Shown here: in pieces, positions 1 through 64,000 of the stretch
How the letters are laid out: the number at the start of each line of letters is the position of its first letter
Numbering within the stretch: position 1 is the stretch's first letter
From: Trypanosoma brucei
Taxonomy: Eukaryota
Reading direction: 5' to 3'
Assembly (NCBI GenBank): GCA_000002445.1
Contig: CP000070.1
Location: 544,001-608,000, forward strand
DNA length: 64,000 nt
Made by a program: the position numbers and the translations under genes
Notes under the pieces: model-generated
Seen by the model: only the letters and a program-made list of their open reading frames with translations
Database searches by the model: none
What the model was told of the DNA's origin: nothing

Positions 1-2440
1 ACGCACAAAAATAAATAAGTATATAAGTATTGCTGTCAGAGGGAATTAAAAAAAAAACCAGCCAAACAATGATAACATCAGTAATGTGCCAAAAAGCACA
101 GAAAAAGTAGAAAGAGCATTTTTCCCCCCCTTTTGATTATTTGCGTGCGTGTGTGAGAGATTTTTTAAAAAAAAGGAAGAAAAAGAGGTAAGAAAGGAAG
201 TGGAGAAGCTAAAGAAATGAAAGCAGCGGCAGCACTAGTGATGGCTGACTAATTGCACACGCATCTAGGCACACACATACACACACATATATATATATAT
301 GAACACGGAGCAAGGAAAGATGGGAACCATGAGAAAAATTAAAGAAAAATAAAAAGGAAATGCACAGAGATTAGGAGCGAAAGTCAGAGAGAGGCTACAG
401 CCTTTTCCTTCATAAATAAATATATATATATTTATTTGATTAATGATTTCAACTTATATTTCAGTATTTTTTCTTTCCTCTTTTTTTTTATTTCCCTAAC
501 CTTCAATTCCCACTCCATCCCTCCCTGTGTGCGCGTGTATTTGTGCTGGGAAAAAGAGAAAGTAAAAAAGAAAAAGAAAGGAGGTTGGGGGAAAATATTA
601 TTAAATTGAAGTTAGCGGTTCTAACTGAAGGTAAAAGCGAGGAGTAAAAGCATAAAAACTAAACTTGTTGTTGATTCATGAAGTGAATGAAATGACATAA
701 AACGAAATAATGAATAAACAACGAGGAATGGCACGTCAAAGGCAACAAAGACCGCTGGGCGGTGCAAAGTATAAATATAAATATATAACAATAAGTTTGA
801 GCCCCGCAAACAGTAAGGGCGGGCAGCAACGACAACAACAACAACAATAATAACAATGGGAGCAACAAAATGAAATAAAAAAAAGTAGTAAAATAAAAAA
901 AAGAAAAAAGTTGTGTGTGTGGAAGAGTGGTGGATTGGATCACGGGAAATGGAATATGAGATGCATATATATATATTAGAGAAAATTTACAATAAATGAT
1001 GTTTAATGCCATGGACCTAAACCCCTCTTTTCCCTCCCCTTTCCCATGCACGTGAAAATGATTCGTCTTCCGCCATTTGCTTCATGTGACGATATTTTAC
1101 CTCGCTTTTTTGTAAGGTTGTATCCGCACATATTAATAATATAATTATACTAATAATAATAATCAACTTCATGAATTACGCCTTCATCGAATTAAGTTTC
1201 CCCCATTTTCCTCGAAAACAAACCACCTCATCAAAGAACAATAAAAACTGACATCTCTTCTTACTTTATTTCCCTCCATTTCACGCCACTTATGAAAATA
1301 AAAATAAATATAAGCAAGTATAAGAAGAAACATTCACACACAATCTCTTACTTATAATCCTAGTTTTGATTCACAGTATTTTCAATAAATTCTGCCTTTT
1401 TTTCTTTTTCTTACATTTTATTTTTTTCCCCCTCTTGAATGATGATTATCGTTACAGAATTTTCATCATTTATTACTCTCAGTCTTTTTCAACTCGCCGC
1501 TTCAAAAATACTCCGACACACAAAAAAAAAATCCCCTCCGCCGAATTCCTTTAAAGAAGTTAAGAAACACGTCAGTCATTACTGAAAGTTCTGCCGTCCG
1601 TTGCCTTAAAAGCGAAAAAAAAAATCTCTTTTTTGTTTATTTGTATATGTGTTTGAAAACTTAATTGCACTTAACTTACTCTCCTTTTTTTTTATAATAA
1701 TAAAGTAGATTTTCACTTCCGCCACACGTTTCCTTCCATTTCATATACACGAACAAAAACAAAAAGAAAAAAGAACAACAACGAATTTAAATATATGAAG
1801 CCGTCCAGTGGCACTTTGTTCCCCCCCCCATTTATTTCATAAATTTACCCAAAACAATTATTTAAAAATATAATAATTTGCTTTCGTCCGTTTCCAAAAC
1901 GTGAGGCAACTGCCGAACTTATCTCTTCCCCCCTTTTTTACTTTTCTTTTCTTTTGGGTTCTTCTTCTAAACACACTTCCGTATGCGCCTTCTTTTTAAT
2001 TTAATTTTCTTCTTTCTCTCTTTCTTTTCTTTTTTGGTATTCCGTTTTTCCGTGCTTCTGAATCTTCATAAGAATGATATATATATATATAAAGAGAAAG
2101 AGAAAGAGAAAGAGAAAGAAATACACAGAGAAAAGAAATAAAACGTGATTTTTCTTTTTTTTTAAAAAAAGCGAAAGAAAATAATAAATTCAAAAAGTTC
2201 GCAACAGGCAGTGGCGCGTGTCACGTATTTAAATTTTTGCGACCGCTTCTTTCTATTATTTTCTTTCATTTTATATTCCTTTCATTTGCTCTAACAACTC
2301 CGTTATAAAGTTTATATATATATATTCAACATCATAATTGGCTTTATTCCTCTTCTTTTTTTTTATATGTGAATTTCGTCAATTCTCACAAGTATCTTTT
2401 GCTTTATTAAAGTTATCCGCTTGAACACACACATACATAA

Positions 2441-2476
2441 ATATATATATATATATATATAAATATATATATATAT
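2441..2476. repeat. (TA)n microsatellite, flanked by (CA)n and (GT)n short runs
   Basis: Seen directly in the sequence. Confidence 0.9.
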
Positions 2477-3152
2477 GTATTTGTGTGTGTGAATTTCTAT
2501 ACACTTATTAAAAATTCGTGAAGTGCAATGCGGAAATTAATTTGAAAAAACATTAAATTAAATTGAAAGAATGCAAGGGATGATAATGATGATGAAAGAC
2601 ACGGCAGAAGAAGAAGAAAAGCAAAAGATTTTAAAAAGAGGGCAACACCAAAAAAAAAAAAGAAAGAAAGATAAAGAGAAAGAGAGAGAGAGGAAGAGGG
2701 AGACTGCAGCACTTCCACTTTTTTAAACAAAAAAAAACAGAAAAAAAAACGAACGTCCGGCACCTCCTTTTGAATAAGTGAAGAGGTCAAACACAAAGAC
2801 GCACACGCACACGCACACAACTAAAGTTACGGCTAGTGAAACCTTTTAAAAAGAAAGTAAAGAGTTGTCTGCGCGTGTGAAAGAATGAAATTATGAAGGG
2901 AATTTGTTTCTTATTTCTCTTTTTCATTTAGTCAGTGGGCGGGGAACAAAACATAATAAACAAGACGAAGCGAAATGCACAAGAAGAAACAAATGAAATA
3001 ACAAAGGCAATGACAACCTACAAGTGGAAGAACGAAAGAAACAATAATAATAATAATAGTGATGAAATGAATTTAAAATAAAAACATAACCGATGAACAA
3101 TAAGATGCAGGAAAGATATGATGAGGAAAGCATAAAAGAAAAAAGGAAGAGA

Positions 3153-3176
3153 ATATATATATATATATATATATAT
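3153..3176. repeat. (TA)12 microsatellite
   Basis: Seen directly in the sequence. Confidence 0.9.
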
Positions 3177-4227
3177 TTCTAATAATAATTTATATAAGAA
3201 AGTGTGAAAATTTGTGTGTCTGAGGTGATTGGCGGCGGAAAATGGGATGAAAAACACAAAATTTGTGTTTAATTCTGTTGGCAGTTCTGCCACAATTACA
3301 TCACACATAAATTCCCCTCCATGTCAGTTCTCACACACTTTCACACAAAAATGTGTTTAGGTAAAGCAGAAAAATATCTCTCCCTTTTCTGTTTTCTTCT
3401 TCTTTTTTTAAAAATGCTCTCTTTTGTTTTAGTAAAGGACCTTTTCCCACACGGACAAAACACACACACACACACATTTATTCATCTTCCCTTTTCTTTT
3501 GTTTCATTGTCTTTTCATTCCACCTTTATTCCTTTCTTCTTTTTTTTTTTTCGTTGCTGTCGATTCCTCCCCTCTTCCTCCTTTAAACTCTACCTCAACA
3601 CACACACACAAAAGCTTCCCTTAAAATAAACAAAAAAAAATGATAACATCCGGCCCCAACCGCTCGACCACTTTTTTTCTCTGTTACTTATTTTTTTATT
3701 TTATGCTTATGTTATATACCTATTGGCTTTTTTTTTTTTTTGATCTCTTCTCTTTAATAATAAACTCATGGTTTTTTTTGTCTATCTTCCATTTTAGCAG
3801 CTCTATTGGTACCGCTAGCGCATATTCCTTTACTGATACAATCCAACCGCCTGATTAGTTGACGCGAGTGCTAAAATGCGAGATAAAAGATAAAAAAAGA
3901 AACAACTATTACCTAAACCTTTACTTCTGTAATACATAATAATAATTATATATGTACATATACATACCCCCCCACATATATATATATATATATTATTTAT
4001 ATATACTTCCACATATTTATTTACTTACGTGTGTACAACAATAAACAAATATGTGTTGTATATGTGCGTAGGTAATCGTAGGTAGCTTTATAAGCGTTTT
4101 CTCCACCAAGTGTTTGTGCAACTGAACACATGCTGTTATTTAAAAGTAAAGAAAAAAAAAACAGAAACATTGGAAACAGAAATCATAAAGGGAAGAAGGG
4201 ATAAGATGGGGGAGAAGCTTAACATAA

Positions 4228-5358
4228 TCACTGCCCTAAAGAAGTTGCGCCGTATGGATTGTGTCTCACACTTCCCGTGTTACGGCGAGGTGCATTGGCC
4301 AATGGTCGAAGTAATGGCCCACCAAACATTGAAGCACCAGCGCCCACATTTTCACATACCTGATGATGACTGAAGGATTGACATGTACGAGAAAAACTGT
4401 GTGGATGCTGTTGTTCCATTCCTGGTCCCATGTATGAATTACTGTAGGAAAGGCCATGACCATAATGTACGTGAGTCATGTCACCGTATGGAGGCCAATA
4501 CGGGTAATTGGCAGCAGGAGGACAACTGTTGGCTTGAGGAGGAAAGAAACCAACACCGCCATCATCGGCATAACGCCCTCCTCTTTGAGGGTAACCGCCA
4601 TTACACCAATCAGGCGCATTGGGGTCAAAACTTCGCTTTCTTGAGCACTGCGAATCACGACTGCTGGTGCTTTGCATGAATGGAGGGGAACCAAAAGAAC
4701 TGTTAGGCACTTGTCGTTTCCTTCCACTTCCCAATGGCGAGGCGGAAGCGGAAGTACGCGAGTGATGGAGACCAGATCCCGTGCTTGAGGCGTCCTCTCC
4801 AACAAAAGCTATTTCCCGGCAAATGTGCAGGAAACCGCATTCCTCACCGAAGCGACACAATCCACGCCGGTGCTCACGACACACTTTTTCCCTCGGCAAA
4901 TCCAAAGTACTGTCACCGCGCTCTGCGTACGCACTCCACAGGCAATTTGTTGAATTCATACGGGGAAGAGTAATGGAGGTACCACCAACATTTACTTGTA
5001 AATTCAGCGGAAGTCCACTGGAGGTACACGGGGCGCCATGAAAGAAACAACACGTTGGTTGCTCAAGTGCCTCTTGCCGAAGTTTCTCCACCACTTCCGG
5101 ATTGGCGTGAACTTGAAAACACCGCGAGCCCTGACGGCATCGGCCCTCCATGTAAAGTCTGCAAACACCAGGCACAAGTCCGTCATCATACATGGCATTT
5201 GTTGGCTCTACGGCGGAACCAGGAATGCGTAATTTTGTGCTAAGATGATCGAGAGCATCCACATACGCTGGGGTGACGAAAGGTGAAGCCGTCATGACGT
5301 TGTGCTGAGACCCTAACGAATGAGGGGAATGAGTCACTGTGTTCATTGAGAAGGACAT
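4228..5358 (-). CDS. Tandem CCCH-type zinc-finger protein (putative RNA-binding regulator), 376 aa
   Basis: ORF on the minus strand. There are two canonical C-x7-C-x5-C-x3-H fingers (CRLYMEGRCRQGSRCFQVH and CREHRRGLCRFGEECGFLH). The C-terminus is Pro/Tyr/Gly-rich and low-complexity. It has the same orientation as all other genes. Confidence 0.7.
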   Translation of the reverse strand: MSFSMNTVTHSPHSLGSQHNVMTASPFVTPAYVDALDHLSTKLRIPGSAVEPTNAMYDDGLVPGVCRLYMEGRCRQGSRCFQVHANPEVVEKLRQEALEQPTCCFFHGAPCTSSGLPLNLQVNVGGTSITLPRMNSTNCLWSAYAERGDSTLDLPREKVCREHRRGLCRFGEECGFLHICREIAFVGEDASSTGSGLHHSRTSASASPLGSGRKRQVPNSSFGSPPFMQSTSSRDSQCSRKRSFDPNAPDWCNGGYPQRGGRYADDGGVGFFPPQANSCPPAANYPYWPPYGDMTHVHYGHGLSYSNSYMGPGMEQQHPHSFSRTCQSFSHHQVCENVGAGASMFGGPLLRPLANAPRRNTGSVRHNPYGATSLGQ

Positions 5359-7378
5359 GTTTCTTCTTGTTTTCCTGTTGAATGATGATTAGGAGAATAT
5401 CGCTTTCTTCTTTTCTCTCTGTTTTGATTACCTCTCGCCGTGTTAGCTTCACCCCCCTGACTTTTACTGTCGTCTGCCTAACTTTGCCTTTTCTTGGTTT
5501 CTCTCTCTCTCTCTCTTTTTTTTTTTAATATCCTCCTTTTCTTTTTTTTACCGGACGTTTACGTACAATACACCTATATCAGTTGCCTCTAACCTCTGAC
5601 TTGCTGATGTTAAATTACACTGACACCTATTTGAAAAAGTGAACGAAATAAGATAACAATGTTTTGTATAGATTTCTCTCCTTGACCTTTTTCCTTATTT
5701 GTTGGAAAAGCCTACTATTTCTTTGCTCGTGCCTTTCTTATTTGATTCTTTTGTTTAACTTTCGTCCTTACAGTGTTCGGTTTTTTTTTTGGTTCTCTTT
5801 GGTCCTACTTCACCTAACCGTTACGTATATGTAAACTTTTTCTTTGTCTTGCAATGGCTGCTGTTATCTGATTGAAAATAACAGTAACAATTATACGCCC
5901 ACCGATTCCTCCCTTTCCCTTTTCCTGTAATCTTTTTCCTTTCCTTTTTTTTTTTCACCTTGTGAGTAAATGTTTATTTGTATGGACCACAACTTCACTC
6001 CCTGAAGCTGACACACACTCACACAGTGAAAAACAAATACTATAAGAAATAATAATAGTAATATCAAAAATAAACCAAACCCAATCCAATCAAACACAGA
6101 AGTAAAGAAATAGATAGATCAAAAAAAAAAAAGAGTATAGGGATATGGAGAAAAGCTTGTACAGGCACAAACAAACAAACACACGCGTGGAAGTTACTCT
6201 TCCCTTGTTTTTTGTTTTAATTTTTGTTTTTGTTTTTGTTGTCACTTCAATTTTTTTTTTAAAAAGTTTCTCTTTTATATCTCCCCCCCCCACGCGAATG
6301 TGCTTTGATGTTGATGTCTGATGCCCTCACTACGCACTCTCTTCTTTTTTTTTCCTGCTCTTACTCGCTGTTAAAATTCTGTTTATCTTTTGTTGTTGTT
6401 GTTGTTTTTGCCTTGACTAAAAATTCCTATGATAATTTTTATTGTATTATTATTATTATTATTATTGTCCACGCTTCACTACCGAATTTTACAAGAATAA
6501 ACTAACACAAACACAAACACAAGCGAGCGAGCAAACAAACAAACAATCAACCAAAAGGGTAAGAAGTCTAAACGAATGGAAAGCAGTTGCACACAAACAC
6601 AATAAAGTGGCTCTTTAAATCCTCCTCCTTTTCTTTTCTTTTCTTTTTTTTTCCTTTCCTTAATTCTCCTATTGTTGAGTTAAACTTCACCTTTATATAA
6701 AATATGTATGTAAAAAAGAAGAATAATAACAATAATAAAGGAAGTAATGAAGGAAATAACAGAGACGTAGGTGGAAGCAAATGGTAAGGAAAGATCCATT
6801 TCATTGGTTGCATTGATCAGATTCCGTTTAAGTGTGTGTGAGTGTGTGTGAAAGCATTTACAAAAATAAAATAAAAGGGAAGGGGGAAGGAAAGGGGAGG
6901 AAAAAAAAAAGAAGAAAAATCCACACAATGCATTTCCTCAGCGATAAAATCAAAAAAAAATATTGCTAACTTGTCTCCTCCTTCACAAATGCGTGTCTGT
7001 CTATTTCTGTGCTGTTCTCTCCCATATTCCTTTAAAGCGTGATCGAAAAAAACAAAACAATAAAAAAGATGAAGTGCAGTGACTCACAATTAACGAAAGT
7101 AACAAACGAAACAAAGATGAAGAAATTTTTTTTTAAAAAAAGAAAAATGCTGCACGCACAACGACACGAATAGAAAAGGAAAGAAAAGAAAAGGAAAACA
7201 AGCAGCTACAACACATACATGAGAGAAATTGCGTGGTGGAAATACATTTGGCACACTGCTCTCGCATAAAGTCACGGTTCGAATCACACACAAACACACA
7301 AACAATCTCCTTCTATAAATGAAGACAGAATTGCACAAGACTGCCCTCTTAACTAAATCTTTTATTTTCCGTAGGTGG

Positions 7379-7406
7379 TGTGTGTGTGTGTGTGTGTGTG
7401 CGTGTG
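7379..7406. repeat. (GT)n microsatellite in the intergenic spacer
   Basis: Seen directly in the sequence. Confidence 0.9.
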
Positions 7407-7647
7407 AAGGCGGGCGAAACGAGAAACGCCTGCCACACCAGCGGAACGCGCGCAGTTACAGTAGTGTAAAAGCATATGTATATATGTTTGTTTATATAAA
7501 TATTGACATAGATGAGGAACAGAGGAAAGAAGAGGAAACGACAAAATAGAAATGCATATGCCGTCTACTCGTCTCCCAAGAAAGCTTCTATGAACTTCCT
7601 CAGTGCGAAGTGCTGAAACTTGTAAGAAACATCATTTGTAACGTATG

Positions 7648-10600
7648 CTACACGCAAACAGGGCGTAATGGTCGGTTCATGTTTTCTGTAAAGGGAATTC
7701 CCTTCTTTCCCGCCACAACATCGGTGATGATGCCTTGGTCACCACCTGTAATGTTGTTGTGTGCGGCTACCACCTTCGTAGCGAGGATGAGAATTCTTTT
7801 ATACTTCTGCCCTAAATTCTGAGGTTTGGGCCCCAACTTCCCCTTCATTACGCGTTTCCACAACCCCTGCAAGATATCCATGAGTTCGGAATCGGCGGTG
7901 ACCATGAAGCAACATTGGACCTGTTGCTGACGCAACCAACGAAGCGGATGGGAACCACCGTCGCGGCCGCTAATGACTGCAGCGCACATGAGTGACATCA
8001 GTGAGACATGACGGTGTAAAGAGAGGCAGCGACTAGGAAGTGTTTTCAGATCCGGAACATCTTTCGAACGTAACCGCTTAATTGTTACAGTCAGTGATTT
8101 TGCAGGCGGTCCCGCGGTTTTACGCCGCGGTGCGCAGAAACCTCCAGACGCCTCAACCGGCTGCTTCAACGCCTCGTCCAATGGGGTGTAAGTGTAACAA
8201 CTACCAGGACGAACAGGGAGTTTACCGCTTTTCAGTTTTCCACATGGCACAAGCACATGACCAACACAGTACGTGGTTGTCTCTCCAGATGCATCCACAA
8301 TGTCATAACACGCTTCCACATAAAGGGAATCCTCAATTGCACCAGTGAAGAAGAGGCGGTCACTACTGCTCTTGCCAAACTTCCACTTAAACCCCCCTTT
8401 GTTTGCTTTCCCCACTGACACAGCTTGAAGAACCTCCGCAGTCATCCATTCCGAATCCTTTGATTTTCGTACACTCACAAGACAATAGCAGCGGGCATTC
8501 TCCGGCACCTTTTCACTGATACGAAGTTTTTCTACTCCAACTTCAAGATAGCATCCCTCCACACCTTTCTGTGTCCAAATGTTGGCGCTCACAGTGGTGT
8601 AAGAGTTGGCAGTAGACATGAGTAAAGTGTTTAGTTCGTCATCTTTATCACCGTTTATCATAAATGGCGCCTTCGGTACAAGGTGTTTGGGCCGTATCGT
8701 ATCGTGGAGGACGGCGTCATCGCCCTCACATAAGTACCGGTCACGTAGATTTGAGTTGTTGGCCAATAACTTCACATATTTTTTTGGATTAAAGACGGAA
8801 CCAAAGGCCAGCTCGTAAAGAAATGACGTGGCATCTGTCACTCCTTTTACCGTTGGGTTCAGCAGTTTTTCGACTAGCGGAGTGTACAAAACACGCAACT
8901 TCATCCCGGTACCCACAGTAACTACCATAATAGCGTGGCACACATATAAAAATGCTTCGATATAACGAAGGAGTTGCACAGCCACCTTCCGTTCAGTGAT
9001 ACCTTTAGCCACAATAAATGATCCAACGAACACGTCACCCGATTCACCATTCCAGTACACTTTGTGATCGCCGTACTTCCACCCCTCTCCGCAGCATCGA
9101 ACAGTGGTTTCATATGTCTGCGGTTGTATCCACCGTTTCTCGCCTTCGGCATCATCTACGATGTTTTCAGTTGCTTCTTGAGGTTGATCCGCGACACAAA
9201 GAAGAATTTGGCCTTGAGAGACCTGAGGCCGCAGAAATATTTTAAATTTCCCAACGGTTTGGGTTACTAAACCACAATACTCAAGGATTTCGAAGGCAAT
9301 GCTTAGTGGGACTTCGCCCGAATAGAACTCGTCATACGCGACGAACATCGACATGACTTTCTCCGTGAGACACCTGCTACCGTAATACTCCAAGATTGTC
9401 CTTGCTTTTTCACGGGGCACCACCGTATCAACATCCTCAAGAATCTTATACCGCTCCTTGGCCTTCTCCACACCAACCGCCCTCAACGCAAACATCAAGC
9501 TTTTCCTAGTGAGATTCCTTGAGGGTATAACTGAGATCGGGGCTTCAACAATATCCGCTGGTGAGTTCGCCTCATCGGATGCAATCCTTTGCGAGTCAGA
9601 TACTTTCCTTTCCTTCAAATCCTTAGCTGCTTCTACTTCGGTGTTCAATACCTTCAGAACTCTGTTGCGTTCCATGGTTTCAACCTGTAACTCGGCAAGT
9701 TGGTCAAGAAACGATGATAAAGTGTCTTCCATTGAGCTGTGCGGAACTATGCAACCTCGTGGCAATGAGTGAAATCGGGGCTCTGCTTCGGACGGGGCGG
9801 CGAGCAAAATTGTTTTGCGTATCCTTGCGGGCGAGGGAATCTCAGTGGACTCCGAACTTGTCACGCCGCCTTCCCCACTGAGTTCGATGCTGTAATCACC
9901 ACTTTTTGAGGCGCTATAACTTTCCGATCCGGTGTAGCCGCTAGTAGTTGGCTTAATTAGTGATGTGGTGGTCTCAACAGTGCTTTTAGAATGCTGTTCG
10001 GCACCTTTCGGTTCTTCTACCGCCTTCTGGGTTTTTGTTGCGCTTTCCGAATAATCATAGGAGTAGTCGTATTCACTGTCGTAATATGAACCTGTATATC
10101 CCAATTCTGAGGAGCTAACCGATACTACGTTAGCATCTTGCTCTGGTTGTGGGGCTTTAACAACGTGTGATGGGGGTAGGGGGTGTTTCACCTCCGGCGA
10201 GCTCACACTGCCGTAAGAATAAGAATAAGAATAACTGTACGAATCATCGTCTTGAACTCTTCCTCTGACAATCGGGCTTGCCGCCGGTGGAGCAGTGTGG
10301 GAGTGTGTTTCTGGCTTCGGGGGCTCCACGGGCCGTGCAGGTGCAGCAGCTTTCACTGTAGTAGTGTAATCTCCCCCAGAGCTGTAACTCTGTCCAGGCA
10401 TCCTCTGTGTGTAGCTATAACTTGAGTAGGAGCCAGTGTAGGAGCCTGAATGCGAACCATATGGTGAATAACTATAATAATCAGAACCACTGCCACTGAA
10501 GTTGTCAATTTTGAGCCCCTCTGTCGAGGTGGCCGGTGCCCGACCGAGCTGAGTCTTTGAAGGCATTTGTTGTGTTCTCGCTGCCTGGTACTTGTGTGCC

Positions 10601-11459
10601 ATCCCAACTGGTTGCTGACTTCCCACACGTGGATGTTGAATATTTGCTGGCGGTTGCGAATGCACGGCGGGTGGTTGCTGATTTCCAACAGGCACCTGTT
10701 GAGCCCATGGAGACACCTGCTGAACTCCCATTTGTAAGTGAGGTTGAGCCATGGGAGGATGCTGATGACCCACAACGGCTTGTTGGTACTTGGCATTTGC
10801 TGGTCGTTGCTGAACACTCGTATGCGTCTGTTGTTGATCCTCTTTTGGAATCTCTGGAGTCCGCAGTGACGGTCGCCGACTTCCTGTTGGTGGCTGCTGC
10901 CGAGATCTTGCAGACATTAACGGATCGTCCCCATGCCGCTGTTGAATATTTGCTGGCGGTTGCGAATGCACGGCGGGTGGTTGCTGATTTCCAACAGGCA
11001 CCTGTTGAGCCCATGGAGACACCTGCTGAACTCCCATTTGTAAGTGAGGTTGAGCCATGGGAGGATGCTGATGACCACTCGTTTGCGACGTTTGTTGGGT
11101 TATGGTTGGCATCTGCATGCTTCCGATAGGTGCTTTCGGTGCACTAATATTTGTTGTGGTTCCTGCCGCGGCGCGTTTCTTTTCACTGTCTAACTGGGCG
11201 GCACCTGCAACGTGACCGGAACGGGCGCTGGCAACGACATTATGCCCCTCATCGGTGGAGTCGCTGTAACTATAGGAATAGCTCGAGTATGATCCGGTGT
11301 AAGACTCCGTTGAAACTCGTGCGGCGCTGTTGCCACGAGGCCCCTGCACACTTTTGGATGGCACTGGTTGCTGAGGTGCAACTGGGGCGCGAGGGGGATG
11401 TTGCGGTGCAAGTGGCTGAACCTGCAGTTGTGGCTGCAGCTGCCCACTTTGGGTGTACG

Positions 11460-11498
<39 letters not shown>

Positions 11499-11760
11499 CT
11501 CTCGCCGGTGGGGGCTGCGTTTTGGTGCCTGACGACTCTATGGTTTGGGAATATGATGACGATTCATTACTATTAGTCCTGCTGGATTGTGTATAAGAGC
11601 CGTAGTAGCTATAGTCGTCCGAATAGTCGCTGTAGCTGTAACTCGAGCTTTCATCTGCCTGTGATGCGCGCTTGTTTCCTGCGGGACCGGGGCGAGTACC
11701 CGCATAGGGAACAACAGTCACATCCCCAAATGTAACACGCGCACGGTTCGTCCGCTCCAT
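7648..11760 (-). CDS. Large hypothetical protein (1370 aa) with SY-rich and polyQ low-complexity N-terminal half, internal duplication and a non-repetitive C-terminal domain of about 750 aa
   Basis: This is a long uninterrupted minus-strand ORF. The N-terminus has SYSYSDYSDDYSYYGSY-type tracts, a Q12 run and Q/P-rich segments. A 46 aa block (GHQHPPMAQPHLQMGVQQVSPWAQQVPVGNQQPPAVHSQPPANIQ) is repeated exactly. The C-terminal half is complex and non-repetitive, and I do not recognise its domain. Confidence 0.7.
10634..11076. repeat. Two identical 137 bp direct repeat copies (10634-10770 and 10940-11076), period 306 bp, inside the 1370 aa CDS
   Basis: I compared the sequence directly. The copies are identical from tgttgaatatttgctggcgg through ggaggatgctgatgacc. 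This encodes the duplicated 46 aa block. Confidence 0.85.
11461..11497. repeat. (TTG)12 on the plus strand, i.e. (CAA)12 coding a Q12 tract in the 1370 aa CDS
   Basis: A perfect trinucleotide run is visible in the sequence. It translates to QQQQQQQQQQQQ in the minus-strand ORF. Confidence 0.9.
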
Positions 11761-11859
11761 TATTCGGTTTCTATGTTTTCTTTCCTCTCTGTTTCGAATA
11801 CGACTGGTATTGGAAACAGGAACAAGTTATGCAACGTTAATACAGAATCCCCCTGAGTC

Positions 11860-11862
<3 letters not shown>

Positions 11863-11895
<33 letters not shown>
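11863..11895. repeat. (TA)16 microsatellite about 100 nt upstream of the 1370 aa gene start
   Basis: Seen directly in the sequence. Confidence 0.9.
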
Positions 11896-11903
<8 letters not shown>

Positions 11904-13951
11904 CCGACCGTCCCAGTTGATCTATGCGCTAAGGCACTTCCCTCTATGCTCCACCCTGAACGGAATGTCAGGGAGGCTTTTATGTCAAGCGTCCCTTCTA
12001 ACGAGTAACCCACGATGTGGTAAAATGGGGTCTCTGTTTTCTCTTCGCAGCGTTCCTAATAATAGTGCCGCTAAATCTATACAACAAAACACATGAGGAT
12101 GTTAAGAGAGAAACATATGCGTAAAAAAAAAAAAAAAGAAGCATTATACAGCCACAAAACAACAACATGGTACATCTTTCTCTCTCTCAAGCTGTCGTAC
12201 CATCTCCCTCCCGTCTCCTCTCTATTTACCAAGAACCGATACAACCATTCTCTTTACTTTCTCTCCTACACTTTATTCTTAATATATTATTTACTTATTT
12301 TTTTTAGGGGACGAGTGTGGAAAAGAGAGGTGACAATACATATCACTTCGCAAAGGAGGGTGGTAGTTAAGAACCTTCCAACAAAGCCTCCTTCCCGGTT
12401 TGTCATTAACTCTCTTACTAATCCATTTTTTTTTCATTTTTACCGCCATCAACTTTGCGATTTTTTTTTACTACTCAGTTCTCCTTCTTTTTTTTTTTGC
12501 GTGTTTCTTTTCCTTCCTTATTCATCCTCCCTCTTCTTATTCTTCAAGTATTCACCTTTGCGAAGTATTTATTCCTTCCCTTCTCTACCACCTTTTTTAC
12601 ATATATCGTTTACCCCTCTTCGTTAAGTTTATTATTGAATACAAGTAAGCAGAACATAAACAAAATAAAAAAACTGAGTCACTGTTAACACATTCGACAT
12701 GTAACAGTAGCAACCCACAACTGCAACTTATTCCCTCCCCCCCCCTTCCCTTCTGCTCTTATTATTATTATTATTTTTTTTCTTTACTGGTGTTGGTGTC
12801 ATAAATTGAAGTGGCAACAAAACTATAATAAGTAAAATAATAAAGACTAAGTATCCACATATAATTTAATCATTTTATTTTTGTATCTTTCATTTTTTTT
12901 ATCCAATACGTCTCCTCCATCCCACCCTTCTTCCTTCTCTTCTTTAATATTTCCTTTAAAAAGAGGTTCGAAAAAAAAAAAGTAGGGAAATGGGAGGAAA
13001 AGTTGAATGAAAAAAATGTTACAGCGTAACCAAACAACCGAGTTGGGTCAACAAGGAGGAGGGAAAGAAAAACAGTAAAAAAAAAAAGAAAAAAAGAAAA
13101 AAAGAAACAAAAAAAATTAACCACTACATTACCAGCAGCGGTAACACCTACCTCGCTTTGCAAGTTATAGGAAATTCACCTGCAGAAAACGAGAAATAAT
13201 CGAGCACAATACACACTCACACACGCACATTCGAAGGTAAATATAAATAAATTTGTACCTAAATATATTCAAGAAAAATTGTTTTTGTTCCGTAAGTAAG
13301 GGAAGTGTTAGGAAAATAGGTAAGAACGCCTATGGGACACGGACCACACGGTGGAAATAGTAATATTGATAGTAACAATGATGAAATGTATTGCTATCAT
13401 CATGATATAACTTCCTCTTCACGGTGAGGTACATGTGTGTGCGCGTGCCACGTATACACTTCACTTGCACAAGTACGTACATCCACCGCCACCCCCCAAA
13501 AAAAAAGAGCAACAATAAATTTTTGGTCCATCAACATGACCGATAAATGAATAAAGCTCCTCTTTTTCTCTTCCTCCCCCCAACATATGTTTTTTTTTTT
13601 GTACGGCTAACGCAGTCACTAACCACTTTCAAATACCTGCAAGGAGGGAAATTAAAAATAAATGAATCAGCGCCAGTATGTCTGCTTACACGGTTACGGC
13701 ACACATAAACAAAAACCAAAAGCAAAACAAACAAGTTATAACTCCACTAAAATGCTATTTCCGCCCTCCCATCATCCCTTTACTCTTTCTCTTGTCTAGT
13801 ACGATTTCACTACTCTTCGGTTGTGTTTTGATTATTTTTATTTTATTTTATTTTACTATCCGTTGCACAATCCATTCTATTCAATATTTCCCTTTTGGTG
13901 GTGTTGTTTCTCTTCCGCCTTGTTGGGAATGATTGTCCCACTCCGTATAGC

Positions 13952-15010
13952 TCACGCTGCAACCTTCTGCTCGTCTTGTACATCATCTCTGTCATCAGAT
14001 GTGTATTGTTTTACCTCCGCTACAAAGGCAGCTGCAGCCGATGCCACACGTTCCCCAACCACAGGGACGTGTTGCACTAGTGAAGGATTAATACAATTCC
14101 AAAGTGAAGCACCAAGTCGCATGCATGTTGACCCCTGTATGTATCGCATTGTGGAATTTACACGGTTTACTTTGCACATCTCAACGGTTATCACCCGTGA
14201 GAGTACAACCACACATGCGGTTGCCTGCGCTAGCGCTGTTACGAATAGTTGTAAATCGCGCTCTCCAACGGCTTTCATCCCAGTACGTTGCACCTCTGCC
14301 ACACGCGGTTTGCTAGCCTCAAAGAAGTTAAAGAGTTTCCCGCGGATGGACTTCATCGTCTCGACGTACGACTTTGCCCGCTCCCGCAATTCACCACCCG
14401 TTTGAGCCACACACCTCGTTGACTTCTCTGCAACACTTCTGGCGCTGTTCACAGTTGACCTCGCGGTTGCGGCACACATTTCCATCGGTTTACGGCAGTG
14501 AGGGACAGTTTTTGCTGCAACTTCCATTGCTGTGTGTTGATAAGCCCTGGCCCCATCCACCACTTGTTTCCCTTTTGCCACACACCCACTTGCCACCGCA
14601 CGGATGTTTGAGTTCTCGAGTACATCCTTCACCAGTTGTTTGCCTTCTGTGGCAAGCTTTCGAGCCTTTTCTGATGTTGCACGAACAGCGTCCCCCGCAG
14701 GAAGGCGAGACACAAACTCCTCCACGACACTGCCGATATTTTGAGAGTCCGCATCGGATTTATTTTCCTGCTGTTCCTGTTCCTGTTGCTGTTGCTGTGG
14801 CGGCTCCTGCACCTGCTCCCTCTCAGCTTTCTCAGCATCGACGCTCTCTGCACCCTCTACACGCAACGCAGCGGTTTCTTCGTGTTGGGGATGTTTGCCC
14901 TTGTGTCGATGATGGCGGCTTCGGTGCCCTCCGTTAGGTAAAATGTCACCGTGATCTCCTGATTCAGATGCTTGCATTTGTGTCAAAGTAACTTTTTTTT
15001 TCACCTTCAC
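13952..15010 (-). CDS. Hypothetical protein, 352 aa, His-rich N-terminus, Q/E-rich tract, Ala/Lys-rich amphipathic-looking helical body
   Basis: This minus-strand ORF has non-low-complexity composition. It contains the run PPQQQQQEQEQQE. No recognisable domain. An overlapping plus-strand ORF (13821-14405) is judged spurious. Confidence 0.55.
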   Translation of the reverse strand: MKVKKKVTLTQMQASESGDHGDILPNGGHRSRHHRHKGKHPQHEETAALRVEGAESVDAEKAEREQVQEPPQQQQQEQEQQENKSDADSQNIGSVVEEFVSRLPAGDAVRATSEKARKLATEGKQLVKDVLENSNIRAVASGCVAKGKQVVDGARAYQHTAMEVAAKTVPHCRKPMEMCAATARSTVNSARSVAEKSTRCVAQTGGELRERAKSYVETMKSIRGKLFNFFEASKPRVAEVQRTGMKAVGERDLQLFVTALAQATACVVVLSRVITVEMCKVNRVNSTMRYIQGSTCMRLGASLWNCINPSLVQHVPVVGERVASAAAAFVAEVKQYTSDDRDDVQDEQKVAA

Positions 15011-15123
15011 GAATAAACGTAATAACGATGCTGTATGGCCTTCTTTCTCTTTGTTGTTTTTTTTTTTTGGTTCTTTTGGGGTTTCTTTTTTTTTTTTATT
15101 TTAGCGTTTACTGAATCTGCTTC

Positions 15124-15126
<3 letters not shown>

Positions 15127-15156
<30 letters not shown>
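15127..15156. repeat. (AT)15 microsatellite
   Basis: Seen directly in the sequence. Confidence 0.9.
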
Positions 15157-15158
<2 letters not shown>

Positions 15159-15784
15159 CTCGAGTGCCCTTTAAATGGTCTACGTGCAAACTTGTGAGCC
15201 CGTTTGCGGGGGAAAAAGGCAGGTCGCCGACAGCAACGCGCGAAGGAAATTAACAGAGGAAACGGAACAAGTTATGAAGCGTAAACAAAAAAGAAGAAAG
15301 TGCACGGTAAAGTATGAAGGTAACACAACACGGCAACTGCAAGCAGCGTCTGATGCAGAAATGACGTGAGAACCGTGGGGGAAGAGTTTAGTTTGTTATA
15401 TACTTATTTTAGCGTCTCGTTGTTGCACCGCCCCAGTTTTCGCATGACGTACACAATACGAGCGTTCACCCAACCGATTTAGAAGTTTTCTCTTACTTTA
15501 CTTTCTTTTACACGCGCTCACATCCTCTTAAAAAGTGCTTGTACGTACCGTACAACCTCGAATCCCACATTTTCCACGAACAATGGTGCCGAGAATCCAT
15601 TGTATCACATTTCCTTTTTAACGCTTTCTTGTCAACACTTTACCTTTTCTTCCTTTTGCCTTGTTTTGGCTATCATCCTCTGGGTCGAGAATCAACCATC
15701 AAACTTTTTTGTGCAAAGAAGAAAAACTGTAACCTTCTCCCTCATGGTGATTTTTATTTCCTCAACATCACTGGAGACAACTTA

Positions 15785-18700
15785 CTACTCATCCGCGACA
15801 GCCGCTGCTGCAAGTTTTTGCTCACGCCACCTCTGGAATGCCTTCTCTCTTTGTTCATGCAGGCGACGCTTTCTCTCTCTGTTTTTGGCGATCCGCTCCT
15901 GCTTAGCCACCATGATCCGCTTGCGTTTTTCCTCTCTTTCCTCTTTCGTAAGGATTTGGGACCGCTCGGTACGAATCATTTGCCTCTCCAAGCGGTCGTT
16001 GATTCTGAGAGTTTCGCGTCGCCGCCGCTTAGCAGCCTTCTCCTCATCAGTCAATTCTCCGTTGCGGTGCGCTGCAAGTGCCCGCACAACCTTCTTTCGA
16101 ACACGTTTTGCACGGCGGTAAAATGCAGCCTTTTCTTTTCGTCCACTTTTCTCGTACTGTTTATATAAAACACTCACCGGAGACGGAGCTTTTGTCTCTC
16201 GAGCTCGCGGCGTGAGGTTGAGAAGATTTTCCATTGCTGCCAGAAGGCGGATAGTAGCGGCCGATGTCATTAATGAATCGTCGTCTACCACTTCCTTCAC
16301 AATGTTGGAAGCCCATGCCGTGTCCAGCTGTACACGACTATTGTACTTGAGCACCATTTTGAGGCAATGCAAGTAGTCGTACAGAAGTGTGTACTTCATA
16401 TTATATACCGAGGTTGGTGTTACCGATTGAAGGAAACTGCTGATTGCACTTGCGGCGGATGCACGTAGAGTTGCCCCCAAGCCGGAGAGCCGCGGTAGCA
16501 CCGCTTCTACCATCTGACAACATCCTTGAAACACTCTTACGCGCTGGGGCCCTTCCAGAACCTCCACTTCGCTAAACTTCTCCAATGCTGCGGGTAGCAG
16601 TGCCCACGCAAACCCGTGACGGTAATGATGCATATCCCGCTTTACGGAAGGCATTCGTTTCTTTCCATCCCAACCACGGTCGCAGAAGATGGACTTGTAA
16701 AACTCCATCAACGTCACTCGAACGTCTTCACCTGCGTGGTTCTTATGTGCGAGGAAGGCGATGAAATGAAACACGCGAAGAGCCACGTCCTTCAGTCGGG
16801 TCATGCGCCGACGAACTACAAGAGCGTGTCGTGCCGAACGGCTCTCTTTGTTTACTAAAACCCGGTCCAGTTTGCGGCAATAGCTTTGAATGTCGGAAAG
16901 AAGTTGGAACAGACTCTCTGCCACGAGAAACCTTCCGAAGTAACGATTCTTCGTCATCATAAGCATTTGAAGGGACGAAACGGTACTGTTGAAAATCACG
17001 TCATCCGCCGCCTTCACATTTTCTCGACAAACCGCCAACAGAACCTGAAAAATGTGTACTGTTAATGGAGAGCGCATAGCCACCCCAACTCGTGTTGCAA
17101 CTTGAATTGCTCGGACAACATCACCCTTCTCCTTATTGGCTGTATCCGTTGGATACACGAATTGAAGATCTACGTTCCCAATCATACCCTTCAGTGCGTC
17201 AATGTACTGCTGAGTTGGAGCTTCTTCTTCCTCTTCGTCACCTGTATCAGATTCTTCATCCTCTACATCTGGATTGAGTTGCTCCTCATCGGCTCCCTCC
17301 TCCGGCTCCGTTGCTTCGTCCTCCTCAGTGGGTTCTTCGCTTTCATCCGCCTCTGTTTCTGTTTCTGTTTCTGTCTTATCCGCTTCATCCTCAGAGGGTA
17401 CATCACCCCCCTCGTCTTCCTCATCTTCGTCTTTTTCATCAACTTGAGTGCCTTCGTTGTTCTCGTCCTCCTCGTCACCTTCTTCTTCATCAGCTGAAGA
17501 ATCTTCCGCCTCTGCAGCTACTCCCTTTGCTTTAGCTTGCCTTATTAGTTCCCGGTCGTCCGTATGATAAGCCTCACGAAGCGGAGCCAAGACAAGGTCC
17601 AGAGTTGGCCGCTCTCGAACATAACGAGCAAAACGTAAAAGATAACCCGTCGCAATGCGGCGCACGCACACCATAAGGGGTAACACGTGAAGTGCCGAAG
17701 ACGGTCGCATCACGAGCGCCATCAACACATCATAAAACAAATCCAGAGTTTCCAACGTGCCCGTACGAAAGAACTGGCAAAGATCAGGTACCGTACTGTT
17801 AGCGAGGTTTTTCGCCTCTTCATTGCTGGGGTCGTCGGTACTCAGAATCAGAAAAAGCAATACGAGCAGCACATGAATATCTCGCTCCTCATAAAACAAG
17901 ACACTGCGGGTGGAAGAGCTTTCCAGTGCCTCAACAATACAATTGCGGGCCTTGCGGAAGTTGCGCTCAGTTGCGCCAGTGGTGTATCGCGTGATGCCCT
18001 TCTCCTCAGCCGCAAGATAATCCCTAATAACGCTTAAGGCACTCAACGTGCATTTTGGTCTTGACAAGGCGGCGGTGTACGTGAAGGAAAATACGTCCGA
18101 AAAAAGGTAGATAGCCCGATTCATGCATTTCTCATCACTGGACTTCGGAGTGGGGTAAAACCCAAACCGCAGCAAGGCACGAACCGCCTCGTCGACGTAT
18201 GTGCAAGTTACGCCCTCACGTAGCGGCACACTTAAGCAAGCCCGCAACTCCCGTAGCACCCACGTGCGGTTGGCGTGCGCAGACGGGTCCGAGTCCCTAA
18301 TGCAAAAATATTGTTTAATGAGGTCTCGGACTTTAGCATCCAGCATTTCAAGAGGCATCATCCGAAGTTCGTTGGGATCTGAAGCTTTTGCAACTATCTT
18401 CCTTCCATAACCCACCGCTTGGCTGGCAATCTTCAACATTTCTTGGCGTTGGTCGGCATCGTCGTTTTTTACAACCAATTGACCTAAACGGGCGACGAGT
18501 TGCTGAAACAGCGCCCGGCGCGGAATATCTGAGTTACCACGGCGGTAAGGCGCAATGGCGTTGTGCATCATTGTACTTAAATGCTCCTGCAGTGATTCAC
18601 CAGCGGCACAGCGCTGCACAAGGAGGTCAAACCAATCGTCCCACACGGGATGAACCATTGGGTACACGGCAATCACCTGTTCCTTGCGGAACAGAGCATT

Positions 18701-20230
18701 GGCAATTTGTTCCACTGTTGTTGGTTCTAGCGGATCCATCGCAGCATACTTCTGCACGGTGGTTGGGAGAAACTTTTTAATTGCCGGAGGTTTCGTCTCC
18801 ATTGCCATCAGACGTAGGAGCAGTTGCACTCCCTCTGGGCGAAAGTATTCTAACTTGGGGTAGAGGAAAAAGGCATATGATATCCATTCCATCACCGACT
18901 CATCCTCCCACAGCTTGGGAAACTTTTGAAGCGTTATTAACAATAAAGCCGCTGTCATGACGCGCGTAGCCTTTTGCTCAACGTAGGCAAAACATAAGTA
19001 CTGGGCGGCATGACGGGCATCTTCCACTCGCATCTTCCCACGGTTTGCAACCACGGCTCCCATCGCAAAAACAGCAGCTACAATGCGCTGGTTACGCTCA
19101 CCCCGCGTAGGGTCATTAATTGTGTCTGGGTCAAAATCATCCCAATCTCCCTGGTCTTCTTTCTGTTGCTCGCCTTGTGTATCTCTTCTCGCAGCCCGTG
19201 CCTCTAGTCGAGCCTTTGTGACTTTTAGCCGGGCATCGAGTGCTATTTCCTCTCCAATGAGTGAAAGCACAATAGATGGTGTAATGTCCGTTTCGCGCAA
19301 TGCAAGAAATAGAATATGTGCATGCAAAACAATCATCGCCATGTCCTCAGTAACCATGCCTAGCAGCATACGTGACAGAGCGTACGGAAGTGCGTGGTGC
19401 GCTGTATCCCGCATACTTTTCAGCGATCGGCAGTCAACGCCATCCACTAATTTGGCCTTTAGATGGTTAATCAGTGAATGCTGACCTTCTTTCCGACGGG
19501 TCGAGTTATGCCGGAGGCACATTTGGAGCAACGCACGAACGTGTTCCCGCTCCTTTACATTTTTGGCGAGCACTGCTCGAGACCGACTGACTTTTCCGTG
19601 TGTTTCGACCTGTTCACCATCCTTTTGATCACTGGCAGCAGCCGCCTCCTCCTCCTCATCTCCGCTGGTTAAACCCTGCGCTTTATTGTCGTAGTGTTTT
19701 TTGGTTCCACCACCGCGGCCCTTCCCCTTATTAAGTTCGTACTCTGCCCACTCATACCATACGATAAATGCTTGTACACTATTCGGTGCACCGCGTTCAA
19801 ATTTGCTTAAATATGAACGAAGAGATCGCACATCCTCCGGCAAATGTTGCTGAATAAATGGAGGAGGCACAAACTTGAATATCTCACTCAAATCCGCACC
19901 AAAAATATTGGTAGCATTTAACCTCGTTTTGAAGCTGGACAGATCGGAGCGCAACTCGGAGGAAACCTTGGCAGCTAAATGAATGTCAATGTCCTTTGTC
20001 CGAGCCGATCTCTGATGGGATCTTCCCTCGTGATTCCCAACAGCGGTGTGCTGCTGCGCGTGATGACCGCGGCGCTCCACCTGCTCTCGCGCATACTTTT
20101 CTTTATGATACCTTTTCGCCTCCTTCTTCACGTTGGTTGCTTTCCCCATTTTAGCCGAAGGCTTAACGTTACGGCGAGGGCCGCCGCTGGTGCCCCCTTT
20201 ACTCCCATGCTGAGCAAAGGAACCAGACAT
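15785..20230 (-). CDS. Large hypothetical protein (1481 aa) with an acidic D/E-rich tract of about 100 aa and a basic K/R-rich C-terminus; possibly a nucleolar or ribosome-biogenesis-type factor
   Basis: Long minus-strand ORF. The acidic tract is encoded around 17220-17520 (EDSSADEEEGDEEDENNEG...DEEEEEAP). The C-terminal 100 aa are rich in K/R/E (KRRRRETLRINDRLERQ...KRRLHEQREKAFQRWREQK). This architecture resembles MYBBP1A/Pol5-like or NOC-like nucleolar proteins, but I cannot confirm the family. Confidence 0.7.
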   Translation of the reverse strand: MSGSFAQHGSKGGTSGGPRRNVKPSAKMGKATNVKKEAKRYHKEKYAREQVERRGHHAQQHTAVGNHEGRSHQRSARTKDIDIHLAAKVSSELRSDLSSFKTRLNATNIFGADLSEIFKFVPPPFIQQHLPEDVRSLRSYLSKFERGAPNSVQAFIVWYEWAEYELNKGKGRGGGTKKHYDNKAQGLTSGDEEEEAAAASDQKDGEQVETHGKVSRSRAVLAKNVKEREHVRALLQMCLRHNSTRRKEGQHSLINHLKAKLVDGVDCRSLKSMRDTAHHALPYALSRMLLGMVTEDMAMIVLHAHILFLALRETDITPSIVLSLIGEEIALDARLKVTKARLEARAARRDTQGEQQKEDQGDWDDFDPDTINDPTRGERNQRIVAAVFAMGAVVANRGKMRVEDARHAAQYLCFAYVEQKATRVMTAALLLITLQKFPKLWEDESVMEWISYAFFLYPKLEYFRPEGVQLLLRLMAMETKPPAIKKFLPTTVQKYAAMDPLEPTTVEQIANALFRKEQVIAVYPMVHPVWDDWFDLLVQRCAAGESLQEHLSTMMHNAIAPYRRGNSDIPRRALFQQLVARLGQLVVKNDDADQRQEMLKIASQAVGYGRKIVAKASDPNELRMMPLEMLDAKVRDLIKQYFCIRDSDPSAHANRTWVLRELRACLSVPLREGVTCTYVDEAVRALLRFGFYPTPKSSDEKCMNRAIYLFSDVFSFTYTAALSRPKCTLSALSVIRDYLAAEEKGITRYTTGATERNFRKARNCIVEALESSSTRSVLFYEERDIHVLLVLLFLILSTDDPSNEEAKNLANSTVPDLCQFFRTGTLETLDLFYDVLMALVMRPSSALHVLPLMVCVRRIATGYLLRFARYVRERPTLDLVLAPLREAYHTDDRELIRQAKAKGVAAEAEDSSADEEEGDEEDENNEGTQVDEKDEDEEDEGGDVPSEDEADKTETETETEADESEEPTEEDEATEPEEGADEEQLNPDVEDEESDTGDEEEEEAPTQQYIDALKGMIGNVDLQFVYPTDTANKEKGDVVRAIQVATRVGVAMRSPLTVHIFQVLLAVCRENVKAADDVIFNSTVSSLQMLMMTKNRYFGRFLVAESLFQLLSDIQSYCRKLDRVLVNKESRSARHALVVRRRMTRLKDVALRVFHFIAFLAHKNHAGEDVRVTLMEFYKSIFCDRGWDGKKRMPSVKRDMHHYRHGFAWALLPAALEKFSEVEVLEGPQRVRVFQGCCQMVEAVLPRLSGLGATLRASAASAISSFLQSVTPTSVYNMKYTLLYDYLHCLKMVLKYNSRVQLDTAWASNIVKEVVDDDSLMTSAATIRLLAAMENLLNLTPRARETKAPSPVSVLYKQYEKSGRKEKAAFYRRAKRVRKKVVRALAAHRNGELTDEEKAAKRRRRETLRINDRLERQMIRTERSQILTKEEREEKRKRIMVAKQERIAKNRERKRRLHEQREKAFQRWREQKLAAAAVADE

Positions 20231-20744
20231 ACCGAACGCCTTTCTTTTTTAGTTGCTTATGTGCGTTCGGCCAGTAATTTCCTTTTGTTAGGTGGTTGTA
20301 ACGGCATTAAACAAGAGAGGCACCCCCCCCCAAAAATAAAAAATAATAATAATAATAACAACAGTAAGTAAAAAGGGGAAAGAAAACGCAGTAGAAGCGA
20401 AGGGTATCGGCAAACAGGGAAGTCAGCAGCAAAGAGATACAAAAAAAAATCAACATATCGCAACCCAACCAGCGTGGCCGAATAGGAAGTTGTTAAGACA
20501 GAGATGTAATAACTTAAGATAAAGGGTGGGTAAAACCAAAAATAGAGTAAAAATAAAACATGGCAAGGCGTTGTGAAGGAACGAGAAAATACAAATGGGC
20601 GAGATGAGGATGTCTTAAGCAAAAGTGTTTCGAACAGATACACACAAGTGCTGACATATCTCTCATGTGAATCCTCAATAGTAAGCACAACTGCAGTTGG
20701 CAATGCCCTCAAACGAAAAAAAAAGAAATTGTTAAAGGATAGAA

Positions 20745-20775
<31 letters not shown>

Positions 20776-21093
20776 TCATTATAATAATTATTATAGCACC
20801 CGCTGTCAAACAGCGGCAAAGGGTAAGGGAGTTCATTCCGTAACTTCCCCCTTCCATTAGGCAGGCACTCTGTTTCTTGCCATTAGAATTGGAGGGAAAT
20901 TTTCCCACGTTAGCAACAGGGTACGGACACGAATCAAAATAAAAAAGAAAAACAGTAAAAGCGAACGTTAATGGCGTAAACGCGGAGAGAAAAGTGAATA
21001 TTTGAAGTCGTTTTAGCTCAAACAAGTCAACACATAAAATGAACGTCTGTTGTTACCATCTGTTGGGGGAGGGGGAGGGACATAATAACAATA

Positions 21094-22167
21094 TTATTCA
21101 ACGCTAGACAGCATTTGCTTAACGGGTTCACTTTCCGTCGTACTTGCGCCTGCGTAGTCCATCTCTTTCAGGTTTACCTCCGTGTCAGATTTCTGCACAG
21201 CAGCCCCACTTACACCGTTGTAATTGGCGGAATCAAGCAATAACTCACCAGCACCACTCTCTGAGCGGCTGCGCTTGCGGCAGTTGAAAGAAGTTTCGTC
21301 ATCCACAGTTGTTGCTATCGTTTCCTCACCAATAATGTCCTCATAAACTTTCGAATCAGCATCGGTCTCTGCTTCCTTTGAAGTCGCTACCTCCACTTTT
21401 CCTTGAGCAGAAGCTTTAGGCGTTTCAGCGTCCGCTATTTGTGCCTGTGATATTTCCTCTGCTTCTGTTGTTGTCATTGTCTCCACTTCATCCGTGGCTG
21501 GAGGTTGCTGGACATCCGCTTTTCCCTCTTCATCCTCATTCACAATTGTTGAAGGGGTCACTGCTTTATTCACAACTGCAACAACTTCCTCCCTCTCTTC
21601 CTCCATAATTTTCTCAAACGGAGGTTTTGATTCATCCGACGTGCCCTCTTTTTCTTCAGAAACTGGCGATGGAGGAACTACCGCAATCATCTCCTCGGAA
21701 TTGATGTTTTGAGGTACTTTATTTACTGGTGCAACCTCTTCAGTTAGTAAAGAAACACAGTTAGGTGCTTCATTCACTTCGGTGCCATCAACAACAGAAA
21801 TGGACTCCAATACGGCGGGTTCTGCGGTAATTGGCACTTGTGACATTAACCGTATAAACTGGAGTAGAAAATTTAATGGCGTGGTGTCTTCGTAAATGTA
21901 GTGATCCTGCCTGTTTGTCTGCGTGTGTGTGTGTTTGTGTAAATACTTATTAGCACTTTTCCGCTGTTTACTTAGCAAATTTAGACTTTTATGTGTACGT
22001 ACGTAGATGTGTAAATACGTGCGAATTGTTTCGTCAATGAAGTTATTTTTTAAAAAAATGATTTTTTTTCCAAAGGAAAGAGGAGAGCACAGGGGAGAAG
22101 AATTGTGTTCAAGATAAGTTAACGTGTACGACTCTCCGTCACAAATTCCTTCCATACTGCAACGCAA
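21094..22167 (-). CDS. Acidic hypothetical protein. The ORF is 357 aa; the likely true start is Met at 21846, giving 250 aa
   Basis: Minus-strand ORF. The first 107 codons read through (GT)n/(CA)n and UTR-like sequence (HKHTHTQTNRQDHYIY). From MSQVPITAEP onward the protein is E/D/T-rich and acidic with no recognised domain. Confidence 0.5.
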   Translation of the reverse strand: MRCSMEGICDGESYTLTYLEHNSSPLCSPLSFGKKIIFLKNNFIDETIRTYLHIYVRTHKSLNLLSKQRKSANKYLHKHTHTQTNRQDHYIYEDTTPLNFLLQFIRLMSQVPITAEPAVLESISVVDGTEVNEAPNCVSLLTEEVAPVNKVPQNINSEEMIAVVPPSPVSEEKEGTSDESKPPFEKIMEEEREEVVAVVNKAVTPSTIVNEDEEGKADVQQPPATDEVETMTTTEAEEISQAQIADAETPKASAQGKVEVATSKEAETDADSKVYEDIIGEETIATTVDDETSFNCRKRSRSESGAGELLLDSANYNGVSGAAVQKSDTEVNLKEMDYAGASTTESEPVKQMLSSVE

Positions 22168-23797
22168 CTGTTCATATATGCGAACATGTACGATAACGCA
22201 CTAAAAAACTACTGCTTTCTCCCTCTTTTTTTCTCCGTTTATTTCCCTTTTTTATTTCCCTCCATGTTTATTTTTCTCTTATTTTCATTATTATTTTTTT
22301 CGTTTTGTTTGTTTTATTTTTCATCATTAATCATCTGCATGACCCGCTGCAGCACGTTAAGAATGACATGTTTGATACACACGCACACGCAGCGCAGTAA
22401 TGGTACAGTCGCGCAACACAAGAGTAAAAAAAAAATGTGGAGAAAATAACCGCAATGAGGGAAAGAAGATGCAAACAGTGTTTTCTTTGTTGTTGTTGTT
22501 TCATATATATTTTGTTTGTTTGTTTGCGAAGTCGTGCCCTCATGTGAAATTTGGGAAATATCTTTTGGCTGCCTTCGCATCCATTGTAACTAAACACGCA
22601 ATTACTATTATTGGTCCTACACTTGTTCCCTCCTTGTCGATCACTACATTTCCGCCTACACATGAATAAACATGAAAATGTTCACCTCCACTAATTTATT
22701 TTATTTTTCTTTTCAATGGTACTCACCGCTCATGAGCACACATATGCACGCTTCGGTGTGGTGAAAGGAATGTGCAGAAAAGAGGAAAAGAGAAGAAAAA
22801 AGAAAAATAAATGACAAAGTGCAACGGTAAGACAACCCAGCACAAAGAGCGATGTGCAAAACACACAAACAAACAAACAAAAAAGAGGAAACAGAATTCT
22901 GATGCTCAGCTTTATTCAAAGCTTCGTTTGCAAGTGCGCCGCAGTTTAAGACCATTTTCTTCTGTTTTGAATAAATAAATAAATATCTTTATTTATTTAT
23001 TTATAAATCACTATTTACGGTCCCAAACAACCTTTCGGCCTCTTTATCTCTTTTTTTTCTTCCTTGTTGCATGATTCATTCCATCGTTTTCCCGAGGCAC
23101 CGAGTAGCTTGCATAGAAAAATATGTGCTGGGAATGCACTACATCGGTTAAGCTTGCTGTCACATCAGTTAGGACAAGTGAAAGGAAGGAGAAAAAGGGT
23201 AGGTGGGGGGGGGGGAAGAAAAAAAAAAAGAGGAAAATTAGCACACAATCAGCAACCAGTAGAAAGGGCACCTAGTTCGGAAACCAACAAAGAGAAGCAG
23301 CACAAAAGCGGGAGGGCACATAAAAGTGCGATATGCAGCTCAAAAAAAAAAAGTATAGAAAACTGCGATATCAACGCACATTTATTGCTCCCCTCCCCGC
23401 ATATTTTCCTCACATTTATTGGTTCCACCAGTTTAACCTCGACTCTTTCCCCTTTTCAATTTATGATAATGGATCTTCTGCCATTTGATTCTCCGTTAAA
23501 CCTATCCATCCATTTTCCCTCGTATTTCATTGCGTTGCAGCACACCCTCCCTCCATCTTCCCTTCACCCCTCTCAAAATTATATGTTCCGTTCCGACTTG
23601 TACGCGTTGGTCACCGTACGGTACGCCTCCCCACCCGATGCATCAGCTTCTTCATTCTTCCCTCGCACTCACAAACACGTTGCATTCCTCCACATTATGC
23701 GGCCATCTTCCACCCACACTAAAAGAGAAGGAACAAAAGAACTCAATCAGTTTCTCTTCCCCACAGGCGTTACACGGGTTACGACTGATGATGTGAA

Positions 23798-24598
23798 TCA
23801 TTTCTTCTTTTTCGGTGATTGGGAACTGCGTCGCATGAGGACGGCCTCCTTGTACCTCAAGTGTTCTTCACTCACATAATCCGGATCATAGCCATCGCCT
23901 TTAGTCCCAACCTCCACACGCCGACGCTCTGAACTCGATTCATTTTTGCCACGTAGAAGAGAAAGGATGCCATATTTGGAAGCCAATACGTACACGACAG
24001 CACAAGTAATGGCTAACAGTGTCAAGTATGTAAGGATGGTTGAAGGATCCGTATCCAGAGACGCTTCAATGGCCACTGTTTCATTGAATGCTGCAACAAA
24101 TTGGGGTTGCTCGGTTTCACCATTTTTATAGTAAACACCAACGATAAGGTGGTAGTCGTTAGGTTCCAGCAGAGCATGCGGAGTGAAGGTGTAGTGAAAA
24201 CTTGCGGATTCTCTGTACTGAACAATACGTGCATGACGAATGGCAGAGAAGTTCTGCAAGATCTGGTTAGGCGTGTGTGCAGGGGCAACACTGGCGGAAA
24301 CGAGAAGGACGGTGCTGTTCTGGCGTTGATCGTTGTTACGAAATGCGATTAGTGCATCAACACGCGAGCCTGCGTGAAAAGTGGGCGTCGAACCTCCACG
24401 AACCTTTGGGAAAATGGCTTGTACTGTAGGTAAAAACAATTTTTCCTCTTCTGCTTCCCCTTCACGCTCTGCGTCGTCACTCTCCGCTGTTTTGGCGGCC
24501 CCATCCGCCTCCGTGGCAGAGGCTGGTACGGCTGCAAGAAGGGACGAAGTTGCCGCTGCGAATAGAAGCAGCAACATTAAGGAACGACGGCAAGCCAT
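23798..24598 (-). CDS. Translocon-associated protein subunit alpha (TRAP-alpha / SSR1) homologue, 266 aa type I membrane protein
   Basis: There is an N-terminal signal peptide (MACRRSLMLLLLFAAATSSLLAAVPASA) and an acidic stretch (ESDDAEREGEAEEEK). The luminal domain matches my recollection of metazoan SSR1 (ILQNFSA, ASFHYTFTP, HLIVGVYYKNGETEQPQFVAAFNETVAIEA, compared with [45 protein letters not shown]). A single TM lies near the C-terminus (ILTYLTLLAITCAVVYVLASKYGI), followed by a basic cytosolic tail. Confidence 0.75.
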   Translation of the reverse strand: MACRRSLMLLLLFAAATSSLLAAVPASATEADGAAKTAESDDAEREGEAEEEKLFLPTVQAIFPKVRGGSTPTFHAGSRVDALIAFRNNDQRQNSTVLLVSASVAPAHTPNQILQNFSAIRHARIVQYRESASFHYTFTPHALLEPNDYHLIVGVYYKNGETEQPQFVAAFNETVAIEASLDTDPSTILTYLTLLAITCAVVYVLASKYGILSLLRGKNESSSERRRVEVGTKGDGYDPDYVSEEHLRYKEAVLMRRSSQSPKKKK

Positions 24599-24616
24599 CG
24601 CTGTTATTGTTTTTAT

Positions 24617-24639
24617 TATATATATATATATATATATAT
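24617..24639. repeat. (TA)11 microsatellite immediately upstream of the TRAP-alpha gene start
   Basis: Seen directly in the sequence. Confidence 0.9.
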
Positions 24640-25780
24640 TTTGTTATATCTCTTCCTTTCTCTAAATTGTTATTACTAATCTGTTTTGTTTGACGTTGGC
24701 TCCACCACTTGTGTGTGTGTGTATGGAATTATACCAATATTTAACAGTATATATGTCAGTTGCGCCTCCTAACCTAACAAGAAATCAATAATAATAATAA
24801 CAATAATAATAATAATAATCATCATCATCATCAAGTGTGGAGAGTAGAAGGTGACCTCAACATCTTCGCAAATACAATCAACACATGAGTTTTTTATTTG
24901 TATCATAGTTTCCACAACCATAATATATCCGTTTCGCGAACAGTAATTATTGCGGTCAAGTGATGACAATACTTGAAAGAAGGTAAGAAGATGTGTTAAC
25001 AGGGTTCAACGGCAGTTCATCAAACAAATATATGTGGTCTCCGGTAAATTGGCCTTTACTTCCGCTAACAGTGTTGCTGTTTTGCTCTTCCGTTCGGTTA
25101 CATTTTGTTTCTGTTTTGGTTTTTCTGTTTCACGTGCAGTTAGGCCAGTTTTCCATTCGAAGAAGAGGGTTGGTTTCCTCGTCACCGTTGGCGAAGCTCT
25201 TTTTTTTTTTTCTTCACAAGTGCGACCTTCACTATGAAATTTGCTGTTAGTCCTTCACATACTCCCAAATATCAAACAAACATCTGCATGTCAATTTTGT
25301 GCCTTTCCATCAGGACCCTCCTCCCGCATGTTTTCCTCAAAAGTAACTGTTCCGAGAGCAGTTACTTCACTAACTTGTTTACCGATAGTTTATTTGCGTT
25401 GGGTAATTGAAGGTCCGAAAAAAAAAAAAAAAAGTCACACAGCGGCTCAAAATAACTGCAATTGCACGGAGTAAGAGGGAAAGAAGAATATTTCCGGCTC
25501 AAAGTCCATTGGTGTCATAGTTGCCACTCACAATATTTTTCGAATGTCACTCTGCATTTGCCACTACACATAAGACTGCGAAATGCCATCGTAACAGTAA
25601 ACACGTCTCACATCTTTCCTCACATGCACACCATTTGGTTAATGCTGTGGGAACTGCGACTGTGGTGATAGTTTCTGTTATTATTATTTTTTTCTTTCGG
25701 TCTCCTGTGGGAAATAAAACTCACTTCTCCTTTGATTATATGCCTCGTCTTTGACCATAAAATCCCTTTTGCGTGTCGCT

Positions 25781-26017
25781 CTACAACTTCAACATTTGCT
25801 TCACAGCACCACCACCCGACTCCCCCTTATCGAGTGCTCGGTTGATAATATCGCTTGCCTGCAAATATTTTACCGCACAACGCTCCACACACTTCACCTC
25901 ATCCATGGTTAACTCTTTACTGCTGAGATTCTTGCAGCAAAATGTAAAACATTCGGACTGCAAGCGACTCATCAGTACCTCCAAACGGAAGGATTCTTGC
26001 TTTACAGCCAGGCGCAT
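25781..26017 (-). CDS. Small TIM family protein (Tim9/10-like, twin CX3C motif), about 78 aa from Met at 26017. The ORF extends to 26098 through polypyrimidine-derived codons
   Basis: The twin motif is CFTFC, then 15 aa, then CVERC, followed by AVKYLQASDIINRALDK. This resembles Tim9/Tim10 (CFTDC...CIMKCSEKFL). The upstream in-frame extension (MFFFLSFFFCYCCCF) is low-complexity translation of a CT-rich UTR. Confidence 0.6.
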   Translation of the reverse strand: MRLAVKQESFRLEVLMSRLQSECFTFCCKNLSSKELTMDEVKCVERCAVKYLQASDIINRALDKGESGGGAVKQMLKL

Positions 26018-26832
26018 GGAAAGAGAATTACGTCCGTAGCTGGTGCAAGCAACAAAACAACAACAATAACAAAAAAAGAAAGAAAGAAAGAAAAACACGG
26101 AAAACAGTACAAATATGAGCTATGTGTGAAAATATCTTTTCTTTGATCGTTAGGTAACAGGCGCTACAAAGCTACGACAGAGGAGGCTTACAATCCTCCT
26201 GCAACTCTTCCCTTCCCTCGGTGGTTAACGTTAGTTGAAGGGTGACGGTTCTTAGGGTACACGTCGCTATTCGACAAGGGGGAAAAAAAAAAGAGATATG
26301 AAGAAAAGAATAAAAGAAACATGAATGTATATATATGTATATAAAAGGAGGTAATTGAATTGCTTTCGGCAATACAATTCACAGAAAGCAAAAACAAAAT
26401 AATGAAAACGATAAGACACGTATTAGAGAGTGCTGCTTCTAGATTTATGTGACCCTGCGGTTACGTGATATGTTGTGTAAAACAGTCGCTTGGAGGTACC
26501 GAACACGAGGAAAGATGAACAAAATGTCACAGCTGTCGTCCACATTTCTGCCTTTCTCCTCTTCTTTTTGTTATGGGTCTCCTTAAAAAAAAAAAAGAAC
26601 CCTCTTCCCTAAACATCACATCACAGGCAAGTAATGGAAGGGAGTGCAGATAGATCCAAATATATGTGTAAAAGACGGGCCATAACGTCCGAGGGGAAGT
26701 AATGTAACACTAAAGTATTCACGCACTTCACTATCCTTAATGGAAGGTGTCCTCCACTCACAGTTGCATTACATTCCTATCAACCAAATCACCTACAAAT
26801 ACTTCAGTCAACCACAACATTAACAACAATAT

Positions 26833-26857
26833 CACACACACACACACACATATATAA

Positions 26858-26889
<32 letters not shown>
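26833..26889. repeat. Compound (CA)9 ... (TA)13 microsatellite
   Basis: Seen directly in the sequence. Confidence 0.9.
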
Positions 26890-26892
<3 letters not shown>

Positions 26893-28048
26893 AATATATA
26901 CGGTTTACAACTCCCTCATTCACATCGCAATTACTCAGTACTCAAGTGGGTTCCACCATGTGTTTTTATCAACAGAATTCATCTCTCGTACCAGGCGTCA
27001 ACTCATTATTTCTCCCAGACTCTTTCTAGTAACACCGCAAACTCGTGAAACACATCTCTTTTTTTTTTTTTAGCCGTGACCTAACTTATTTTAAGTGCAT
27101 AAATTTCTTGTATTTTTTTTTGTAAAAAAAATTATTCTTTAGTTCAGTCTTCCTTGTTCTCCCCTCCTCTTTTGTGGTTTTTGTTTTTTTTTTTGAAAAA
27201 ACGATAATAGAGCCCAGCGTCATATACTGTAGCGACGTCTCGCTCACTCATTCATTCACTCACTCACTTAAATAATGGAGTTCTCCTTTCTTTCTTTCTT
27301 TTTTTTCTCTCTCTTTCTTATTGTAAACGGCCTCAACATAATATATCAGTCCCTCTGTGTTCCCTTCATCATCTCAAAGATATTTTTTCAATAGTACACA
27401 ACTCAAAGGAAAAGAAGGGGAAAACAACAACATCAACAACATCATCATCACACTGAAAAAAAAAAAGAAAGAACAGTGAGCATGTGCACAAGGGAAAGGG
27501 AGGCATGATGCAACCTTGTCATGGCATCCCACTAACCAACCAAAACATGTGTGGTAATTCAAATACAAAAAGAAAAAAAACAGAAAGGAAATCAACAACA
27601 ACACCACCAAATAGGGGAGAGAAAAAAAACGAGGTGTGCGTGTGTGTGTGTGGAGGAGGGGGGAGGAGGGAACAAACAGTAGAGTGTTGATATTGTAATA
27701 ATTTGTAAAAGAAAAAAGCGGTAACCCTACCGACAATCGTACGAGTTGGTAAAAAAAAAAACAAAAAATTAACCAAAACAAGACAGACGCATATAAATAA
27801 ATACTCCACCGAAAGATCAATGGGGACGGGACAAGTAGAAATCGCTTATCACCCTGTAATTATACACAGTTCCACAATGATAACGTCATACCATTTAGCT
27901 CCACTCTGCTATTATCCCCATTTCCTTCCCCACCCTCGTACTTTCTCCCTCCTTAACATTCTGATTTCCCTTCCCCTCCTCCCCCCGCTCTCCACCCCCC
28001 CCCAAAAAAATAAATAAATAAATAATAATAATAATAATAATAATAATT

Positions 28049-28543
28049 TCACGCACAGGTTACTCCGTTGAACTTTCCATCACATTGTCGCAAGACTTTA
28101 AATACTCTTTCGCATGCCAGGACACACGTTGATATATTCTGTAAGCAACTGAAACCATTGAGTGTTGCGCTGGTGATGCTGTTGGATTGCAGCATTACTG
28201 CCATGGCATGACTTAAAACACCTTCCAATGCATCGGAAGCAGCGCCAGGTGGTACGGCGGAGGAGGCCTCGGGGCCGAGCAGAGCACCACGCAATACTGA
28301 AGGAGTGGGAAGTGCACATGCGAGAGATGTGGGCCGAACATATCCAGTTAGAAGCGGGCTTCGGCACGCATTCAAATGCCGCTGCGTAAAGGTGCGACCC
28401 ATGAAAAACACTGAGCGACGCATCCTTTTGTCACTAAGATTCAACAATTTTAGCCTCCAAATGTGATTCCTCCTTTCCCTCCTAAGATGTATCGTAGGAC
28501 AATTTCGGTGAGACGAGTCTTTTTTTCTTTTGTTTTTTAACAA
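28049..28543 (-). CDS. Hypothetical small protein, 164 aa, basic N-terminus
   Basis: Minus-strand ORF of ordinary composition lying between two confident genes. No recognisable motif. Confidence 0.35.
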   Translation of the reverse strand: MLKNKRKKDSSHRNCPTIHLRRERRNHIWRLKLLNLSDKRMRRSVFFMGRTFTQRHLNACRSPLLTGYVRPTSLACALPTPSVLRGALLGPEASSAVPPGAASDALEGVLSHAMAVMLQSNSITSATLNGFSCLQNISTCVLACERVFKVLRQCDGKFNGVTCA

Positions 28544-29083
28544 AAAGATTTTACTTGTCTTTTTCTTTTCGTTGATAAGATTACACTGATGTTTAGCAGT
28601 CAGCGTTTCAGTCCTAGCGAAACCTCCCCGAAGTTTCCTCCGCGAAGTGGGTCTTCGCTAATAGTGATATTCCCCCTTGCAACGCGGTAAACGTCAAGAA
28701 AGTGGAAGATTGCACGTGAGCAAGGTTGGTCAGATAGCAACAAATAGAGTAACAACAGAAAAAGAAAGTACTCAGAAGGCTCAAGAATGTGCTTTGGTAT
28801 ACAAAAGCAATGGCCAAAGCACGCGTGATGCAACAAATGAAGGCATCGTATAATCTGCATTTCTCCAATCACCAGTTAGATTTTGCCTTCACCCGTAAAC
28901 TCAACACTTTCGAGTCGTCACCGGTAGTCATGTGGCCACGACTTGAACAACAACAACAATGCGATAAGCGATAAATGTTAAACACACTTACTTCAAACCA
29001 CTTATGCAATTACACCACCAGCGGGAAAGCACAAACGCACCCCTTCACGCCTCACCAAGCGACGGTGTAAAAATATTCTATCG

Positions 29084-31093
29084 CTACTGTTCCCTCGACC
29101 CACCGTCTGCACCGATGTATGAAATAATTGCGCTCCCCGTACCACTCCCCGACTCATCACCTCGCACGTCAAACCACATGGGAAGCTGTCGAGCTATGAG
29201 CACAATGGAGCCGTACCGACGAACTAACTGTCGTGCATCGCGTGGAAGGTAATTCAGTACGGTAGCTTCCTGAGCCCCACCCACAGTGAACATTGCAATC
29301 AGCCGCACAAGATCTGCAAGCGTACGACACGGTGAATGAAGTAATTCTGCAGGTGGAGGCTGGCCATCCCTACGACCAACGACAAGGACCGTACTGAAGA
29401 TCACTTCATATATTTTGAAGAACTCACGGTGACGCTCAAAGAACTCCTGTTTACACTCCCACACATCAAACGGAAGCTCTCGAGCAGCGGGTGAGTGGCG
29501 GAACCGAGTCCATAACACCGGATGCTCAATTGGCATAACTTGCATCAACATCCTCGCCTTCTCCTTTTCGCTCAGTTGCCTTCCAGGCCCGCAGACACTC
29601 CGAGCACCCGCAGAAGACGCGGGGATTCTTACGCCATGAGACGCAGCCGCGAGAAAAGGCGTCCACACGAAGCCCTCCTTCAACAGTAAGTATAACGAGT
29701 GCTGCTTTACAAAGGCTTCGACGGAGGCATACGCACATTGCAGTTGCCCTCGACTGCTTGTTGAAAGCGAGGCGACAAGTTCCTCAACCGAAAGGGGTTT
29801 CTCCCCAAGCAGCTGGAGACATTGGCGCAGGACCACTGGTATCGGAGTAGTCTGCCACGTCAAACTAGAAGGTTGTTCATGCCGTTCCATCACTTCCCAC
29901 GGCCTAACCATATATGCTGTCATGTTTACGTCGAAAAGGTGACGAAGTCGATCAAAGACAAAAATGCACGCGGCATCCTTGTGAGTTGCCGGATAAATGT
30001 GAAGCCGCTCCATAAGGTCTGACGGCAGCACATCATCCAACTCCGTCATAGCTATGCCTGACCGCAGGCGCTGCAGGTTCTCGGGACTTGCCGATGCAAA
30101 GTTACGGAATGCTTCGATTAGCGGTTGGCCAAGGTTAAGCACCTCAAACCCCTGAGCAGATAAAGCCTCGCTGCCAACGTAGGGACGACGGTCGGCATCC
30201 ATCATGCGGAGAAACACATCATTTATATCGTCTCCGGTCACACGACAATCGAGGATAGTGGCAGGTACACGCTGCAGTTCCTCCAATATCTCCTTCAAGG
30301 TGGCATCCGGAGAGAAGCACATACCAGAACGAGGCGATTGCATCACACTCCGAAGCGGAATATAAAATGAAAATGGAACAGTTTTTTGAAGAAGTAACAA
30401 GATTCGATTAAGCTTCGGATCATCAAAAGCGCTAATAGTTAACGTCGACTCATGAATGGATTCTGCTTGTCTGGTTGCATGACCAGCAGTAGAAAAGGCA
30501 GGAGCTGACGCTGCCAGTGGGTTGGATGTCGATGTTGGTGGTATCGGGTTCAACCCCATACGGGTCACAAAAGATGTTGGTGATGCCTTTACTATGCCAT
30601 TCTGTACCAGCACAAGTGATGCGTGCTGCAAAAGGAAGGCCTCCAGTAGGCGCTCATTACCACACTTCCGTTGCTCAAGCGCTGGTAAAGAACGGTACAA
30701 TTGTGAAACAGATAGTTGCTGTTGGGGTGAGGCGGCAACATTTGCCAAAACTTTTGCAATTAATGGAGTGCTACTTCCGGCGCGTCGCAGCTCGCTGGCG
30801 AGCATTACAACAGTTAAGCCGGACGAGGCGACCTCAACCTGAAACTTCGATGGCCGCTCCTTCACATACTGGCCGAGTCCACCTGTGTTATTTGATACAA
30901 GTTCCAACATTTCATCACTTAGTAAAGCGGAGACGCGCGGTAAGGGGAGTGCACCGTGACGACGCAATATAACCCGCATATTTTCCCACAGCATATCGTC
31001 CTCCTTCTGTGTGAGTCGCAAGCGCATGGAGTTCAAAAGTGCGCCGCAAGCCATTGTCACCGCTGAATGCGGATTTGAGCGGAAGCCGCGCAT
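29084..31093 (-). CDS. Hypothetical protein, 669 aa
   Basis: Long minus-strand ORF of complex composition. No recognisable domain by eye. Confidence 0.7.
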   Translation of the reverse strand: MRGFRSNPHSAVTMACGALLNSMRLRLTQKEDDMLWENMRVILRRHGALPLPRVSALLSDEMLELVSNNTGGLGQYVKERPSKFQVEVASSGLTVVMLASELRRAGSSTPLIAKVLANVAASPQQQLSVSQLYRSLPALEQRKCGNERLLEAFLLQHASLVLVQNGIVKASPTSFVTRMGLNPIPPTSTSNPLAASAPAFSTAGHATRQAESIHESTLTISAFDDPKLNRILLLLQKTVPFSFYIPLRSVMQSPRSGMCFSPDATLKEILEELQRVPATILDCRVTGDDINDVFLRMMDADRRPYVGSEALSAQGFEVLNLGQPLIEAFRNFASASPENLQRLRSGIAMTELDDVLPSDLMERLHIYPATHKDAACIFVFDRLRHLFDVNMTAYMVRPWEVMERHEQPSSLTWQTTPIPVVLRQCLQLLGEKPLSVEELVASLSTSSRGQLQCAYASVEAFVKQHSLYLLLKEGFVWTPFLAAASHGVRIPASSAGARSVCGPGRQLSEKEKARMLMQVMPIEHPVLWTRFRHSPAARELPFDVWECKQEFFERHREFFKIYEVIFSTVLVVGRRDGQPPPAELLHSPCRTLADLVRLIAMFTVGGAQEATVLNYLPRDARQLVRRYGSIVLIARQLPMWFDVRGDESGSGTGSAIISYIGADGGSREQ

Positions 31094-31958
31094 TGCAGAT
31101 GTGTAAATGTGAATATGCTTCGAAACACCTAATACAATTTACCAATTAATTCCTCCTTCCACTTGCGTTTCCCTCAGTTCCGTCTGCTTCCCCCCCCCCA
31201 GTGATGAGATCAATAAACTCAACGCAACAGCCACTAGTACGTGGGAGACAGCTTACAAAGACAACAACACACAAAGAAAAAGCATACACGACGAAGCGTA
31301 TAAAACAGAATTAAACCAACATCAAAGGTTTTTTTCTTTTTGAAAGGGATCCGCAGGGGATATAAAAAAGAGTCGAGTAATAATAACAAGTTCAACGGCG
31401 TGCTTCGATAATTAAAGGAGGGCGTGGAAAAAGAAGAGCATGGAAAGCTTGTTAGGGACTGATGGAACTTAGTGTAACACTAAATCAAGACAATGAAAGA
31501 AATTTAAAAAAAACAAAAAAGGAAACGACTCAAGTTAAAGGAAAGAGAACATGAAAGACGATCAACAGATCCCTACCGCCAAAATTCGACACACAAACAG
31601 TCATGTAGTCTCTTTTTTTAAAAAAAAAGAAATGATGTCGTTGTTACTTCCTTTACTTTACTTTCCATATGAGTTTTGTTCATTTTCTCCTTCCCTCTTG
31701 CTTTTCACCCTCTTTTTCTCCTTCCAGGGGGCAGCGGGGCGGGGAGGCGGGAGGGGAATACACTTGCAGATCAGTACATTTACTTTAAACGCATATAAAA
31801 CTGAGAGTGTGAGGCCATCAAAAAAAAAAAAAGGAGAGAGATGGAAGGAAATGATGTATATGCTTACGTAAATTTCTTACGTCCGTTCCTGTTCTTGCGC
31901 ATGAGTTAAACAGCACATTTGTTATTACCGTATCAAAACAATAAAAACTATTGTGGTG

Positions 31959-31960
<2 letters not shown>

Positions 31961-31995
<35 letters not shown>
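31961..31995. repeat. (AT)17 microsatellite
   Basis: Seen directly in the sequence. Confidence 0.9.
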
Positions 31996-31996
<1 letters not shown>

Positions 31997-32577
31997 TTTA
32001 AAATTGTCGCTGGGAACTATAACAACATTGATTTTTTTTTCTAAAGAGGGTAAAACTCTACTGTCTCTGTGACAAATTTCTTCCTTCCTTTATTTCTCGT
32101 TGTTGTAAAAGCAGTAATGTTTGATAACACAACTTAGAAGAAAGAAGGAAAAAACAAAAGAAACAAATACAGGTTGGAACGTTTCGTTATCACTAATCCA
32201 TTCGCCACATCGTCATTGACATCTTTTCTTTCTCCAATGCGCTTCCTTCTTTTTCCTCACTCGATATTTAAACAATTGAAAGCACTTCACACGCCTCCGG
32301 TACTGCGAAAGATACGCAGGGAAGGAAAAAAAAATAGTGTATAAAGTACACTGATAAAACATGCACATGCACCTCTATGAAGTCTTCCCCCTATCCCTCT
32401 CCCGAACGAAAAACATGCAAATCAAAAAGAAAAAAAAGAAAAGTGCCGTTAAAAAAATAAATAAATGAACGTTTTTTTCCCCCCTAACTCAAAACAAATT
32501 AAACCTGCACATGCATAGCCCCGCTAAAGTATGGCTGAATGAACCAAACAACCTCAGGTATCGATTAGCCCAGCGAA

Positions 32578-33723
32578 TCAAACAGCCTTCCAGCAGCTCT
32601 GGACGAATACGAAAATGCTCTGCGAAATGGCCATACCGAGGCCAACACGTGCGGATCCCCACCCGATATTCAATCGACTATTCATCCACCGAAGCGCTGC
32701 CATCGGGTAACGATGCCGCTGAGTTGACCGCTCCATCAGTCGAGTCCGCAACGGATCCTGTTGATTCATTGCAACCCTTTCGCTTCCACCATGAGTGGCA
32801 TGAACACTCGTGTAACTCTCACCACTACGGTATACAAAAAGAGTTTGTAAGTAGAGAAACTGCAATAACTGAATGTAACGCACCGGTCCGGATCCTGACG
32901 GAACACCGTAAACGACAGAACGTACGTAGTTAAACGGCGAACTAAACACAGAGGCGAGCATTGCAGCGAAGAGGTTGGAGGCAAAAACTGCGCTATCGAC
33001 TGATGGCTTTTCTGCACGATGGGTAGATAACGCCTCACCGGAGTTATGTGACGCCGCCACGAAAGGTGATGGGGAATTGTTATCAGTCGCGTGGCTACAT
33101 GCTGGTGATGCCAAGCCAAGGTACTGTGCCTTCTGGGTGATGCTCTGTCCCAAAAAAGTAAAGAAACAATGAACATTTCGGCTATTCCTGCACATTTCGT
33201 ACACTATGCCAAACACACTGTCACGAAGGATTGTAGCCACAATACCCCGAAAGAAGATGGATAACCCCTTCTCCTCATATACGTTGCGCGTGACGTGAAA
33301 AAATGAAAATTTCTCTTCTACACTCCACATACGGTACTTTACAACCTGCATTCCGTTCAGTAGACTACCGTTGAGAGTACCTGCGACGGCACCAATGAGA
33401 AAAGCGTTAACACCGGGGGAATTAGACGCATGGAAACACGCTGGCATATACCTGTCAATGAAGATGCGTGTGGAGTCCTGCCAGAACAAATATGAAGCAG
33501 CCACTAGTGTACGGTAAACGGCAGCGTTCACAAATCCCTGAAAGGGGTGTTCGAAGTTACGGCGGTCAAGAAAGTGATGACGACGGTACATCACTCTCAC
33601 GTAGAGGGCCCTATCAAACGGATTGAACAAAACGGCCTGAGCAGCACCAGAGATTAAAGCTGGCCCCGCAGTAAGCAAGAAACTGTCTCGGTTCTTTTCA
33701 TCTTGCGTGGTCATTCCATGCAA
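32578..33723 (-). CDS. Mitochondrial carrier family (SLC25) protein, 381 aa
   Basis: It has carrier signature motifs P-x-[DE]-x-x-[KR] (PFDRALYVRV, SPFNYVRSVVYG) and a G...FFRGIVATILRD segment, with a tripartite repeat organisation. Substrate specificity cannot be determined from the sequence. Confidence 0.8.
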   Translation of the reverse strand: MHGMTTQDEKNRDSFLLTAGPALISGAAQAVLFNPFDRALYVRVMYRRHHFLDRRNFEHPFQGFVNAAVYRTLVAASYLFWQDSTRIFIDRYMPACFHASNSPGVNAFLIGAVAGTLNGSLLNGMQVVKYRMWSVEEKFSFFHVTRNVYEEKGLSIFFRGIVATILRDSVFGIVYEMCRNSRNVHCFFTFLGQSITQKAQYLGLASPACSHATDNNSPSPFVAASHNSGEALSTHRAEKPSVDSAVFASNLFAAMLASVFSSPFNYVRSVVYGVPSGSGPVRYIQLLQFLYLQTLFVYRSGESYTSVHATHGGSERVAMNQQDPLRTRLMERSTQRHRYPMAALRWMNSRLNIGWGSARVGLGMAISQSIFVFVQSCWKAV

Positions 33724-34991
33724 AGACCCGTCTCCCGCTTAATTAACAAAAAATTTCCCTAGGAGTAGCACCCTTTTTTTTTTCTCCGCTGTCACTTCAA
33801 TCACACCACCTTCCCCCAACCGACGAAAAGGGATAGGCACACCGGCCTTCGTGTATTTCCCGACTGTAAAAGTCTAATGAAACCCCTCTCTTCCCCTTCC
33901 CCTCCACCAACACCAACACACGCACACACTTTCTTCCTCTGCCATCCAAACAACTCGTCACGCGGGCGTGACATGTCAGAGGAAGACCATGCACAAGAGA
34001 TATCGGAAATACAAATAAAGGAATATAACATACGGCCACCAAGAAAGAAAAAAAAAGTGATAGCAACAGCAACAGATGCTGTTAGAAAGTTTAAGCACTT
34101 GCACCACCCTGCAAATACCTGCATGAGTGGGTATTACAAACGAACATGTATAGGAAAGTGGAAACTTAATTAGACGGGAGGGGGCAAGTAGAAAATGTGT
34201 AAAGAAGGTGTGGGTGCCGCTGGTGCATAAAGAGTAGAGAATTCACAATGTTCTCCATACTTTAAGTTGGTTCAGGGCAGTAAAAATAACCGAAAACAAC
34301 GAAAGCGGACAATCGACAGCTGAAAGGCGTGCGAGATTGTTGCAGTCTCTTTTCTTTCCTTATATTTCATTCGTTTATTCTGCCGACCCTGTAACTCTTC
34401 CGCTTCCAGTCTTTCCACAGCGAGATTCGCTATGGACGGTTGGAAGACGTATTCGTGTTGATCATTCAACAACGAATGTTTTGCATTGTATCTTTACCTG
34501 ACGTTAAACACCTCCTTCTTTCCATTTATTCCTTATCCCTGTTACGTTTTCATTTTTCACCTCAACGAAAACGTATCTTTTCAGATAATCTCTCTCATCC
34601 CTCTTCTCCTTTTCCCAGATGTTTAGGCGGTGCCACAATGGTGTCGTGAAATAGGGAAATGTCGTTGTGAAAAATAATGCACTTCCCGAAGTCCACCTCC
34701 AGCTCAGCGGAAATTATGGCAGCAAAACATGATGCCTTTAGTTGAGTAACACATATTTCATTCCTTTCCTCGCATTTTTCATCGTTACATCCTTCATTAG
34801 ATTACTTTACTTATGAACCATATCCCTGGTCCAAAGATAGTATTTCCCCCTTTTTCCTTTGTTGTTAGTGCCCCGTGCCATCTTCCACAAGAATGATACC
34901 AAACACATCACAATTATTTCTTTTTTTCGCTTGCACGTGCACTCCCTTTTGCGGATTCGCTCAGGAGATCTGCGAGCCTTTTACCTCACTT

Positions 34992-36656
34992 TTAATACTT
35001 CCAACCACGACTTCTTCCTTGGAGGTCTCTGCTGGACCCTCTATTGCTCTGCGGCCTGTAATTCGATTCAGTGCGGGGTCTCTTGTTAACTGCTGGAAGC
35101 TGAGCGTCGTAGCCAGAACGCCCTCCCTTAGCGGATGGTAGCAGCCCCTCACGACCCTGCCGAAGGACGGGCAACTTGTGTTTGTGGGCCCAACTTTCCG
35201 TGATGGCGCCCATAGGAATGTGACTGGAGGAAAAGGATGACAAAATGATGCGGAGGTTGTGGCAGGAACCCAACATCTCAGCCTCCTTCGCTCCCGCTGA
35301 TGACTTCTGCACCAGTCGCTTCACAGCGTAGATGAGGAGGGGTTCCACCTTCTCCACAGCTGCCAGCATATTACGACACTTCGCTGTGAATTGTTTGTCT
35401 TTAAGCTGTTTTACAAAATCCAGAGGTTTCTTCTGGCCAACAGAAGTGAGAGCAAGAAGAAGTGCCTCAAGCGTCGTTAAATACTCGGGCAACGTGTTTC
35501 CATCGCCTATAAGGTTCATAACATGTTCTAGAAGAGTTTTATACAGCGTGTCCGTGTTTTCAGGTGTTGCTGAGCGCGCGGCGAGGAGGAGTAGCTTCGC
35601 ATGCCACATTCCCCTAACTGTCGTACCGTCGACCGGTGCGGAAAGCAGTCCGGCCTCATCTAGCATAGGGGTAAGATCATATGCAACAGCGCCCACGTGC
35701 TGTGCAACCAGACTGAGTGACTCAAGTGCACGATCGGTGTTGAGTTTGGTGCTGGCCAAAAAAGCGGTAAGGAGCGGCAAACCCTTTTTCTCCTCAACAG
35801 AAGGTAGTGACGCTGCTATCCGTGCGAGTTGGGCAAACTCTGTTATGGTAACAGCAGAGAGAACACGGATGATGAGAGCGAGTACGTGCTCCTGAATTTC
35901 CTCTGTCCATTGCGGACGAAACGATGCCGTTTGCGCCACCTTCCTCAAACGAGCCATAGCTGTGCGGCGTTCCTTCTGTAATTGATCCTCTTCCTCGGCT
36001 TCACGATCATCGCTTAACCAATGTAGCAGTTTTGTGACAACCGGACGAAACGCCGTGCTTACGAGTGTATCCAGCGCCTTTGAGGCTGCTGAACGAACAG
36101 GTTCAGCAAAGCCGTTTTCGTCAATCATCACCTGCATCAACACATCCGCCCCCTCACGGGACAGGTACTCCCATTTTTTATCGAGCATGGAAACGGGACC
36201 GAGCGCAGCAATGCCCTGCACTGCCGCAACCAACAACTGTTGGGTATTATCGGGTCCGCTGAGTATTTTCACGAGAGAGGTAACCACCTTTTTGAGTGCA
36301 TTACCGTCGCGCATATGCTGTCCGTATTTCGCAAAGAACTCGAGCATCCTCACGCGCAGCAGCAGTGGAGTTTCCGCCTTCTCTGCCTCTACAAACGTCT
36401 GTGCGATTTCCTCAGCGAAATCGTTCACCTTCGCGGGATCTTCCGCAACGGCAGCCTGCAGCACGGCGTACAATTCGGAGGCGGAAGTTGTGCCTTGAGG
36501 GGTGTCCAAATGTTGCATTGTTGGCGAAGACGCAGTCGGCGTCGTTTCTGCTGCCATCACCGGGGAAGTGGTGAGATCCTCCTTTTCATCATTCTTTGCG
36601 GTTGCAACCTTCTTCTTAACCGGCATTGTGTCCCGTATCTGTAACCAAGTACACAA
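34992..36656 (-). CDS. API5-like (apoptosis inhibitor 5 / AAC-11 family) helical-repeat protein, 554 aa. Alternative start at Met 11 (MPVKKK)
   Basis: It is an all-helical protein. The C-terminal region aligns with metazoan API5 from memory (EALLLALTSVGQKKPLDFVKQLKDKQF versus ECLLYSFHQLGRKLPDFLTAKLNAEKLKDFKIRLQ, and HIPMGAITESW versus HIPPSYKSTVTLSW). It has a basic RG-rich tail ending in Y, as in API5. The family call is tentative. Confidence 0.6.
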   Translation of the reverse strand: MCTWLQIRDTMPVKKKVATAKNDEKEDLTTSPVMAAETTPTASSPTMQHLDTPQGTTSASELYAVLQAAVAEDPAKVNDFAEEIAQTFVEAEKAETPLLLRVRMLEFFAKYGQHMRDGNALKKVVTSLVKILSGPDNTQQLLVAAVQGIAALGPVSMLDKKWEYLSREGADVLMQVMIDENGFAEPVRSAASKALDTLVSTAFRPVVTKLLHWLSDDREAEEEDQLQKERRTAMARLRKVAQTASFRPQWTEEIQEHVLALIIRVLSAVTITEFAQLARIAASLPSVEEKKGLPLLTAFLASTKLNTDRALESLSLVAQHVGAVAYDLTPMLDEAGLLSAPVDGTTVRGMWHAKLLLLAARSATPENTDTLYKTLLEHVMNLIGDGNTLPEYLTTLEALLLALTSVGQKKPLDFVKQLKDKQFTAKCRNMLAAVEKVEPLLIYAVKRLVQKSSAGAKEAEMLGSCHNLRIILSSFSSSHIPMGAITESWAHKHKLPVLRQGREGLLPSAKGGRSGYDAQLPAVNKRPRTESNYRPQSNRGSSRDLQGRSRGWKY

Positions 36657-37708
36657 AGTTCCACAACGCGTAAGTCCTCTCTTTATGATTTCCCCAACTT
36701 TTAGCTCCCCAAAACACTACCTTCTCTAGTATCCCGTTGTCCTGAAATAAAAGACAACGAAGGACCGTATTCGCCAATTATGTAAACAAATATAGATGTG
36801 ACTATTGCCTTCGGTGGCCGCACGACACTTAATGTTATGATGCAGCAACTTATAGAATGCGTAATTGAAACAAAGAACCAAGGAAAAGAAGGAGGACCAG
36901 GACAGAAGTACCAGTGACAACACAGTACGCTGGAAGCGACATATACAAAAGTATACAAAAATAAATTCGTATAAACATATACAAATTATTGCAATTTGCA
37001 TACGCGTCGTGCTCATGAAAACGAAGAAAGGAAAGGAACGGTCCGAAAACGATACGGTCTGTGAGCAAGCATGAAATCCCCAACACTGAAAAGTGTGAAT
37101 AATGGAGGCAGAATGAAGCTGCGTGGTGATACTTCCTTGCTTAACTCACCACTCCCTCCCAGCTGCAACTGTCCCAACAACCAGAAACAAGATGAAAAAG
37201 TCGTACAGCGTACTGTGTACAATAGAACCCATTGTTTGATGAAACAGTTGTCTACAAACGACCACTTAATGGGAACTCGTGCACAACCCGTGTGATAACT
37301 GTGTAATTTACATGTGATTATACCGTCTATATCACCAAACGGAGATGTGAGAACGGCGAAGACATGTTTTCCGCACCAACTCACAGTGATGCATAATAGT
37401 AATTGATGCAACAATGTAATTAAAAACACATACGATTTTGTGAACTACCGTATCAAACACAACAATTCAAAGAAACTAGCGGTTAGCACACGGAAAGTAA
37501 AAAAAAAAAACCTTCCCACTCCCCTTTTCCTCCTTCAACTACATCGCTCAGCGTATCAGTGAGGTGATCGGCTGCGCGCTCTCCCCATGCTCCAAAGGCG
37601 GCGGCACACTTTCCTCATTTGCATCAATCCTCCACAACATAGCAGCTAAATAAAGGTACAGCTTTTTGAGGGCATGAAAATTTGCGTAACGTCCATCCTT
37701 TCATCCAC

Positions 37709-39799
37709 CTAATCCTCGAGCATATCGTAGCAATCAACAACAGCAGTACATATTGCTCGCGAGAATTCCTCGGCGGAGTGTATGGGCCCACACTCCTTCC
37801 AGCACGACACGTTAAACAGTAAACACTCCGGTCCCGCTGCATAGCCCACACCGTACCCAGCACTAACAGGCCCAAAGCCTCCACCAACGACAGCATTTGA
37901 AAAAAGTGACGAAGTGCTCAGAATGTTACTCGTGAGTGTCGCGTATGAAGGGTCACTGAAAAGTAGTGGAACACGCTGTGGGTTACGGCGCTCTGCTACC
38001 TTACTTAAGGCGAATAAGTGGCAATCCACACCTTGACCTGTGCGGGTATTCTTAACGTTAGTCCTGTGCTTTTTCACTGCACACAAAAACGCACCTCTCT
38101 TTTCACTAATTGGAACTCCCGGTGAGTCCATCAACATCGTAAACGCCTGACTCTCAATTGTAGCCGGCCGAATGCAATCCGTTCGGCCGCGCAGATAGGC
38201 TGCTGTACTGCAACTTTCATATGTACTGACCGTGCTTTTGTTAAGCCTCCACCATGCAAGTTGCATCGCCACTTGCATTAGTCCATCCAAACCAATGCGC
38301 AAATTGCGCAGCAATGGGTCGTTAAAGCCTGTCCCGGGTAGCAGCGAAGTGCAAAAATCAAGCCGTCGCATATCCCCACTCATTCGCGTCTTCGCCTTTA
38401 AAGCCTGATGCTGCAACTCGGGCGGGAGACACCATTTAAGTTGGCGCACTGGCTCCGTTGGCGAAACGTCCCTTGGCATATCCTTGCTAGGGCGCATGAT
38501 GGAGTGATTAAACACATCCTCAACGTACCGCTTTACGACTAAGCCGTCACCCCAACTATGTTCAAAGCTAACTCCTAACGTACCGTCCTTCGTAACAATT
38601 ATGCTAATGCTCTTATCAAACCAACGATTCGTTTCCTTCGCCAACATAGAACGTGTGGCTCCCGTGGCCCCTCCGGGTTTGAGGTAATCCACCACCACAT
38701 CGTCATCGAGGCACACCACGAACAGGGCAGAGTCAAGCAACTCAAGGTTCTGTTGATTGACTTGGTGGCGTGCCATTGACAAACGCACCGCATGCCACGA
38801 CGTCCGATCCATCGATGTAAAAATGCCAACATCAATATCCGGCGGCGCGGCGTTCAATTCGGCGATCGCCTTGAGCCGTGCATATATTTGTTCGTCTGGA
38901 AGCGGTCGACAATCCTTGTCCGCGACTGTTACCACGTACTGCTGACCACGGTACAGCACAATAATATGCTGTGCGAACCCAACTGCCTTAATCTCATCCC
39001 GGAGGACTCCTGGCACGCGCGTAGAGCACATTAGGTAGTCGTACCGTGACATGTCAAGCGGAAATGCATGGAAGTTAGAGCCAACACTCATAACTTTGGC
39101 AGAGACATATTCAGGAGATAACGCCACTGTGCGCTGAAACCAGTCGCTTCGACAGTAATGGTTTGGTGGTGCAGAGTAATATATATCTGGTTGCAAAGTG
39201 TTATCAAGATATTTCTGCTGGAAAATAACACTGCTGGATATCCAAAACGTTGCTCGCGTAAGCATATCCTGCTTATCTGCATCCCGTCGTGTAACGAGGC
39301 ATGGGTTACGATTGATTGGAAGAGGCGTTCGGTCCATAAGGTAGCGGTCGCACCAATCAGCTGATACGTATGAAGTGTGCCTGTTTGCCTTGTTAGTTCG
39401 CACCAACTCATCCTGCAGAACTATACCTTCATTGGCTTCAAACTCCTGCACCACCTTGGCTGTGAAGTCATACTGTTTGGGTGGCACAAGGGGCTTTACA
39501 GCTTCAAGGTACCTGGCGCATGTTTTCTCCAGCTTTGGCACTGGAAGACGAAACAGACTGCGCTGCAGATGCCTAGTTGGAAGAACAGATGTATGGAGTG
39601 CCGTGCAGTCCGTGCAAACGCCAGTTGAGATGCGCTGCACCAGTGGTCCCCAGAGGCTCCAATCTGTAAAATCTTTTAACGCCTCTAAGCGCCAGCAAAC
39701 AGAGGAAAGGCGCATTTCTCCTGTCACTTGATAAGGGAACGCAAGAGTTGGGTATTCACCTATTTCACTAATTTTTATGTTCACTGCTCGTCCCTCCAC
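37709..39799 (-). CDS. Carnitine O-acyltransferase (choline/carnitine acyltransferase family), 696 aa
   Basis: The N-terminal motif is LFRLPVPKLEKTCARYLEAVKP. The catalytic His lies in EHSWGDG (family consensus EH-x-x-x-DG). The family call is confident. Chain-length class (CAT versus CPT) is not determinable. The true start may be an internal Met (MRLSS), because the sense-strand polypyrimidine tract lies further upstream. Confidence 0.85.
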   Translation of the reverse strand: MEGRAVNIKISEIGEYPTLAFPYQVTGEMRLSSVCWRLEALKDFTDWSLWGPLVQRISTGVCTDCTALHTSVLPTRHLQRSLFRLPVPKLEKTCARYLEAVKPLVPPKQYDFTAKVVQEFEANEGIVLQDELVRTNKANRHTSYVSADWCDRYLMDRTPLPINRNPCLVTRRDADKQDMLTRATFWISSSVIFQQKYLDNTLQPDIYYSAPPNHYCRSDWFQRTVALSPEYVSAKVMSVGSNFHAFPLDMSRYDYLMCSTRVPGVLRDEIKAVGFAQHIIVLYRGQQYVVTVADKDCRPLPDEQIYARLKAIAELNAAPPDIDVGIFTSMDRTSWHAVRLSMARHQVNQQNLELLDSALFVVCLDDDVVVDYLKPGGATGATRSMLAKETNRWFDKSISIIVTKDGTLGVSFEHSWGDGLVVKRYVEDVFNHSIMRPSKDMPRDVSPTEPVRQLKWCLPPELQHQALKAKTRMSGDMRRLDFCTSLLPGTGFNDPLLRNLRIGLDGLMQVAMQLAWWRLNKSTVSTYESCSTAAYLRGRTDCIRPATIESQAFTMLMDSPGVPISEKRGAFLCAVKKHRTNVKNTRTGQGVDCHLFALSKVAERRNPQRVPLLFSDPSYATLTSNILSTSSLFSNAVVGGGFGPVSAGYGVGYAAGPECLLFNVSCWKECGPIHSAEEFSRAICTAVVDCYDMLED

Positions 39800-40388
39800 T
39801 TCCCCTCCCCTTGCAAAACCTCAAGCACTCGCTAGCAGGGGAAATATTTATCACGCCTTGAATACTTTCGCGGGGGCGAGGCGTTACCCCACCTTCTCTC
39901 CTGACAGCCGGTGTAGTGTCGCTACCTGCGTGTTGCAGGTAATATACGCGTATATATATACAAGTGTCCTGTCGGAGAAGGCAAGTAGACAACGAAAAGA
40001 AAAAGATGGAAAGAGTAAATAATCGCATAAAACCCCGAGGGGGTTAGGACACGCAGTTACACGAAACGAGCAGAAGTTCATATAAAAACAACGACGAAGG
40101 TAATTCAGCGACACATTAACATATTTTGAAAGAAAAAATAGATATATGTGTCTGGTGAACCCCAAGGTTCCACCACAAGGGAAAAGAGTGAGAATGGAAG
40201 ATGCAAACTCCTTCTTCACTAAGGTAAGGCAGTCCCTTTTCTCTCATTATAAACTCAAAAAGGGGGTAAAAAAAAAAAAGAATGAAAAAGAAGAAAGCAA
40301 GTGGGGTTGCCCGCCGCAATCCTCAAATGAAGTGCAAGCAAAACAATAAAAAAAACACTGTTTCGGTCCCTTGTCCGCTTCCAGGATA

Positions 40389-41228
40389 TTAAAGGGTTCT
40401 CACAATCACGGTACAGTTGGACAATCTGGCCTCATCAACGGTTTTGGATTCATCGCTAAGTTGCCTTGGAGGTACATCGCGAACCACAAGTTTGAACGCT
40501 CCCAAGTGAACATTTGCATACGCTGCGGCAAGACCATACACATCGGCCACAGTGTGTCGTTTGGGGTTCACCTTGAATTCCTTGCGCTCACCGAAAAGAT
40601 TGACAATCGCTATTTTCGCCTGTTCCTCCCCCTCGTGAAACTCAAATGGGCGAGCATCAACAGGTAAGGCGACAGCTCCCATCTCAGCATTCACTTCAGC
40701 TTTCGAAGCACCTCCCGACGTTCCCTCATCCAGTCTCCTCCCGGTACCGGGGAAACGGACATCGCTCTTACAGTCCAAATGCATGCAGTCGATGAGACGC
40801 AATGATATCTTTGTGATGGGATACATGGCCGTCAGCCGTGCAGGGACAATCCCCTCCCGCACTGATTCGAAGAATTCCACTGATTCCGGACTGTCCATTG
40901 AGAGTAGCGGCCCGTCGTCAATTGTGTACCCGTCGCGGTACACTCTAACGTTAACGGTGCGCTCCTGAAGCGCTGTGGGAGAAATGAAAGGGCTGTTGGC
41001 CTGTGTGTGACCCAAGCGCCTGCCATAACCATAAAAGGCTTGGGGTGCGGTGGACCTCCCGTCGCTGGCGGCCACGGGAGCGGAGCGGAAAAGGGAGTCA
41101 ATCATCCCCTTCACTGAACTGCTGTCGGCCGGGGCATCAACCTGCTGCCCGGAAGAGGGGCCACCTCCAACGAAATAACTTACCCCCTTCTTCTTATCTG
41201 TGTCTTTTGACGGGCCACCGCCACTCAT
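40389..41228 (-). CDS. p47/Shp1-like p97(VCP) cofactor with SEP and UBX domains, about 279 aa from Met at 41228. The ORF extends to 41270
   Basis: The SEP domain matches (VRVYRDGYTIDDGPLLSMDSPESVEFFESVREGIVPARL versus p47 [41 protein letters not shown]). The C-terminal UBX matches (FKLVVRDVPPRQLSDESKTVDEARLSNCTVIVRTL versus [33 protein letters not shown]). No N-terminal UBA domain is evident. Confidence 0.8.
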   Translation of the reverse strand: MSGGGPSKDTDKKKGVSYFVGGGPSSGQQVDAPADSSSVKGMIDSLFRSAPVAASDGRSTAPQAFYGYGRRLGHTQANSPFISPTALQERTVNVRVYRDGYTIDDGPLLSMDSPESVEFFESVREGIVPARLTAMYPITKISLRLIDCMHLDCKSDVRFPGTGRRLDEGTSGGASKAEVNAEMGAVALPVDARPFEFHEGEEQAKIAIVNLFGERKEFKVNPKRHTVADVYGLAAAYANVHLGAFKLVVRDVPPRQLSDESKTVDEARLSNCTVIVRTL

Positions 41229-42045
41229 TAGTATGAATTCTTTTTTTGTGTGTTTTTTGCAAAGCAACAAAAAAAAAAGATAGACTTACTTAATTTCGAT
41301 TCCAATGTAGCGGTAGACTCCGGGTCGATTGATGCCGAATAACTACGTTTCTGTCTCGGGAAGAAGGTGCGCAGCCACTCTACTCGCTTTTTCCTTTTTT
41401 TCTCCTGAAGCGTTTCTTCGGTCACTTGTTGTCTCCTCCCACCTTATTTGTCTTTTTAATCTTTTTTAGGCAATAGTTCGATAACTACAATGAATGACTC
41501 CCTACAGTCTCTATTCAACGAAGTTTTATTTTCGTTGAGTCTCTTGTAAATTGTTTTGCGATTGTCCAACAACACTTCGTGCTGGTGAGAAATATGATGA
41601 AAATCGCGCAAGCAATAAGAATTAGAACAGTCAAAACAACAAAAACGAAGGAAAATGGATCTGAGAGACATCATTTTATATAAAATACAAAACCGTGGCA
41701 GCTTCGCACACACACAAATGGTAAACAAGGTAGAACGGAGTAGGTGGAAAAAAAATAAACAAAAAAGTTACGAGCAATGCAGAGAAAACATTCCGCTATA
41801 GAGCTATAAGCGACAAAAATAAAAAATTAGGGCTCAGTAATGTGACCAAACAAACAGCTCAAAGCCGGTTCCGTTGCCGTGGCATCAGAAGTTAGAAGGA
41901 TGATAACGAGCAAAAGGTACAGAAGGAATCATATTAAGTAAATACGTGGACGTTGACATGCACATATCACTTTGAGTGATGCATTTCAACAGTCCTTGAA
42001 GATTCCACAGCAGATAAAGCACAAAACGTAGACGATATATACACG

Positions 42046-42086
<41 letters not shown>

Positions 42087-42097
42087 ATGTGTGTGTG
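42046..42097. repeat. Compound (TA)13(TG)n microsatellite
   Basis: Seen directly in the sequence. Confidence 0.9.
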
Positions 42098-42309
42098 ATG
42101 AATATGATCACGTGAAAGTCAGTTCCTTGCTAACACGGTAAAACAAAATGGTGACGTGAAGTAATGAACCATATTGTCGATAACTCCTCGCGTGGCTACT
42201 ACAGCTCTTACTATACCGTTCACACAAAATTTATCCTTCTGAAGTCAAAAATCATAACGACATGTTTCGAACTTACGCAGCCTGTGCTTGGATTGCGTCA
42301 CTTAGTTTC

Positions 42310-43011
42310 CTAAACAAATGGATGTAGCATTAGTTGAAAGTGAAGGAGTGTTCTCTCATCAGCAGTCAGGTGAGGTAGGCTCTGTAAACACGTGGCTTCC
42401 CAATCACTTAAATTCCGCTGCACGGTATTGTGGGTCTCTTTAGATACTTCCACATAGAGATTTTTCATGGAAACGCGGAGCTCTTGCAAGAAGTCAGTTC
42501 CGTTGTAAAGCTGTCCGTATGTAATAAAGAGATGCTTAAGCCACTTCGCTTCCTCCGTATACGCATTATGAGCAGCTGAGGATGTCCCTGCAGCAGTTGC
42601 TTCAGCTGCCAACTCGCTCGCCGAGTTTGGCACCATCGGATGAACAGTCAAGTCCCCACGGCAAGTCGATAGCAACGTCCGGCATCGCTGCGACTGTCTG
42701 CTATTCTCTAGTATTTCTGATTCACTTGAACGCTGTCGCTTCTGCAACTCTCGATGCTCAACATCGAGCTGCAGCAGCTGCGCTCTTGCATCCGCTAACT
42801 TCGCCACAACTGCTTCCCGCTCCATAAAATTTTTGTCGCGCTCCTCCTCAACAAGCAACTTTCGGTACCGCAACTCTCCAATGATTCGCGCGCGTTCTTC
42901 CGACTCCGACTGCATGGTGGCTATAATTTGCAGGAACTGTCGGGCCTCCTGCGGCACAGTGCTGCCCTCCTGAGTTTCAGTCCCTGTAACAACATCGGTG
43001 CGTTCAATCAT
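42310..43011 (-). CDS. Hypothetical coiled-coil protein, 233 aa
   Basis: Minus-strand ORF. The N-terminal half is strongly helical and charged (EERARIIGELRYRKLLVEEERDKNFMEREAVVAKLADARAQLLQLDVEHRELQKRQR). No known domain. Confidence 0.5.
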   Translation of the reverse strand: MIERTDVVTGTETQEGSTVPQEARQFLQIIATMQSESEERARIIGELRYRKLLVEEERDKNFMEREAVVAKLADARAQLLQLDVEHRELQKRQRSSESEILENSRQSQRCRTLLSTCRGDLTVHPMVPNSASELAAEATAAGTSSAAHNAYTEEAKWLKHLFITYGQLYNGTDFLQELRVSMKNLYVEVSKETHNTVQRNLSDWEATCLQSLPHLTADERTLLHFQLMLHPFV

Positions 43012-43652
43012 GCGGAAAAAATAGATAAATATTTGTGAGCTCGTTCCTTGCCGCTGCCAAAATGACTACAGGAAAACAGTTAAAAACTCAGACCTGAGGG
43101 AGGGAGAACGTTATGTATTTAAACACCGACGTAGTGAACATGAACGAAGCAGTTAATTGAGATTACCAATGGTCGGATCGTCACTCCCAAAATCAAAAAA
43201 AAAAAGAGATATGGGATGGGTGGTTTATTTGCTTATTAGTACATCTGGTCTGCAAACGGCCCCTTTTCCATCAGACCGTGTGAAAAAAGACGGGCTTCCT
43301 GGCAAAATCTTGAGGAAGGTCCGTCAAAAGAGAAAAAAGGAAATTCCTCGCAAGGAATTTAATCCATGCGATTGGCAAAAATAAGAAGAAGGAAGACGGT
43401 AATGCACAGTGAAAACTCGGTATTCTTTCTGTTTTGTTTTTCTCTCTTGTGGGAACGCCTGGTAAAATTTAATTATGTGTTTGACAACTCTACACAGAGT
43501 TGCAGCAATGTTTAAAAGTACAAACACACCCATTTTATTCTCTCAAAGTGCCCTTTACCTCCCAGCAAAGGAAGAAACAACTCAAGTGAGTTAACTAATA
43601 ATGAATGGACGTGGGAGAATGATCGCTGCTTTCAGCACTCCAACAATTTACA

Positions 43653-44615
43653 TTAGTCCACATCCCGCACACTAAAGCGGTAGTGGTTGCTGCGGACCCC
43701 CTCGCCACGATGGTGAAACGGACAGTCCTTCACGGAAACAAATGGGCACTGGCCTAAAGCCCTAACACTCTTCAGCGTAACGAAGGGTCTCAGGGCACTA
43801 ATATGTCTCGCCTCAGATGTCTCCCATTCCTCAATGATGCTCCGATACTGCTCCTCTGAGCGAAAAAGTGACTCGATCGCACGCTGAAAACGCATCTTGG
43901 CCCCAACTATCCTTTCCACACACTGTCGCGAATCGCGTACCCTAAACTCGGCGCGCTGTATCATCCGCCGCTCTTCCTGCTCCTGCTCAATCAGCTGCTC
44001 TACGCGAATGGCAAAGGATTGGGCAAGCCAAGGCCCATTCTTGGCGCGGTACTGCTCTTGCTTCCGCTGAAGAGAGATACGGAATGCTGTGAATGCATTA
44101 ATGCTTTCGACGCTCCCTTCTTCCTTCTGCATAAGGACCATGAACGCCTCCTTCTCTGCTTTAACAAGTTCCTTATACTTCCGCCGCTGCAGCGCCATCA
44201 GACGGCGTGACCTCTCCCTGTCTAGTACCATATTGTCAGATGACCCTACAACGGAATTCTGCCAAACATCCGGCATTCCCCTATCCCAGTACTGGTCCAA
44301 GTAGTAGTTACTGCCATACGCCGTGGAGGCTGTCGTTGCAACATGAGGCAACCCGGGCAAAGATGAGGGATATTCTGACGCCCGCCTATTCGAGTTGGCA
44401 ATGGGCCACGGTGTTGCCATGGCGTCGTCAAAGTTTCCAGGTAGCGTCGGTAAGAGAGATGATCGCATCGTCGTCACAGATCTGCCTCCAATGATTGAAG
44501 ACCCAACGCTCTTCGGCGCGGCACTCATTCTCCCCTTCTGCCCCATCGTTATGGCGAGCGCAGTCGTAGTAAAATTCTTCTTTTTAAGTAGTGATAACAA
44601 CTGTAAATACAGCAA
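43653..44615 (-). CDS. Hypothetical protein, 320 aa
   Basis: Minus-strand ORF. The central region is basic and helical (RRKYKELVKAEKEAFMVLMQKEE...QRKQEQYRAKNG). No known domain. Confidence 0.55.
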   Translation of the reverse strand: MLYLQLLSLLKKKNFTTTALAITMGQKGRMSAAPKSVGSSIIGGRSVTTMRSSLLPTLPGNFDDAMATPWPIANSNRRASEYPSSLPGLPHVATTASTAYGSNYYLDQYWDRGMPDVWQNSVVGSSDNMVLDRERSRRLMALQRRKYKELVKAEKEAFMVLMQKEEGSVESINAFTAFRISLQRKQEQYRAKNGPWLAQSFAIRVEQLIEQEQEERRMIQRAEFRVRDSRQCVERIVGAKMRFQRAIESLFRSEEQYRSIIEEWETSEARHISALRPFVTLKSVRALGQCPFVSVKDCPFHHRGEGVRSNHYRFSVRDVD

Positions 44616-45156
44616 AGGCGAACAAAGGAATAATTAGAAAAACAAAAAGGACTCGAAAAGAGACCCTCAGAGGGAGTACACCTACGAACAAGGAAAACGT
44701 GCACTTCCAAATCAACTAACTTGCTTCACCTGGTTAAAAGTTCGGCTGCACGATAACAAGAATGTACGGAGGGAGAAAGTCACTGTGGTGAAAGAAAAGG
44801 AGGCACAATGAGCATATGCAACGACTCAATTGAAGCAAACAGTATAGGATATATATATATATATATAGTCGGTGAGAACAGATATACAAGCGCGCATGCA
44901 CGAGCACACGCCTATGCCATTTGGGCACTTGACGTTATACACACAGTACAGGAAAATATCGTTAATAAACGGGACATTAAGGAGCAACTTGAAAAAGTCA
45001 GACACCACGAGACAGGAAAGAAAAGAAAAGTGGGGACACCTCGACACTACTGGTGTGTCTTTCACAAAGGCAAAGGTAACAAAAGGAAGAAACCTAACGT
45101 ACAAAAACACGAGGGTTGCTCCACAAGGTCACATAACTTGAAGTCAGTACACTCCA

Positions 45157-45816
45157 TCAGACTGCGAGTAAGGGAAGCATGATTTTACAAAATCCTGAAA
45201 AATTTATCTTACTCTCCCCTTCGTTCAGCAGACCAGCAGCGATACCGTGAGGACTAAGAATTGCTTCGGCCATTCCTTCGCTGATCGCGGCACCAGCAAT
45301 ATGATTACACGCCTCCACGAGGGCACTGCGTGTCATCATATGCCCCGAATCTGCCACACTAGTAAATACGCTGTAAAGGCAGCCCTGCGCCATTCGCTCA
45401 CGCCTTGCGGGTGACGCCCACAAACTATCTAAAACACTGCATACATCCTTCAGCGTTACGTACGACATTTCCGAAAGGGGACGTCCAACTGTCATTAGGA
45501 AGGCATCGCGAATTTCGCGTAAGCTGAGTGCACTTGGTCTCTCCCCCACTTTACCGTCTCCCATTGAATTAGCCGATGGAAACAGTGCGTAGAGTATGGA
45601 AAGTAGGTGCTGACGCGGTATGCGGCCGCTATCATCCTCGTCCCAAGCTATGAAAAGGAGCGAAGCCTGCTGTCTTTTAACCTCATGGAAGGAAAAAGTC
45701 CAGGTAAGAGGAGTTTTCTCTGTTGATTTGGTGGTCTTAACCTTTTTCGCTTTTCCCTTCTTTATTGTACTGTTCACCTTTGCGGTTTTCATTGTAGCGT
45801 ACAGACAAGCACACAA
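45157..45816 (-). CDS. Hypothetical protein, 219 aa, lysine-rich N-terminus; possible degenerate EF-hand-like loops
   Basis: Minus-strand ORF. The segments WDEDDSGRIPRQH and NEGESKINFSGF resemble non-canonical EF-hand loops, weakly. A likely alternative start is at MKTAKVN. Confidence 0.45.
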   Translation of the reverse strand: MCACLYATMKTAKVNSTIKKGKAKKVKTTKSTEKTPLTWTFSFHEVKRQQASLLFIAWDEDDSGRIPRQHLLSILYALFPSANSMGDGKVGERPSALSLREIRDAFLMTVGRPLSEMSYVTLKDVCSVLDSLWASPARRERMAQGCLYSVFTSVADSGHMMTRSALVEACNHIAGAAISEGMAEAILSPHGIAAGLLNEGESKINFSGFCKIMLPLLAV

Positions 45817-46575
45817 TCCTTCCCGTCCCCGCTTCCCTCACTAACCGAAGCAACAAAAGCAAATGTCAGATATGAGGGGGAAAAGGTACAACGATGCGAT
45901 TATTCCCATTTTGAAGGAAGTATAATCAAAAAAGCTGCACCGAAACAATGCGACGGCCATACACTAACGCGCATGGATTGCAAGCGCCTCAAAAAGTGGG
46001 CCAAAAAAACACCAGTCGTGATTAAGTTAAATGTAACTGAAGTTTGAGATCCCAAACGGCAATTGCTCTTCCTTTCTATATTCCATTCCTTCACCGCCTG
46101 CTCTCCATCCGGTCATCTTTCCCAGAAGAGCATCCACAAAACGGATCCTTCCACACTCACACACACAAACACAGGCACACAATCCAGCCAACCAAAAAAG
46201 ACGTGATAGACTGCTATTTCCCTTCCTTATCTTTTCCCCCCTTTTTAAACAAAAGTGATTGACGCCGCACCTCTGGTGTCTTTAACTATTATTTTTTCGC
46301 GAACGTTGTTGCAACGCTCGCAATTGGTGCATACACCTGTATTATGTGAGGTACCCCGTTTCCGTCGGTGGCCCCACTGTTGTGACTTTGACCTCTTCGC
46401 ACCCCGCTGAGTGCCAACTGCAACTACTCATCTCCTTTTTTTTTAATCCATGCAGGAACACACCCGCAGCCACTCGGACGAGAGAAGCGGACGACACAAC
46501 CAATGAGTAAATGTCGGTGGCTTGAAAATATACGGAAATTGCAAGTTATTTTAACGGTTTCCGTCACGGCGTGGT

Positions 46576-49500
46576 TCATGACACGAGTCCAGCGGAGCGA
46601 GCTCGAAGCCACGACATCAACAACTGTTGCTCAGCATTGTCAAAAATACCGGCACACGCTTTGGCGGTCGCTGTTGCACAACCCTCACCTCGCCCCGTTG
46701 CCGCCAAAAGGATGCGACCAATAGCCGTAACCTCCAAGGCCCGTGCCACCTCCAGCTCACTTGTGCCCTCCCTCTTTATCTGAAGTAAAACCTCGCCGTC
46801 GTGTTGTTTTGCTCTACGCGCAATTTGCGTAAGAAGATCCTTACGCAATTCCTCCTCCACTAGGCAAACAACTCCTGTTGCAGACATCCAGGCATCTGGC
46901 GACGGTAGCTGCAATAAACGCTGGACCAACTCTGCAGGACCCAATACAACATTCTTCGTATCCGGCATCAAAAATCGCTTTTGTGCAGCTACCACCGCCG
47001 TATCTAGTTCCAAACCGTAATATGACGAGGAATTACCGGATCCAGAAGCAACCCATGCAAGCCTGGACAAAGCCAGGCAACGTGAACGGTGCGTAACTAG
47101 ATCGTCGCCGTAAAGGAAATAAGATGCCGATGATGATGAAGGTAGTCGTGCACCTTCCTCGACTAATGAGTAGAAAGCTTGCGGCCTCATCAACCACAAC
47201 AACTGTGGCGCTTCCTTAGCAAGGAACTCATCGCGCGCAACTGCGCCCGCTTCGTACTGAGGAAGAAGTTCTGGTAAGAGCTGCAATTCCCATTCGCGGC
47301 GTTGGGTCAACAGCGTGCGGAGGGCAACCTCGAATATTTTCGGGTTTCGCTCACAGTATAGGCCGAGCCTATCATACTTGCCGCTAGGTTGCAGTGGGTT
47401 CTCCACTGGCTCAGCAAGGCAAAATGCGGAAACAACATCATCAACTACAAAATCTAACGCGAGTTCTTCGCATAAACGGAGAACACACGCCCCCACAGTC
47501 GTCTCAGTAGGGACCGGTGCGCCAAACGGGTAACCAAGTGGTTCTATCAGGAATGGCTCACGGAAGAGAGTGCTGCGCATGGCACTCGCGAAAAAGGTGG
47601 GACCACCTTCTGAATGGTTACGAAATGTGAAGTGAATGATCACAGCAATGAAATCCAGCAACCGTAGCTGGTCCTGCACAGGTACTAACCAAGACGAAAG
47701 CTCTGACGTATTCATCTTTTCACTTAACGGGTCAGCTGGTGCCGACATAGTTTCCATTTCAGATTTGCTCCACATCAACGAACCTGCCAGTGCATCTGAA
47801 AAGCACTTCGCGGCACTCGACAAGTGAAGCTGAATGCCATAATCACTCGCATCAGAACTTGTCCACATTAATGCTCGCACATTTTGGGGAATGGGACACA
47901 AACTCTCAATATCCTCACGAGACTCATCAATTGCCCGGGCTACAAGAACAAAGACTGATGCGACCGATAAAGCATCGTCGAATTTCGAGCGCCTGTCAAT
48001 CAACACACTGCCCTGAGTTTCATGGAGATTGTCACAAAGTACCTGTAGCAGCTGACTTAGTCGACTTGGGTCCCCAAAGACGATCTCCGCAGAAGTAGCC
48101 TGCGCACACATTGAGTTTGCGCTGGAGAGCTCACTTCGTGCTTGATCTGCAACGCAATTGATAGCTCTCCGCAAAAGCAGTTGGCACCGTTCACGCTCCA
48201 CAGCACTGCGCACCAACCGTCGGTAGTCTTCCACCGAACAACTGTCTCCATTTTGTGATAAGTTAGCCGCGAGCAGGGAGCTGTTGATGTTGTTACTACC
48301 TGCAGAAGCAAGTTGATAGAGTGGTGTCATTACTTCGAACCCCTCCACTGTTGTGGTTGCAGATGATGAACAGTGGGTTGTGTCATTCTGTAGCCGTCTA
48401 ATGGCAACCATTACCAGAAGCGCCTCCTGCATCGATAGGAGTCTGGCAATGGTTTGCGGTTGAAGGCGAAGTGCAATTTCCTTGTGAAGCAGCACAGTCA
48501 GAAGGAAGCGACGGTGTTCTTGCTGCCTCTGCACTACGCTATGGGTTACGTGCATAATAATGTTGTCATCCTCTATATTGAGGTCAGCCCGTGCCCAATT
48601 GCCCTTGTGGGGGGTGCTGTAGAGGCAAATGGCCTCACCCGCGTCCAGAACGGCAGAATCAATGGACATCTTACAGTCGATGCGGAGGCTATCCAGGAGA
48701 TTATTGAGGAGGCGAGTAACGTCATTAAGACCATCACGGCCTCCGGTAAAGCGTGATTGTTTCCATGCATCACTATTTTGTCGTATCCCGCTGCCTCTGC
48801 TGCCTCGGTCGTCGGCGGCCTCTCTAGAATCCTCCGCAGCCTCATGCAGTAACTCATCAGCTCTGGTGTTGGAGACTACTGGTCCGTTGATTCCCATCGT
48901 AACAATATGTCCATCCGGAAGAAGCGCACTCACAATAGGGAATTCAACGTTTCTCAACATGTGCACATCCTCACTGGAACAAGGATTTCGCACACCTAAA
49001 TCATTGTTTAGAAACACACAGCATTGCCCCGAAAGAATGGTTATCATATGCGAAGACTCATCCAAATAGATTTTCGTGTGGTGCAACGGTGCGCTGGCCA
49101 CACTGTGTGCAAGCAGCGCGATAGACTGCATACTGACCACCCGTCGCACAGCGCCCGTGCTCGGCTCCATTGTTACGACTTCCAAACTAGCATCCCAGCG
49201 GCTGCAAGAAAACAGATACACCAGGCAACACAAAGACAACGGAGTTTCGTCAAATGCCACTACGCGCCCTCGCCGCTGTAGCACCGAGGAAATGTTTGTA
49301 ATCCACTTGGCTCGTATACCACCCTCTGCGCTGCCGTTATTTTTCGGGCGTCGTCGTCGCAGAGGGCCAATATCTAGGAGAAAGAACTCCGATGCTGCAT
49401 TTACTGCCCATAGTTGTGTTGGGTGCTCCCCCCGAAATCGCAGCAACGTAAACTCCAGCCTGCTTCCGTCTGCTTCGTCATTGTTACTTTCCCTACTGTC

Positions 49501-50214
49501 CGTTGAGAGCAACCGTTTTGGTAGAAAGGAACTCCACCAAGAACCTCCAGATGACGACGTTGACGTCCGGACAGACACATTACAAGAGGTACGTTCAAAG
49601 CTAATCACGAAGCGCTCACCATCAATTTTAATTGCAACAAATATCGCGCCCGACAACGTACCCACAGCCGTCAGCGTTGCCTGCTGCTCCCTCCTGCAAG
49701 CGAAAGCCGAAACCTTAACGGGTTCATTTTCAGTGCTTACCTGAAACTCGACAGAGTGGTCAAGACTCGACACAACACCGTAATCTGTGCAAAAGGCAAT
49801 TGATTCGTCGTTCGGCCCAAGTTCCGTAACAAACAGTGGAAGACCTTCACTCTCCGTAAAAAAAGGAATATGGGCGACACGAGGGGCAGTGCGGTGCCAA
49901 AAAGGTTTTCGCATATCCCACACACGTAATAGCCGCGTGTTCTCATCAACCATCCAACAACTGTTAGTACCGATGCCGGACAGAAAGATGGAGGGCCGAA
50001 CAGACACACCACCAACACGTATATCGGCTTCAGCAATTGTGACAGGTCGCACCTGACCGACGGGGAAAGGACTAACAGCAGTAACAGATGGAGTTGTGAG
50101 CTGACTGACATCACACCCCAGCTCAGTGCTTCCAAGAGGAGAGCGCTCCGTACGAGCAGCCTTAGCAGGAGGAAGGAAAGCGAACATTAAATTACCCAAA
50201 TGGAAGGTAACCAC
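46576..50214 (-). CDS. Large hypothetical protein, 1212 aa, N-terminal region of beta-strand-like composition followed by a long helical C-terminal region
   Basis: Long minus-strand ORF. The N-terminal 450 aa or so are rich in short hydrophobic/polar alternations (VGTLSGAIFVAIKIDGERFVISFERTSCNVSV). The C-terminal 700 aa or so are rich in Leu/Ala helices. This would be compatible with a beta-propeller plus alpha-solenoid scaffold, but that is inference only. Confidence 0.7.
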   Translation of the reverse strand: MVTFHLGNLMFAFLPPAKAARTERSPLGSTELGCDVSQLTTPSVTAVSPFPVGQVRPVTIAEADIRVGGVSVRPSIFLSGIGTNSCWMVDENTRLLRVWDMRKPFWHRTAPRVAHIPFFTESEGLPLFVTELGPNDESIAFCTDYGVVSSLDHSVEFQVSTENEPVKVSAFACRREQQATLTAVGTLSGAIFVAIKIDGERFVISFERTSCNVSVRTSTSSSGGSWWSSFLPKRLLSTDSRESNNDEADGSRLEFTLLRFRGEHPTQLWAVNAASEFFLLDIGPLRRRRPKNNGSAEGGIRAKWITNISSVLQRRGRVVAFDETPLSLCCLVYLFSCSRWDASLEVVTMEPSTGAVRRVVSMQSIALLAHSVASAPLHHTKIYLDESSHMITILSGQCCVFLNNDLGVRNPCSSEDVHMLRNVEFPIVSALLPDGHIVTMGINGPVVSNTRADELLHEAAEDSREAADDRGSRGSGIRQNSDAWKQSRFTGGRDGLNDVTRLLNNLLDSLRIDCKMSIDSAVLDAGEAICLYSTPHKGNWARADLNIEDDNIIMHVTHSVVQRQQEHRRFLLTVLLHKEIALRLQPQTIARLLSMQEALLVMVAIRRLQNDTTHCSSSATTTVEGFEVMTPLYQLASAGSNNINSSLLAANLSQNGDSCSVEDYRRLVRSAVERERCQLLLRRAINCVADQARSELSSANSMCAQATSAEIVFGDPSRLSQLLQVLCDNLHETQGSVLIDRRSKFDDALSVASVFVLVARAIDESREDIESLCPIPQNVRALMWTSSDASDYGIQLHLSSAAKCFSDALAGSLMWSKSEMETMSAPADPLSEKMNTSELSSWLVPVQDQLRLLDFIAVIIHFTFRNHSEGGPTFFASAMRSTLFREPFLIEPLGYPFGAPVPTETTVGACVLRLCEELALDFVVDDVVSAFCLAEPVENPLQPSGKYDRLGLYCERNPKIFEVALRTLLTQRREWELQLLPELLPQYEAGAVARDEFLAKEAPQLLWLMRPQAFYSLVEEGARLPSSSSASYFLYGDDLVTHRSRCLALSRLAWVASGSGNSSSYYGLELDTAVVAAQKRFLMPDTKNVVLGPAELVQRLLQLPSPDAWMSATGVVCLVEEELRKDLLTQIARRAKQHDGEVLLQIKREGTSELEVARALEVTAIGRILLAATGRGEGCATATAKACAGIFDNAEQQLLMSWLRARSAGLVS

Positions 50215-50765
50215 AATTTCTCCCGCTTCAAAGCCGTTTCCTTTATATATATATCTTCAGCTTTAAAACCCACTGAGCACACCTCACTCTCAGTACACTC
50301 TGTTCCCTGAAGCTGTTGCCTCTTCGTGTCCCTCTGTTCTAAACAAATGACTACGATTTCGTCCACAAGCCCGTGTGCTCCCCTGCGTACGAACTGCTCC
50401 ACCAAACCTTAACTTTGTGATTCCCCACGAAAAGCAAAAGCAAAAGTGGTACGAAAAAAAAGAAGAAAAAGAAGGAATACATATATGTAGTAGTTTAGGA
50501 GAGGAAATTATTGTGACATAGTGTGTGTTTAAGGGGGGGGGGGGGTCGCCGCGACGGGGGCGTGCACGAACGCTGCAGTGGTTAAAACGGGGAAACTTCG
50601 AACAGTGAGCGCTCGAATTGAAGATCTAACACACACTAAACGATTGGTGGTAAAAATATCCCATATCATTCCACCTTTTGGTGGTGACATTTTCAGCCGC
50701 AGCCGGTGTGCTACTTTGTGAACCCTCACCTATGCGTATGTGTGTTCTATCAGCCCGCAATACGT

Positions 50766-52070
50766 CTATCTCTCCTCTGCAGGATCTCGCCCCATTTCCT
50801 GCAGCATACGCTGTAAAGGTGCCAACCACTTTTCATCCATATGACGGTGCAGTAGCATATCCTGCAGTTTGGGTGGATCACTTACAGGGTCGAATGTTGG
50901 CACGTTATCCCACTCCAATGGGCAGCACAACGAACCCGTAGCAGGGTGTACACAAAAGGGTAGCTTCAACAAGTGGTCACGGCGCGTACTCACGTGCTCA
51001 TCCAACCGGGGGTACATGAGTAGAATTTGGGCAGCAGCGATCACATTCGTCGCCGCGTCTCCAAGTGTCCGCAGAACATATGTCCAGTCGAGGATATTCC
51101 CCTCCTCAAATGGTACGTTCCGCAAAAAACGCTGTTCGACATCGCGGCGTGTGCCCATTTTTAGTGCCGAAACAATCGCCTTATAGACAATTCGAGCACC
51201 CTTCGGGTGAGTAACGCGGTTTGGATTTTCCGGAGTAGAGTTGAGAAACAGCGATGTGAAGGCTGGATCAAGTACTGTGGCCTGCACATGTTGGATGGTG
51301 GGATGAATAGGTTTGCCGTTTACAAAGTCTGCCACGACTGCATGCTGTGATGCTTTGGGCACAACAACGGTAAGGTAAGATACAAGAGCTGACCGCTCGT
51401 CATCGTGCATTTTGCACGCACGCTTATCACACACCCAAAGATGAATTCCACGGCGACCAGAGAACACAGGAAACAGATACCGGAACCCAAAATCATCCTC
51501 CAGCACCTTCCGCAACACAGCTGCGGCACACGACATCCACGTCCAGCACCACCGGCATATAGATTTTCCAGTACAACAAGAACGAGAATTGTCGTAGTCG
51601 CTCATATCGATATCAAACACGAGCTCACGCTCCACCGGAACAATTGTCCCCACTTTCTGCTTTTGGTTTGGACGAATGTTGTAGACGGCCCCGACGTCAA
51701 TTTTCTCCGGAAACGAACGGATGAGCTCACGACGAAGTTCCGTTACACTACTGTAACTCCTAAAGCGTGTGAAAATATCTCCCAGTAAAGTGAAACAGAA
51801 TTCGCGGCGCGCCAAATATCCATCTGCACTACTAGTACTTCCCCGGCCCCCTTCAGTAACATCCTCCCCCGTTGATGGCAACACCTTAGGATCGTTACCG
51901 TTTGCAACGCTACCTGGTGGGGAAGAGATGATCTTGTCCGCATGTTGAAGGTTATATGACAACCACTGCACCACAAGGTCTACGGGATATACGAATTCGT
52001 AGAATTCTCGTAGCGATGTTTCGTCTATCATAGCAGAACTTAATATCTTCCCAATTAAGTCTTTAAACAA
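50766..52070 (-). CDS. PRI1: DNA primase small (catalytic) subunit, archaeo-eukaryotic primase PriS/Pri1, 434 aa
   Basis: There is a strong match to eukaryotic PRIM1: [67 protein letters not shown] versus human [34 protein letters not shown]...[23 protein letters not shown]. The catalytic D-x-D and the zinc-knuckle cysteines are conserved. Confidence 0.9.
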   Translation of the reverse strand: [434 protein letters not shown]

Positions 52071-52135
52071 GCGAGGAGAACAGAAAAAATACCGGTGAGA
52101 AAAAAGGGGAAAGTGACTTTATTTTTTGTTTTTCA
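52071..52135 (-). promoter_or_regulatory. Sense-strand polypyrimidine tract upstream of the primase gene (candidate trans-splicing signal)
   Basis: The plus strand here is purine-rich (aaacaagcgaggagaacagaaaaaataccggtgagaaaaaaggggaaagtg), so the minus sense strand is CT-rich. It lies directly 5' of the ATG at 52070. Confidence 0.35.
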
Positions 52136-52568
52136 CTCCAAAATCCGTGCGTCACCGACCTACAATGGAACGTTCCACGAGCAAAGAGGAAAGTACGGCT
52201 GACACAATTTTTTTAAAGGGTGCAAGCAAAAACAAGGCACCGTCCGAAACAGGAGGTAAGGGGAAAGTACCGCACCGCTACGAAGAAACACGTTAAATGG
52301 AAACTTCGTGAACACGCAAATAATAGCACAAGTGATTCGGATAAAGGTACATAGGAATACAGGTTATACATTCGGGTTGTGTGGTACGTAGGGAAACACA
52401 AAAAAAGATCTAAAAAGATAATGGGGATACTTGAGCATGCCAACACACCGCTCCCTCGTGCGCACCCCCCCCCTCCCTAATCCCGTTTTCTTTAGTCTTG
52501 TTCCACAGGGACACTTCATCCCCTCACCCCTTCGGTGGCGAACAAACGTTAGTGTGACACATCGCGTA

Positions 52569-54386
52569 TCACTTGACACGACTGCAACCCTCGTGTGATT
52601 TCTGCCGCATGTTGCTCGCATCATTCAGAACATCGTTTACCAATGTTTTACGATATTTGCTCCATTTCCGTTGTCTCTCGTAGTGGATCTCAATGTCTTC
52701 ACGGGATGGATATCCATTGGCAAACTCCTTCAACTGGGCATACTCACGCGCACCAAAGAGTTCCCTGCAACGATCGTAAGGTAACATGTAAAAAACACAT
52801 GGGCATCTTGTGTACACACTCGCCTGTCGCCCCATTGTAGGCTGTGGAAACATAGAAAATTTATTGGTTGGTTCTAAACCGAGGGCGAATGATGTAGGAT
52901 CTCCTTCGATCCCCCTTGGTGATGGTGATCCACTGGAAAGAGGTTGCAACACTTTCTGCAACGGCAACTCCCCATCTAAGGGTGCATAATCGGTCGGCGC
53001 ATCCTTTGCAGCAGCAAGTGTGTTTCGCCAGTAGGCCTCAGACCGGATTTTCTCTACGTCAGGTTTCCTATCAACCTCATGACTAAGTAACCCCAATTCC
53101 CCAAAGAATTCACCCTCGCGCAACGTGGCGACCTCCACAAATTTCATAGTCTGCGATGGCAAATTGTGTTGTTGGCCGCGTGGTACTGACGAGGGAAAGT
53201 GGCCAAACGATGTCACCGATTCATTGAGTTGGCGTGACTGCCTCGCTTTTGCACCAGTAGAGGGAAAACAGGTAACACTGCCCTCATGCACTCGTCTACC
53301 GTAGCGCGCGCGACCACGTGGTAGTGGTACATTACGAACAACTACGCATTGCCCCTCTTTTATAAAGTACATAGCATCCGATTCCATATCCTGCTCAACT
53401 ACCATTTGTCGCCAGGATACACGCAGCGGCACAAGTGCACGGGCACATCTTTCGTATTCTTGCGGTGTCCAGTGCGTTAAAACTTTCACACGAAGATGCT
53501 GCTGCAGAAAGGTGGTCTGTTCTTGCACCAGGCGCTTGTCCAGACGTTTGAGCACTCCGTCCATCACGTATTCCTTGTTCCTTGGGAAGCAAAGAAGTAC
53601 GCAATCTGAACATGTTTGGTAGTAGGCATCCTCCGGTAGAGCTGCTAGTGTCGTCGGAAGACCAAACATCTCGTACGGTTCGACAAGTGCATCCATTGGG
53701 CATTTAAACGGGAGGCGCAGTAAAACATTACCACGTAGTAAAACGTAAACGTACCTCGCCATATCATGCCTCGCGCTACTTTTCGAAGGAGAACAACTAC
53801 TGTCATCCCGTCCCTGCTCTGATGCTTCTTGCGCGCTAGTTACCTCCCTCTCTGCTTTTGGTGCCAAGTCCACATCAGAACTCCAGCCGGCGGTTGTGGC
53901 AGTGTCCTCATTTACCACCAACGAGTAGCGGTCAATGTAATCCATCGTTTCTACGTTTGCCTCGGTTTTCCGAGGTTGGTTCCCCGCAAGCACCACACCA
54001 TCACCCACGTGTGCTATTCGCATCGTTGAGGACATGGTCTCTAAGTCTCTTAACGAAAGATCCTTTAGTCTCGGAATCCGCCGCAGCATATTGACGGCAA
54101 GTTCTTTGCTAGAGTCTGTGCGGTACACAAAAGGATGCTCAAGACTGCGTTCCACAGCCATCCACAACTCACGTTCCTGACGCTCCTGTTGAGAAATGCG
54201 CTCCATCGTGTTGCATGCCTTGGGTTTGGCACGTCTTGCCCCCGCAGTCGCAACTCCTGGAATTAATGGAAATTGGGTTCCTTCTGCCGCCGCAAGCGCA
54301 CCATTGCATGCTCTTTTCTCCGCATTTTCCAATGCCTCATTCAATATACGCCTCTCGGCTGGTGTGAGCTGATTGACGATGCTCAT
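52569..54386 (-). CDS. Protein with two cyclic-nucleotide-binding-like (cNMP) domains, 605 aa, no kinase or other catalytic domain recognised
   Basis: The second domain reads AMYFIKEGQCVVVR ... FVEVATLREGEFFGELGLLSHE, a typical beta-roll plus G-E-x-F-G-E-L-x-L motif, with an insertion. An earlier domain reads MRIAHVGDGVVLAGNQ ... YEMFGLPTTLAALPEDAYYQTCSDCVLLCF. The phosphate-binding-cassette arginine is not clearly conserved. Confidence 0.65.
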   Translation of the reverse strand: MSIVNQLTPAERRILNEALENAEKRACNGALAAAEGTQFPLIPGVATAGARRAKPKACNTMERISQQERQERELWMAVERSLEHPFVYRTDSSKELAVNMLRRIPRLKDLSLRDLETMSSTMRIAHVGDGVVLAGNQPRKTEANVETMDYIDRYSLVVNEDTATTAGWSSDVDLAPKAEREVTSAQEASEQGRDDSSCSPSKSSARHDMARYVYVLLRGNVLLRLPFKCPMDALVEPYEMFGLPTTLAALPEDAYYQTCSDCVLLCFPRNKEYVMDGVLKRLDKRLVQEQTTFLQQHLRVKVLTHWTPQEYERCARALVPLRVSWRQMVVEQDMESDAMYFIKEGQCVVVRNVPLPRGRARYGRRVHEGSVTCFPSTGAKARQSRQLNESVTSFGHFPSSVPRGQQHNLPSQTMKFVEVATLREGEFFGELGLLSHEVDRKPDVEKIRSEAYWRNTLAAAKDAPTDYAPLDGELPLQKVLQPLSSGSPSPRGIEGDPTSFALGLEPTNKFSMFPQPTMGRQASVYTRCPCVFYMLPYDRCRELFGAREYAQLKEFANGYPSREDIEIHYERQRKWSKYRKTLVNDVLNDASNMRQKSHEGCSRVK

Positions 54387-55447
54387 CAGTTAGTGTCGCT
54401 GTGAGTGTCTATACTTAACAAAATACACACGAATGTGCGCAGGAGTTCTTGTTCCTAGTTCTCAGTTCCTGCTTCTGCAACTCCAAACAGGAAAAAAAAG
54501 GAAGTACAAAAACACTCGGTACGTAGGCGACCGTCAATACACAAACAAGGAAGAGCACACGGCGAAATATGCCACAGTAAAAAGAAAAAAAAAGAACACA
54601 ACTGTTTCGTGAATAAATTGAACTTCTGGAACAGCATTCAATGGGAGGAAATCTATGAACTAATTTGTCAGAAACGATCCAACTTAGCGCCCATTTGGTA
54701 TCACAAAGTAATGGAAACTTATACGACATGAACCACCTTCGCAAAACAAAACGCCGGTATCTCAAAAATATCTAGAATACCTCTTTCCTACAAAATAAAC
54801 GTAAATTTACTGCACAACACACAATACCAAATAAGAAATCATCCCAAACGTCCCCCTACCAACTGAGTGACACGATCAAACAGTTTAGAAATTAATGATT
54901 GAGATTTTTAAAATGTCAAAGGGGGATTGACGCAAATAACAAACCACAACACCATGGAATTTTAACGTACAAAAAAAGCACTTGTCATTGAGCCTAACGT
55001 CAAGAAGGGTCACAGCACTTATACCTGCAAAAAGGCTGAGAAATAAATCAAATAAAACAATAACAACAACGAGAACATCAATAAAGTGCAATGTGTCATA
55101 ATGAACAGTGGGCACCCAACCAATACAACCCAACAATCATCACACAAAACTTTACATCACTCACCCCAAAAAGGACCCTTTTCGGTTTTTTGAATATAGA
55201 AAATGCACATAAAAAACAAAGATATGACTAAACAGCACGACATCATTAACAGAGAAAGTGAGGTAAGAGCGAAAATAACACAGATATTAACAATTCAAGA
55301 AGAGAAATTACAAAACTTCAAAAAAAGAAAAAGTTTGCGGTCAAGGAAAAGGGACACAAACACATCCAAAACTATGCTCAATACACAAGAAAACATCTAA
55401 AAAATATTCTAGCAGTAACACAAAGTATAGAAAAAAAAATCACGATC

Positions 55448-58400
55448 TCAGCGGTTACGGATAACCCATCTCTCCAACACACAACCACACGTAAATGAAG
55501 CAACATCAACCCGCATATTCGGAGTACCACGACGTTTTTCTAAATCATTTACCGGACGGGAAACAAAACGCTTCAGCAACCGTTTGAACCGCCTATCCTC
55601 CTCCTGCAATAAAAGAATCCGCTCATCCTCCTCCACGTCCATAAGACTACAGGAAAAAGAACCAGAAGCGTCAACTCCTTCTCCTGCGCGTAAGCCGTCA
55701 TTTTGCAAAGAAGTTCCAGCACCATATGTATTGAAGGCACCAAGTGCAAGTCCCCTCCTGTCACTATCAAATCCAGAATATAGCACATCACCAGCTTTAT
55801 CACCGAAGGTAGATTCTGCAGTTTCACCAGCACTAAAAGGTCGCAACGAGTCAACTCCTTCTCCTGCGCGTAAGCCGTCATTTTGCAAAGAAGTTCCAGC
55901 ACCATATGTATTGAAGGCACCAAGTGCAAGTCCCCTCCTCTCACTATCAAATCCAGAATATGGCACATCACCAGCTTTATCACCGAAGGTAGATTCCGTA
56001 CTTTCACCAGCACTAAAAGTTATCAACGTTTCAGCAAAAAAATACAACCCTTTAGGGTCCTGTGTTTCAGTTGTGGTGGCATTATCCATAGATATCGCAA
56101 GCATGTCATCAGTGAATTGATCATGGAGATCAAATGCACAATCATCATATGCACACACAATATCTTTGCGGGAGGCGTCCTCTTCACCTTCAATAGCAGA
56201 AGCACATAATGCAAACCGCTCACGGCATTCATCACCTTGCAATCCTTCACGGTCCTGTGTTTCAGTTGTGGTGACATTATCCATAGATATTGCAAGCATG
56301 TCATCAGTAAATTGATCATGGAGATCAAATGCACAATCATCATATGCACACACAATATCTTTGCGGGAGGCGTCCTCTTCACCTTCAATAGCAGAAGCAC
56401 ATAATGCAAACCGCTCACGGCATTCATCACCTTGCAATCCTTCACGGTCCTGTGTTTCAGTTGTGGTGACATTATCCATAGATATCGCAAGCATGTCATC
56501 AGTGAATTGATCATGGAGATCAAATGCACAATCATCATATGCACAGACAATATCTTTGCGGGAGGCGTCCTCTTCACCTTCAATAGCAGAAGCACATAAT
56601 GCAAACCGCTCACGGCATTCATCACCTTGCAATCCTTCACGGTCCTGTGTTTCAGTTGCGGTGACATTATCCATAGATATTGCAAGCATGTCATCAGTGA
56701 ATTGATCATGGAGATCAAATGCACAATCATCATATGCACACACAATATCTTTGCGGGAGGCGTCCTCTTCACCTTCAATAGCAGAAGCACATAATGCAAA
56801 CCGCTCACGGCATTCATCACCTTGCAATCCTTCACGGTCCTGTGTTTCAGTCGTGGTGACATTATCCATAGATATTGCAAGCATGTCATCAGTGAATTGA
56901 TCATGGAGATCAAATGCACAATCATCATATGCACACACAATATCTTTGCGGGAGGCGTCCTCTTCACCTTCAATAGCAGAAGCACATAATGCAAACCGCT
57001 CACGGCATTCATCACCTTGCAATCCTTCACGGTCCTGTGTTTCAGTTGTGGTGGCATTATCCATAGATATTGCAAGCATGTCATCAGTGAATTGATCATG
57101 GAGATCAAATGCACAATCAACTTTTGTAGATGTACTGCGTATACGTGTTTCGTTGGATTTGTTATTTGTTTCCGCTGAGTTATTTTTTGTGCTGTTTTCA
57201 TTGTCTTTATCCGATATGCCTTGATGATTGTTTTCTTTGATTTCGTGTGAATATTCGTCTTTTTTTTTCTCTTCTATTTTTTTTTGTATTTTTTCTTTAT
57301 TTGCATCTTCGTAAATTTCTTCTTTTTGTGTTTTATTTGTGTTTCGTAGTATGTTGAACATGGCGTTTACCTCGTTTTCCATTATCTTATCCCTCTCGTG
57401 CTCCTCCCTGCATATTATTCTTTGCTTGTAGTTTTTCCTTTGTTCATGTGTGTTTATGATCCCCTCTCGTTCTGTTGTCTTTATTTTTTCTGGCTCTTCA
57501 TCGTCTGCCTTTATGTGTCGTTTAGTTGGTGATTGCGTTGAAGCCATGTCCTGTGTTTCGTTGAGCGTCGTTGGTGTGGAGTGTGACACTTTGTCGTTTT
57601 TCCATAAAATATTTATGAGTTCGTATATTTCTTGATCCATCGCCTCATCCAAGTCGGAGTCCCAAGAGTTCCATAGAAGGAGACTCTCATTGGTGTTAGA
57701 TTTTCTAACTGGATATTTTTCAGTTGGATGTCCTTTCTCATCTATTTCCTCTTTCTTTATTCGTGCAGCGTTTAACATTTTTAGTGCCAATCTCATCCTT
57801 GTTTGTAATTTATGGATTGCAATGGCGTGTTCAAGATACATTCGTTGACGTTGTGCTGACTCTTGTATACGCAGCTTTTCAGTTTGTAGCGGATACGCGT
57901 AACTAATCCATTCACCTGGGTTTATTTCCACCGCTGGTTCCTCCTCGTCGCTACACTCGCCGCCATCAACCTTCCTCGTGAGGTTGCGCCTATCGACGCT
58001 TTCCTTGCTAACTATCAAGTTGCGTCTCTCCTCCTCCTTCTCGATTACAGCATGTACATTTTGTAGTGCTAACCACATCTTTTCTTCTGCATCTAACCGC
58101 TGCTGATAAGCTTTAACCTGAAGCACTCTATGTGTCATCATTTTTTGAATTAGAGCGGAATACGCTTCCATTTCTTCTATGTGGAGTTCATGCCGTGCAA
58201 TGTCCTCATCGTGCTGAACCCTCCAACATGGGGGGTCAGTTGATACTTCACGCCGGCTCCTCTCTACACTACCCTTCAGGTCATCTGTGACGATGTGAGC
58301 AATTATATCAGCAGCCGGAGAAAGCGCAGGACTCTTAGAATGGCCTCGCCCCCTGGGCACAGACACTGTGTCGCCGCTGAACAGAATAGAACCGAAGCGA

Positions 58401-58765
58401 CCGATAGAGGTTGTTGCACTCATTGGGTGAGCACGTGCTGCTTTGAACCCCTGTCCAACCTGCCCACCATAAGAACGATGGAAGGCGGAGTTAAGCCTAA
58501 TGGGAGAAGGAGGGTTCTTTTCATAATACCGCGATGCAGACCGCGTGTCAACATCTTCCCACATCCCCACAGTACTGGTGCGAGAGACGCGATCTTGTGG
58601 AGCGGAAGGGGGTGGGGATGACGTGAAGCTGGCTACGGTTTTGCTCTCCAAACTATCCCTTCTAGTCGCCGCACGCTTGAGGAGCCCTGCAGCCCGCGCT
58701 AAACCTCCACGGCGTCTCGATGGCGCATCCGTATTTCGCGATCTCATCAGAAGATGCGCTGGCAA
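55448..58765 (-). CDS. Repeat-containing hypothetical protein, 1105 aa: unique N-terminal region with coiled-coil character, K/E-rich linker, 65 aa acidic Cys-containing repeat x about 5.5, then 60 aa Gly/Ser-rich repeat x 2
   Basis: This is a single continuous minus-strand ORF that spans both tandem arrays and has unique flanks. Other frames through the array (e.g. 56023-57201) are repeat artefacts. Confidence 0.75.
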   Translation of the reverse strand: MPAHLLMRSRNTDAPSRRRGGLARAAGLLKRAATRRDSLESKTVASFTSSPPPSAPQDRVSRTSTVGMWEDVDTRSASRYYEKNPPSPIRLNSAFHRSYGGQVGQGFKAARAHPMSATTSIGRFGSILFSGDTVSVPRGRGHSKSPALSPAADIIAHIVTDDLKGSVERSRREVSTDPPCWRVQHDEDIARHELHIEEMEAYSALIQKMMTHRVLQVKAYQQRLDAEEKMWLALQNVHAVIEKEEERRNLIVSKESVDRRNLTRKVDGGECSDEEEPAVEINPGEWISYAYPLQTEKLRIQESAQRQRMYLEHAIAIHKLQTRMRLALKMLNAARIKKEEIDEKGHPTEKYPVRKSNTNESLLLWNSWDSDLDEAMDQEIYELINILWKNDKVSHSTPTTLNETQDMASTQSPTKRHIKADDEEPEKIKTTEREGIINTHEQRKNYKQRIICREEHERDKIMENEVNAMFNILRNTNKTQKEEIYEDANKEKIQKKIEEKKKDEYSHEIKENNHQGISDKDNENSTKNNSAETNNKSNETRIRSTSTKVDCAFDLHDQFTDDMLAISMDNATTTETQDREGLQGDECRERFALCASAIEGEEDASRKDIVCAYDDCAFDLHDQFTDDMLAISMDNVTTTETQDREGLQGDECRERFALCASAIEGEEDASRKDIVCAYDDCAFDLHDQFTDDMLAISMDNVTATETQDREGLQGDECRERFALCASAIEGEEDASRKDIVCAYDDCAFDLHDQFTDDMLAISMDNVTTTETQDREGLQGDECRERFALCASAIEGEEDASRKDIVCAYDDCAFDLHDQFTDDMLAISMDNVTTTETQDREGLQGDECRERFALCASAIEGEEDASRKDIVCAYDDCAFDLHDQFTDDMLAISMDNATTTETQDPKGLYFFAETLITFSAGESTESTFGDKAGDVPYSGFDSERRGLALGAFNTYGAGTSLQNDGLRAGEGVDSLRPFSAGETAESTFGDKAGDVLYSGFDSDRRGLALGAFNTYGAGTSLQNDGLRAGEGVDASGSFSCSLMDVEEDERILLLQEEDRRFKRLLKRFVSRPVNDLEKRRGTPNMRVDVASFTCGCVLERWVIRNR
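55665..56025. repeat. 180 bp tandem repeat, about 2 copies, coding
   Basis: The motif tcaactccttctcctgcgcgtaagccgtcattttgcaaagaagttccagcacc occurs at 55671 and 55851. Each unit encodes about 60 aa (FSAGESTESTFGDKAGDVPYSGFDSERRGLALGAFNTYGAGTSLQNDGLRAGEGVD). Confidence 0.85.
56040..57120. repeat. 195 bp tandem repeat, about 5.5 copies, copies more than 97 percent identical, coding
   Basis: The motif ggtcctgtgtttcagttgtggtg recurs at 56251, 56446, 56641, 56836 and 57031 (exact 195 bp spacing), plus a divergent edge copy at 56055. Each unit encodes 65 aa (VCAYDDCAFDLHDQFTDDMLAISMDNVTTTETQDREGLQGDECRERFALCASAIEGEEDASRKDI). Confidence 0.9.
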
Positions 58766-60151
58766 CTAACGAAATGCGGTAGTTGTGGAAACACACCCAC
58801 GTACTTGGTAACCGTGATAGGCGTTCAGTCTTGTGCAGATGAGTGACTAATATATATATATTAGACAGGAAACTTGAAGGTAGATGTGCTCCTGGCACCT
58901 TCACACTGAGGGCAACTCAAATGACTAAATTCTTCTTTGTCACCGCTGCTGCTTCCTGTGAATACCTGGTGTCTTAAGGCAACCAGCGTTGCACGTAAGT
59001 GAAACTTCTTCCAATTGCTTTCCGTGTCTCTTTACAGCGATATTGCGTCGCTCGTTATAATACCTAAAGTCACCTCTGCACCACGGAATAACACTCACCA
59101 ACGCATAAGACGTTGATAAGGGAGGGGGAAAGCCTGGCACTTGTCGCACTTTCACGCCGCAGCGTATTGACCTGTGTCCGCAACAGGTGGGTTCGGCTCC
59201 TATTAAGCGCTCAAAGAAGAACTTCCAGGTAAACGAACGCGTCTACAAAAGTGCGCACGAAGACGGTGATACTGTCACGAAAAAAACAGAAAGAGAGAAG
59301 ATTCACACCTCCACTCCACCAAAAATGAGTGGAGAATTCAAACTCCCTTTTACTTAATGCCCTTTTGGTGTGTTTTATACCACCACAGAAGCAGCACCAG
59401 TCACAGGTTCGTGCGAATTTGCCCGGCCCCAACTGCCTTCCGTCGTGCACACACTACCAGGGGGTTAGACAAACTCCGTCAACCTAAAAACAAAAACAAA
59501 ACAAGTGCCAATAAATGTGTATATATGTATAACTAATAACACAATCACACTTAACCTCCCCCTCCCTGGCTATCGGCCAAATTTTCTTATTTCTCTTTTT
59601 TCTTACCTACCTGGAATGTGGGTTAAGAGTTTTTATTACAAAATATTCTTTCTTTTATTTATCCCTGTTTGTTGTCAGGTTTTTAATCCGCTGTACCCCG
59701 TTATCAGCCCACCTGTCGTCCTTTCCTAAATCCCTTTCCTCACTTAATTCAGAGAAACAGCTGCACGGAAAGTGCTTTGAATAAAATGATCCAGTAAATA
59801 CGTCCCACCAATAAGCCTTTGTTGAGATACAGCACCTAATGTACATTTAAAAAAAAACAGAAAAGAAAGGCGAGGAAAAAAGAAAACGAACATCCAAACC
59901 AAATTCAATATCAACAAGCAGACATAACACGGAATAAGATGTCAAAACAGCAGGGACTCCCCCCCTCATACCAACCAAAAAAAATGGAGTGCTTTCACAA
60001 GCAATAAAAAAAAAGAAAGAAAGAACATAACTAAACTTAGTGTTCTTGATCGAAGGGAAGGCAACACAATACCACAAAATGATGCATCGGCAGGCGTGAA
60101 ACAAGACCAAACAAGTCATGGATTGCATCCCATTCAACTCTCCATGCTTCA

Positions 60152-60610
60152 CTACTTGAGGGGAATGAAACGAGAAGAGTGAGTCGCACCAAAACCGGGG
60201 CGGCCGTGAGCGACAGGTTTGTACGTCAGCGAGAACTCTCCAAGATAATGGCCAATCATCTCACCCTTGATCTCCACCGCATTAAACTGGCGACCATTGT
60301 AGATTCCCACAACAGAACCCACCATCTCAGGCGTGATCACAACATCACGAAGGTGTGTCTTCACAGCTTTCGGTTTCTCACCGGCCTTCACGTTCTTCTT
60401 CGCCTCACGCAGGCGCTTCAAAAGCACAGGGGCGCGACGGTCCGCGTGGCGGTTCATGCGTCTACGGGCGCGAGCATGCACAAGTGCCTTGAACTCCTCC
60501 TCAGTGAGCGCAAGTAGTGGGTCGATTTCGTGGCCACGGTACGTGAATTTGTGGAAGGTACGCTCCTTCTTCAGCTGTTCGTACCGCTCCTGTGTAATGT
60601 TCGACGCCAT
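60152..60610 (-). CDS. RPS15: 40S ribosomal protein S15 (uS19), 152 aa
   Basis: It matches eukaryotic RPS15 almost end to end ([20 protein letters not shown]; [69 protein letters not shown]). Human RPS15 ends [17 protein letters not shown]. Confidence 0.95.
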
Positions 60611-60642
60611 CGCCTTCTCTCCGTCTACACGATATTAATTAT

Positions 60643-60698
60643 AAGGAAAAGGGAGGGAAAAGACATAAAAGCGGAAAGCCACCAGGAAGGGAAAAGCC
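60643..60698 (-). promoter_or_regulatory. Polypyrimidine tract (sense strand) and candidate spliced-leader acceptor region immediately upstream of RPS15
   Basis: The plus strand here is a purine run (aaggaaaagggagggaaaagacataaaagcggaaagccaccaggaagggaaaag). On the minus (sense) strand this is a CT-rich tract, followed by AG dinucleotides within 30 nt of the ATG. Established kinetoplastid trans-splicing architecture implies a very short 5' UTR. Confidence 0.4.
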
Positions 60699-61376
60699 GT
60701 TACTCCAACAAACGCTTAGGTGTGTTAACACCACTTTTGGAGACGAACACCTTATCACAAGTGACGGCCTCCTCTTCGTTCGTACATATGAATATATAAA
60801 TATATATCAAACTGTTACAATCAGGGGGGAGAGAAACGCGAGGCCGGTGGACCGCAAGTCATCTGAAGAAGTGATCATATCCAAAGCATCGTAAAAAGTG
60901 AACACCTTTCCGCGTTCTGTATCGGAACATCTACATCAACAAACAGCTATAATGAAGACCAAACAGAGAATATATTCAGCCACAAGTTTCCTCGTTTTGA
61001 TTCTCCGAAAATTGGTAACCGCGTCATGGAAAATGTAGCGAAGGATCATCTGCCATGATCTGGCACCAACCCGATCAGCTAGTTGCGCATATCTCAGGTG
61101 GATGTGATCCCGTTGGGTGGGGTTATACACGTACAAATACACATGCGTGCTTATATTTCATACGCATGTATTAACAAAGTCGAGACCCACAGCTGGAGGA
61201 GGGGGGGCTGTGATATTTTTCGTTGGCAATCCCCTCCTTCTTGCTTGTGCTCTTTCCACCTCACCAGCAGCCTCTACCGAGCTTCTTCAGGCCCCCTTGT
61301 CTCACACGTCCTTTTATTTCTTAGCACAACATGATCGCAACCTCTCTTCAAGAGAGGAAAAATTCTTTAAAGGAAG

Positions 61377-64000
61377 CTAATCTTCTCTTTCCGTTTTCGC
61401 ATCTCCGTCAGAAAAGACGCTGTTGGGTATCGAGATGACCGTCTGGCGTAAAGCAGCACAAAAATCGTACCACTCCACAACGTCCTTGTCCGACTGCACT
61501 ACGAGACTTAGTGGCACACAGTCATTTGTAGGGTCCCGAAGACTCGATGTCGGTGGTGACGGTACGTTACTTTCATTCGCCCGTTGTTTTCCTTTGCTAA
61601 TACTTTTAGATCGGCTCCTTCTCCCCTTCACACCTTCACTGTTTTCTCGTTGGTTTTTGTTCTCTCTCGGTGACGGGTGGTTTGTTTTCACGGCGGAAAC
61701 CGTTGGTGAAGAGACCAACTTTGATCCCGATGCATCAATGGAAAAGTGAATCGAGCTTCCAATGTGTTTAACCCGTGTCAGAACATCTGTGAAGACTGCC
61801 TCCAAAGAAATATCTTTGAAAGGTTGAATGAAGGCCGTCCGCTCCAGCCTTAACATATCATACGACTCTGATAGATTGAGGGGTTGCGGATTCTCTTTGT
61901 TCGGTGAAGAATCTCTTTGCTTATCCGCCTTGCTTCGCATGAAAGGGCAGGAGCGCTGAAGATAGGTTTCTGATGGTTCATATTTGTTCTCGTCGAATGC
62001 CTGCATCGCAGCGGTTGAGGTTACGATCGGGAGCAAGAAAACACCCGCGACCACCTGGCTCTCAACTATGAAGGGACCAAGAATACTTTCAATAATATCA
62101 TATACGTATTCATGAGATCTAATGACGAGGCGGCGCCAAAAGCGAGTGAGAACCGACGCGCCTACGCGGTAATGACTACTATTCGGCTCTACTTTCACAA
62201 TGCCTTGTCCTTGGTAGGATGGCCGATGACGCACCTTTCGCTCGTCGGCTCGCGGCGCGGCTTCGTCGGCTGATACATCCTTGAAATTTATCCTCCCACC
62301 AACAACCGGCACGTCACTCTCCCTAAATGTCTCAGCCACCGCAAGAACGACGCAGCGCCCAACCTGCGCATCCATATCGCCCACCACCTTGAGAACCGAT
62401 GACACAAGTTTGTTGTATGTAAACAAGTTGCTTCCGTCTGTGTCATATTTTAATATCCCTGCCTCCGCGTTCCGTAATACTCGTTCCATCAAACCGAACA
62501 ACCCAAGTGGTAGCCGGCCATCCAACACATTGACGAAGAGATAACACAATGGTTGTGTATCCTTGTGCCGCCGAGCAGCGTACCAGAGGTTGTAGCTTAC
62601 TTTGGCAAACTCCATTTCAACTGCGGCGGCGGAGTTATTAGATGGATACGTGGGAGCCACGGTCCCTGACTGGAATAAGTGCTGATGAGGCGACCCGTAG
62701 GTATACGTCCGAAGAAAATTGTTGAGGAAATAGGTAACCACGTAACCAAAAGGAACATTTTCTACGCGTTCCTCCACTTCTGACACTGTTGCATCGAGTC
62801 GAACAAGGTAATTTTCAATACGTTCGAACAATTGGTACACCCGAGGTATGAACATTTTAGAGTCCCGTTTGAAGCGGCACGCCAACCGTAATGCTTCAAA
62901 GCGAGAAAAGAAGTCGTACAAAAGGGAAGAAACATCCTCACCGCTCCAGTTAAGATTAGGAATATCGCAGTCAACGTTGGTGCGCAAAAAGTGGGGAATT
63001 TCGTTCCACATAGAATTTGGGAACACTGGAATGAGTCCCCAAACACCCTCATCCCCAACGGTTTTTAAGAGGTTCTCATCATCAATCCATTCGAGTACGT
63101 TCGCCAGACGACGCAGCGCAAGGACGGAGGAATTTAACTGGTGCTTAAGGTTCATTGCAACCGCTGTGAGTTCTGCAACAATTCCACACGTGCTCTTCTT
63201 TAAATCGACACCCAGATCCGTTTGAATGGCGAAGGGCAAGTTACGCGGTCGTGGCGTCAGAGGTACGTCATCGCCCTCAACCTCGGTGTTCATGAAGCGC
63301 TTCTCATGAATGTATTTTTCAAGGTCAACAATCTGTCCCTGAAGCGACGCTACTTGCAGACGAAGATTATTGTTACTGGTACGCAGACCATTAATTTGAA
63401 GTCGGTACGCGGAGCAATCATCAAAAGCATTATTCAGCAGCTCACGCTGAAGAGTAAGACGCGAATTGCTCATTTCCTTACGTGAGGCCTCGATAAACTG
63501 AGGTGATACCTGCTCACTCAGTTTTTTCACGCCATCCTCATTGGAGTTGATCGCATTTGATGTCTTAGGTTTGTTGTACAGAAAGAGCGCATCGTCTATC
63601 TTGGGCACGTCAATGCGATGCTTTCTAAGGAGCGAACTCAAGTCCTCCACCTGGTTGACGAGTCCCTGGTTAGTTTTAAACACCAGTGTCACAAGCCTTT
63701 TCAGCATGTTGAACTCATCCTCCTTCCGCTCGCAATCATTCAATCGCGTCATCACAATCTCTTTCGCCTTCGATAGTTCGTCATCACGCTGCTTTCGCAA
63801 CGTAAACACCTCCTCGCGTAGTTGTTTTGCCACCGCCTCTGTTTTACGGTTTTCGCGGATAAGTTGAAGTACTTTTCCCTCGAAAAACTTTTCATATTTT
63901 TTATACACTGTTTCCTCCAACCGTTTCACCTCTGATGTGTGCGACTCCTGCATTGCCTCTAGCGCTGAGGCGAGTTCCTTTACATAACGCCGAGTTATCA
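61377..64000 (-). CDS. Hypothetical protein with coiled-coil N-terminal region. The ORF is open to the window edge, so the gene is probably 5'-truncated by the window (at least 874 aa)
   Basis: The ORF track starts at Met 63953, but the same frame stays open through 64000 (…ITRRYVKELASALEAMQESHTSEVKRLEE) with no stop. The N-terminal region is heptad-like and charged. The C-terminal region is complex with no recognised domain. Confidence 0.7.
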   Translation of the reverse strand, partial: ITRRYVKELASALEAMQESHTSEVKRLEETVYKKYEKFFEGKVLQLIRENRKTEAVAKQLREEVFTLRKQRDDELSKAKEIVMTRLNDCERKEDEFNMLKRLVTLVFKTNQGLVNQVEDLSSLLRKHRIDVPKIDDALFLYNKPKTSNAINSNEDGVKKLSEQVSPQFIEASRKEMSNSRLTLQRELLNNAFDDCSAYRLQINGLRTSNNNLRLQVASLQGQIVDLEKYIHEKRFMNTEVEGDDVPLTPRPRNLPFAIQTDLGVDLKKSTCGIVAELTAVAMNLKHQLNSSVLALRRLANVLEWIDDENLLKTVGDEGVWGLIPVFPNSMWNEIPHFLRTNVDCDIPNLNWSGEDVSSLLYDFFSRFEALRLACRFKRDSKMFIPRVYQLFERIENYLVRLDATVSEVEERVENVPFGYVVTYFLNNFLRTYTYGSPHQHLFQSGTVAPTYPSNNSAAAVEMEFAKVSYNLWYAARRHKDTQPLCYLFVNVLDGRLPLGLFGLMERVLRNAEAGILKYDTDGSNLFTYNKLVSSVLKVVGDMDAQVGRCVVLAVAETFRESDVPVVGGRINFKDVSADEAAPRADERKVRHRPSYQGQGIVKVEPNSSHYRVGASVLTRFWRRLVIRSHEYVYDIIESILGPFIVESQVVAGVFLLPIVTSTAAMQAFDENKYEPSETYLQRSCPFMRSKADKQRDSSPNKENPQPLNLSESYDMLRLERTAFIQPFKDISLEAVFTDVLTRVKHIGSSIHFSIDASGSKLVSSPTVSAVKTNHPSPRENKNQRENSEGVKGRRSRSKSISKGKQRANESNVPSPPTSSLRDPTNDCVPLSLVVQSDKDVVEWYDFCAALRQTVISIPNSVFSDGDAKTERED

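What the first reader, a model, noticed from the sequence alone, without database searches (positions are those of the whole stretch)
7648..11760. FUS-like SY-rich / polyQ low-complexity protein with a conserved-looking C-terminal domain
The N-terminal 600 aa or so consist of [S/G]Y[S/G] repeats (SYSYSYSDYSDDYSYYGSY; DSYSYSYSYSYGS; GYTGSYYDSEYDYSYDYSES), a Q12 run and Q/P-rich segments. This is the composition of phase-separating low-complexity domains in FET-family and RNA-granule proteins. It is fused to a C-terminal region of about 750 aa of ordinary globular composition that I cannot assign to a family. Such an architecture suggests a scaffold for RNP granules or another condensate.
Basis: inference. 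Interest (0 to 1): 0.55.

Follow-up and report, generated by a model that had tools for sequence, protein, structure and literature searches.

The report
Trypanosome flagellar transition-zone protein TZP150
The serine-tyrosine-rich protein is real, but it is almost certainly the already published Trypanosoma brucei protein TZP150, a component of the gate at the base of the flagellum and not an RNA-granule protein; how it works there is still unknown.

Summary
Window 7648-11760 (minus strand) is one 1370-aa ORF with a 645-aa low-complexity N-terminus (five Ser-Tyr tracts, a Q12 run, a Q/P-rich block) and a 725-aa folded C-terminus.

The sequence is Trypanosoma brucei chromosome 7. Gene order (ZC3H18, this ORF, three genes, TRAP-alpha Tb927.7.2190, Tim9 Tb927.7.2200) and a calculated mass of 150.1 kDa identify it by inference as Tb927.7.2150. 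That gene is TZP150, a published flagellar transition-zone protein used as a marker. This contradicts the RNP-granule reading.

New here:
- The C2 domain carries a conserved Cys plus polybasic loop.
- The (SY)n tracts are conserved in position across Trypanosoma, recur in every kinetoplastid-type orthologue, use mixed codons and do not vary between strains.
- The polyQ run, a pure (CAA)12, and the Q/P block are specific to T. brucei and vary in length.

My model, inferred: the C-terminus anchors the protein at the transition zone, and the SY tracts act as self-associating stickers. The protein is already known; interest is moderate.

The parts
7648..11760 (-). Complete ORF, 1370 aa, 150.1 kDa. 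Identified as Tb927.7.2150 (TZP150) of Trypanosoma brucei.
   Evidence: ORF. It is 99-100% identical to T. brucei Q57YH7/AAX69341 and to T. b. gambiense XP_011774558. Mass. Synteny.
9826..11760 (-). N-terminal low-complexity, presumably disordered region (res 1-645).
   Evidence: Composition and low hydrophobic content. Only short motifs align between Trypanosoma species.
11590..11646 (-). SY tract 1 (res 39-57, SSYSYSDYSDDYSYYGSYT).
   Evidence: Conserved in position in Trypanosoma orthologues.
11461..11496 (-). PolyQ run (res 89-100), encoded by a pure (CAA)12 microsatellite. Length varies between strains (8, 9 or 12 Q).
   Evidence: TRF (TTG)12.7 on the plus strand. Codons. Strain alignment.
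11374..11406 (-). Proline-rich motif PQHPPRAPVAP (res 119-129). It corresponds to the LPPRVP motif conserved in all six Trypanosoma orthologues.
   Evidence: N-terminal alignment. Coordinates.
11260..11304 (-). SY tract 2 (res 153-167, SYTGSYSSYSYSYSD), followed by acidic residues.
10546..11163 (-). Q/P-rich block (res 200-405), an insertion specific to the T. brucei clade. It contains a 306-bp direct duplication. The 102-aa copy (res 229-330, window 10771-11076) is absent from the TREU927 GenBank protein.
   Evidence: Direct repeat 10623-10770 / 10929-11076 at 97% identity. Strain alignment. Absent from T. vivax, T. grayi, T. rangeli and T. theileri. Q content is 11.8% here against 1-7% in the others.
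10408..10485 (-). SY tract 3 (res 426-451, SDYYSYSPYGSHSGSYTGSYSSYSYT).
10207..10251 (-). SY tract 4 (res 504-518, DDDSYSYSYSYSYGS). This is the longest pure (SY)5 run and the best conserved tract.
   Evidence: Mixed synonymous codons. It contains the SYSYSYS heptapeptide, which forms fibrils on its own (PMC8163036).
10045..10101 (-). SY/DY tract 5 (res 554-572, GYTGSYYDSEYDYSYDYSE).
9742..9810 (-). Conserved entry motif of the folded region (res 651-673, ILLAAPSEAEPRFHSLPRGCIVP).
   Evidence: The regular expression is found in 14 of the 25 family proteins, including all four T. brucei-group copies, and in the window ORF. P22 is invariant in alignment A2.
9601..9723 (-). Long single alpha-helix (res 680-720), a possible coiled coil.
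   Evidence: AF2 model m5103f7038311, helix 35-75, pLDDT about 80-90.
9277..9507 (-). Degenerate EF-hand pair (res 752-828). The loop is YDEFYSGEVPLSI (window 9298-9336). D, G and E are invariant, but the canonical Ca ligands at loop positions 3 and 12 are missing.
8923..9264 (-). PH-superfold (PH/EVH1/PTB-like) beta-sandwich capped by a long helix (res 833-946).
8725..8919 (-). Helical linker region (res 948-1012), followed by a low-confidence loop (res 1016-1066).
8074..8556 (-). C2 beta-sandwich domain (res 1069-1229). It is detectable by structure only and has no Ca-binding aspartate loops.
8098..8145 (-). Loop inserted in the C2 domain with a G-hydrophobic-Cys motif followed by a polybasic run (res 1206-1221, GGFCAPRRKTAGPPAK). 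Candidate S-acylation and electrostatic membrane anchor.
   Evidence: Cys motif present in 12 of 14 homologues, including the distant ones; K+R >= 3 in the next ten residues in 9 of those 12. The function is inferred only.
7711..8028 (-). C-terminal helical bundle (res 1245-1350), with nearly invariant R-H and an invariant W.
7651..7674 (-). Conserved C-terminal tail RPLRPVCV. The family consensus is AP..P[VI]x[VI]-COOH.
   Evidence: Tails of 20 homologues compared.

Best explanation
The ORF encodes TZP150 (Tb927.7.2150), a structural protein of the Trypanosoma brucei flagellar transition zone. The family is found in trypanosomes and in unnamed assemblies with trypanosomatid-like synteny or gene arrangement (inferred kinetoplastid/euglenozoan).

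Shown here or published:
- It is the T. brucei chromosome-7 gene next to ZC3H18.
- Three papers cite TZP150 as a transition-zone marker.
- It has a 645-aa low-complexity N-terminus and a 725-aa folded C-terminus. The C-terminus is built from a long helix, a degenerate EF-hand pair, a PH-like sandwich, a calcium-independent-type C2 domain, a helical bundle and a conserved hydrophobic tail.

Inferred mechanism:
- The folded module docks the protein at the transition zone through protein or membrane contacts of the PH-like and C2 domains. The conserved Cys-plus-polybasic loop in the C2 domain may help.
- The N-terminal region projects from this anchor. It carries five acid-flanked (SY)n tracts, conserved in position, that act as multivalent beta-prone 'stickers'. 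These bind each other or other transition-zone proteins and help build the stable, detergent-resistant matrix of the zone.
- The polyQ and Q/P-rich segments are recent spacer insertions that tolerate length change.
For: Identity:
- 99-100% identity to T. brucei and T. b. gambiense proteins.
- The gambiense copy lies at about 612 kb on FN554970.1, a 2.22-Mb record that I take from memory to be chromosome 7, directly upstream of a CCCH zinc-finger gene.
- ZC3H18 is Tb927.7.2140. The fourth gene further up is a TRAP-alpha protein, matching Tb927.7.2190 'TRAP alpha motif'. The next is a Tim10/DDP protein, matching TbTim9 Tb927.7.2200.
- The calculated mass of 150.1 kDa matches the name TZP150.
- Localisation: PMC7617938, bioRxiv 2025.11.06.687033 and PMC11190437 use TZP150 (Tb927.7.2150) as the transition-zone marker, citing Dean et al. 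2016.

Fold:
- AF2 models have pLDDT 74.8 and 84.0.

SY tracts under selection:
- 17-37 YSY/SYS triplets per orthologue against 1-8 in shuffles, in 13 of 14 kinetoplastid-type orthologues.
- Positional conservation in six Trypanosoma species.
- Mixed synonymous codons.
- Invariant between T. brucei strains while the polyQ and Q/P block vary.
- Acidic/Ser/Gly flanks.
- The isolated peptide SYSYSYS forms amyloid-like fibrils (PMC8163036).

Membrane lead: conserved Cys motif, mostly followed by a polybasic run, in the C2 loop.

No signal peptide or transmembrane-length hydrophobic run was found.
Against: - The link to Tb927.7.2150 rests on synteny and mass, not on a sequence labelled with that ID. 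The primary paper (Dean et al. 2016) and the TrypTag tables could not be read.
- Nothing here shows which half of the protein targets the transition zone.
- Nothing here shows that the SY tracts self-associate in the context of the protein. The acidic flanks and possible phosphorylation could oppose assembly.
- Nothing here shows that the C2 or PH-like domains bind lipid. Many C2 domains are purely protein-binding.
- Distant homologues keep the folded module but lack SY tracts, so the tracts are not essential to the function of the core family.
Confidence: 0.55

Rival explanations
1. One reading: the protein is a scaffold of RNP, stress or starvation granules that phase-separates through a FUS-like low-complexity domain.
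For: Composition only: Tyr/Ser-rich tracts plus polyQ. Some neighbouring genes are RNA-related, namely ZC3H18 and the PUF10 partner Tb927.7.2170. Trypanosome polycistrons are not functional operons (established knowledge), so this carries no weight.
Against: There is no RRM, RGG, zinc finger or any other RNA-binding domain. The gene is used in the literature as a clean transition-zone marker. The polyQ and Q/P-rich parts are not conserved outside T. brucei. The folded domains (C2, PH-like, EF-hand) are typical of membrane and cytoskeleton proteins.
Confidence: 0.04
2. The SY tracts are not self-assembly elements. They are regulated docking or phosphorylation motifs (Ser in an acidic, CK2/PLK-like context, and Tyr) that recruit partner proteins or control assembly during the cell cycle.
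For: The tracts are short, discrete, conserved in position and flanked by D/E/S/G, as short linear motifs are. A PH/EVH1/PTB-like domain and a conserved Pro-rich motif in the same protein suggest peptide-motif interactions.
Against: No phosphoproteomic data could be retrieved. Five or more near-identical tracts per protein, and their number varying from 4 to 11 between orthologues (1 in P0019), fit multivalent stickers better than specific docking sites. The two readings are not exclusive.
Confidence: 0.2
3. The N-terminal region is a neutral, drifting low-complexity spacer, and only the C-terminal module is functional.
For: Distant homologues lack SY tracts and carry S/T-rich or short N-termini. 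The Q/P block and polyQ clearly drift.
Against: The (SY)n tracts persist across kinetoplastid-type orthologues whose C-terminal modules share only about 17-38% identity with the T. brucei protein and whose N-termini align only at short motifs. They are 6-18 times enriched over shuffles, are encoded by mixed codons and do not vary between strains.
Confidence: 0.12
4. The protein is a secreted or surface repeat antigen, or a dityrosine-cross-linked wall-type structural protein.
For: Tyr-rich repeats occur in cross-linked extracellular matrices (general knowledge).
Against: No signal peptide is seen in the N-terminal sequence (read directly from the sequence) and there is no hydrophobic run of 15 or more residues. 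The folded domains are cytosolic types. The published localisation is the transition zone.
Confidence: 0.01

Closest known systems
TZP150 (Tb927.7.2150), from the T. brucei transition-zone proteome of Dean et al. 2016
   Same: Same species, same chromosomal position between ZC3H18 (Tb927.7.2140) and Tb927.7.2160-2200, and the same mass of 150.1 kDa. I conclude it is this protein.
   Different: In the papers I could read it appears only as a localisation marker. I found no description of its domains, SY tracts or mechanism. [quoted passage not shown]
C2/B9-domain proteins of the ciliary transition zone and centriole (CC2D2A, RPGRIP1L, B9D1/2, MKS1, C2CD3, CEP120)
   Different: There is no sequence similarity to any Pfam C2, B9 or CC2D2A family. 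The C2 matches are generic, with NEDD4, AIDA and Munc13 scoring higher. The domain order (EF-hand, PH-like, C2, helical bundle) and the SY-rich N-terminus have no counterpart in those proteins. Orthology is not supported.
FET family (FUS/EWSR1/TAF15) [G/S]Y[G/S]Q low-complexity domains
   Same: Tyr residues spaced by small polar residues in a long disordered region. This composition drives self-association in FUS (general knowledge).
   Different: Here Tyr sits in strictly alternating (SY)3-5 runs with acidic flanks, concentrated in five discrete tracts and not dispersed as triplets. There is no RRM, RGG, RanBP2 zinc finger or PY-NLS. The Q-rich part is lineage-specific. It is not a family member.
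Prion-inspired SYSYSYS (SY7) self-assembling peptide
   Same: The exact heptapeptide occurs in tract 4 (res 507-516 is SYSYSYSYSY) and in tract 2. SY7 forms long amyloid-like fibrils with a serine polar zipper and exposed tyrosines (PMC8163036).
   Different: SY7 is a capped synthetic peptide at high concentration. In TZP150 the tracts are embedded in acidic, Ser/Gly-rich context within a 150-kDa protein. Their behaviour there is untested.
FG-nucleoporins of the nuclear pore (functional analogy only)
   Same: A folded anchor domain plus a long disordered region carrying many short cohesive aromatic motifs, located at a selective gate between two compartments.
   Different: Different motif (SY, not FG), different organelle and no homology. 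A barrier role for TZP150 is pure speculation at this stage.

Membership tests
TZP150 / Tb927.7.2150 (identity) | Chromosomal position between Tb927.7.2140 (ZC3H18) and Tb927.7.2190/2200 on T. brucei chromosome 7. | tested here: met
   Window order on the minus strand is: CCCH ORF 4228-5358, this ORF, 352-aa ORF, 1481-aa ORF, 357-aa ORF, TRAP-alpha 23798-24598, Tim10/DDP 25781-26098. Published IDs: ZC3H18 = 2140, TRAP alpha motif = 2190, TbTim9 = 2200. The gambiense orthologue is at 612 kb on FN554970.1.
TZP150 / Tb927.7.2150 (identity) | Predicted mass of about 150 kDa. TZP names appear to carry the predicted mass (my recollection of the naming convention). | tested here: met
   150.1 kDa for the window protein. 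The shorter TREU927 GenBank record gives 138.2 kDa.
TZP150 / Tb927.7.2150 (identity) | Localisation to the flagellar transition zone. | not testable with these tools
   Taken from the literature only. The primary paper is not held.
FET family (FUS/EWS/TAF15) | RRM, RGG boxes and a RanBP2-type zinc finger downstream of the SYGQ domain. | tested here: not met
   No Pfam family at E <= 1 on the whole protein. The C-terminus folds as EF-hand, PH-like and C2 domains.
FET family (FUS/EWS/TAF15) | Dispersed [G/S]Y[G/S]Q triplets throughout the low-complexity domain. | tested here: inconclusive
   25 [SG]Y[SGTD] sites exist in the N-terminal region (26 in the whole protein), but they are clustered in five alternating (SY)n tracts with acidic flanks.
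C2 domain superfamily | Eight-stranded beta-sandwich superimposable on solved C2 domains. | tested here: met
C2 domain superfamily | Sequence match to a curated C2-type family (Pfam C2, B9-C2, CC2D2AN-C2 and others). | tested here: not met
   No such hit for any of 14 homologues at E <= 10.
C2 domain superfamily | Calcium-binding aspartates in loops 1 and 3 (synaptotagmin/PKC type). | tested here: not met
   The conserved columns of the C2 block (P, S, W, F, D, Y, E, C, G) lie in strands. No conserved Asp cluster is seen in the loops (read from the alignment).
EF-hand | Helix-loop-helix pair superimposable on EF-hand domains. | tested here: met
EF-hand | Canonical 12-residue Ca loop with ligands at positions 1, 3, 5 and 12. 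| tested here: not met
   The loop is D-E-F-Y-S-G-E-V-P-L-S-I. Position 3 is F (variable in homologues, not the canonical Asp/Asn) and position 12 is I/V/T/A, so two ligands are missing (sequence; consensus).
PH superfold (PH/EVH1/PTB) | Seven-stranded beta-sandwich capped by a C-terminal helix. | tested here: inconclusive
MKS/NPHP transition-zone modules (orthology to a conserved ciliopathy protein) | Detectable homology to CC2D2A, RPGRIP1L, B9D1/2, MKS1, NPHP1/4, CEP290 and related proteins. | tested here: not met
   No Pfam hits. No PDB sequence hits except weak centrin. All 23 true homologues found are TZP150-like proteins. A search of the AlphaFold database was not possible.

The most novel reading that the evidence does not exclude
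The conserved (SY)n tracts make TZP150 a 'cohesive-repeat' protein of the ciliary gate. Anchored by its C2/PH module at the transition-zone membrane or doublets, its 645-aa disordered arm would form a reversible cross-beta or hydrogel-like meshwork with itself or other transition-zone proteins. That meshwork would contribute to the diffusion barrier or to the luminal and peri-axonemal matrix of the transition zone, as an SY-based analogue of the FG-repeat phase of nuclear pores.
Probability: 0.1. Interest if true: 0.8.

Novelty: already known. Interest (0 to 1): 0.38.

Why it matters
The transition zone is the gate that decides what enters a cilium or flagellum. In trypanosomes most of its roughly 74 proteins are lineage-specific and have no known function (PMC9323424).

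This work gives TZP150, so far only a marker, a testable anatomy:
- a structure-only C2 domain with a Cys-polybasic loop;
- a PH-like domain;
- a degenerate EF-hand pair;
- five conserved self-association-prone SY tracts.

If the SY tracts do mediate assembly, this would be a natural, evolutionarily conserved use of a motif known so far from designed amyloid peptides. It would also bear on the long-standing question of what material forms the ciliary barrier.

If they do not, the result is simply a corrected annotation. The protein is a flagellar gate component and not an RNA-granule scaffold.

Tried and rejected
- Pfam on the whole protein and on 14 homologues, down to E = 10 on the C2 block, gave nothing meaningful.
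- phmmer of the C-terminus against PDB sequences gave nothing. The profile search gave only weak centrin hits.
- The search for homologous proteins was of little use. The three searches returned 2, 3 and 1 hits. The exhaustive representative search supplied the family instead.
- Foldseek against afdb50 was unavailable, so relatives outside the PDB could not be sought by structure.
- Dean et al. 2016 (PNAS) is not held, by DOI or by PMC id.
- Supplement searches for Tb927.7.2150 in the transition-fibre, doublet-microtubule, TrypTag and RNAi cell-cycle papers found nothing. I therefore have no RNAi phenotype, no FRAP data and no sub-zone position.
- My first guess for the neighbouring CCCH gene (ZC3H20, which would make the ORF Tb927.7.2650) was rejected. 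Tb927.7.2640 and 2650 are the subject of a paper on paralogous stage-specific cytoskeletal proteins (the name CAP51/CAP51V is from my memory), and the chromosomal position of about 612 kb fits ID number ~2100.
- The carnitine acyltransferase in the window did not help to find the locus, because the published CRAT is Tb927.11.2230.
- PLC-like architecture (EF-hands plus C2, several PLC hits) was considered and rejected. There is no TIM-barrel catalytic domain, the intervening domain is PH-like, and the domain order differs.
- A full-text search for Tyr-rich low-complexity trypanosome proteins found nothing.


Full report
**1. The observation**

Window 7648..11760 on the minus strand is one ATG-initiated ORF of 1370 aa. 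All 18 other ORFs of 250 aa or more in the window, bar one short ORF on the plus strand, lie on the same strand. That is the arrangement of a trypanosomatid polycistron.

Residues 1-640 are S 15.6%, Q 11.9%, P 10.3% and Y 6.6%, with only 1-11 large hydrophobic residues per 50. Residues 641-1370 have normal globular composition.

The first string is slightly misquoted.

The Ser-Tyr alternation is far beyond chance:
- There are 27 YSY/SYS triplets, against a mean of 1.5 and a maximum of 6 in 500 shuffles of the same composition.
- No (SY)>=3 run exists anywhere else in the six-frame translation of the 64-kb window.

**2. Identity**

The C-terminal 750 aa are 100% identical to T. brucei Q57YH7/AAX69341. 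The cluster also holds T. b. gambiense XP_011774558 (1367 aa) and a T. equiperdum model (1089 aa).

The gambiense gene lies at about 612 kb on FN554970.1 (2.22 Mb). It is directly followed by a 376-aa CCCH zinc-finger gene, as in the window.

Published gene IDs then fix the locus:
- ZC3H18 is Tb927.7.2140.
- Tb927.7.2190 is a 'hypothetical conserved, TRAP alpha motif' protein. The window ORF 23798-24598 hits Pfam TRAP_alpha.
- TbTim9 is Tb927.7.2200. The window ORF 25781-26098 hits Tim10/DDP.
- Exactly four ORFs lie between the CCCH gene and TRAP-alpha, so this ORF takes the number Tb927.7.2150.
- Tb927.7.2150 is TZP150, and the window protein has a calculated mass of 150.1 kDa.

I regard the identification as very likely (about 0.9). 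It is still an inference, because no sequence labelled with that ID could be read.

**3. What is published**

TZP150 is cited to Dean et al. 2016, the T. brucei transition-zone proteome. Three later studies use it as the reference marker for the transition zone (PMC7617938, bioRxiv 2025.11.06.687033, PMC11190437).

The primary paper and the relevant supplementary tables were not available. I found no description of the protein's domains or repeats.

**4. The family**

An exhaustive phmmer search of 1.84 billion cluster representatives with the C-terminal 750 aa found 24 proteins at E <= 0.001. One of them (P0026) is an unrelated repeat protein.

- Named members are from T. vivax, T. grayi, T. 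rangeli and T. theileri. The rest come from unnamed assemblies.
- One such contig keeps the downstream CCCH gene, which is trypanosomatid-like synteny.
- A contig carrying a distant homologue shows eleven tightly packed same-strand genes, a euglenozoan-like arrangement.
- One distant cluster contains a 'Telonema subtile' transcriptome sequence. This is either contamination or a sign of wider distribution.
- All kinetoplastid-type orthologues (about 1000-1260 aa) have an N-terminal region with (SY)n tracts and the conserved module of about 720 aa, which begins at a motif like ILLAAPSEAEPRFHSLPRGCI.
- The distant homologues whose N-terminal regions could be examined (P0020, P0022, P0024, P0025) keep the module but lack SY tracts.

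**5. The folded C-terminus**

An AF2 model of res 646-1370, built with a 14-sequence alignment, has mean pLDDT 74.8. A sub-model of res 743-1015 reaches pLDDT 84 and pTM 0.79.

- **Around these:** a long helix (res 680-720), a helical linker, a disordered loop (res 1016-1066) and a C-terminal helical bundle (res 1245-1350).

No curated sequence family detects any of these domains.

The EF loop, D-E-F-Y-S-G-E-V-P-L-S-I, keeps the invariant D, G and E. It lacks the ligands at positions 3 and 12, so it is probably structural and does not bind calcium. The C2 domain has no conserved Asp loops.

Two further conserved features emerged:
- A loop inserted in the C2 domain carries G-hydrophobic-Cys, usually followed by three or four Lys/Arg. 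The Cys motif is present in 12 of 14 homologues, including the distant ones, and the basic run in nine of those twelve. This looks like an S-acylation plus electrostatic membrane anchor (inference).
- The C-terminal tail follows the consensus AP..P[VI]x[VI]-COOH.

**6. The N-terminal region**

An alignment of six Trypanosoma orthologues shows that the region is not uniformly drifting. Conserved in position are:
- four to five SY tracts;
- an LPPRVP-type proline motif;
- a TTTS-LI motif.

The roughly 200-aa Q/P-rich block is an insertion of the T. brucei clade.

Within T. brucei, the SY tracts are invariant. The polyQ is 8, 9 or 12 residues long, and a 102-aa unit is present once or twice.

At the DNA level the polyQ is a pure (CAA)12 microsatellite. 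The SY tracts use six Ser codons and both Tyr codons. They are therefore maintained at the protein level and not by slippage.

Across 14 orthologues the 94 tracts are flanked mainly by S, D, G and E. The isolated heptapeptide SYSYSYS, which occurs verbatim in two of the tracts, forms long amyloid-like fibrils with a serine polar zipper and exposed tyrosines (PMC8163036).

**7. Interpretation**

Best model: TZP150 is a structural transition-zone protein.
- Its folded module, with its protein- and membrane-binding domain types (C2, PH-like, Cys-polybasic loop, hydrophobic tail), anchors it.
- Its disordered arm offers multivalent SY 'stickers' for homotypic or heterotypic association.
- The Q/P and polyQ segments are length-tolerant spacers.

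The identity and the anatomy are shown here, and the localisation is published. The anchoring and sticker roles are inferred.

Rivals:
- **RNP-granule scaffold.** Contradicted by the localisation, by the absence of RNA-binding domains and by the non-conservation of the Q-rich parts.
- **Phospho-regulated docking motifs instead of self-association.** Plausible and not exclusive.
- **Neutral low complexity.** Argued against by conservation, codon usage and strain invariance.
- **Surface or cross-linked antigen.** No signal peptide or transmembrane segment.

**8. Comparison and novelty**

The protein is not a FET-family member, because the defining RNA-binding domains are absent.

It resembles other ciliary-gate and centriole proteins in having a non-calcium-type C2 domain, but no homology to CC2D2A, RPGRIP1L, B9 proteins or CEP120 could be shown.

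It is an already known, named protein, so the finding is not novel as an entity. What appears new, within the literature I could search, is:
- the domain dissection;
- the conserved SY tracts;
- the Cys-polybasic loop.

The most novel reading still open is an SY-based cohesive meshwork at the ciliary gate, analogous in principle to FG-nucleoporins. I give it about 10%.

**9. Verdict**

The entity is already known, and interest is moderate (0.38).

Noticed in passing
window 11461-11496 and 10623-11076: Two length polymorphisms lie inside the ORF. The (CAA)n run encodes 8, 9 or 12 Gln in the TREU927 record, gambiense and this window respectively. A 306-bp unit is duplicated here and in gambiense but single in the TREU927 GenBank protein (1264 aa). 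The latter could be real strain variation or a collapsed repeat in the old assembly.
   Followed up: partly
window 8098-8145 (res 1206-1221): A G-hydrophobic-Cys motif, followed by a polybasic run in most, sits in a loop of the C2 domain. The Cys motif is conserved in 12 of 14 homologues, including the distant ones. It looks like a palmitoylation and electrostatic membrane anchor.
   Followed up: partly
window 11374-11406 and 8923-9264: The disordered arm carries a conserved proline motif (LPPRVP type), and the same protein has a PH/EVH1-like domain. EVH1 domains bind proline-rich peptides, so an intra- or intermolecular contact is conceivable. This was not tested.
   Followed up: no
window 7651-7674: The extreme C-terminus (RPLRPVCV) follows a family-wide consensus AP..P[VI]x[VI]-COOH, kept even in the distant homologues. 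It may be a docking tail.
   Followed up: partly
window 15785-20230 (minus strand): The 1481-aa neighbouring ORF (168.7 kDa, no Pfam hit) should be Tb927.7.2170 by gene order. That protein is reported to co-elute with PUF10 and to bind mRNA (PMC5724185).
   Followed up: no
window 25781-26098 (minus strand): A small ORF with a twin CX3C motif hits Tim10/DDP (E 1.7e-10). It corresponds to TbTim9 (Tb927.7.2200) and was used as a synteny anchor.
   Followed up: yes
window 1-4000: There is a very AT-rich stretch (GC 0.30-0.34) downstream of the ZC3H18 ORF with no ORF of 250 aa or more. It is probably a long 3' UTR or intergenic region.
   Followed up: no
window 7378-7406 and 11863-11903: (GT)14 and (TA)20 microsatellites flank the ORF in the intergenic regions.
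   Followed up: no
P0015 (3374 aa, unnamed assembly): In this gene model a TZP150 homologue (about res 1866-2500, preceded by Tyr/Ser-rich repeats) is fused to long unrelated N- and C-terminal sequences. This is most likely a read-through gene-calling artefact on a polycistronic contig.
   Followed up: no
P0024 cluster (P0031, EukProt 'Telonema subtile'): A distant homologue without SY tracts is attributed to a Telonema transcriptome. It is either contamination by a euglenozoan or evidence that the C-terminal module exists outside Euglenozoa.
   Followed up: no
window 29084-54386 (minus strand): Other genes of the same transcription unit, by Pfam hit: a DUF7883/Egalitarian-WH protein, a mitochondrial carrier, an API5-like protein, a carnitine/choline acyltransferase (a different gene from the published CRAT Tb927.11.2230), a SEP-domain protein, the DNA primase small subunit and a cNMP-binding protein.
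   Followed up: no

What the first reader, a model, noticed from the sequence alone, without database searches (positions are those of the whole stretch)
56040..57120. Near-identical 195 bp coding tandem array (65 aa acidic, Cys-containing repeat)
Five and a half copies with more than 97 percent identity indicate concerted evolution. Copy number may be under-represented in an assembly and is likely polymorphic. Each 65 aa unit is strongly acidic and carries C-x4-C-x4-H and C-x6-C spacings (VCAYDDCAFDLHD ... DECRERFALCAS). This could indicate metal (Zn or Ca) binding or disulfide-stabilised modules rather than a purely disordered antigenic repeat. Tandem-repeat proteins in trypanosomes are frequently cytoskeletal or flagellar and immunodominant.
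Basis: partly seen in the sequence, partly recalled or inferred. Interest (0 to 1): 0.5.

Follow-up and report, generated by a model that had tools for sequence, protein, structure and literature searches.

The report
Collapsed repeat array in nuclear-pore protein
The 195-bp repeats are real and lie inside the Trypanosoma brucei gene Tb927.7.2330, a nuclear-pore/nuclear-envelope-associated protein of unknown function whose true array is about ten times longer than this assembly shows; this is already published, and the metal-binding and flagellar-antigen ideas do not hold up.

Summary
TRF finds 5.5 copies of a 195-bp unit at 56045..57119, with 98% matches. The array is in frame in a minus-strand gene (55448..58747).

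The gene is T. brucei TREU927 Tb927.7.2330 (XP_845856.1, Pfam DUF1663).

The prediction that copy number is under-represented is right and already published. Lister 427 carries a gene more than twice the size ("extreme repeat collapsing", PMC8445201). I found at least 54 copies in a T. b. equiperdum PacBio assembly.

The functional reading is not supported:
- One Cys of the C-x4-C-x4-H motif is Arg in 20-40% of units in sister subspecies.
- Syntenic arrays have 1 Cys per unit in T. cruzi, 2 at other positions in T. rangeli, and 0 in T. theileri.
- The protein is listed as nuclear pore / nuclear envelope (TrypTag) and is a class-A MEX67 BioID and pulldown hit (PMC9791439). That is a reducing compartment, and it is not flagellar.

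New here: T. cruzi (at least 51 copies) and T. rangeli keep exactly the same 195-bp period with an unrecognisable unit sequence, between conserved helical N-terminal and C-terminal parts. This is the NUP-1 type of architecture.

Most likely role (inferred): a long, proline-free, helix-prone charged spacer or scaffold at the nuclear periphery. Interest is low to moderate.

The parts
55448..58747 (-). Complete CDS of Tb927.7.2330 as assembled in TREU927 (1099 aa, 123.84 kDa; stop codon 55448..55450). The true gene is much longer because the array is collapsed.
   Evidence: ORF and translation. 100% identity to XP_845856.1/Q57XP1. The computed MW of 123,838 Da equals the 123.84 kDa listed for Tb927.7.2330 in PMC9791439 Table S1.
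58235..58747 (-). N-terminal basic region, predicted disordered (aa 1-171; the wider segment aa 1-185 has pI 10.9).
   Evidence: Composition. AF2 with a 6-sequence alignment gives pLDDT<50 for aa 1-171.
57230..58234 (-). Conserved helical region containing Pfam DUF1663 (aa 172-506). It has four long helices and the invariant motif KEEERRN-IV-KE--DRR.
   Evidence: Pfam PF07909, 54.9 bits against a cut-off of 25, aa 186-409. Ortholog alignment A1. AF2 helices at 172-260, 277-338, 352-389 and 433-506, with block-mean pLDDT mostly about 75-94.
57116..57229 (-). Low-complexity K/E/N-rich linker before the array (aa 507-544).
   Evidence: Translation. AF2 pLDDT<50.
56141..57115 (-). Five complete 195-bp / 65-aa acidic units. 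This is the finding.
   Evidence: TRF. Unit coordinates and pairwise identities of 98.5-99.0%.
56057..56140 (-). Sixth, partial unit (first 28 aa of the unit), after which the sequence leaves the repeat.
   Evidence: Unit parsing.
55658..56017 (-). Second array: two 180-bp / 60-aa Gly/Ala/Ser-rich units (FSAGE..STFGDKAGDV..SGFD..GAFNTYGAG..). It is unrelated in sequence to the 65-aa unit.
   Evidence: TRF gives 55670..56019, period 180, 1.9 copies, 97%. Protein-register coordinates, 93% identity over 180 nt. No similarity to the 65-aa unit: 672/1000 shuffles score as high.
55451..55657 (-). Conserved C-terminal tail (aa 1031-1099, ...EEDERILLLQEEDRRFKRLLKRF...LERWVIRNR).
   Evidence: 38% identity over 66 aa, E=1e-10, to the C-terminus of the T. 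theileri syntenic gene.

Best explanation
The array is the collapsed remnant of a very large, homogenised coding array, at least 54 x 195 bp (about 10 kb or more) in a long-read assembly of a sister subspecies. It lies inside Tb927.7.2330, a Trypanosoma-specific DUF1663 protein associated with nuclear pores / the nuclear envelope.

Shown:
- Gene identity.
- In-frame translation.
- Array collapse and variable copy number.
- Concerted evolution.
- A conserved architecture in syntenic orthologs: a helical N-terminal domain, then an array, then a conserved C-terminal tail.
- The same 65-aa period in T. brucei, T. cruzi and T. rangeli, although the unit sequence has diverged beyond recognition.
- Loss of the Cys/His pattern outside T. 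brucei.

From the literature:
- TrypTag localisation to nuclear pores / nuclear envelope.
- Class-A recovery in both MEX67 pulldown and MEX67 TurboID.

Inferred:
- The units are proline-free, helix-prone, mostly acidic modules, with two main helices and a linker per unit.
- Their number and length, not their exact residues, are what matters. Together they would form a long extended spacer or scaffold. With 54 units the protein would be about 4,280 aa, 478 kDa, with net charge near -700.
- The scaffold would be anchored at the nuclear periphery by the conserved ends, as proposed for the lamina protein NUP-1.
- The array is kept uniform by unequal crossing-over or gene conversion.
- The Cys and His residues are incidental to the T. 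brucei version of the unit. They are not metal ligands or disulfide partners.
For: Identity:
- 100% match to XP_845856.1.
- MW 123,838 Da equals the 123.84 kDa of Tb927.7.2330.
- The ORF three genes downstream is 1203 aa and 132.36 kDa, matching NUP132 = Tb927.7.2300, Mr 132.3.

Collapse:
- PMC8445201 Fig. 2E and text describe it.
- L004 has 54 copies ending in an N gap.
- DAL972 has 9.5 and about 15 copies.
- The T. equiperdum OVI model stops at the start of the array.

Translation in the annotated frame:
- The frame is continuous with the conserved N- and C-terminal parts.
- The MaxQuant row (3 peptides, 11.8% coverage) equals coverage by EGLQGDECR plus FALCASAIEGEEDASR(K) x 5 = 130/1099 = 11.83%. 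This is an inference from the numbers.

Conserved period and architecture:
- T. cruzi TCC L002 has a 195-bp array with 51 copies at 97%, running off the contig.
- T. rangeli L003 has 195 bp x 3.0 at 100%, cut by the contig end.
- T. theileri L001 has 87/93-bp arrays plus the conserved tail.
- Synteny holds: two ribosomal S19 genes upstream in all four loci; the cNMP-binding and DNA-primase genes downstream where the contig extends that far, i.e. T. theileri and T. b. gambiense, as in the window.

Cys/His not conserved.

Structure:
- No Pro in any unit.
- AF2 places helices at equivalent positions in each unit, but at low confidence.
- The N-terminal domain forms long helices with block-mean pLDDT mostly 75-94.

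Localisation and partners: PMC9791439 text and Table S3.

Precedent: NUP-1 has 17 near-perfect 144-aa repeats that are identical within a species and diverged between species (PMC3313915).
Against: - The structural claim is weak. Single-sequence AF2 of three units gave mean pLDDT 39.6 and pTM 0.17, so helicity and extension are unproven.
- Unit-to-unit homology between T. brucei and T. cruzi/T. rangeli is not demonstrable by sequence. BLASTP gives E 0.46. hhalign gives probability 5.8%. The circular ungapped score has p about 0.004-0.007 with an ambiguous register. The shared 195-bp period could therefore be inheritance without constraint, or coincidence.
- T. theileri has a different period (29-31 aa), so the period is not universally kept.
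- Acidity is not uniform. The T. rangeli unit has net charge of only -2.
- Three of the four Cys are invariant in all T. brucei-group units seen, so a lineage-specific use of Cys is not excluded.
- Localisation and the MEX67 association are second-hand, from one proteomics paper quoting TrypTag. The protein was only rank 105, with one unique peptide, in a NUP-1 co-IP.
- No functional data (RNAi, knockout) were found.
Confidence: 0.6

Rival explanations
1. Polyanionic, largely disordered binding platform. The array would be an intrinsically disordered acidic 'sponge' at the pore. It would bind basic partners multivalently (MEX67 with its basic/CCCH N-terminus, RNA-binding proteins, ribosomal proteins or histones in transit) rather than act as a structural spacer.
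For: - Net charge is -13 per T. brucei unit, -8 in T. cruzi, and -6 to -10 in T. theileri.
- AF2 confidence is low.
- The protein is a class-A hit in both MEX67 pulldown and BioID.
- It was a moderate-confidence Y2H prey of SF3a60.
- Unit sequence evolves fast, as is typical of disordered regions.
Against: - The T. rangeli unit is nearly neutral at -2.
- About 30% of unit residues are hydrophobic in amphipathic patterns, there is no proline, and AF2 predicts helices in every unit.
- Exact retention of the 65-aa period in three species is unexpected for unconstrained disorder.
Confidence: 0.22
2. Functionally neutral passenger expansion. Only the conserved N-terminal helical domain and the C-terminal tail are functional. 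The array would be a tolerated by-product of replication slippage or unequal crossing-over in genomes known to tolerate perfect repeats.
For: - The unit sequence is free to diverge completely between species, and the period changed in T. theileri.
- Assembled copy number varies widely between assemblies of T. brucei-group strains.
Against: - An open reading frame is kept across about 10 kb or more in T. brucei-group and T. cruzi arrays, apart from long-read indel errors.
- An array is present at the same position in four species.
- Proline-free, helix-prone composition is retained.
- In TREU927, variation among units is mostly synonymous, 4 of 6 sites.
Confidence: 0.12
3. One reading: each unit is a Zn/Ca-binding or disulfide-stabilised module using C-x4-C-x4-H and C-x6-C.
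For: - The spacings exist in every TREU927 unit.
- Three of the four Cys and the His are invariant in all T. brucei-group units examined.
- High acidity would be compatible with low-affinity Ca2+ binding.
Against: - The middle Cys is Arg in 4/10 DAL972 units and 9/44 T. b. equiperdum units.
- Cys count per unit is 4/1/2/0 and His count is 1/2/1/0-1 in T. brucei, T. cruzi, T. rangeli and T. theileri, so the pattern cannot be conserved in any register.
- There is no Pfam hit and no PDB sequence hit at E<=10.
- The protein has no signal peptide or TM segment and is labelled by MEX67-TurboID, so it is in a reducing compartment.
Confidence: 0.05
4. Cytoskeletal or flagellar immunodominant tandem-repeat antigen.
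For: The only support is the general tendency of trypanosomatid tandem-repeat proteins to be B-cell antigens. This comes from background knowledge and was not tested here.
Against: - TrypTag localisation is quoted as nuclear pores / nuclear envelope.
- The protein co-purifies with and is proximity-labelled by MEX67, together with nucleoporins.
Confidence: 0.03

Closest known systems
T. brucei NUP-1 (Tb927.2.4230), lamina-like nucleoskeletal protein
   Same: - Located at the nuclear periphery.
- Restricted to trypanosomatids.
- Very large.
- Helical terminal domains flank a central block of near-perfect tandem repeats.
- Repeats are nearly identical within a species but strongly diverged, and variable in number, between species (PMC3313915).

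Here the pattern is the same: conserved ends and homogenised arrays that diverge between species.
   Different: - No detectable sequence homology. The exhaustive phmmer search returned only 7 hits, all DUF1663 proteins or fragments of this array.
- The unit is 65 aa rather than 144 aa.
- The unit is acidic with helix-breaking linkers rather than continuous coiled coil.
- The quoted localisation and partners point to pores and MEX67 rather than the lamina. The protein was only a trace hit in a NUP-1 co-IP.
- An extended conformation has not been shown.
Pfam DUF1663 (PF07909) family of Trypanosoma proteins
   Same: The N-terminal helical region matches above the gathering threshold. Orthologs are found in T. 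congolense, T. cruzi, T. rangeli and T. theileri, plus one unnamed sequence.
   Different: The Pfam model covers only the N-terminal region (aa 186-409). The repeat array, which is the finding, lies outside it and is not described by any family.
FG-repeat nucleoporins
   Same: Repetitive, low-complexity protein found with nuclear pores and recovered with the FG-binding export factor MEX67.
   Different: The 65-aa array has no FG dipeptide at all. The two 60-aa units carry only one FG each. The array is acidic, whereas FG domains are typically uncharged or basic (background knowledge). It is not an FG-Nup.
Trypanosomatid tandem-repeat B-cell antigens (for example cytoskeletal or flagellar repeat proteins such as GM6 and MARP)
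   Same: A large, near-identical coding tandem repeat in a trypanosome gene that is collapsed in short-read or Sanger assemblies.
   Different: The localisation is nuclear pore / nuclear envelope, not cytoskeleton or flagellum. There are no serological data. The named antigens are recalled from memory and were not compared here.

Membership tests
Pfam DUF1663 (PF07909) | Whole-protein score above Pfam's gathering threshold | tested here: met
   54.9 bits against a cut-off of 25, E 8.9e-15, aa 186-409. The array itself lies outside the domain.
Pfam DUF1663 (PF07909) | Orthologs restricted to Trypanosoma, with a conserved helical core motif | tested here: met
   An exhaustive phmmer search of 1.84 billion representatives gave 7 hits. 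The six that carry an organism name are Trypanosoma and one has no name. KEEERRN-IV-KE--DRR is invariant in 6 sequences.
Zinc-finger / metal-binding or disulfide module | Ligand Cys/His conserved across units and across orthologous repeats | tested here: not met
   C to R in 4/10 DAL972 units and 9/44 T. b. equiperdum units. Cys per unit is 4/1/2/0 and His is 1/2/1/0-1 in T. brucei, T. cruzi, T. rangeli and T. theileri.
Zinc-finger / metal-binding or disulfide module | Match to a described metal-binding family or solved structure | tested here: not met
   No Pfam family other than DUF1663 at E<=1. No PDB sequence match at E<=10 for two units.
Zinc-finger / metal-binding or disulfide module | Actual metal content, or disulfides in vivo | not testable with these tools
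   This needs ICP-MS or a PAR assay, or redox proteomics. The compartment is inferred to be reducing because there is no signal peptide or TM segment and the protein is labelled by MEX67-TurboID.
FG-repeat nucleoporin | Dense FG (GLFG/FxFG/xxFG) motifs in a disordered domain | tested here: not met
   0 FG in the 353-aa array region. 2 FG in the 133-aa second repeat region.
NUP-1-type nuclear-periphery repeat protein (architecture class, not a homology family) | Near-perfect tandem repeats that are homogeneous within a species and diverged between species, flanked by conserved ends | tested here: met
   About 97-100% identity within T. brucei, T. cruzi and T. rangeli arrays, and 86-96% in T. 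theileri. No significant similarity between species. Conserved N-terminal and C-terminal parts.
NUP-1-type nuclear-periphery repeat protein (architecture class, not a homology family) | Sequence homology to NUP-1 | tested here: not met
   NUP-1 is not among the 7 phmmer hits.
NUP-1-type nuclear-periphery repeat protein (architecture class, not a homology family) | Predominantly coiled-coil / extended helical repeats | tested here: inconclusive
   AF2 gives helices in each unit, but with mean pLDDT 39.6. The N-terminal domain has confident long helices. No coiled-coil predictor was available.
NUP-1-type nuclear-periphery repeat protein (architecture class, not a homology family) | Nuclear-envelope localisation and extended conformation in cells | not testable with these tools
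   Localisation is known only from the literature (TrypTag, quoted in PMC9791439). Extension is untested.
Trypanosomatid tandem-repeat antigen | Recognition by infection sera | not testable with these tools
   No serological data were found in the four papers that mention the gene.

The most novel reading that the evidence does not exclude
Tb927.7.2330 and its Trypanosoma orthologs could be a previously unrecognised giant filament or tether of the nuclear pore periphery. The T. brucei protein would be about 480 kDa or more, with 50 or more modules. If mostly helical, each 65-aa module spans up to about 10 nm, so the whole array would reach several hundred nm. The module length of 65 aa would be under selection across T. 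brucei, T. cruzi and T. rangeli, while the sequence, including all Cys and His, drifts and is re-homogenised. That would make it a second NUP-1-like system, this one attached to pores and the MEX67 mRNA-export route, acting as a length-dependent spacer or multivalent docking rail.
Probability: 0.15. Interest if true: 0.6.

Novelty: already known. Interest (0 to 1): 0.3.

Why it matters
In practice, the TREU927 reference model of this gene (1099 aa, 124 kDa) is a severe underestimate. This affects proteomic quantification, because nearly all detectable peptides appear to come from the repeat. It also affects tagging and western-blot expectations and RNAi or CRISPR design.

Biologically, the protein is one of the few uncharacterised class-A hits shared by MEX67 pulldown and BioID. 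It may therefore be a lineage-specific component of the trypanosome pore periphery or mRNA-export route.

The cross-species finding is a testable hint that array geometry rather than sequence is functional, as was argued for NUP-1. The hint is the same 65-aa period with an unrelated sequence, between conserved ends. The result also removes a tempting but unsupported metal-binding annotation.

Tried and rejected
1. The search for homologous proteins was used three times: with the full protein, the N-terminal half and a 6-sequence profile. Each time the 8000-candidate word filter was swamped, and only the self cluster or T. theileri was returned. The exhaustive phmmer search was what found the orthologs.

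2. Residue-level homology between T. brucei and T. cruzi/T. rangeli units could not be established.
   - BLASTP gave E 0.46.
   - hhalign gave probability 5.8% in a different register.
   - The best circular ungapped rotation was 27, with p about 0.004-0.007.
   - The T. cruzi unit has an internal 27/38 sub-repeat, p about 0.004, which explains two competing registers.
   - Conclusion: the register is undetermined, so I used only register-independent counts of Cys and His.

3. The T. theileri 29-aa unit was compared with the others and was not significant.

4. Is the 60-aa unit a degenerate 65-aa unit? No: 672/1000 shuffles score as high.

5. NES idea. FTDDMLAISM fits the class-1a NES pattern, but only in T. 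brucei and not in T. cruzi or T. rangeli. Dropped.

6. FG-Nup idea. No FG in the array. Dropped.

7. Relation to the T. cruzi 195-bp satellite. A TCZ1 primer sequence recalled from memory has 0 matches with up to 3 mismatches in L002. This is a weak test, and the shared 195 bp is treated as coincidence.

8. AF2 on three units without an alignment gave pLDDT 39.6 and is uninformative on fold. AF2 of the N-terminal half gave long helices with pTM 0.21, and Foldseek against the PDB found nothing at E<=0.001.

9. PDB sequence search with two units gave no hit.

10. Supplement look-ups.
   - The Lister 427 size ratio was not found in the PMC8445201 supplements.
   - The TrypTag annotation was not found in the PMC9791439... 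see next line.
   - The TrypTag annotation was not found in the PMC9981465 supplements.

11. T. congolense and the unnamed 432-aa ortholog could not be traced to contigs. The closest relatives of T. brucei therefore could not be checked for arrays.
Full report

Yes. Tandem Repeats Finder reports an array at 56045..57119 with period 195, 5.5 copies, 98% matches and no indels. A second array lies next to it at 55670..56019 (period 180, 1.9 copies). These are the only two tandem arrays scoring at least 150 in the 64-kb window.

Both arrays lie in one minus-strand ORF, 55448..58747 from the first ATG, 1099 aa. In protein register there are five complete 65-aa units (window 56141..57115) and a 28-aa partial sixth unit.

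The five units are 98.5-99.0% identical in DNA. They differ at six sites, four of them synonymous.

**2. What gene is it?**

The protein is 100% identical to T. brucei brucei TREU927 XP_845856.1 / Q57XP1, on a 2.2-Mb contig. Pfam finds DUF1663 (PF07909) at aa 186-409, at 54.9 bits against a cut-off of 25, and nothing else at E<=1.

The gene ID is Tb927.7.2330:
- The computed mass is 123,838 Da. The mass listed for Tb927.7.2330 in the supplement of PMC9791439 is 123.84 kDa.
- Three genes downstream there is a 1203-aa, 132.36-kDa ORF. This matches NUP132 = Tb927.7.2300, Mr 132.3.

**3. Copy number**

PMC8445201 (Fig. 2E and text) uses exactly this gene. It compares Tb427_070027900 with Tb927.7.2330 as an example of "extreme repeat collapsing" in the Sanger TREU927 assembly. 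The Lister 427 protein is more than twice as large.

I confirmed this independently:
- The T. b. equiperdum IVM-t1 PacBio chromosome (L004) has 54 copies at 11629..22069, with 97% matches. The array ends in an N gap, so 54 is a lower bound. Its annotation breaks the array into six gene models because of frameshift errors.
- T. b. gambiense DAL972 has two models with 9.5 and about 15 units, separated by a 100-N gap. This is probably an assembly artefact rather than a duplication.
- The T. equiperdum OVI model stops at the first unit.

With 54 units the protein would be about 4,284 aa and 478 kDa, with net charge near -714.

**4. Concerted evolution**

This is supported. Unit position 171 is A in all 5 TREU927 units and G in all 38 clean units from DAL972 and IVM-t1. 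Positions 45 and 67 behave similarly. Variants are therefore spread array-wide within a strain.

**5. Is it translated in this frame?**

- The frame is continuous with the conserved N-terminal domain and with a conserved C-terminal tail.
- The MaxQuant row for the protein lists 3 peptides and 11.8% coverage. The repeat-derived tryptic peptides EGLQGDECR, FALCASAIEGEEDASR and its missed-cleavage form with K cover 26 aa x 5 = 130/1099 = 11.83%. This is an inference from the numbers.
- A 392-aa ORF in another frame of the same strand (56023..57201) is a by-product of the repeat lacking stop codons in that frame.

**6. Orthologs and their arrays (the new part)**

An exhaustive phmmer search of 1.84 billion representatives found only 7 proteins. 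The six that carry an organism name are all Trypanosoma:
- T. congolense
- T. theileri
- T. cruzi
- T. rangeli
- two T. b. equiperdum array fragments

One 432-aa sequence is unnamed. No protein outside the T. brucei group matches the 65-aa unit.

The loci I could fetch are syntenic. They share two ribosomal S19-family genes upstream. The cNMP-binding and DNA-primase genes lie downstream wherever the contig extends that far (window genes).

- **T. cruzi TCC (L002).** The ortholog carries a 195-bp array of at least 51 copies, 97% matches, running off the contig end. A typical unit is RGQLVGGERDGTYGLHRDAVDSEERAVRRCLEGGEAAAVDELGEAYRSATHERAVEALAAEEDAA.
- **T. rangeli (L003).** It has a 195-bp array, 3.0 copies at 100%, cut by the contig end. 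Its unit is 33/65 identical to the T. cruzi unit in register.
- **T. theileri (L001).** It has 87- and 93-bp arrays interrupted by N gaps, followed by a C-terminal tail. The tail is 38% identical to the T. brucei tail (E=1e-10) and ends in LERW[VI][IV]RNR.

The architecture is therefore conserved: disordered basic N-terminus, helical DUF1663 region, homogenised array, conserved tail. The 65-aa period is identical in three species.

The unit sequences of T. brucei and T. cruzi/T. rangeli, however, are not demonstrably alignable:
- BLASTP gives E 0.46.
- hhalign gives probability 5.8%.
- The circular ungapped score has p about 0.004-0.007 at rotation 27.
- The T. cruzi unit has an internal 27/38 sub-repeat, which blurs the register.

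**7. Metal-binding or disulfide hypothesis**

It is met.
- Within T. brucei subspecies, the middle Cys of C-x4-C-x4-H is Arg in 4/10 DAL972 units and 9/44 IVM-t1 units.
- Across species, counts per unit are Cys 4/1/2/0 and His 1/2/1/0-1 for T. brucei, T. cruzi, T. rangeli and T. theileri. No register could conserve the pattern.
- There is no Pfam hit and no PDB sequence match.
- There is no signal peptide or TM-like segment: the maximum Kyte-Doolittle score over 19 residues is 0.94. The protein is also biotinylated by MEX67-TurboID. It therefore faces the nucleoplasm or cytoplasm, a reducing environment in which structural disulfides are not expected (established knowledge).
- What remains possible is a lineage-specific use of the three Cys that are invariant in T. 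brucei-group units.

**8. Localisation and partners (literature)**

PMC9791439 lists Tb927.7.2330 among 12 proteins with NPC or nuclear-envelope localisation that were common to MEX67 pulldown and MEX67 BioID. It is class A in both. Its tables give "nuclear pores" / "NE", with TrypTag as the evidence.

Other data:
- It was a moderate-confidence Y2H prey of SF3a60.
- It was a trace hit, rank 105 with one unique peptide, in a NUP-1 co-IP.

Nothing supports a flagellar or cytoskeletal location. Only four papers in the library mention the gene, and none reports a function.

**9. Structure**

AF2 on three units without an alignment is low confidence (pLDDT 39.6, pTM 0.17). It places two main helices and a short third helix, separated by the TTTETQDREGLQGD linker, at equivalent positions in each unit.

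All four species' units lack proline and are rich in Ala, Glu and Arg.

The N-terminal half, modelled with a six-sequence alignment, has aa 1-171 disordered. It has four long helices (172-260, 277-338, 352-389, 433-506) with block-mean pLDDT mostly about 75-94, and no compact fold (pTM 0.21). Foldseek against the PDB found nothing.

**10. Best explanation and rivals**

I favour a NUP-1-like logic. Conserved ends would anchor the protein at the pore or envelope. A long, homogenised, helix-prone charged array would provide length or multivalency, with the exact residues, Cys and His included, being dispensable. NUP-1 is the documented precedent: 17 near-perfect 144-aa repeats, identical within a species and diverged between species (PMC3313915).

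The main rival is a disordered polyacidic binding platform for MEX67 or basic cargo. A neutral passenger expansion is also possible. The Zn/disulfide module and the flagellar antigen are unlikely.

**11. Novelty and score**

The gene, its DUF1663 annotation, the collapse of its array, and its pore/envelope localisation and MEX67 association are all already published. So the finding itself is already known.

To my knowledge, three points are not reported:
- the identical 195-bp period in the T. cruzi and T. rangeli orthologs despite unrelated unit sequence;
- the conserved C-terminal tail;
- the non-conservation of the Cys/His pattern.

These make a modest, testable hypothesis about a giant pore-associated spacer. 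Interest is 0.3.

Noticed in passing
window 55658..56017 (-): There is a second coding array directly after the 65-aa array: two 60-aa Gly/Ala/Ser-rich units with FG-like motifs (STFG, SGFD, GAFNTYGAG). In DAL972 the motifs are STFG and YFGF. The PMC8445201 figure legend mentions two kinds of repeat box, so this array may also be longer in Lister 427. It is unrelated in sequence to the 65-aa unit. The T. theileri tail region has no FG.
   Followed up: partly
L005 5004..15068, N gap at 9300..9399: T. b. gambiense DAL972 annotates two adjacent DUF1663 genes (1359 aa and 1687 aa, the latter flagged LOW QUALITY). They are separated by a 100-N gap. The sequence after the gap restarts inside the upstream region of the same gene at 97.8% identity. 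This is probably two collapsed versions of one locus, possibly alleles, placed in tandem rather than a true duplication.
   Followed up: partly
L004 12657..18604: In the T. b. equiperdum IVM-t1 PacBio assembly the array is annotated as six separate 'hypothetical protein' genes (DPX39_070031500 to 070032000). Indel errors (2% indels by TRF) break the frame.
   Followed up: yes
L001 10001..14536, N runs at 11780..12125 and 12305..13514: The T. theileri 'partial' DUF1663 protein (TM35_000191370) and the next gene model (339 aa) are the two ends of one gene. It is split by assembly gaps inside its 29-31-aa repeat array. The second model ends in the conserved LERWIVRNR tail.
   Followed up: yes
window 56023..57201 (-): A 392-aa ORF in a different frame of the same strand stays open through the whole array, because the unit has no stop codon in that frame. 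Fragments of this frame appear at the ends of frameshifted T. b. equiperdum protein models such as P0006 and P0008. It is not a real gene.
   Followed up: yes
window 46576..50214 (-): NUP132 (Tb927.7.2300; 1203 aa, 132.36 kDa from the first ATG) lies three genes downstream of this pore-associated protein. The gene order DUF1663, cNMP-binding, DNA primase small subunit, large protein is kept in T. theileri and T. b. gambiense. Given polycistronic transcription this proximity is probably coincidental.
   Followed up: partly
L002 11583..21519: The T. cruzi 65-aa unit contains an internal sub-repeat at offsets 27/38. An ERAV-containing helix occurs twice (EERAVRRCLE and HERAVEALAA), with 11/3000 shuffles scoring as high. 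This hints that the 65-aa unit arose from a roughly 30-aa unit like the one seen in T. theileri. The T. brucei unit shows no such self-similarity.
   Followed up: partly
PMC9791439 Table S1 row for Tb927.7.2330, compared with window 56141..57115: The reported 3 peptides and 11.8% coverage equal exactly the coverage given by the repeat-derived tryptic peptides EGLQGDECR and FALCASAIEGEEDASR(K) in five units (11.83%). MS detection and intensity of this protein may therefore rest entirely on repeat peptides and scale with copy number.
   Followed up: partly
L001 3065..9158, L002 2540..8748, L003 1..6591, L004 950..8551: Upstream of the DUF1663 gene, two copies of a 152-aa ribosomal S19-family gene flank a gene of about 1020-1050 aa with no Pfam hit. 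The arrangement is conserved in T. brucei-group, T. cruzi, T. rangeli and T. theileri loci.
   Followed up: no
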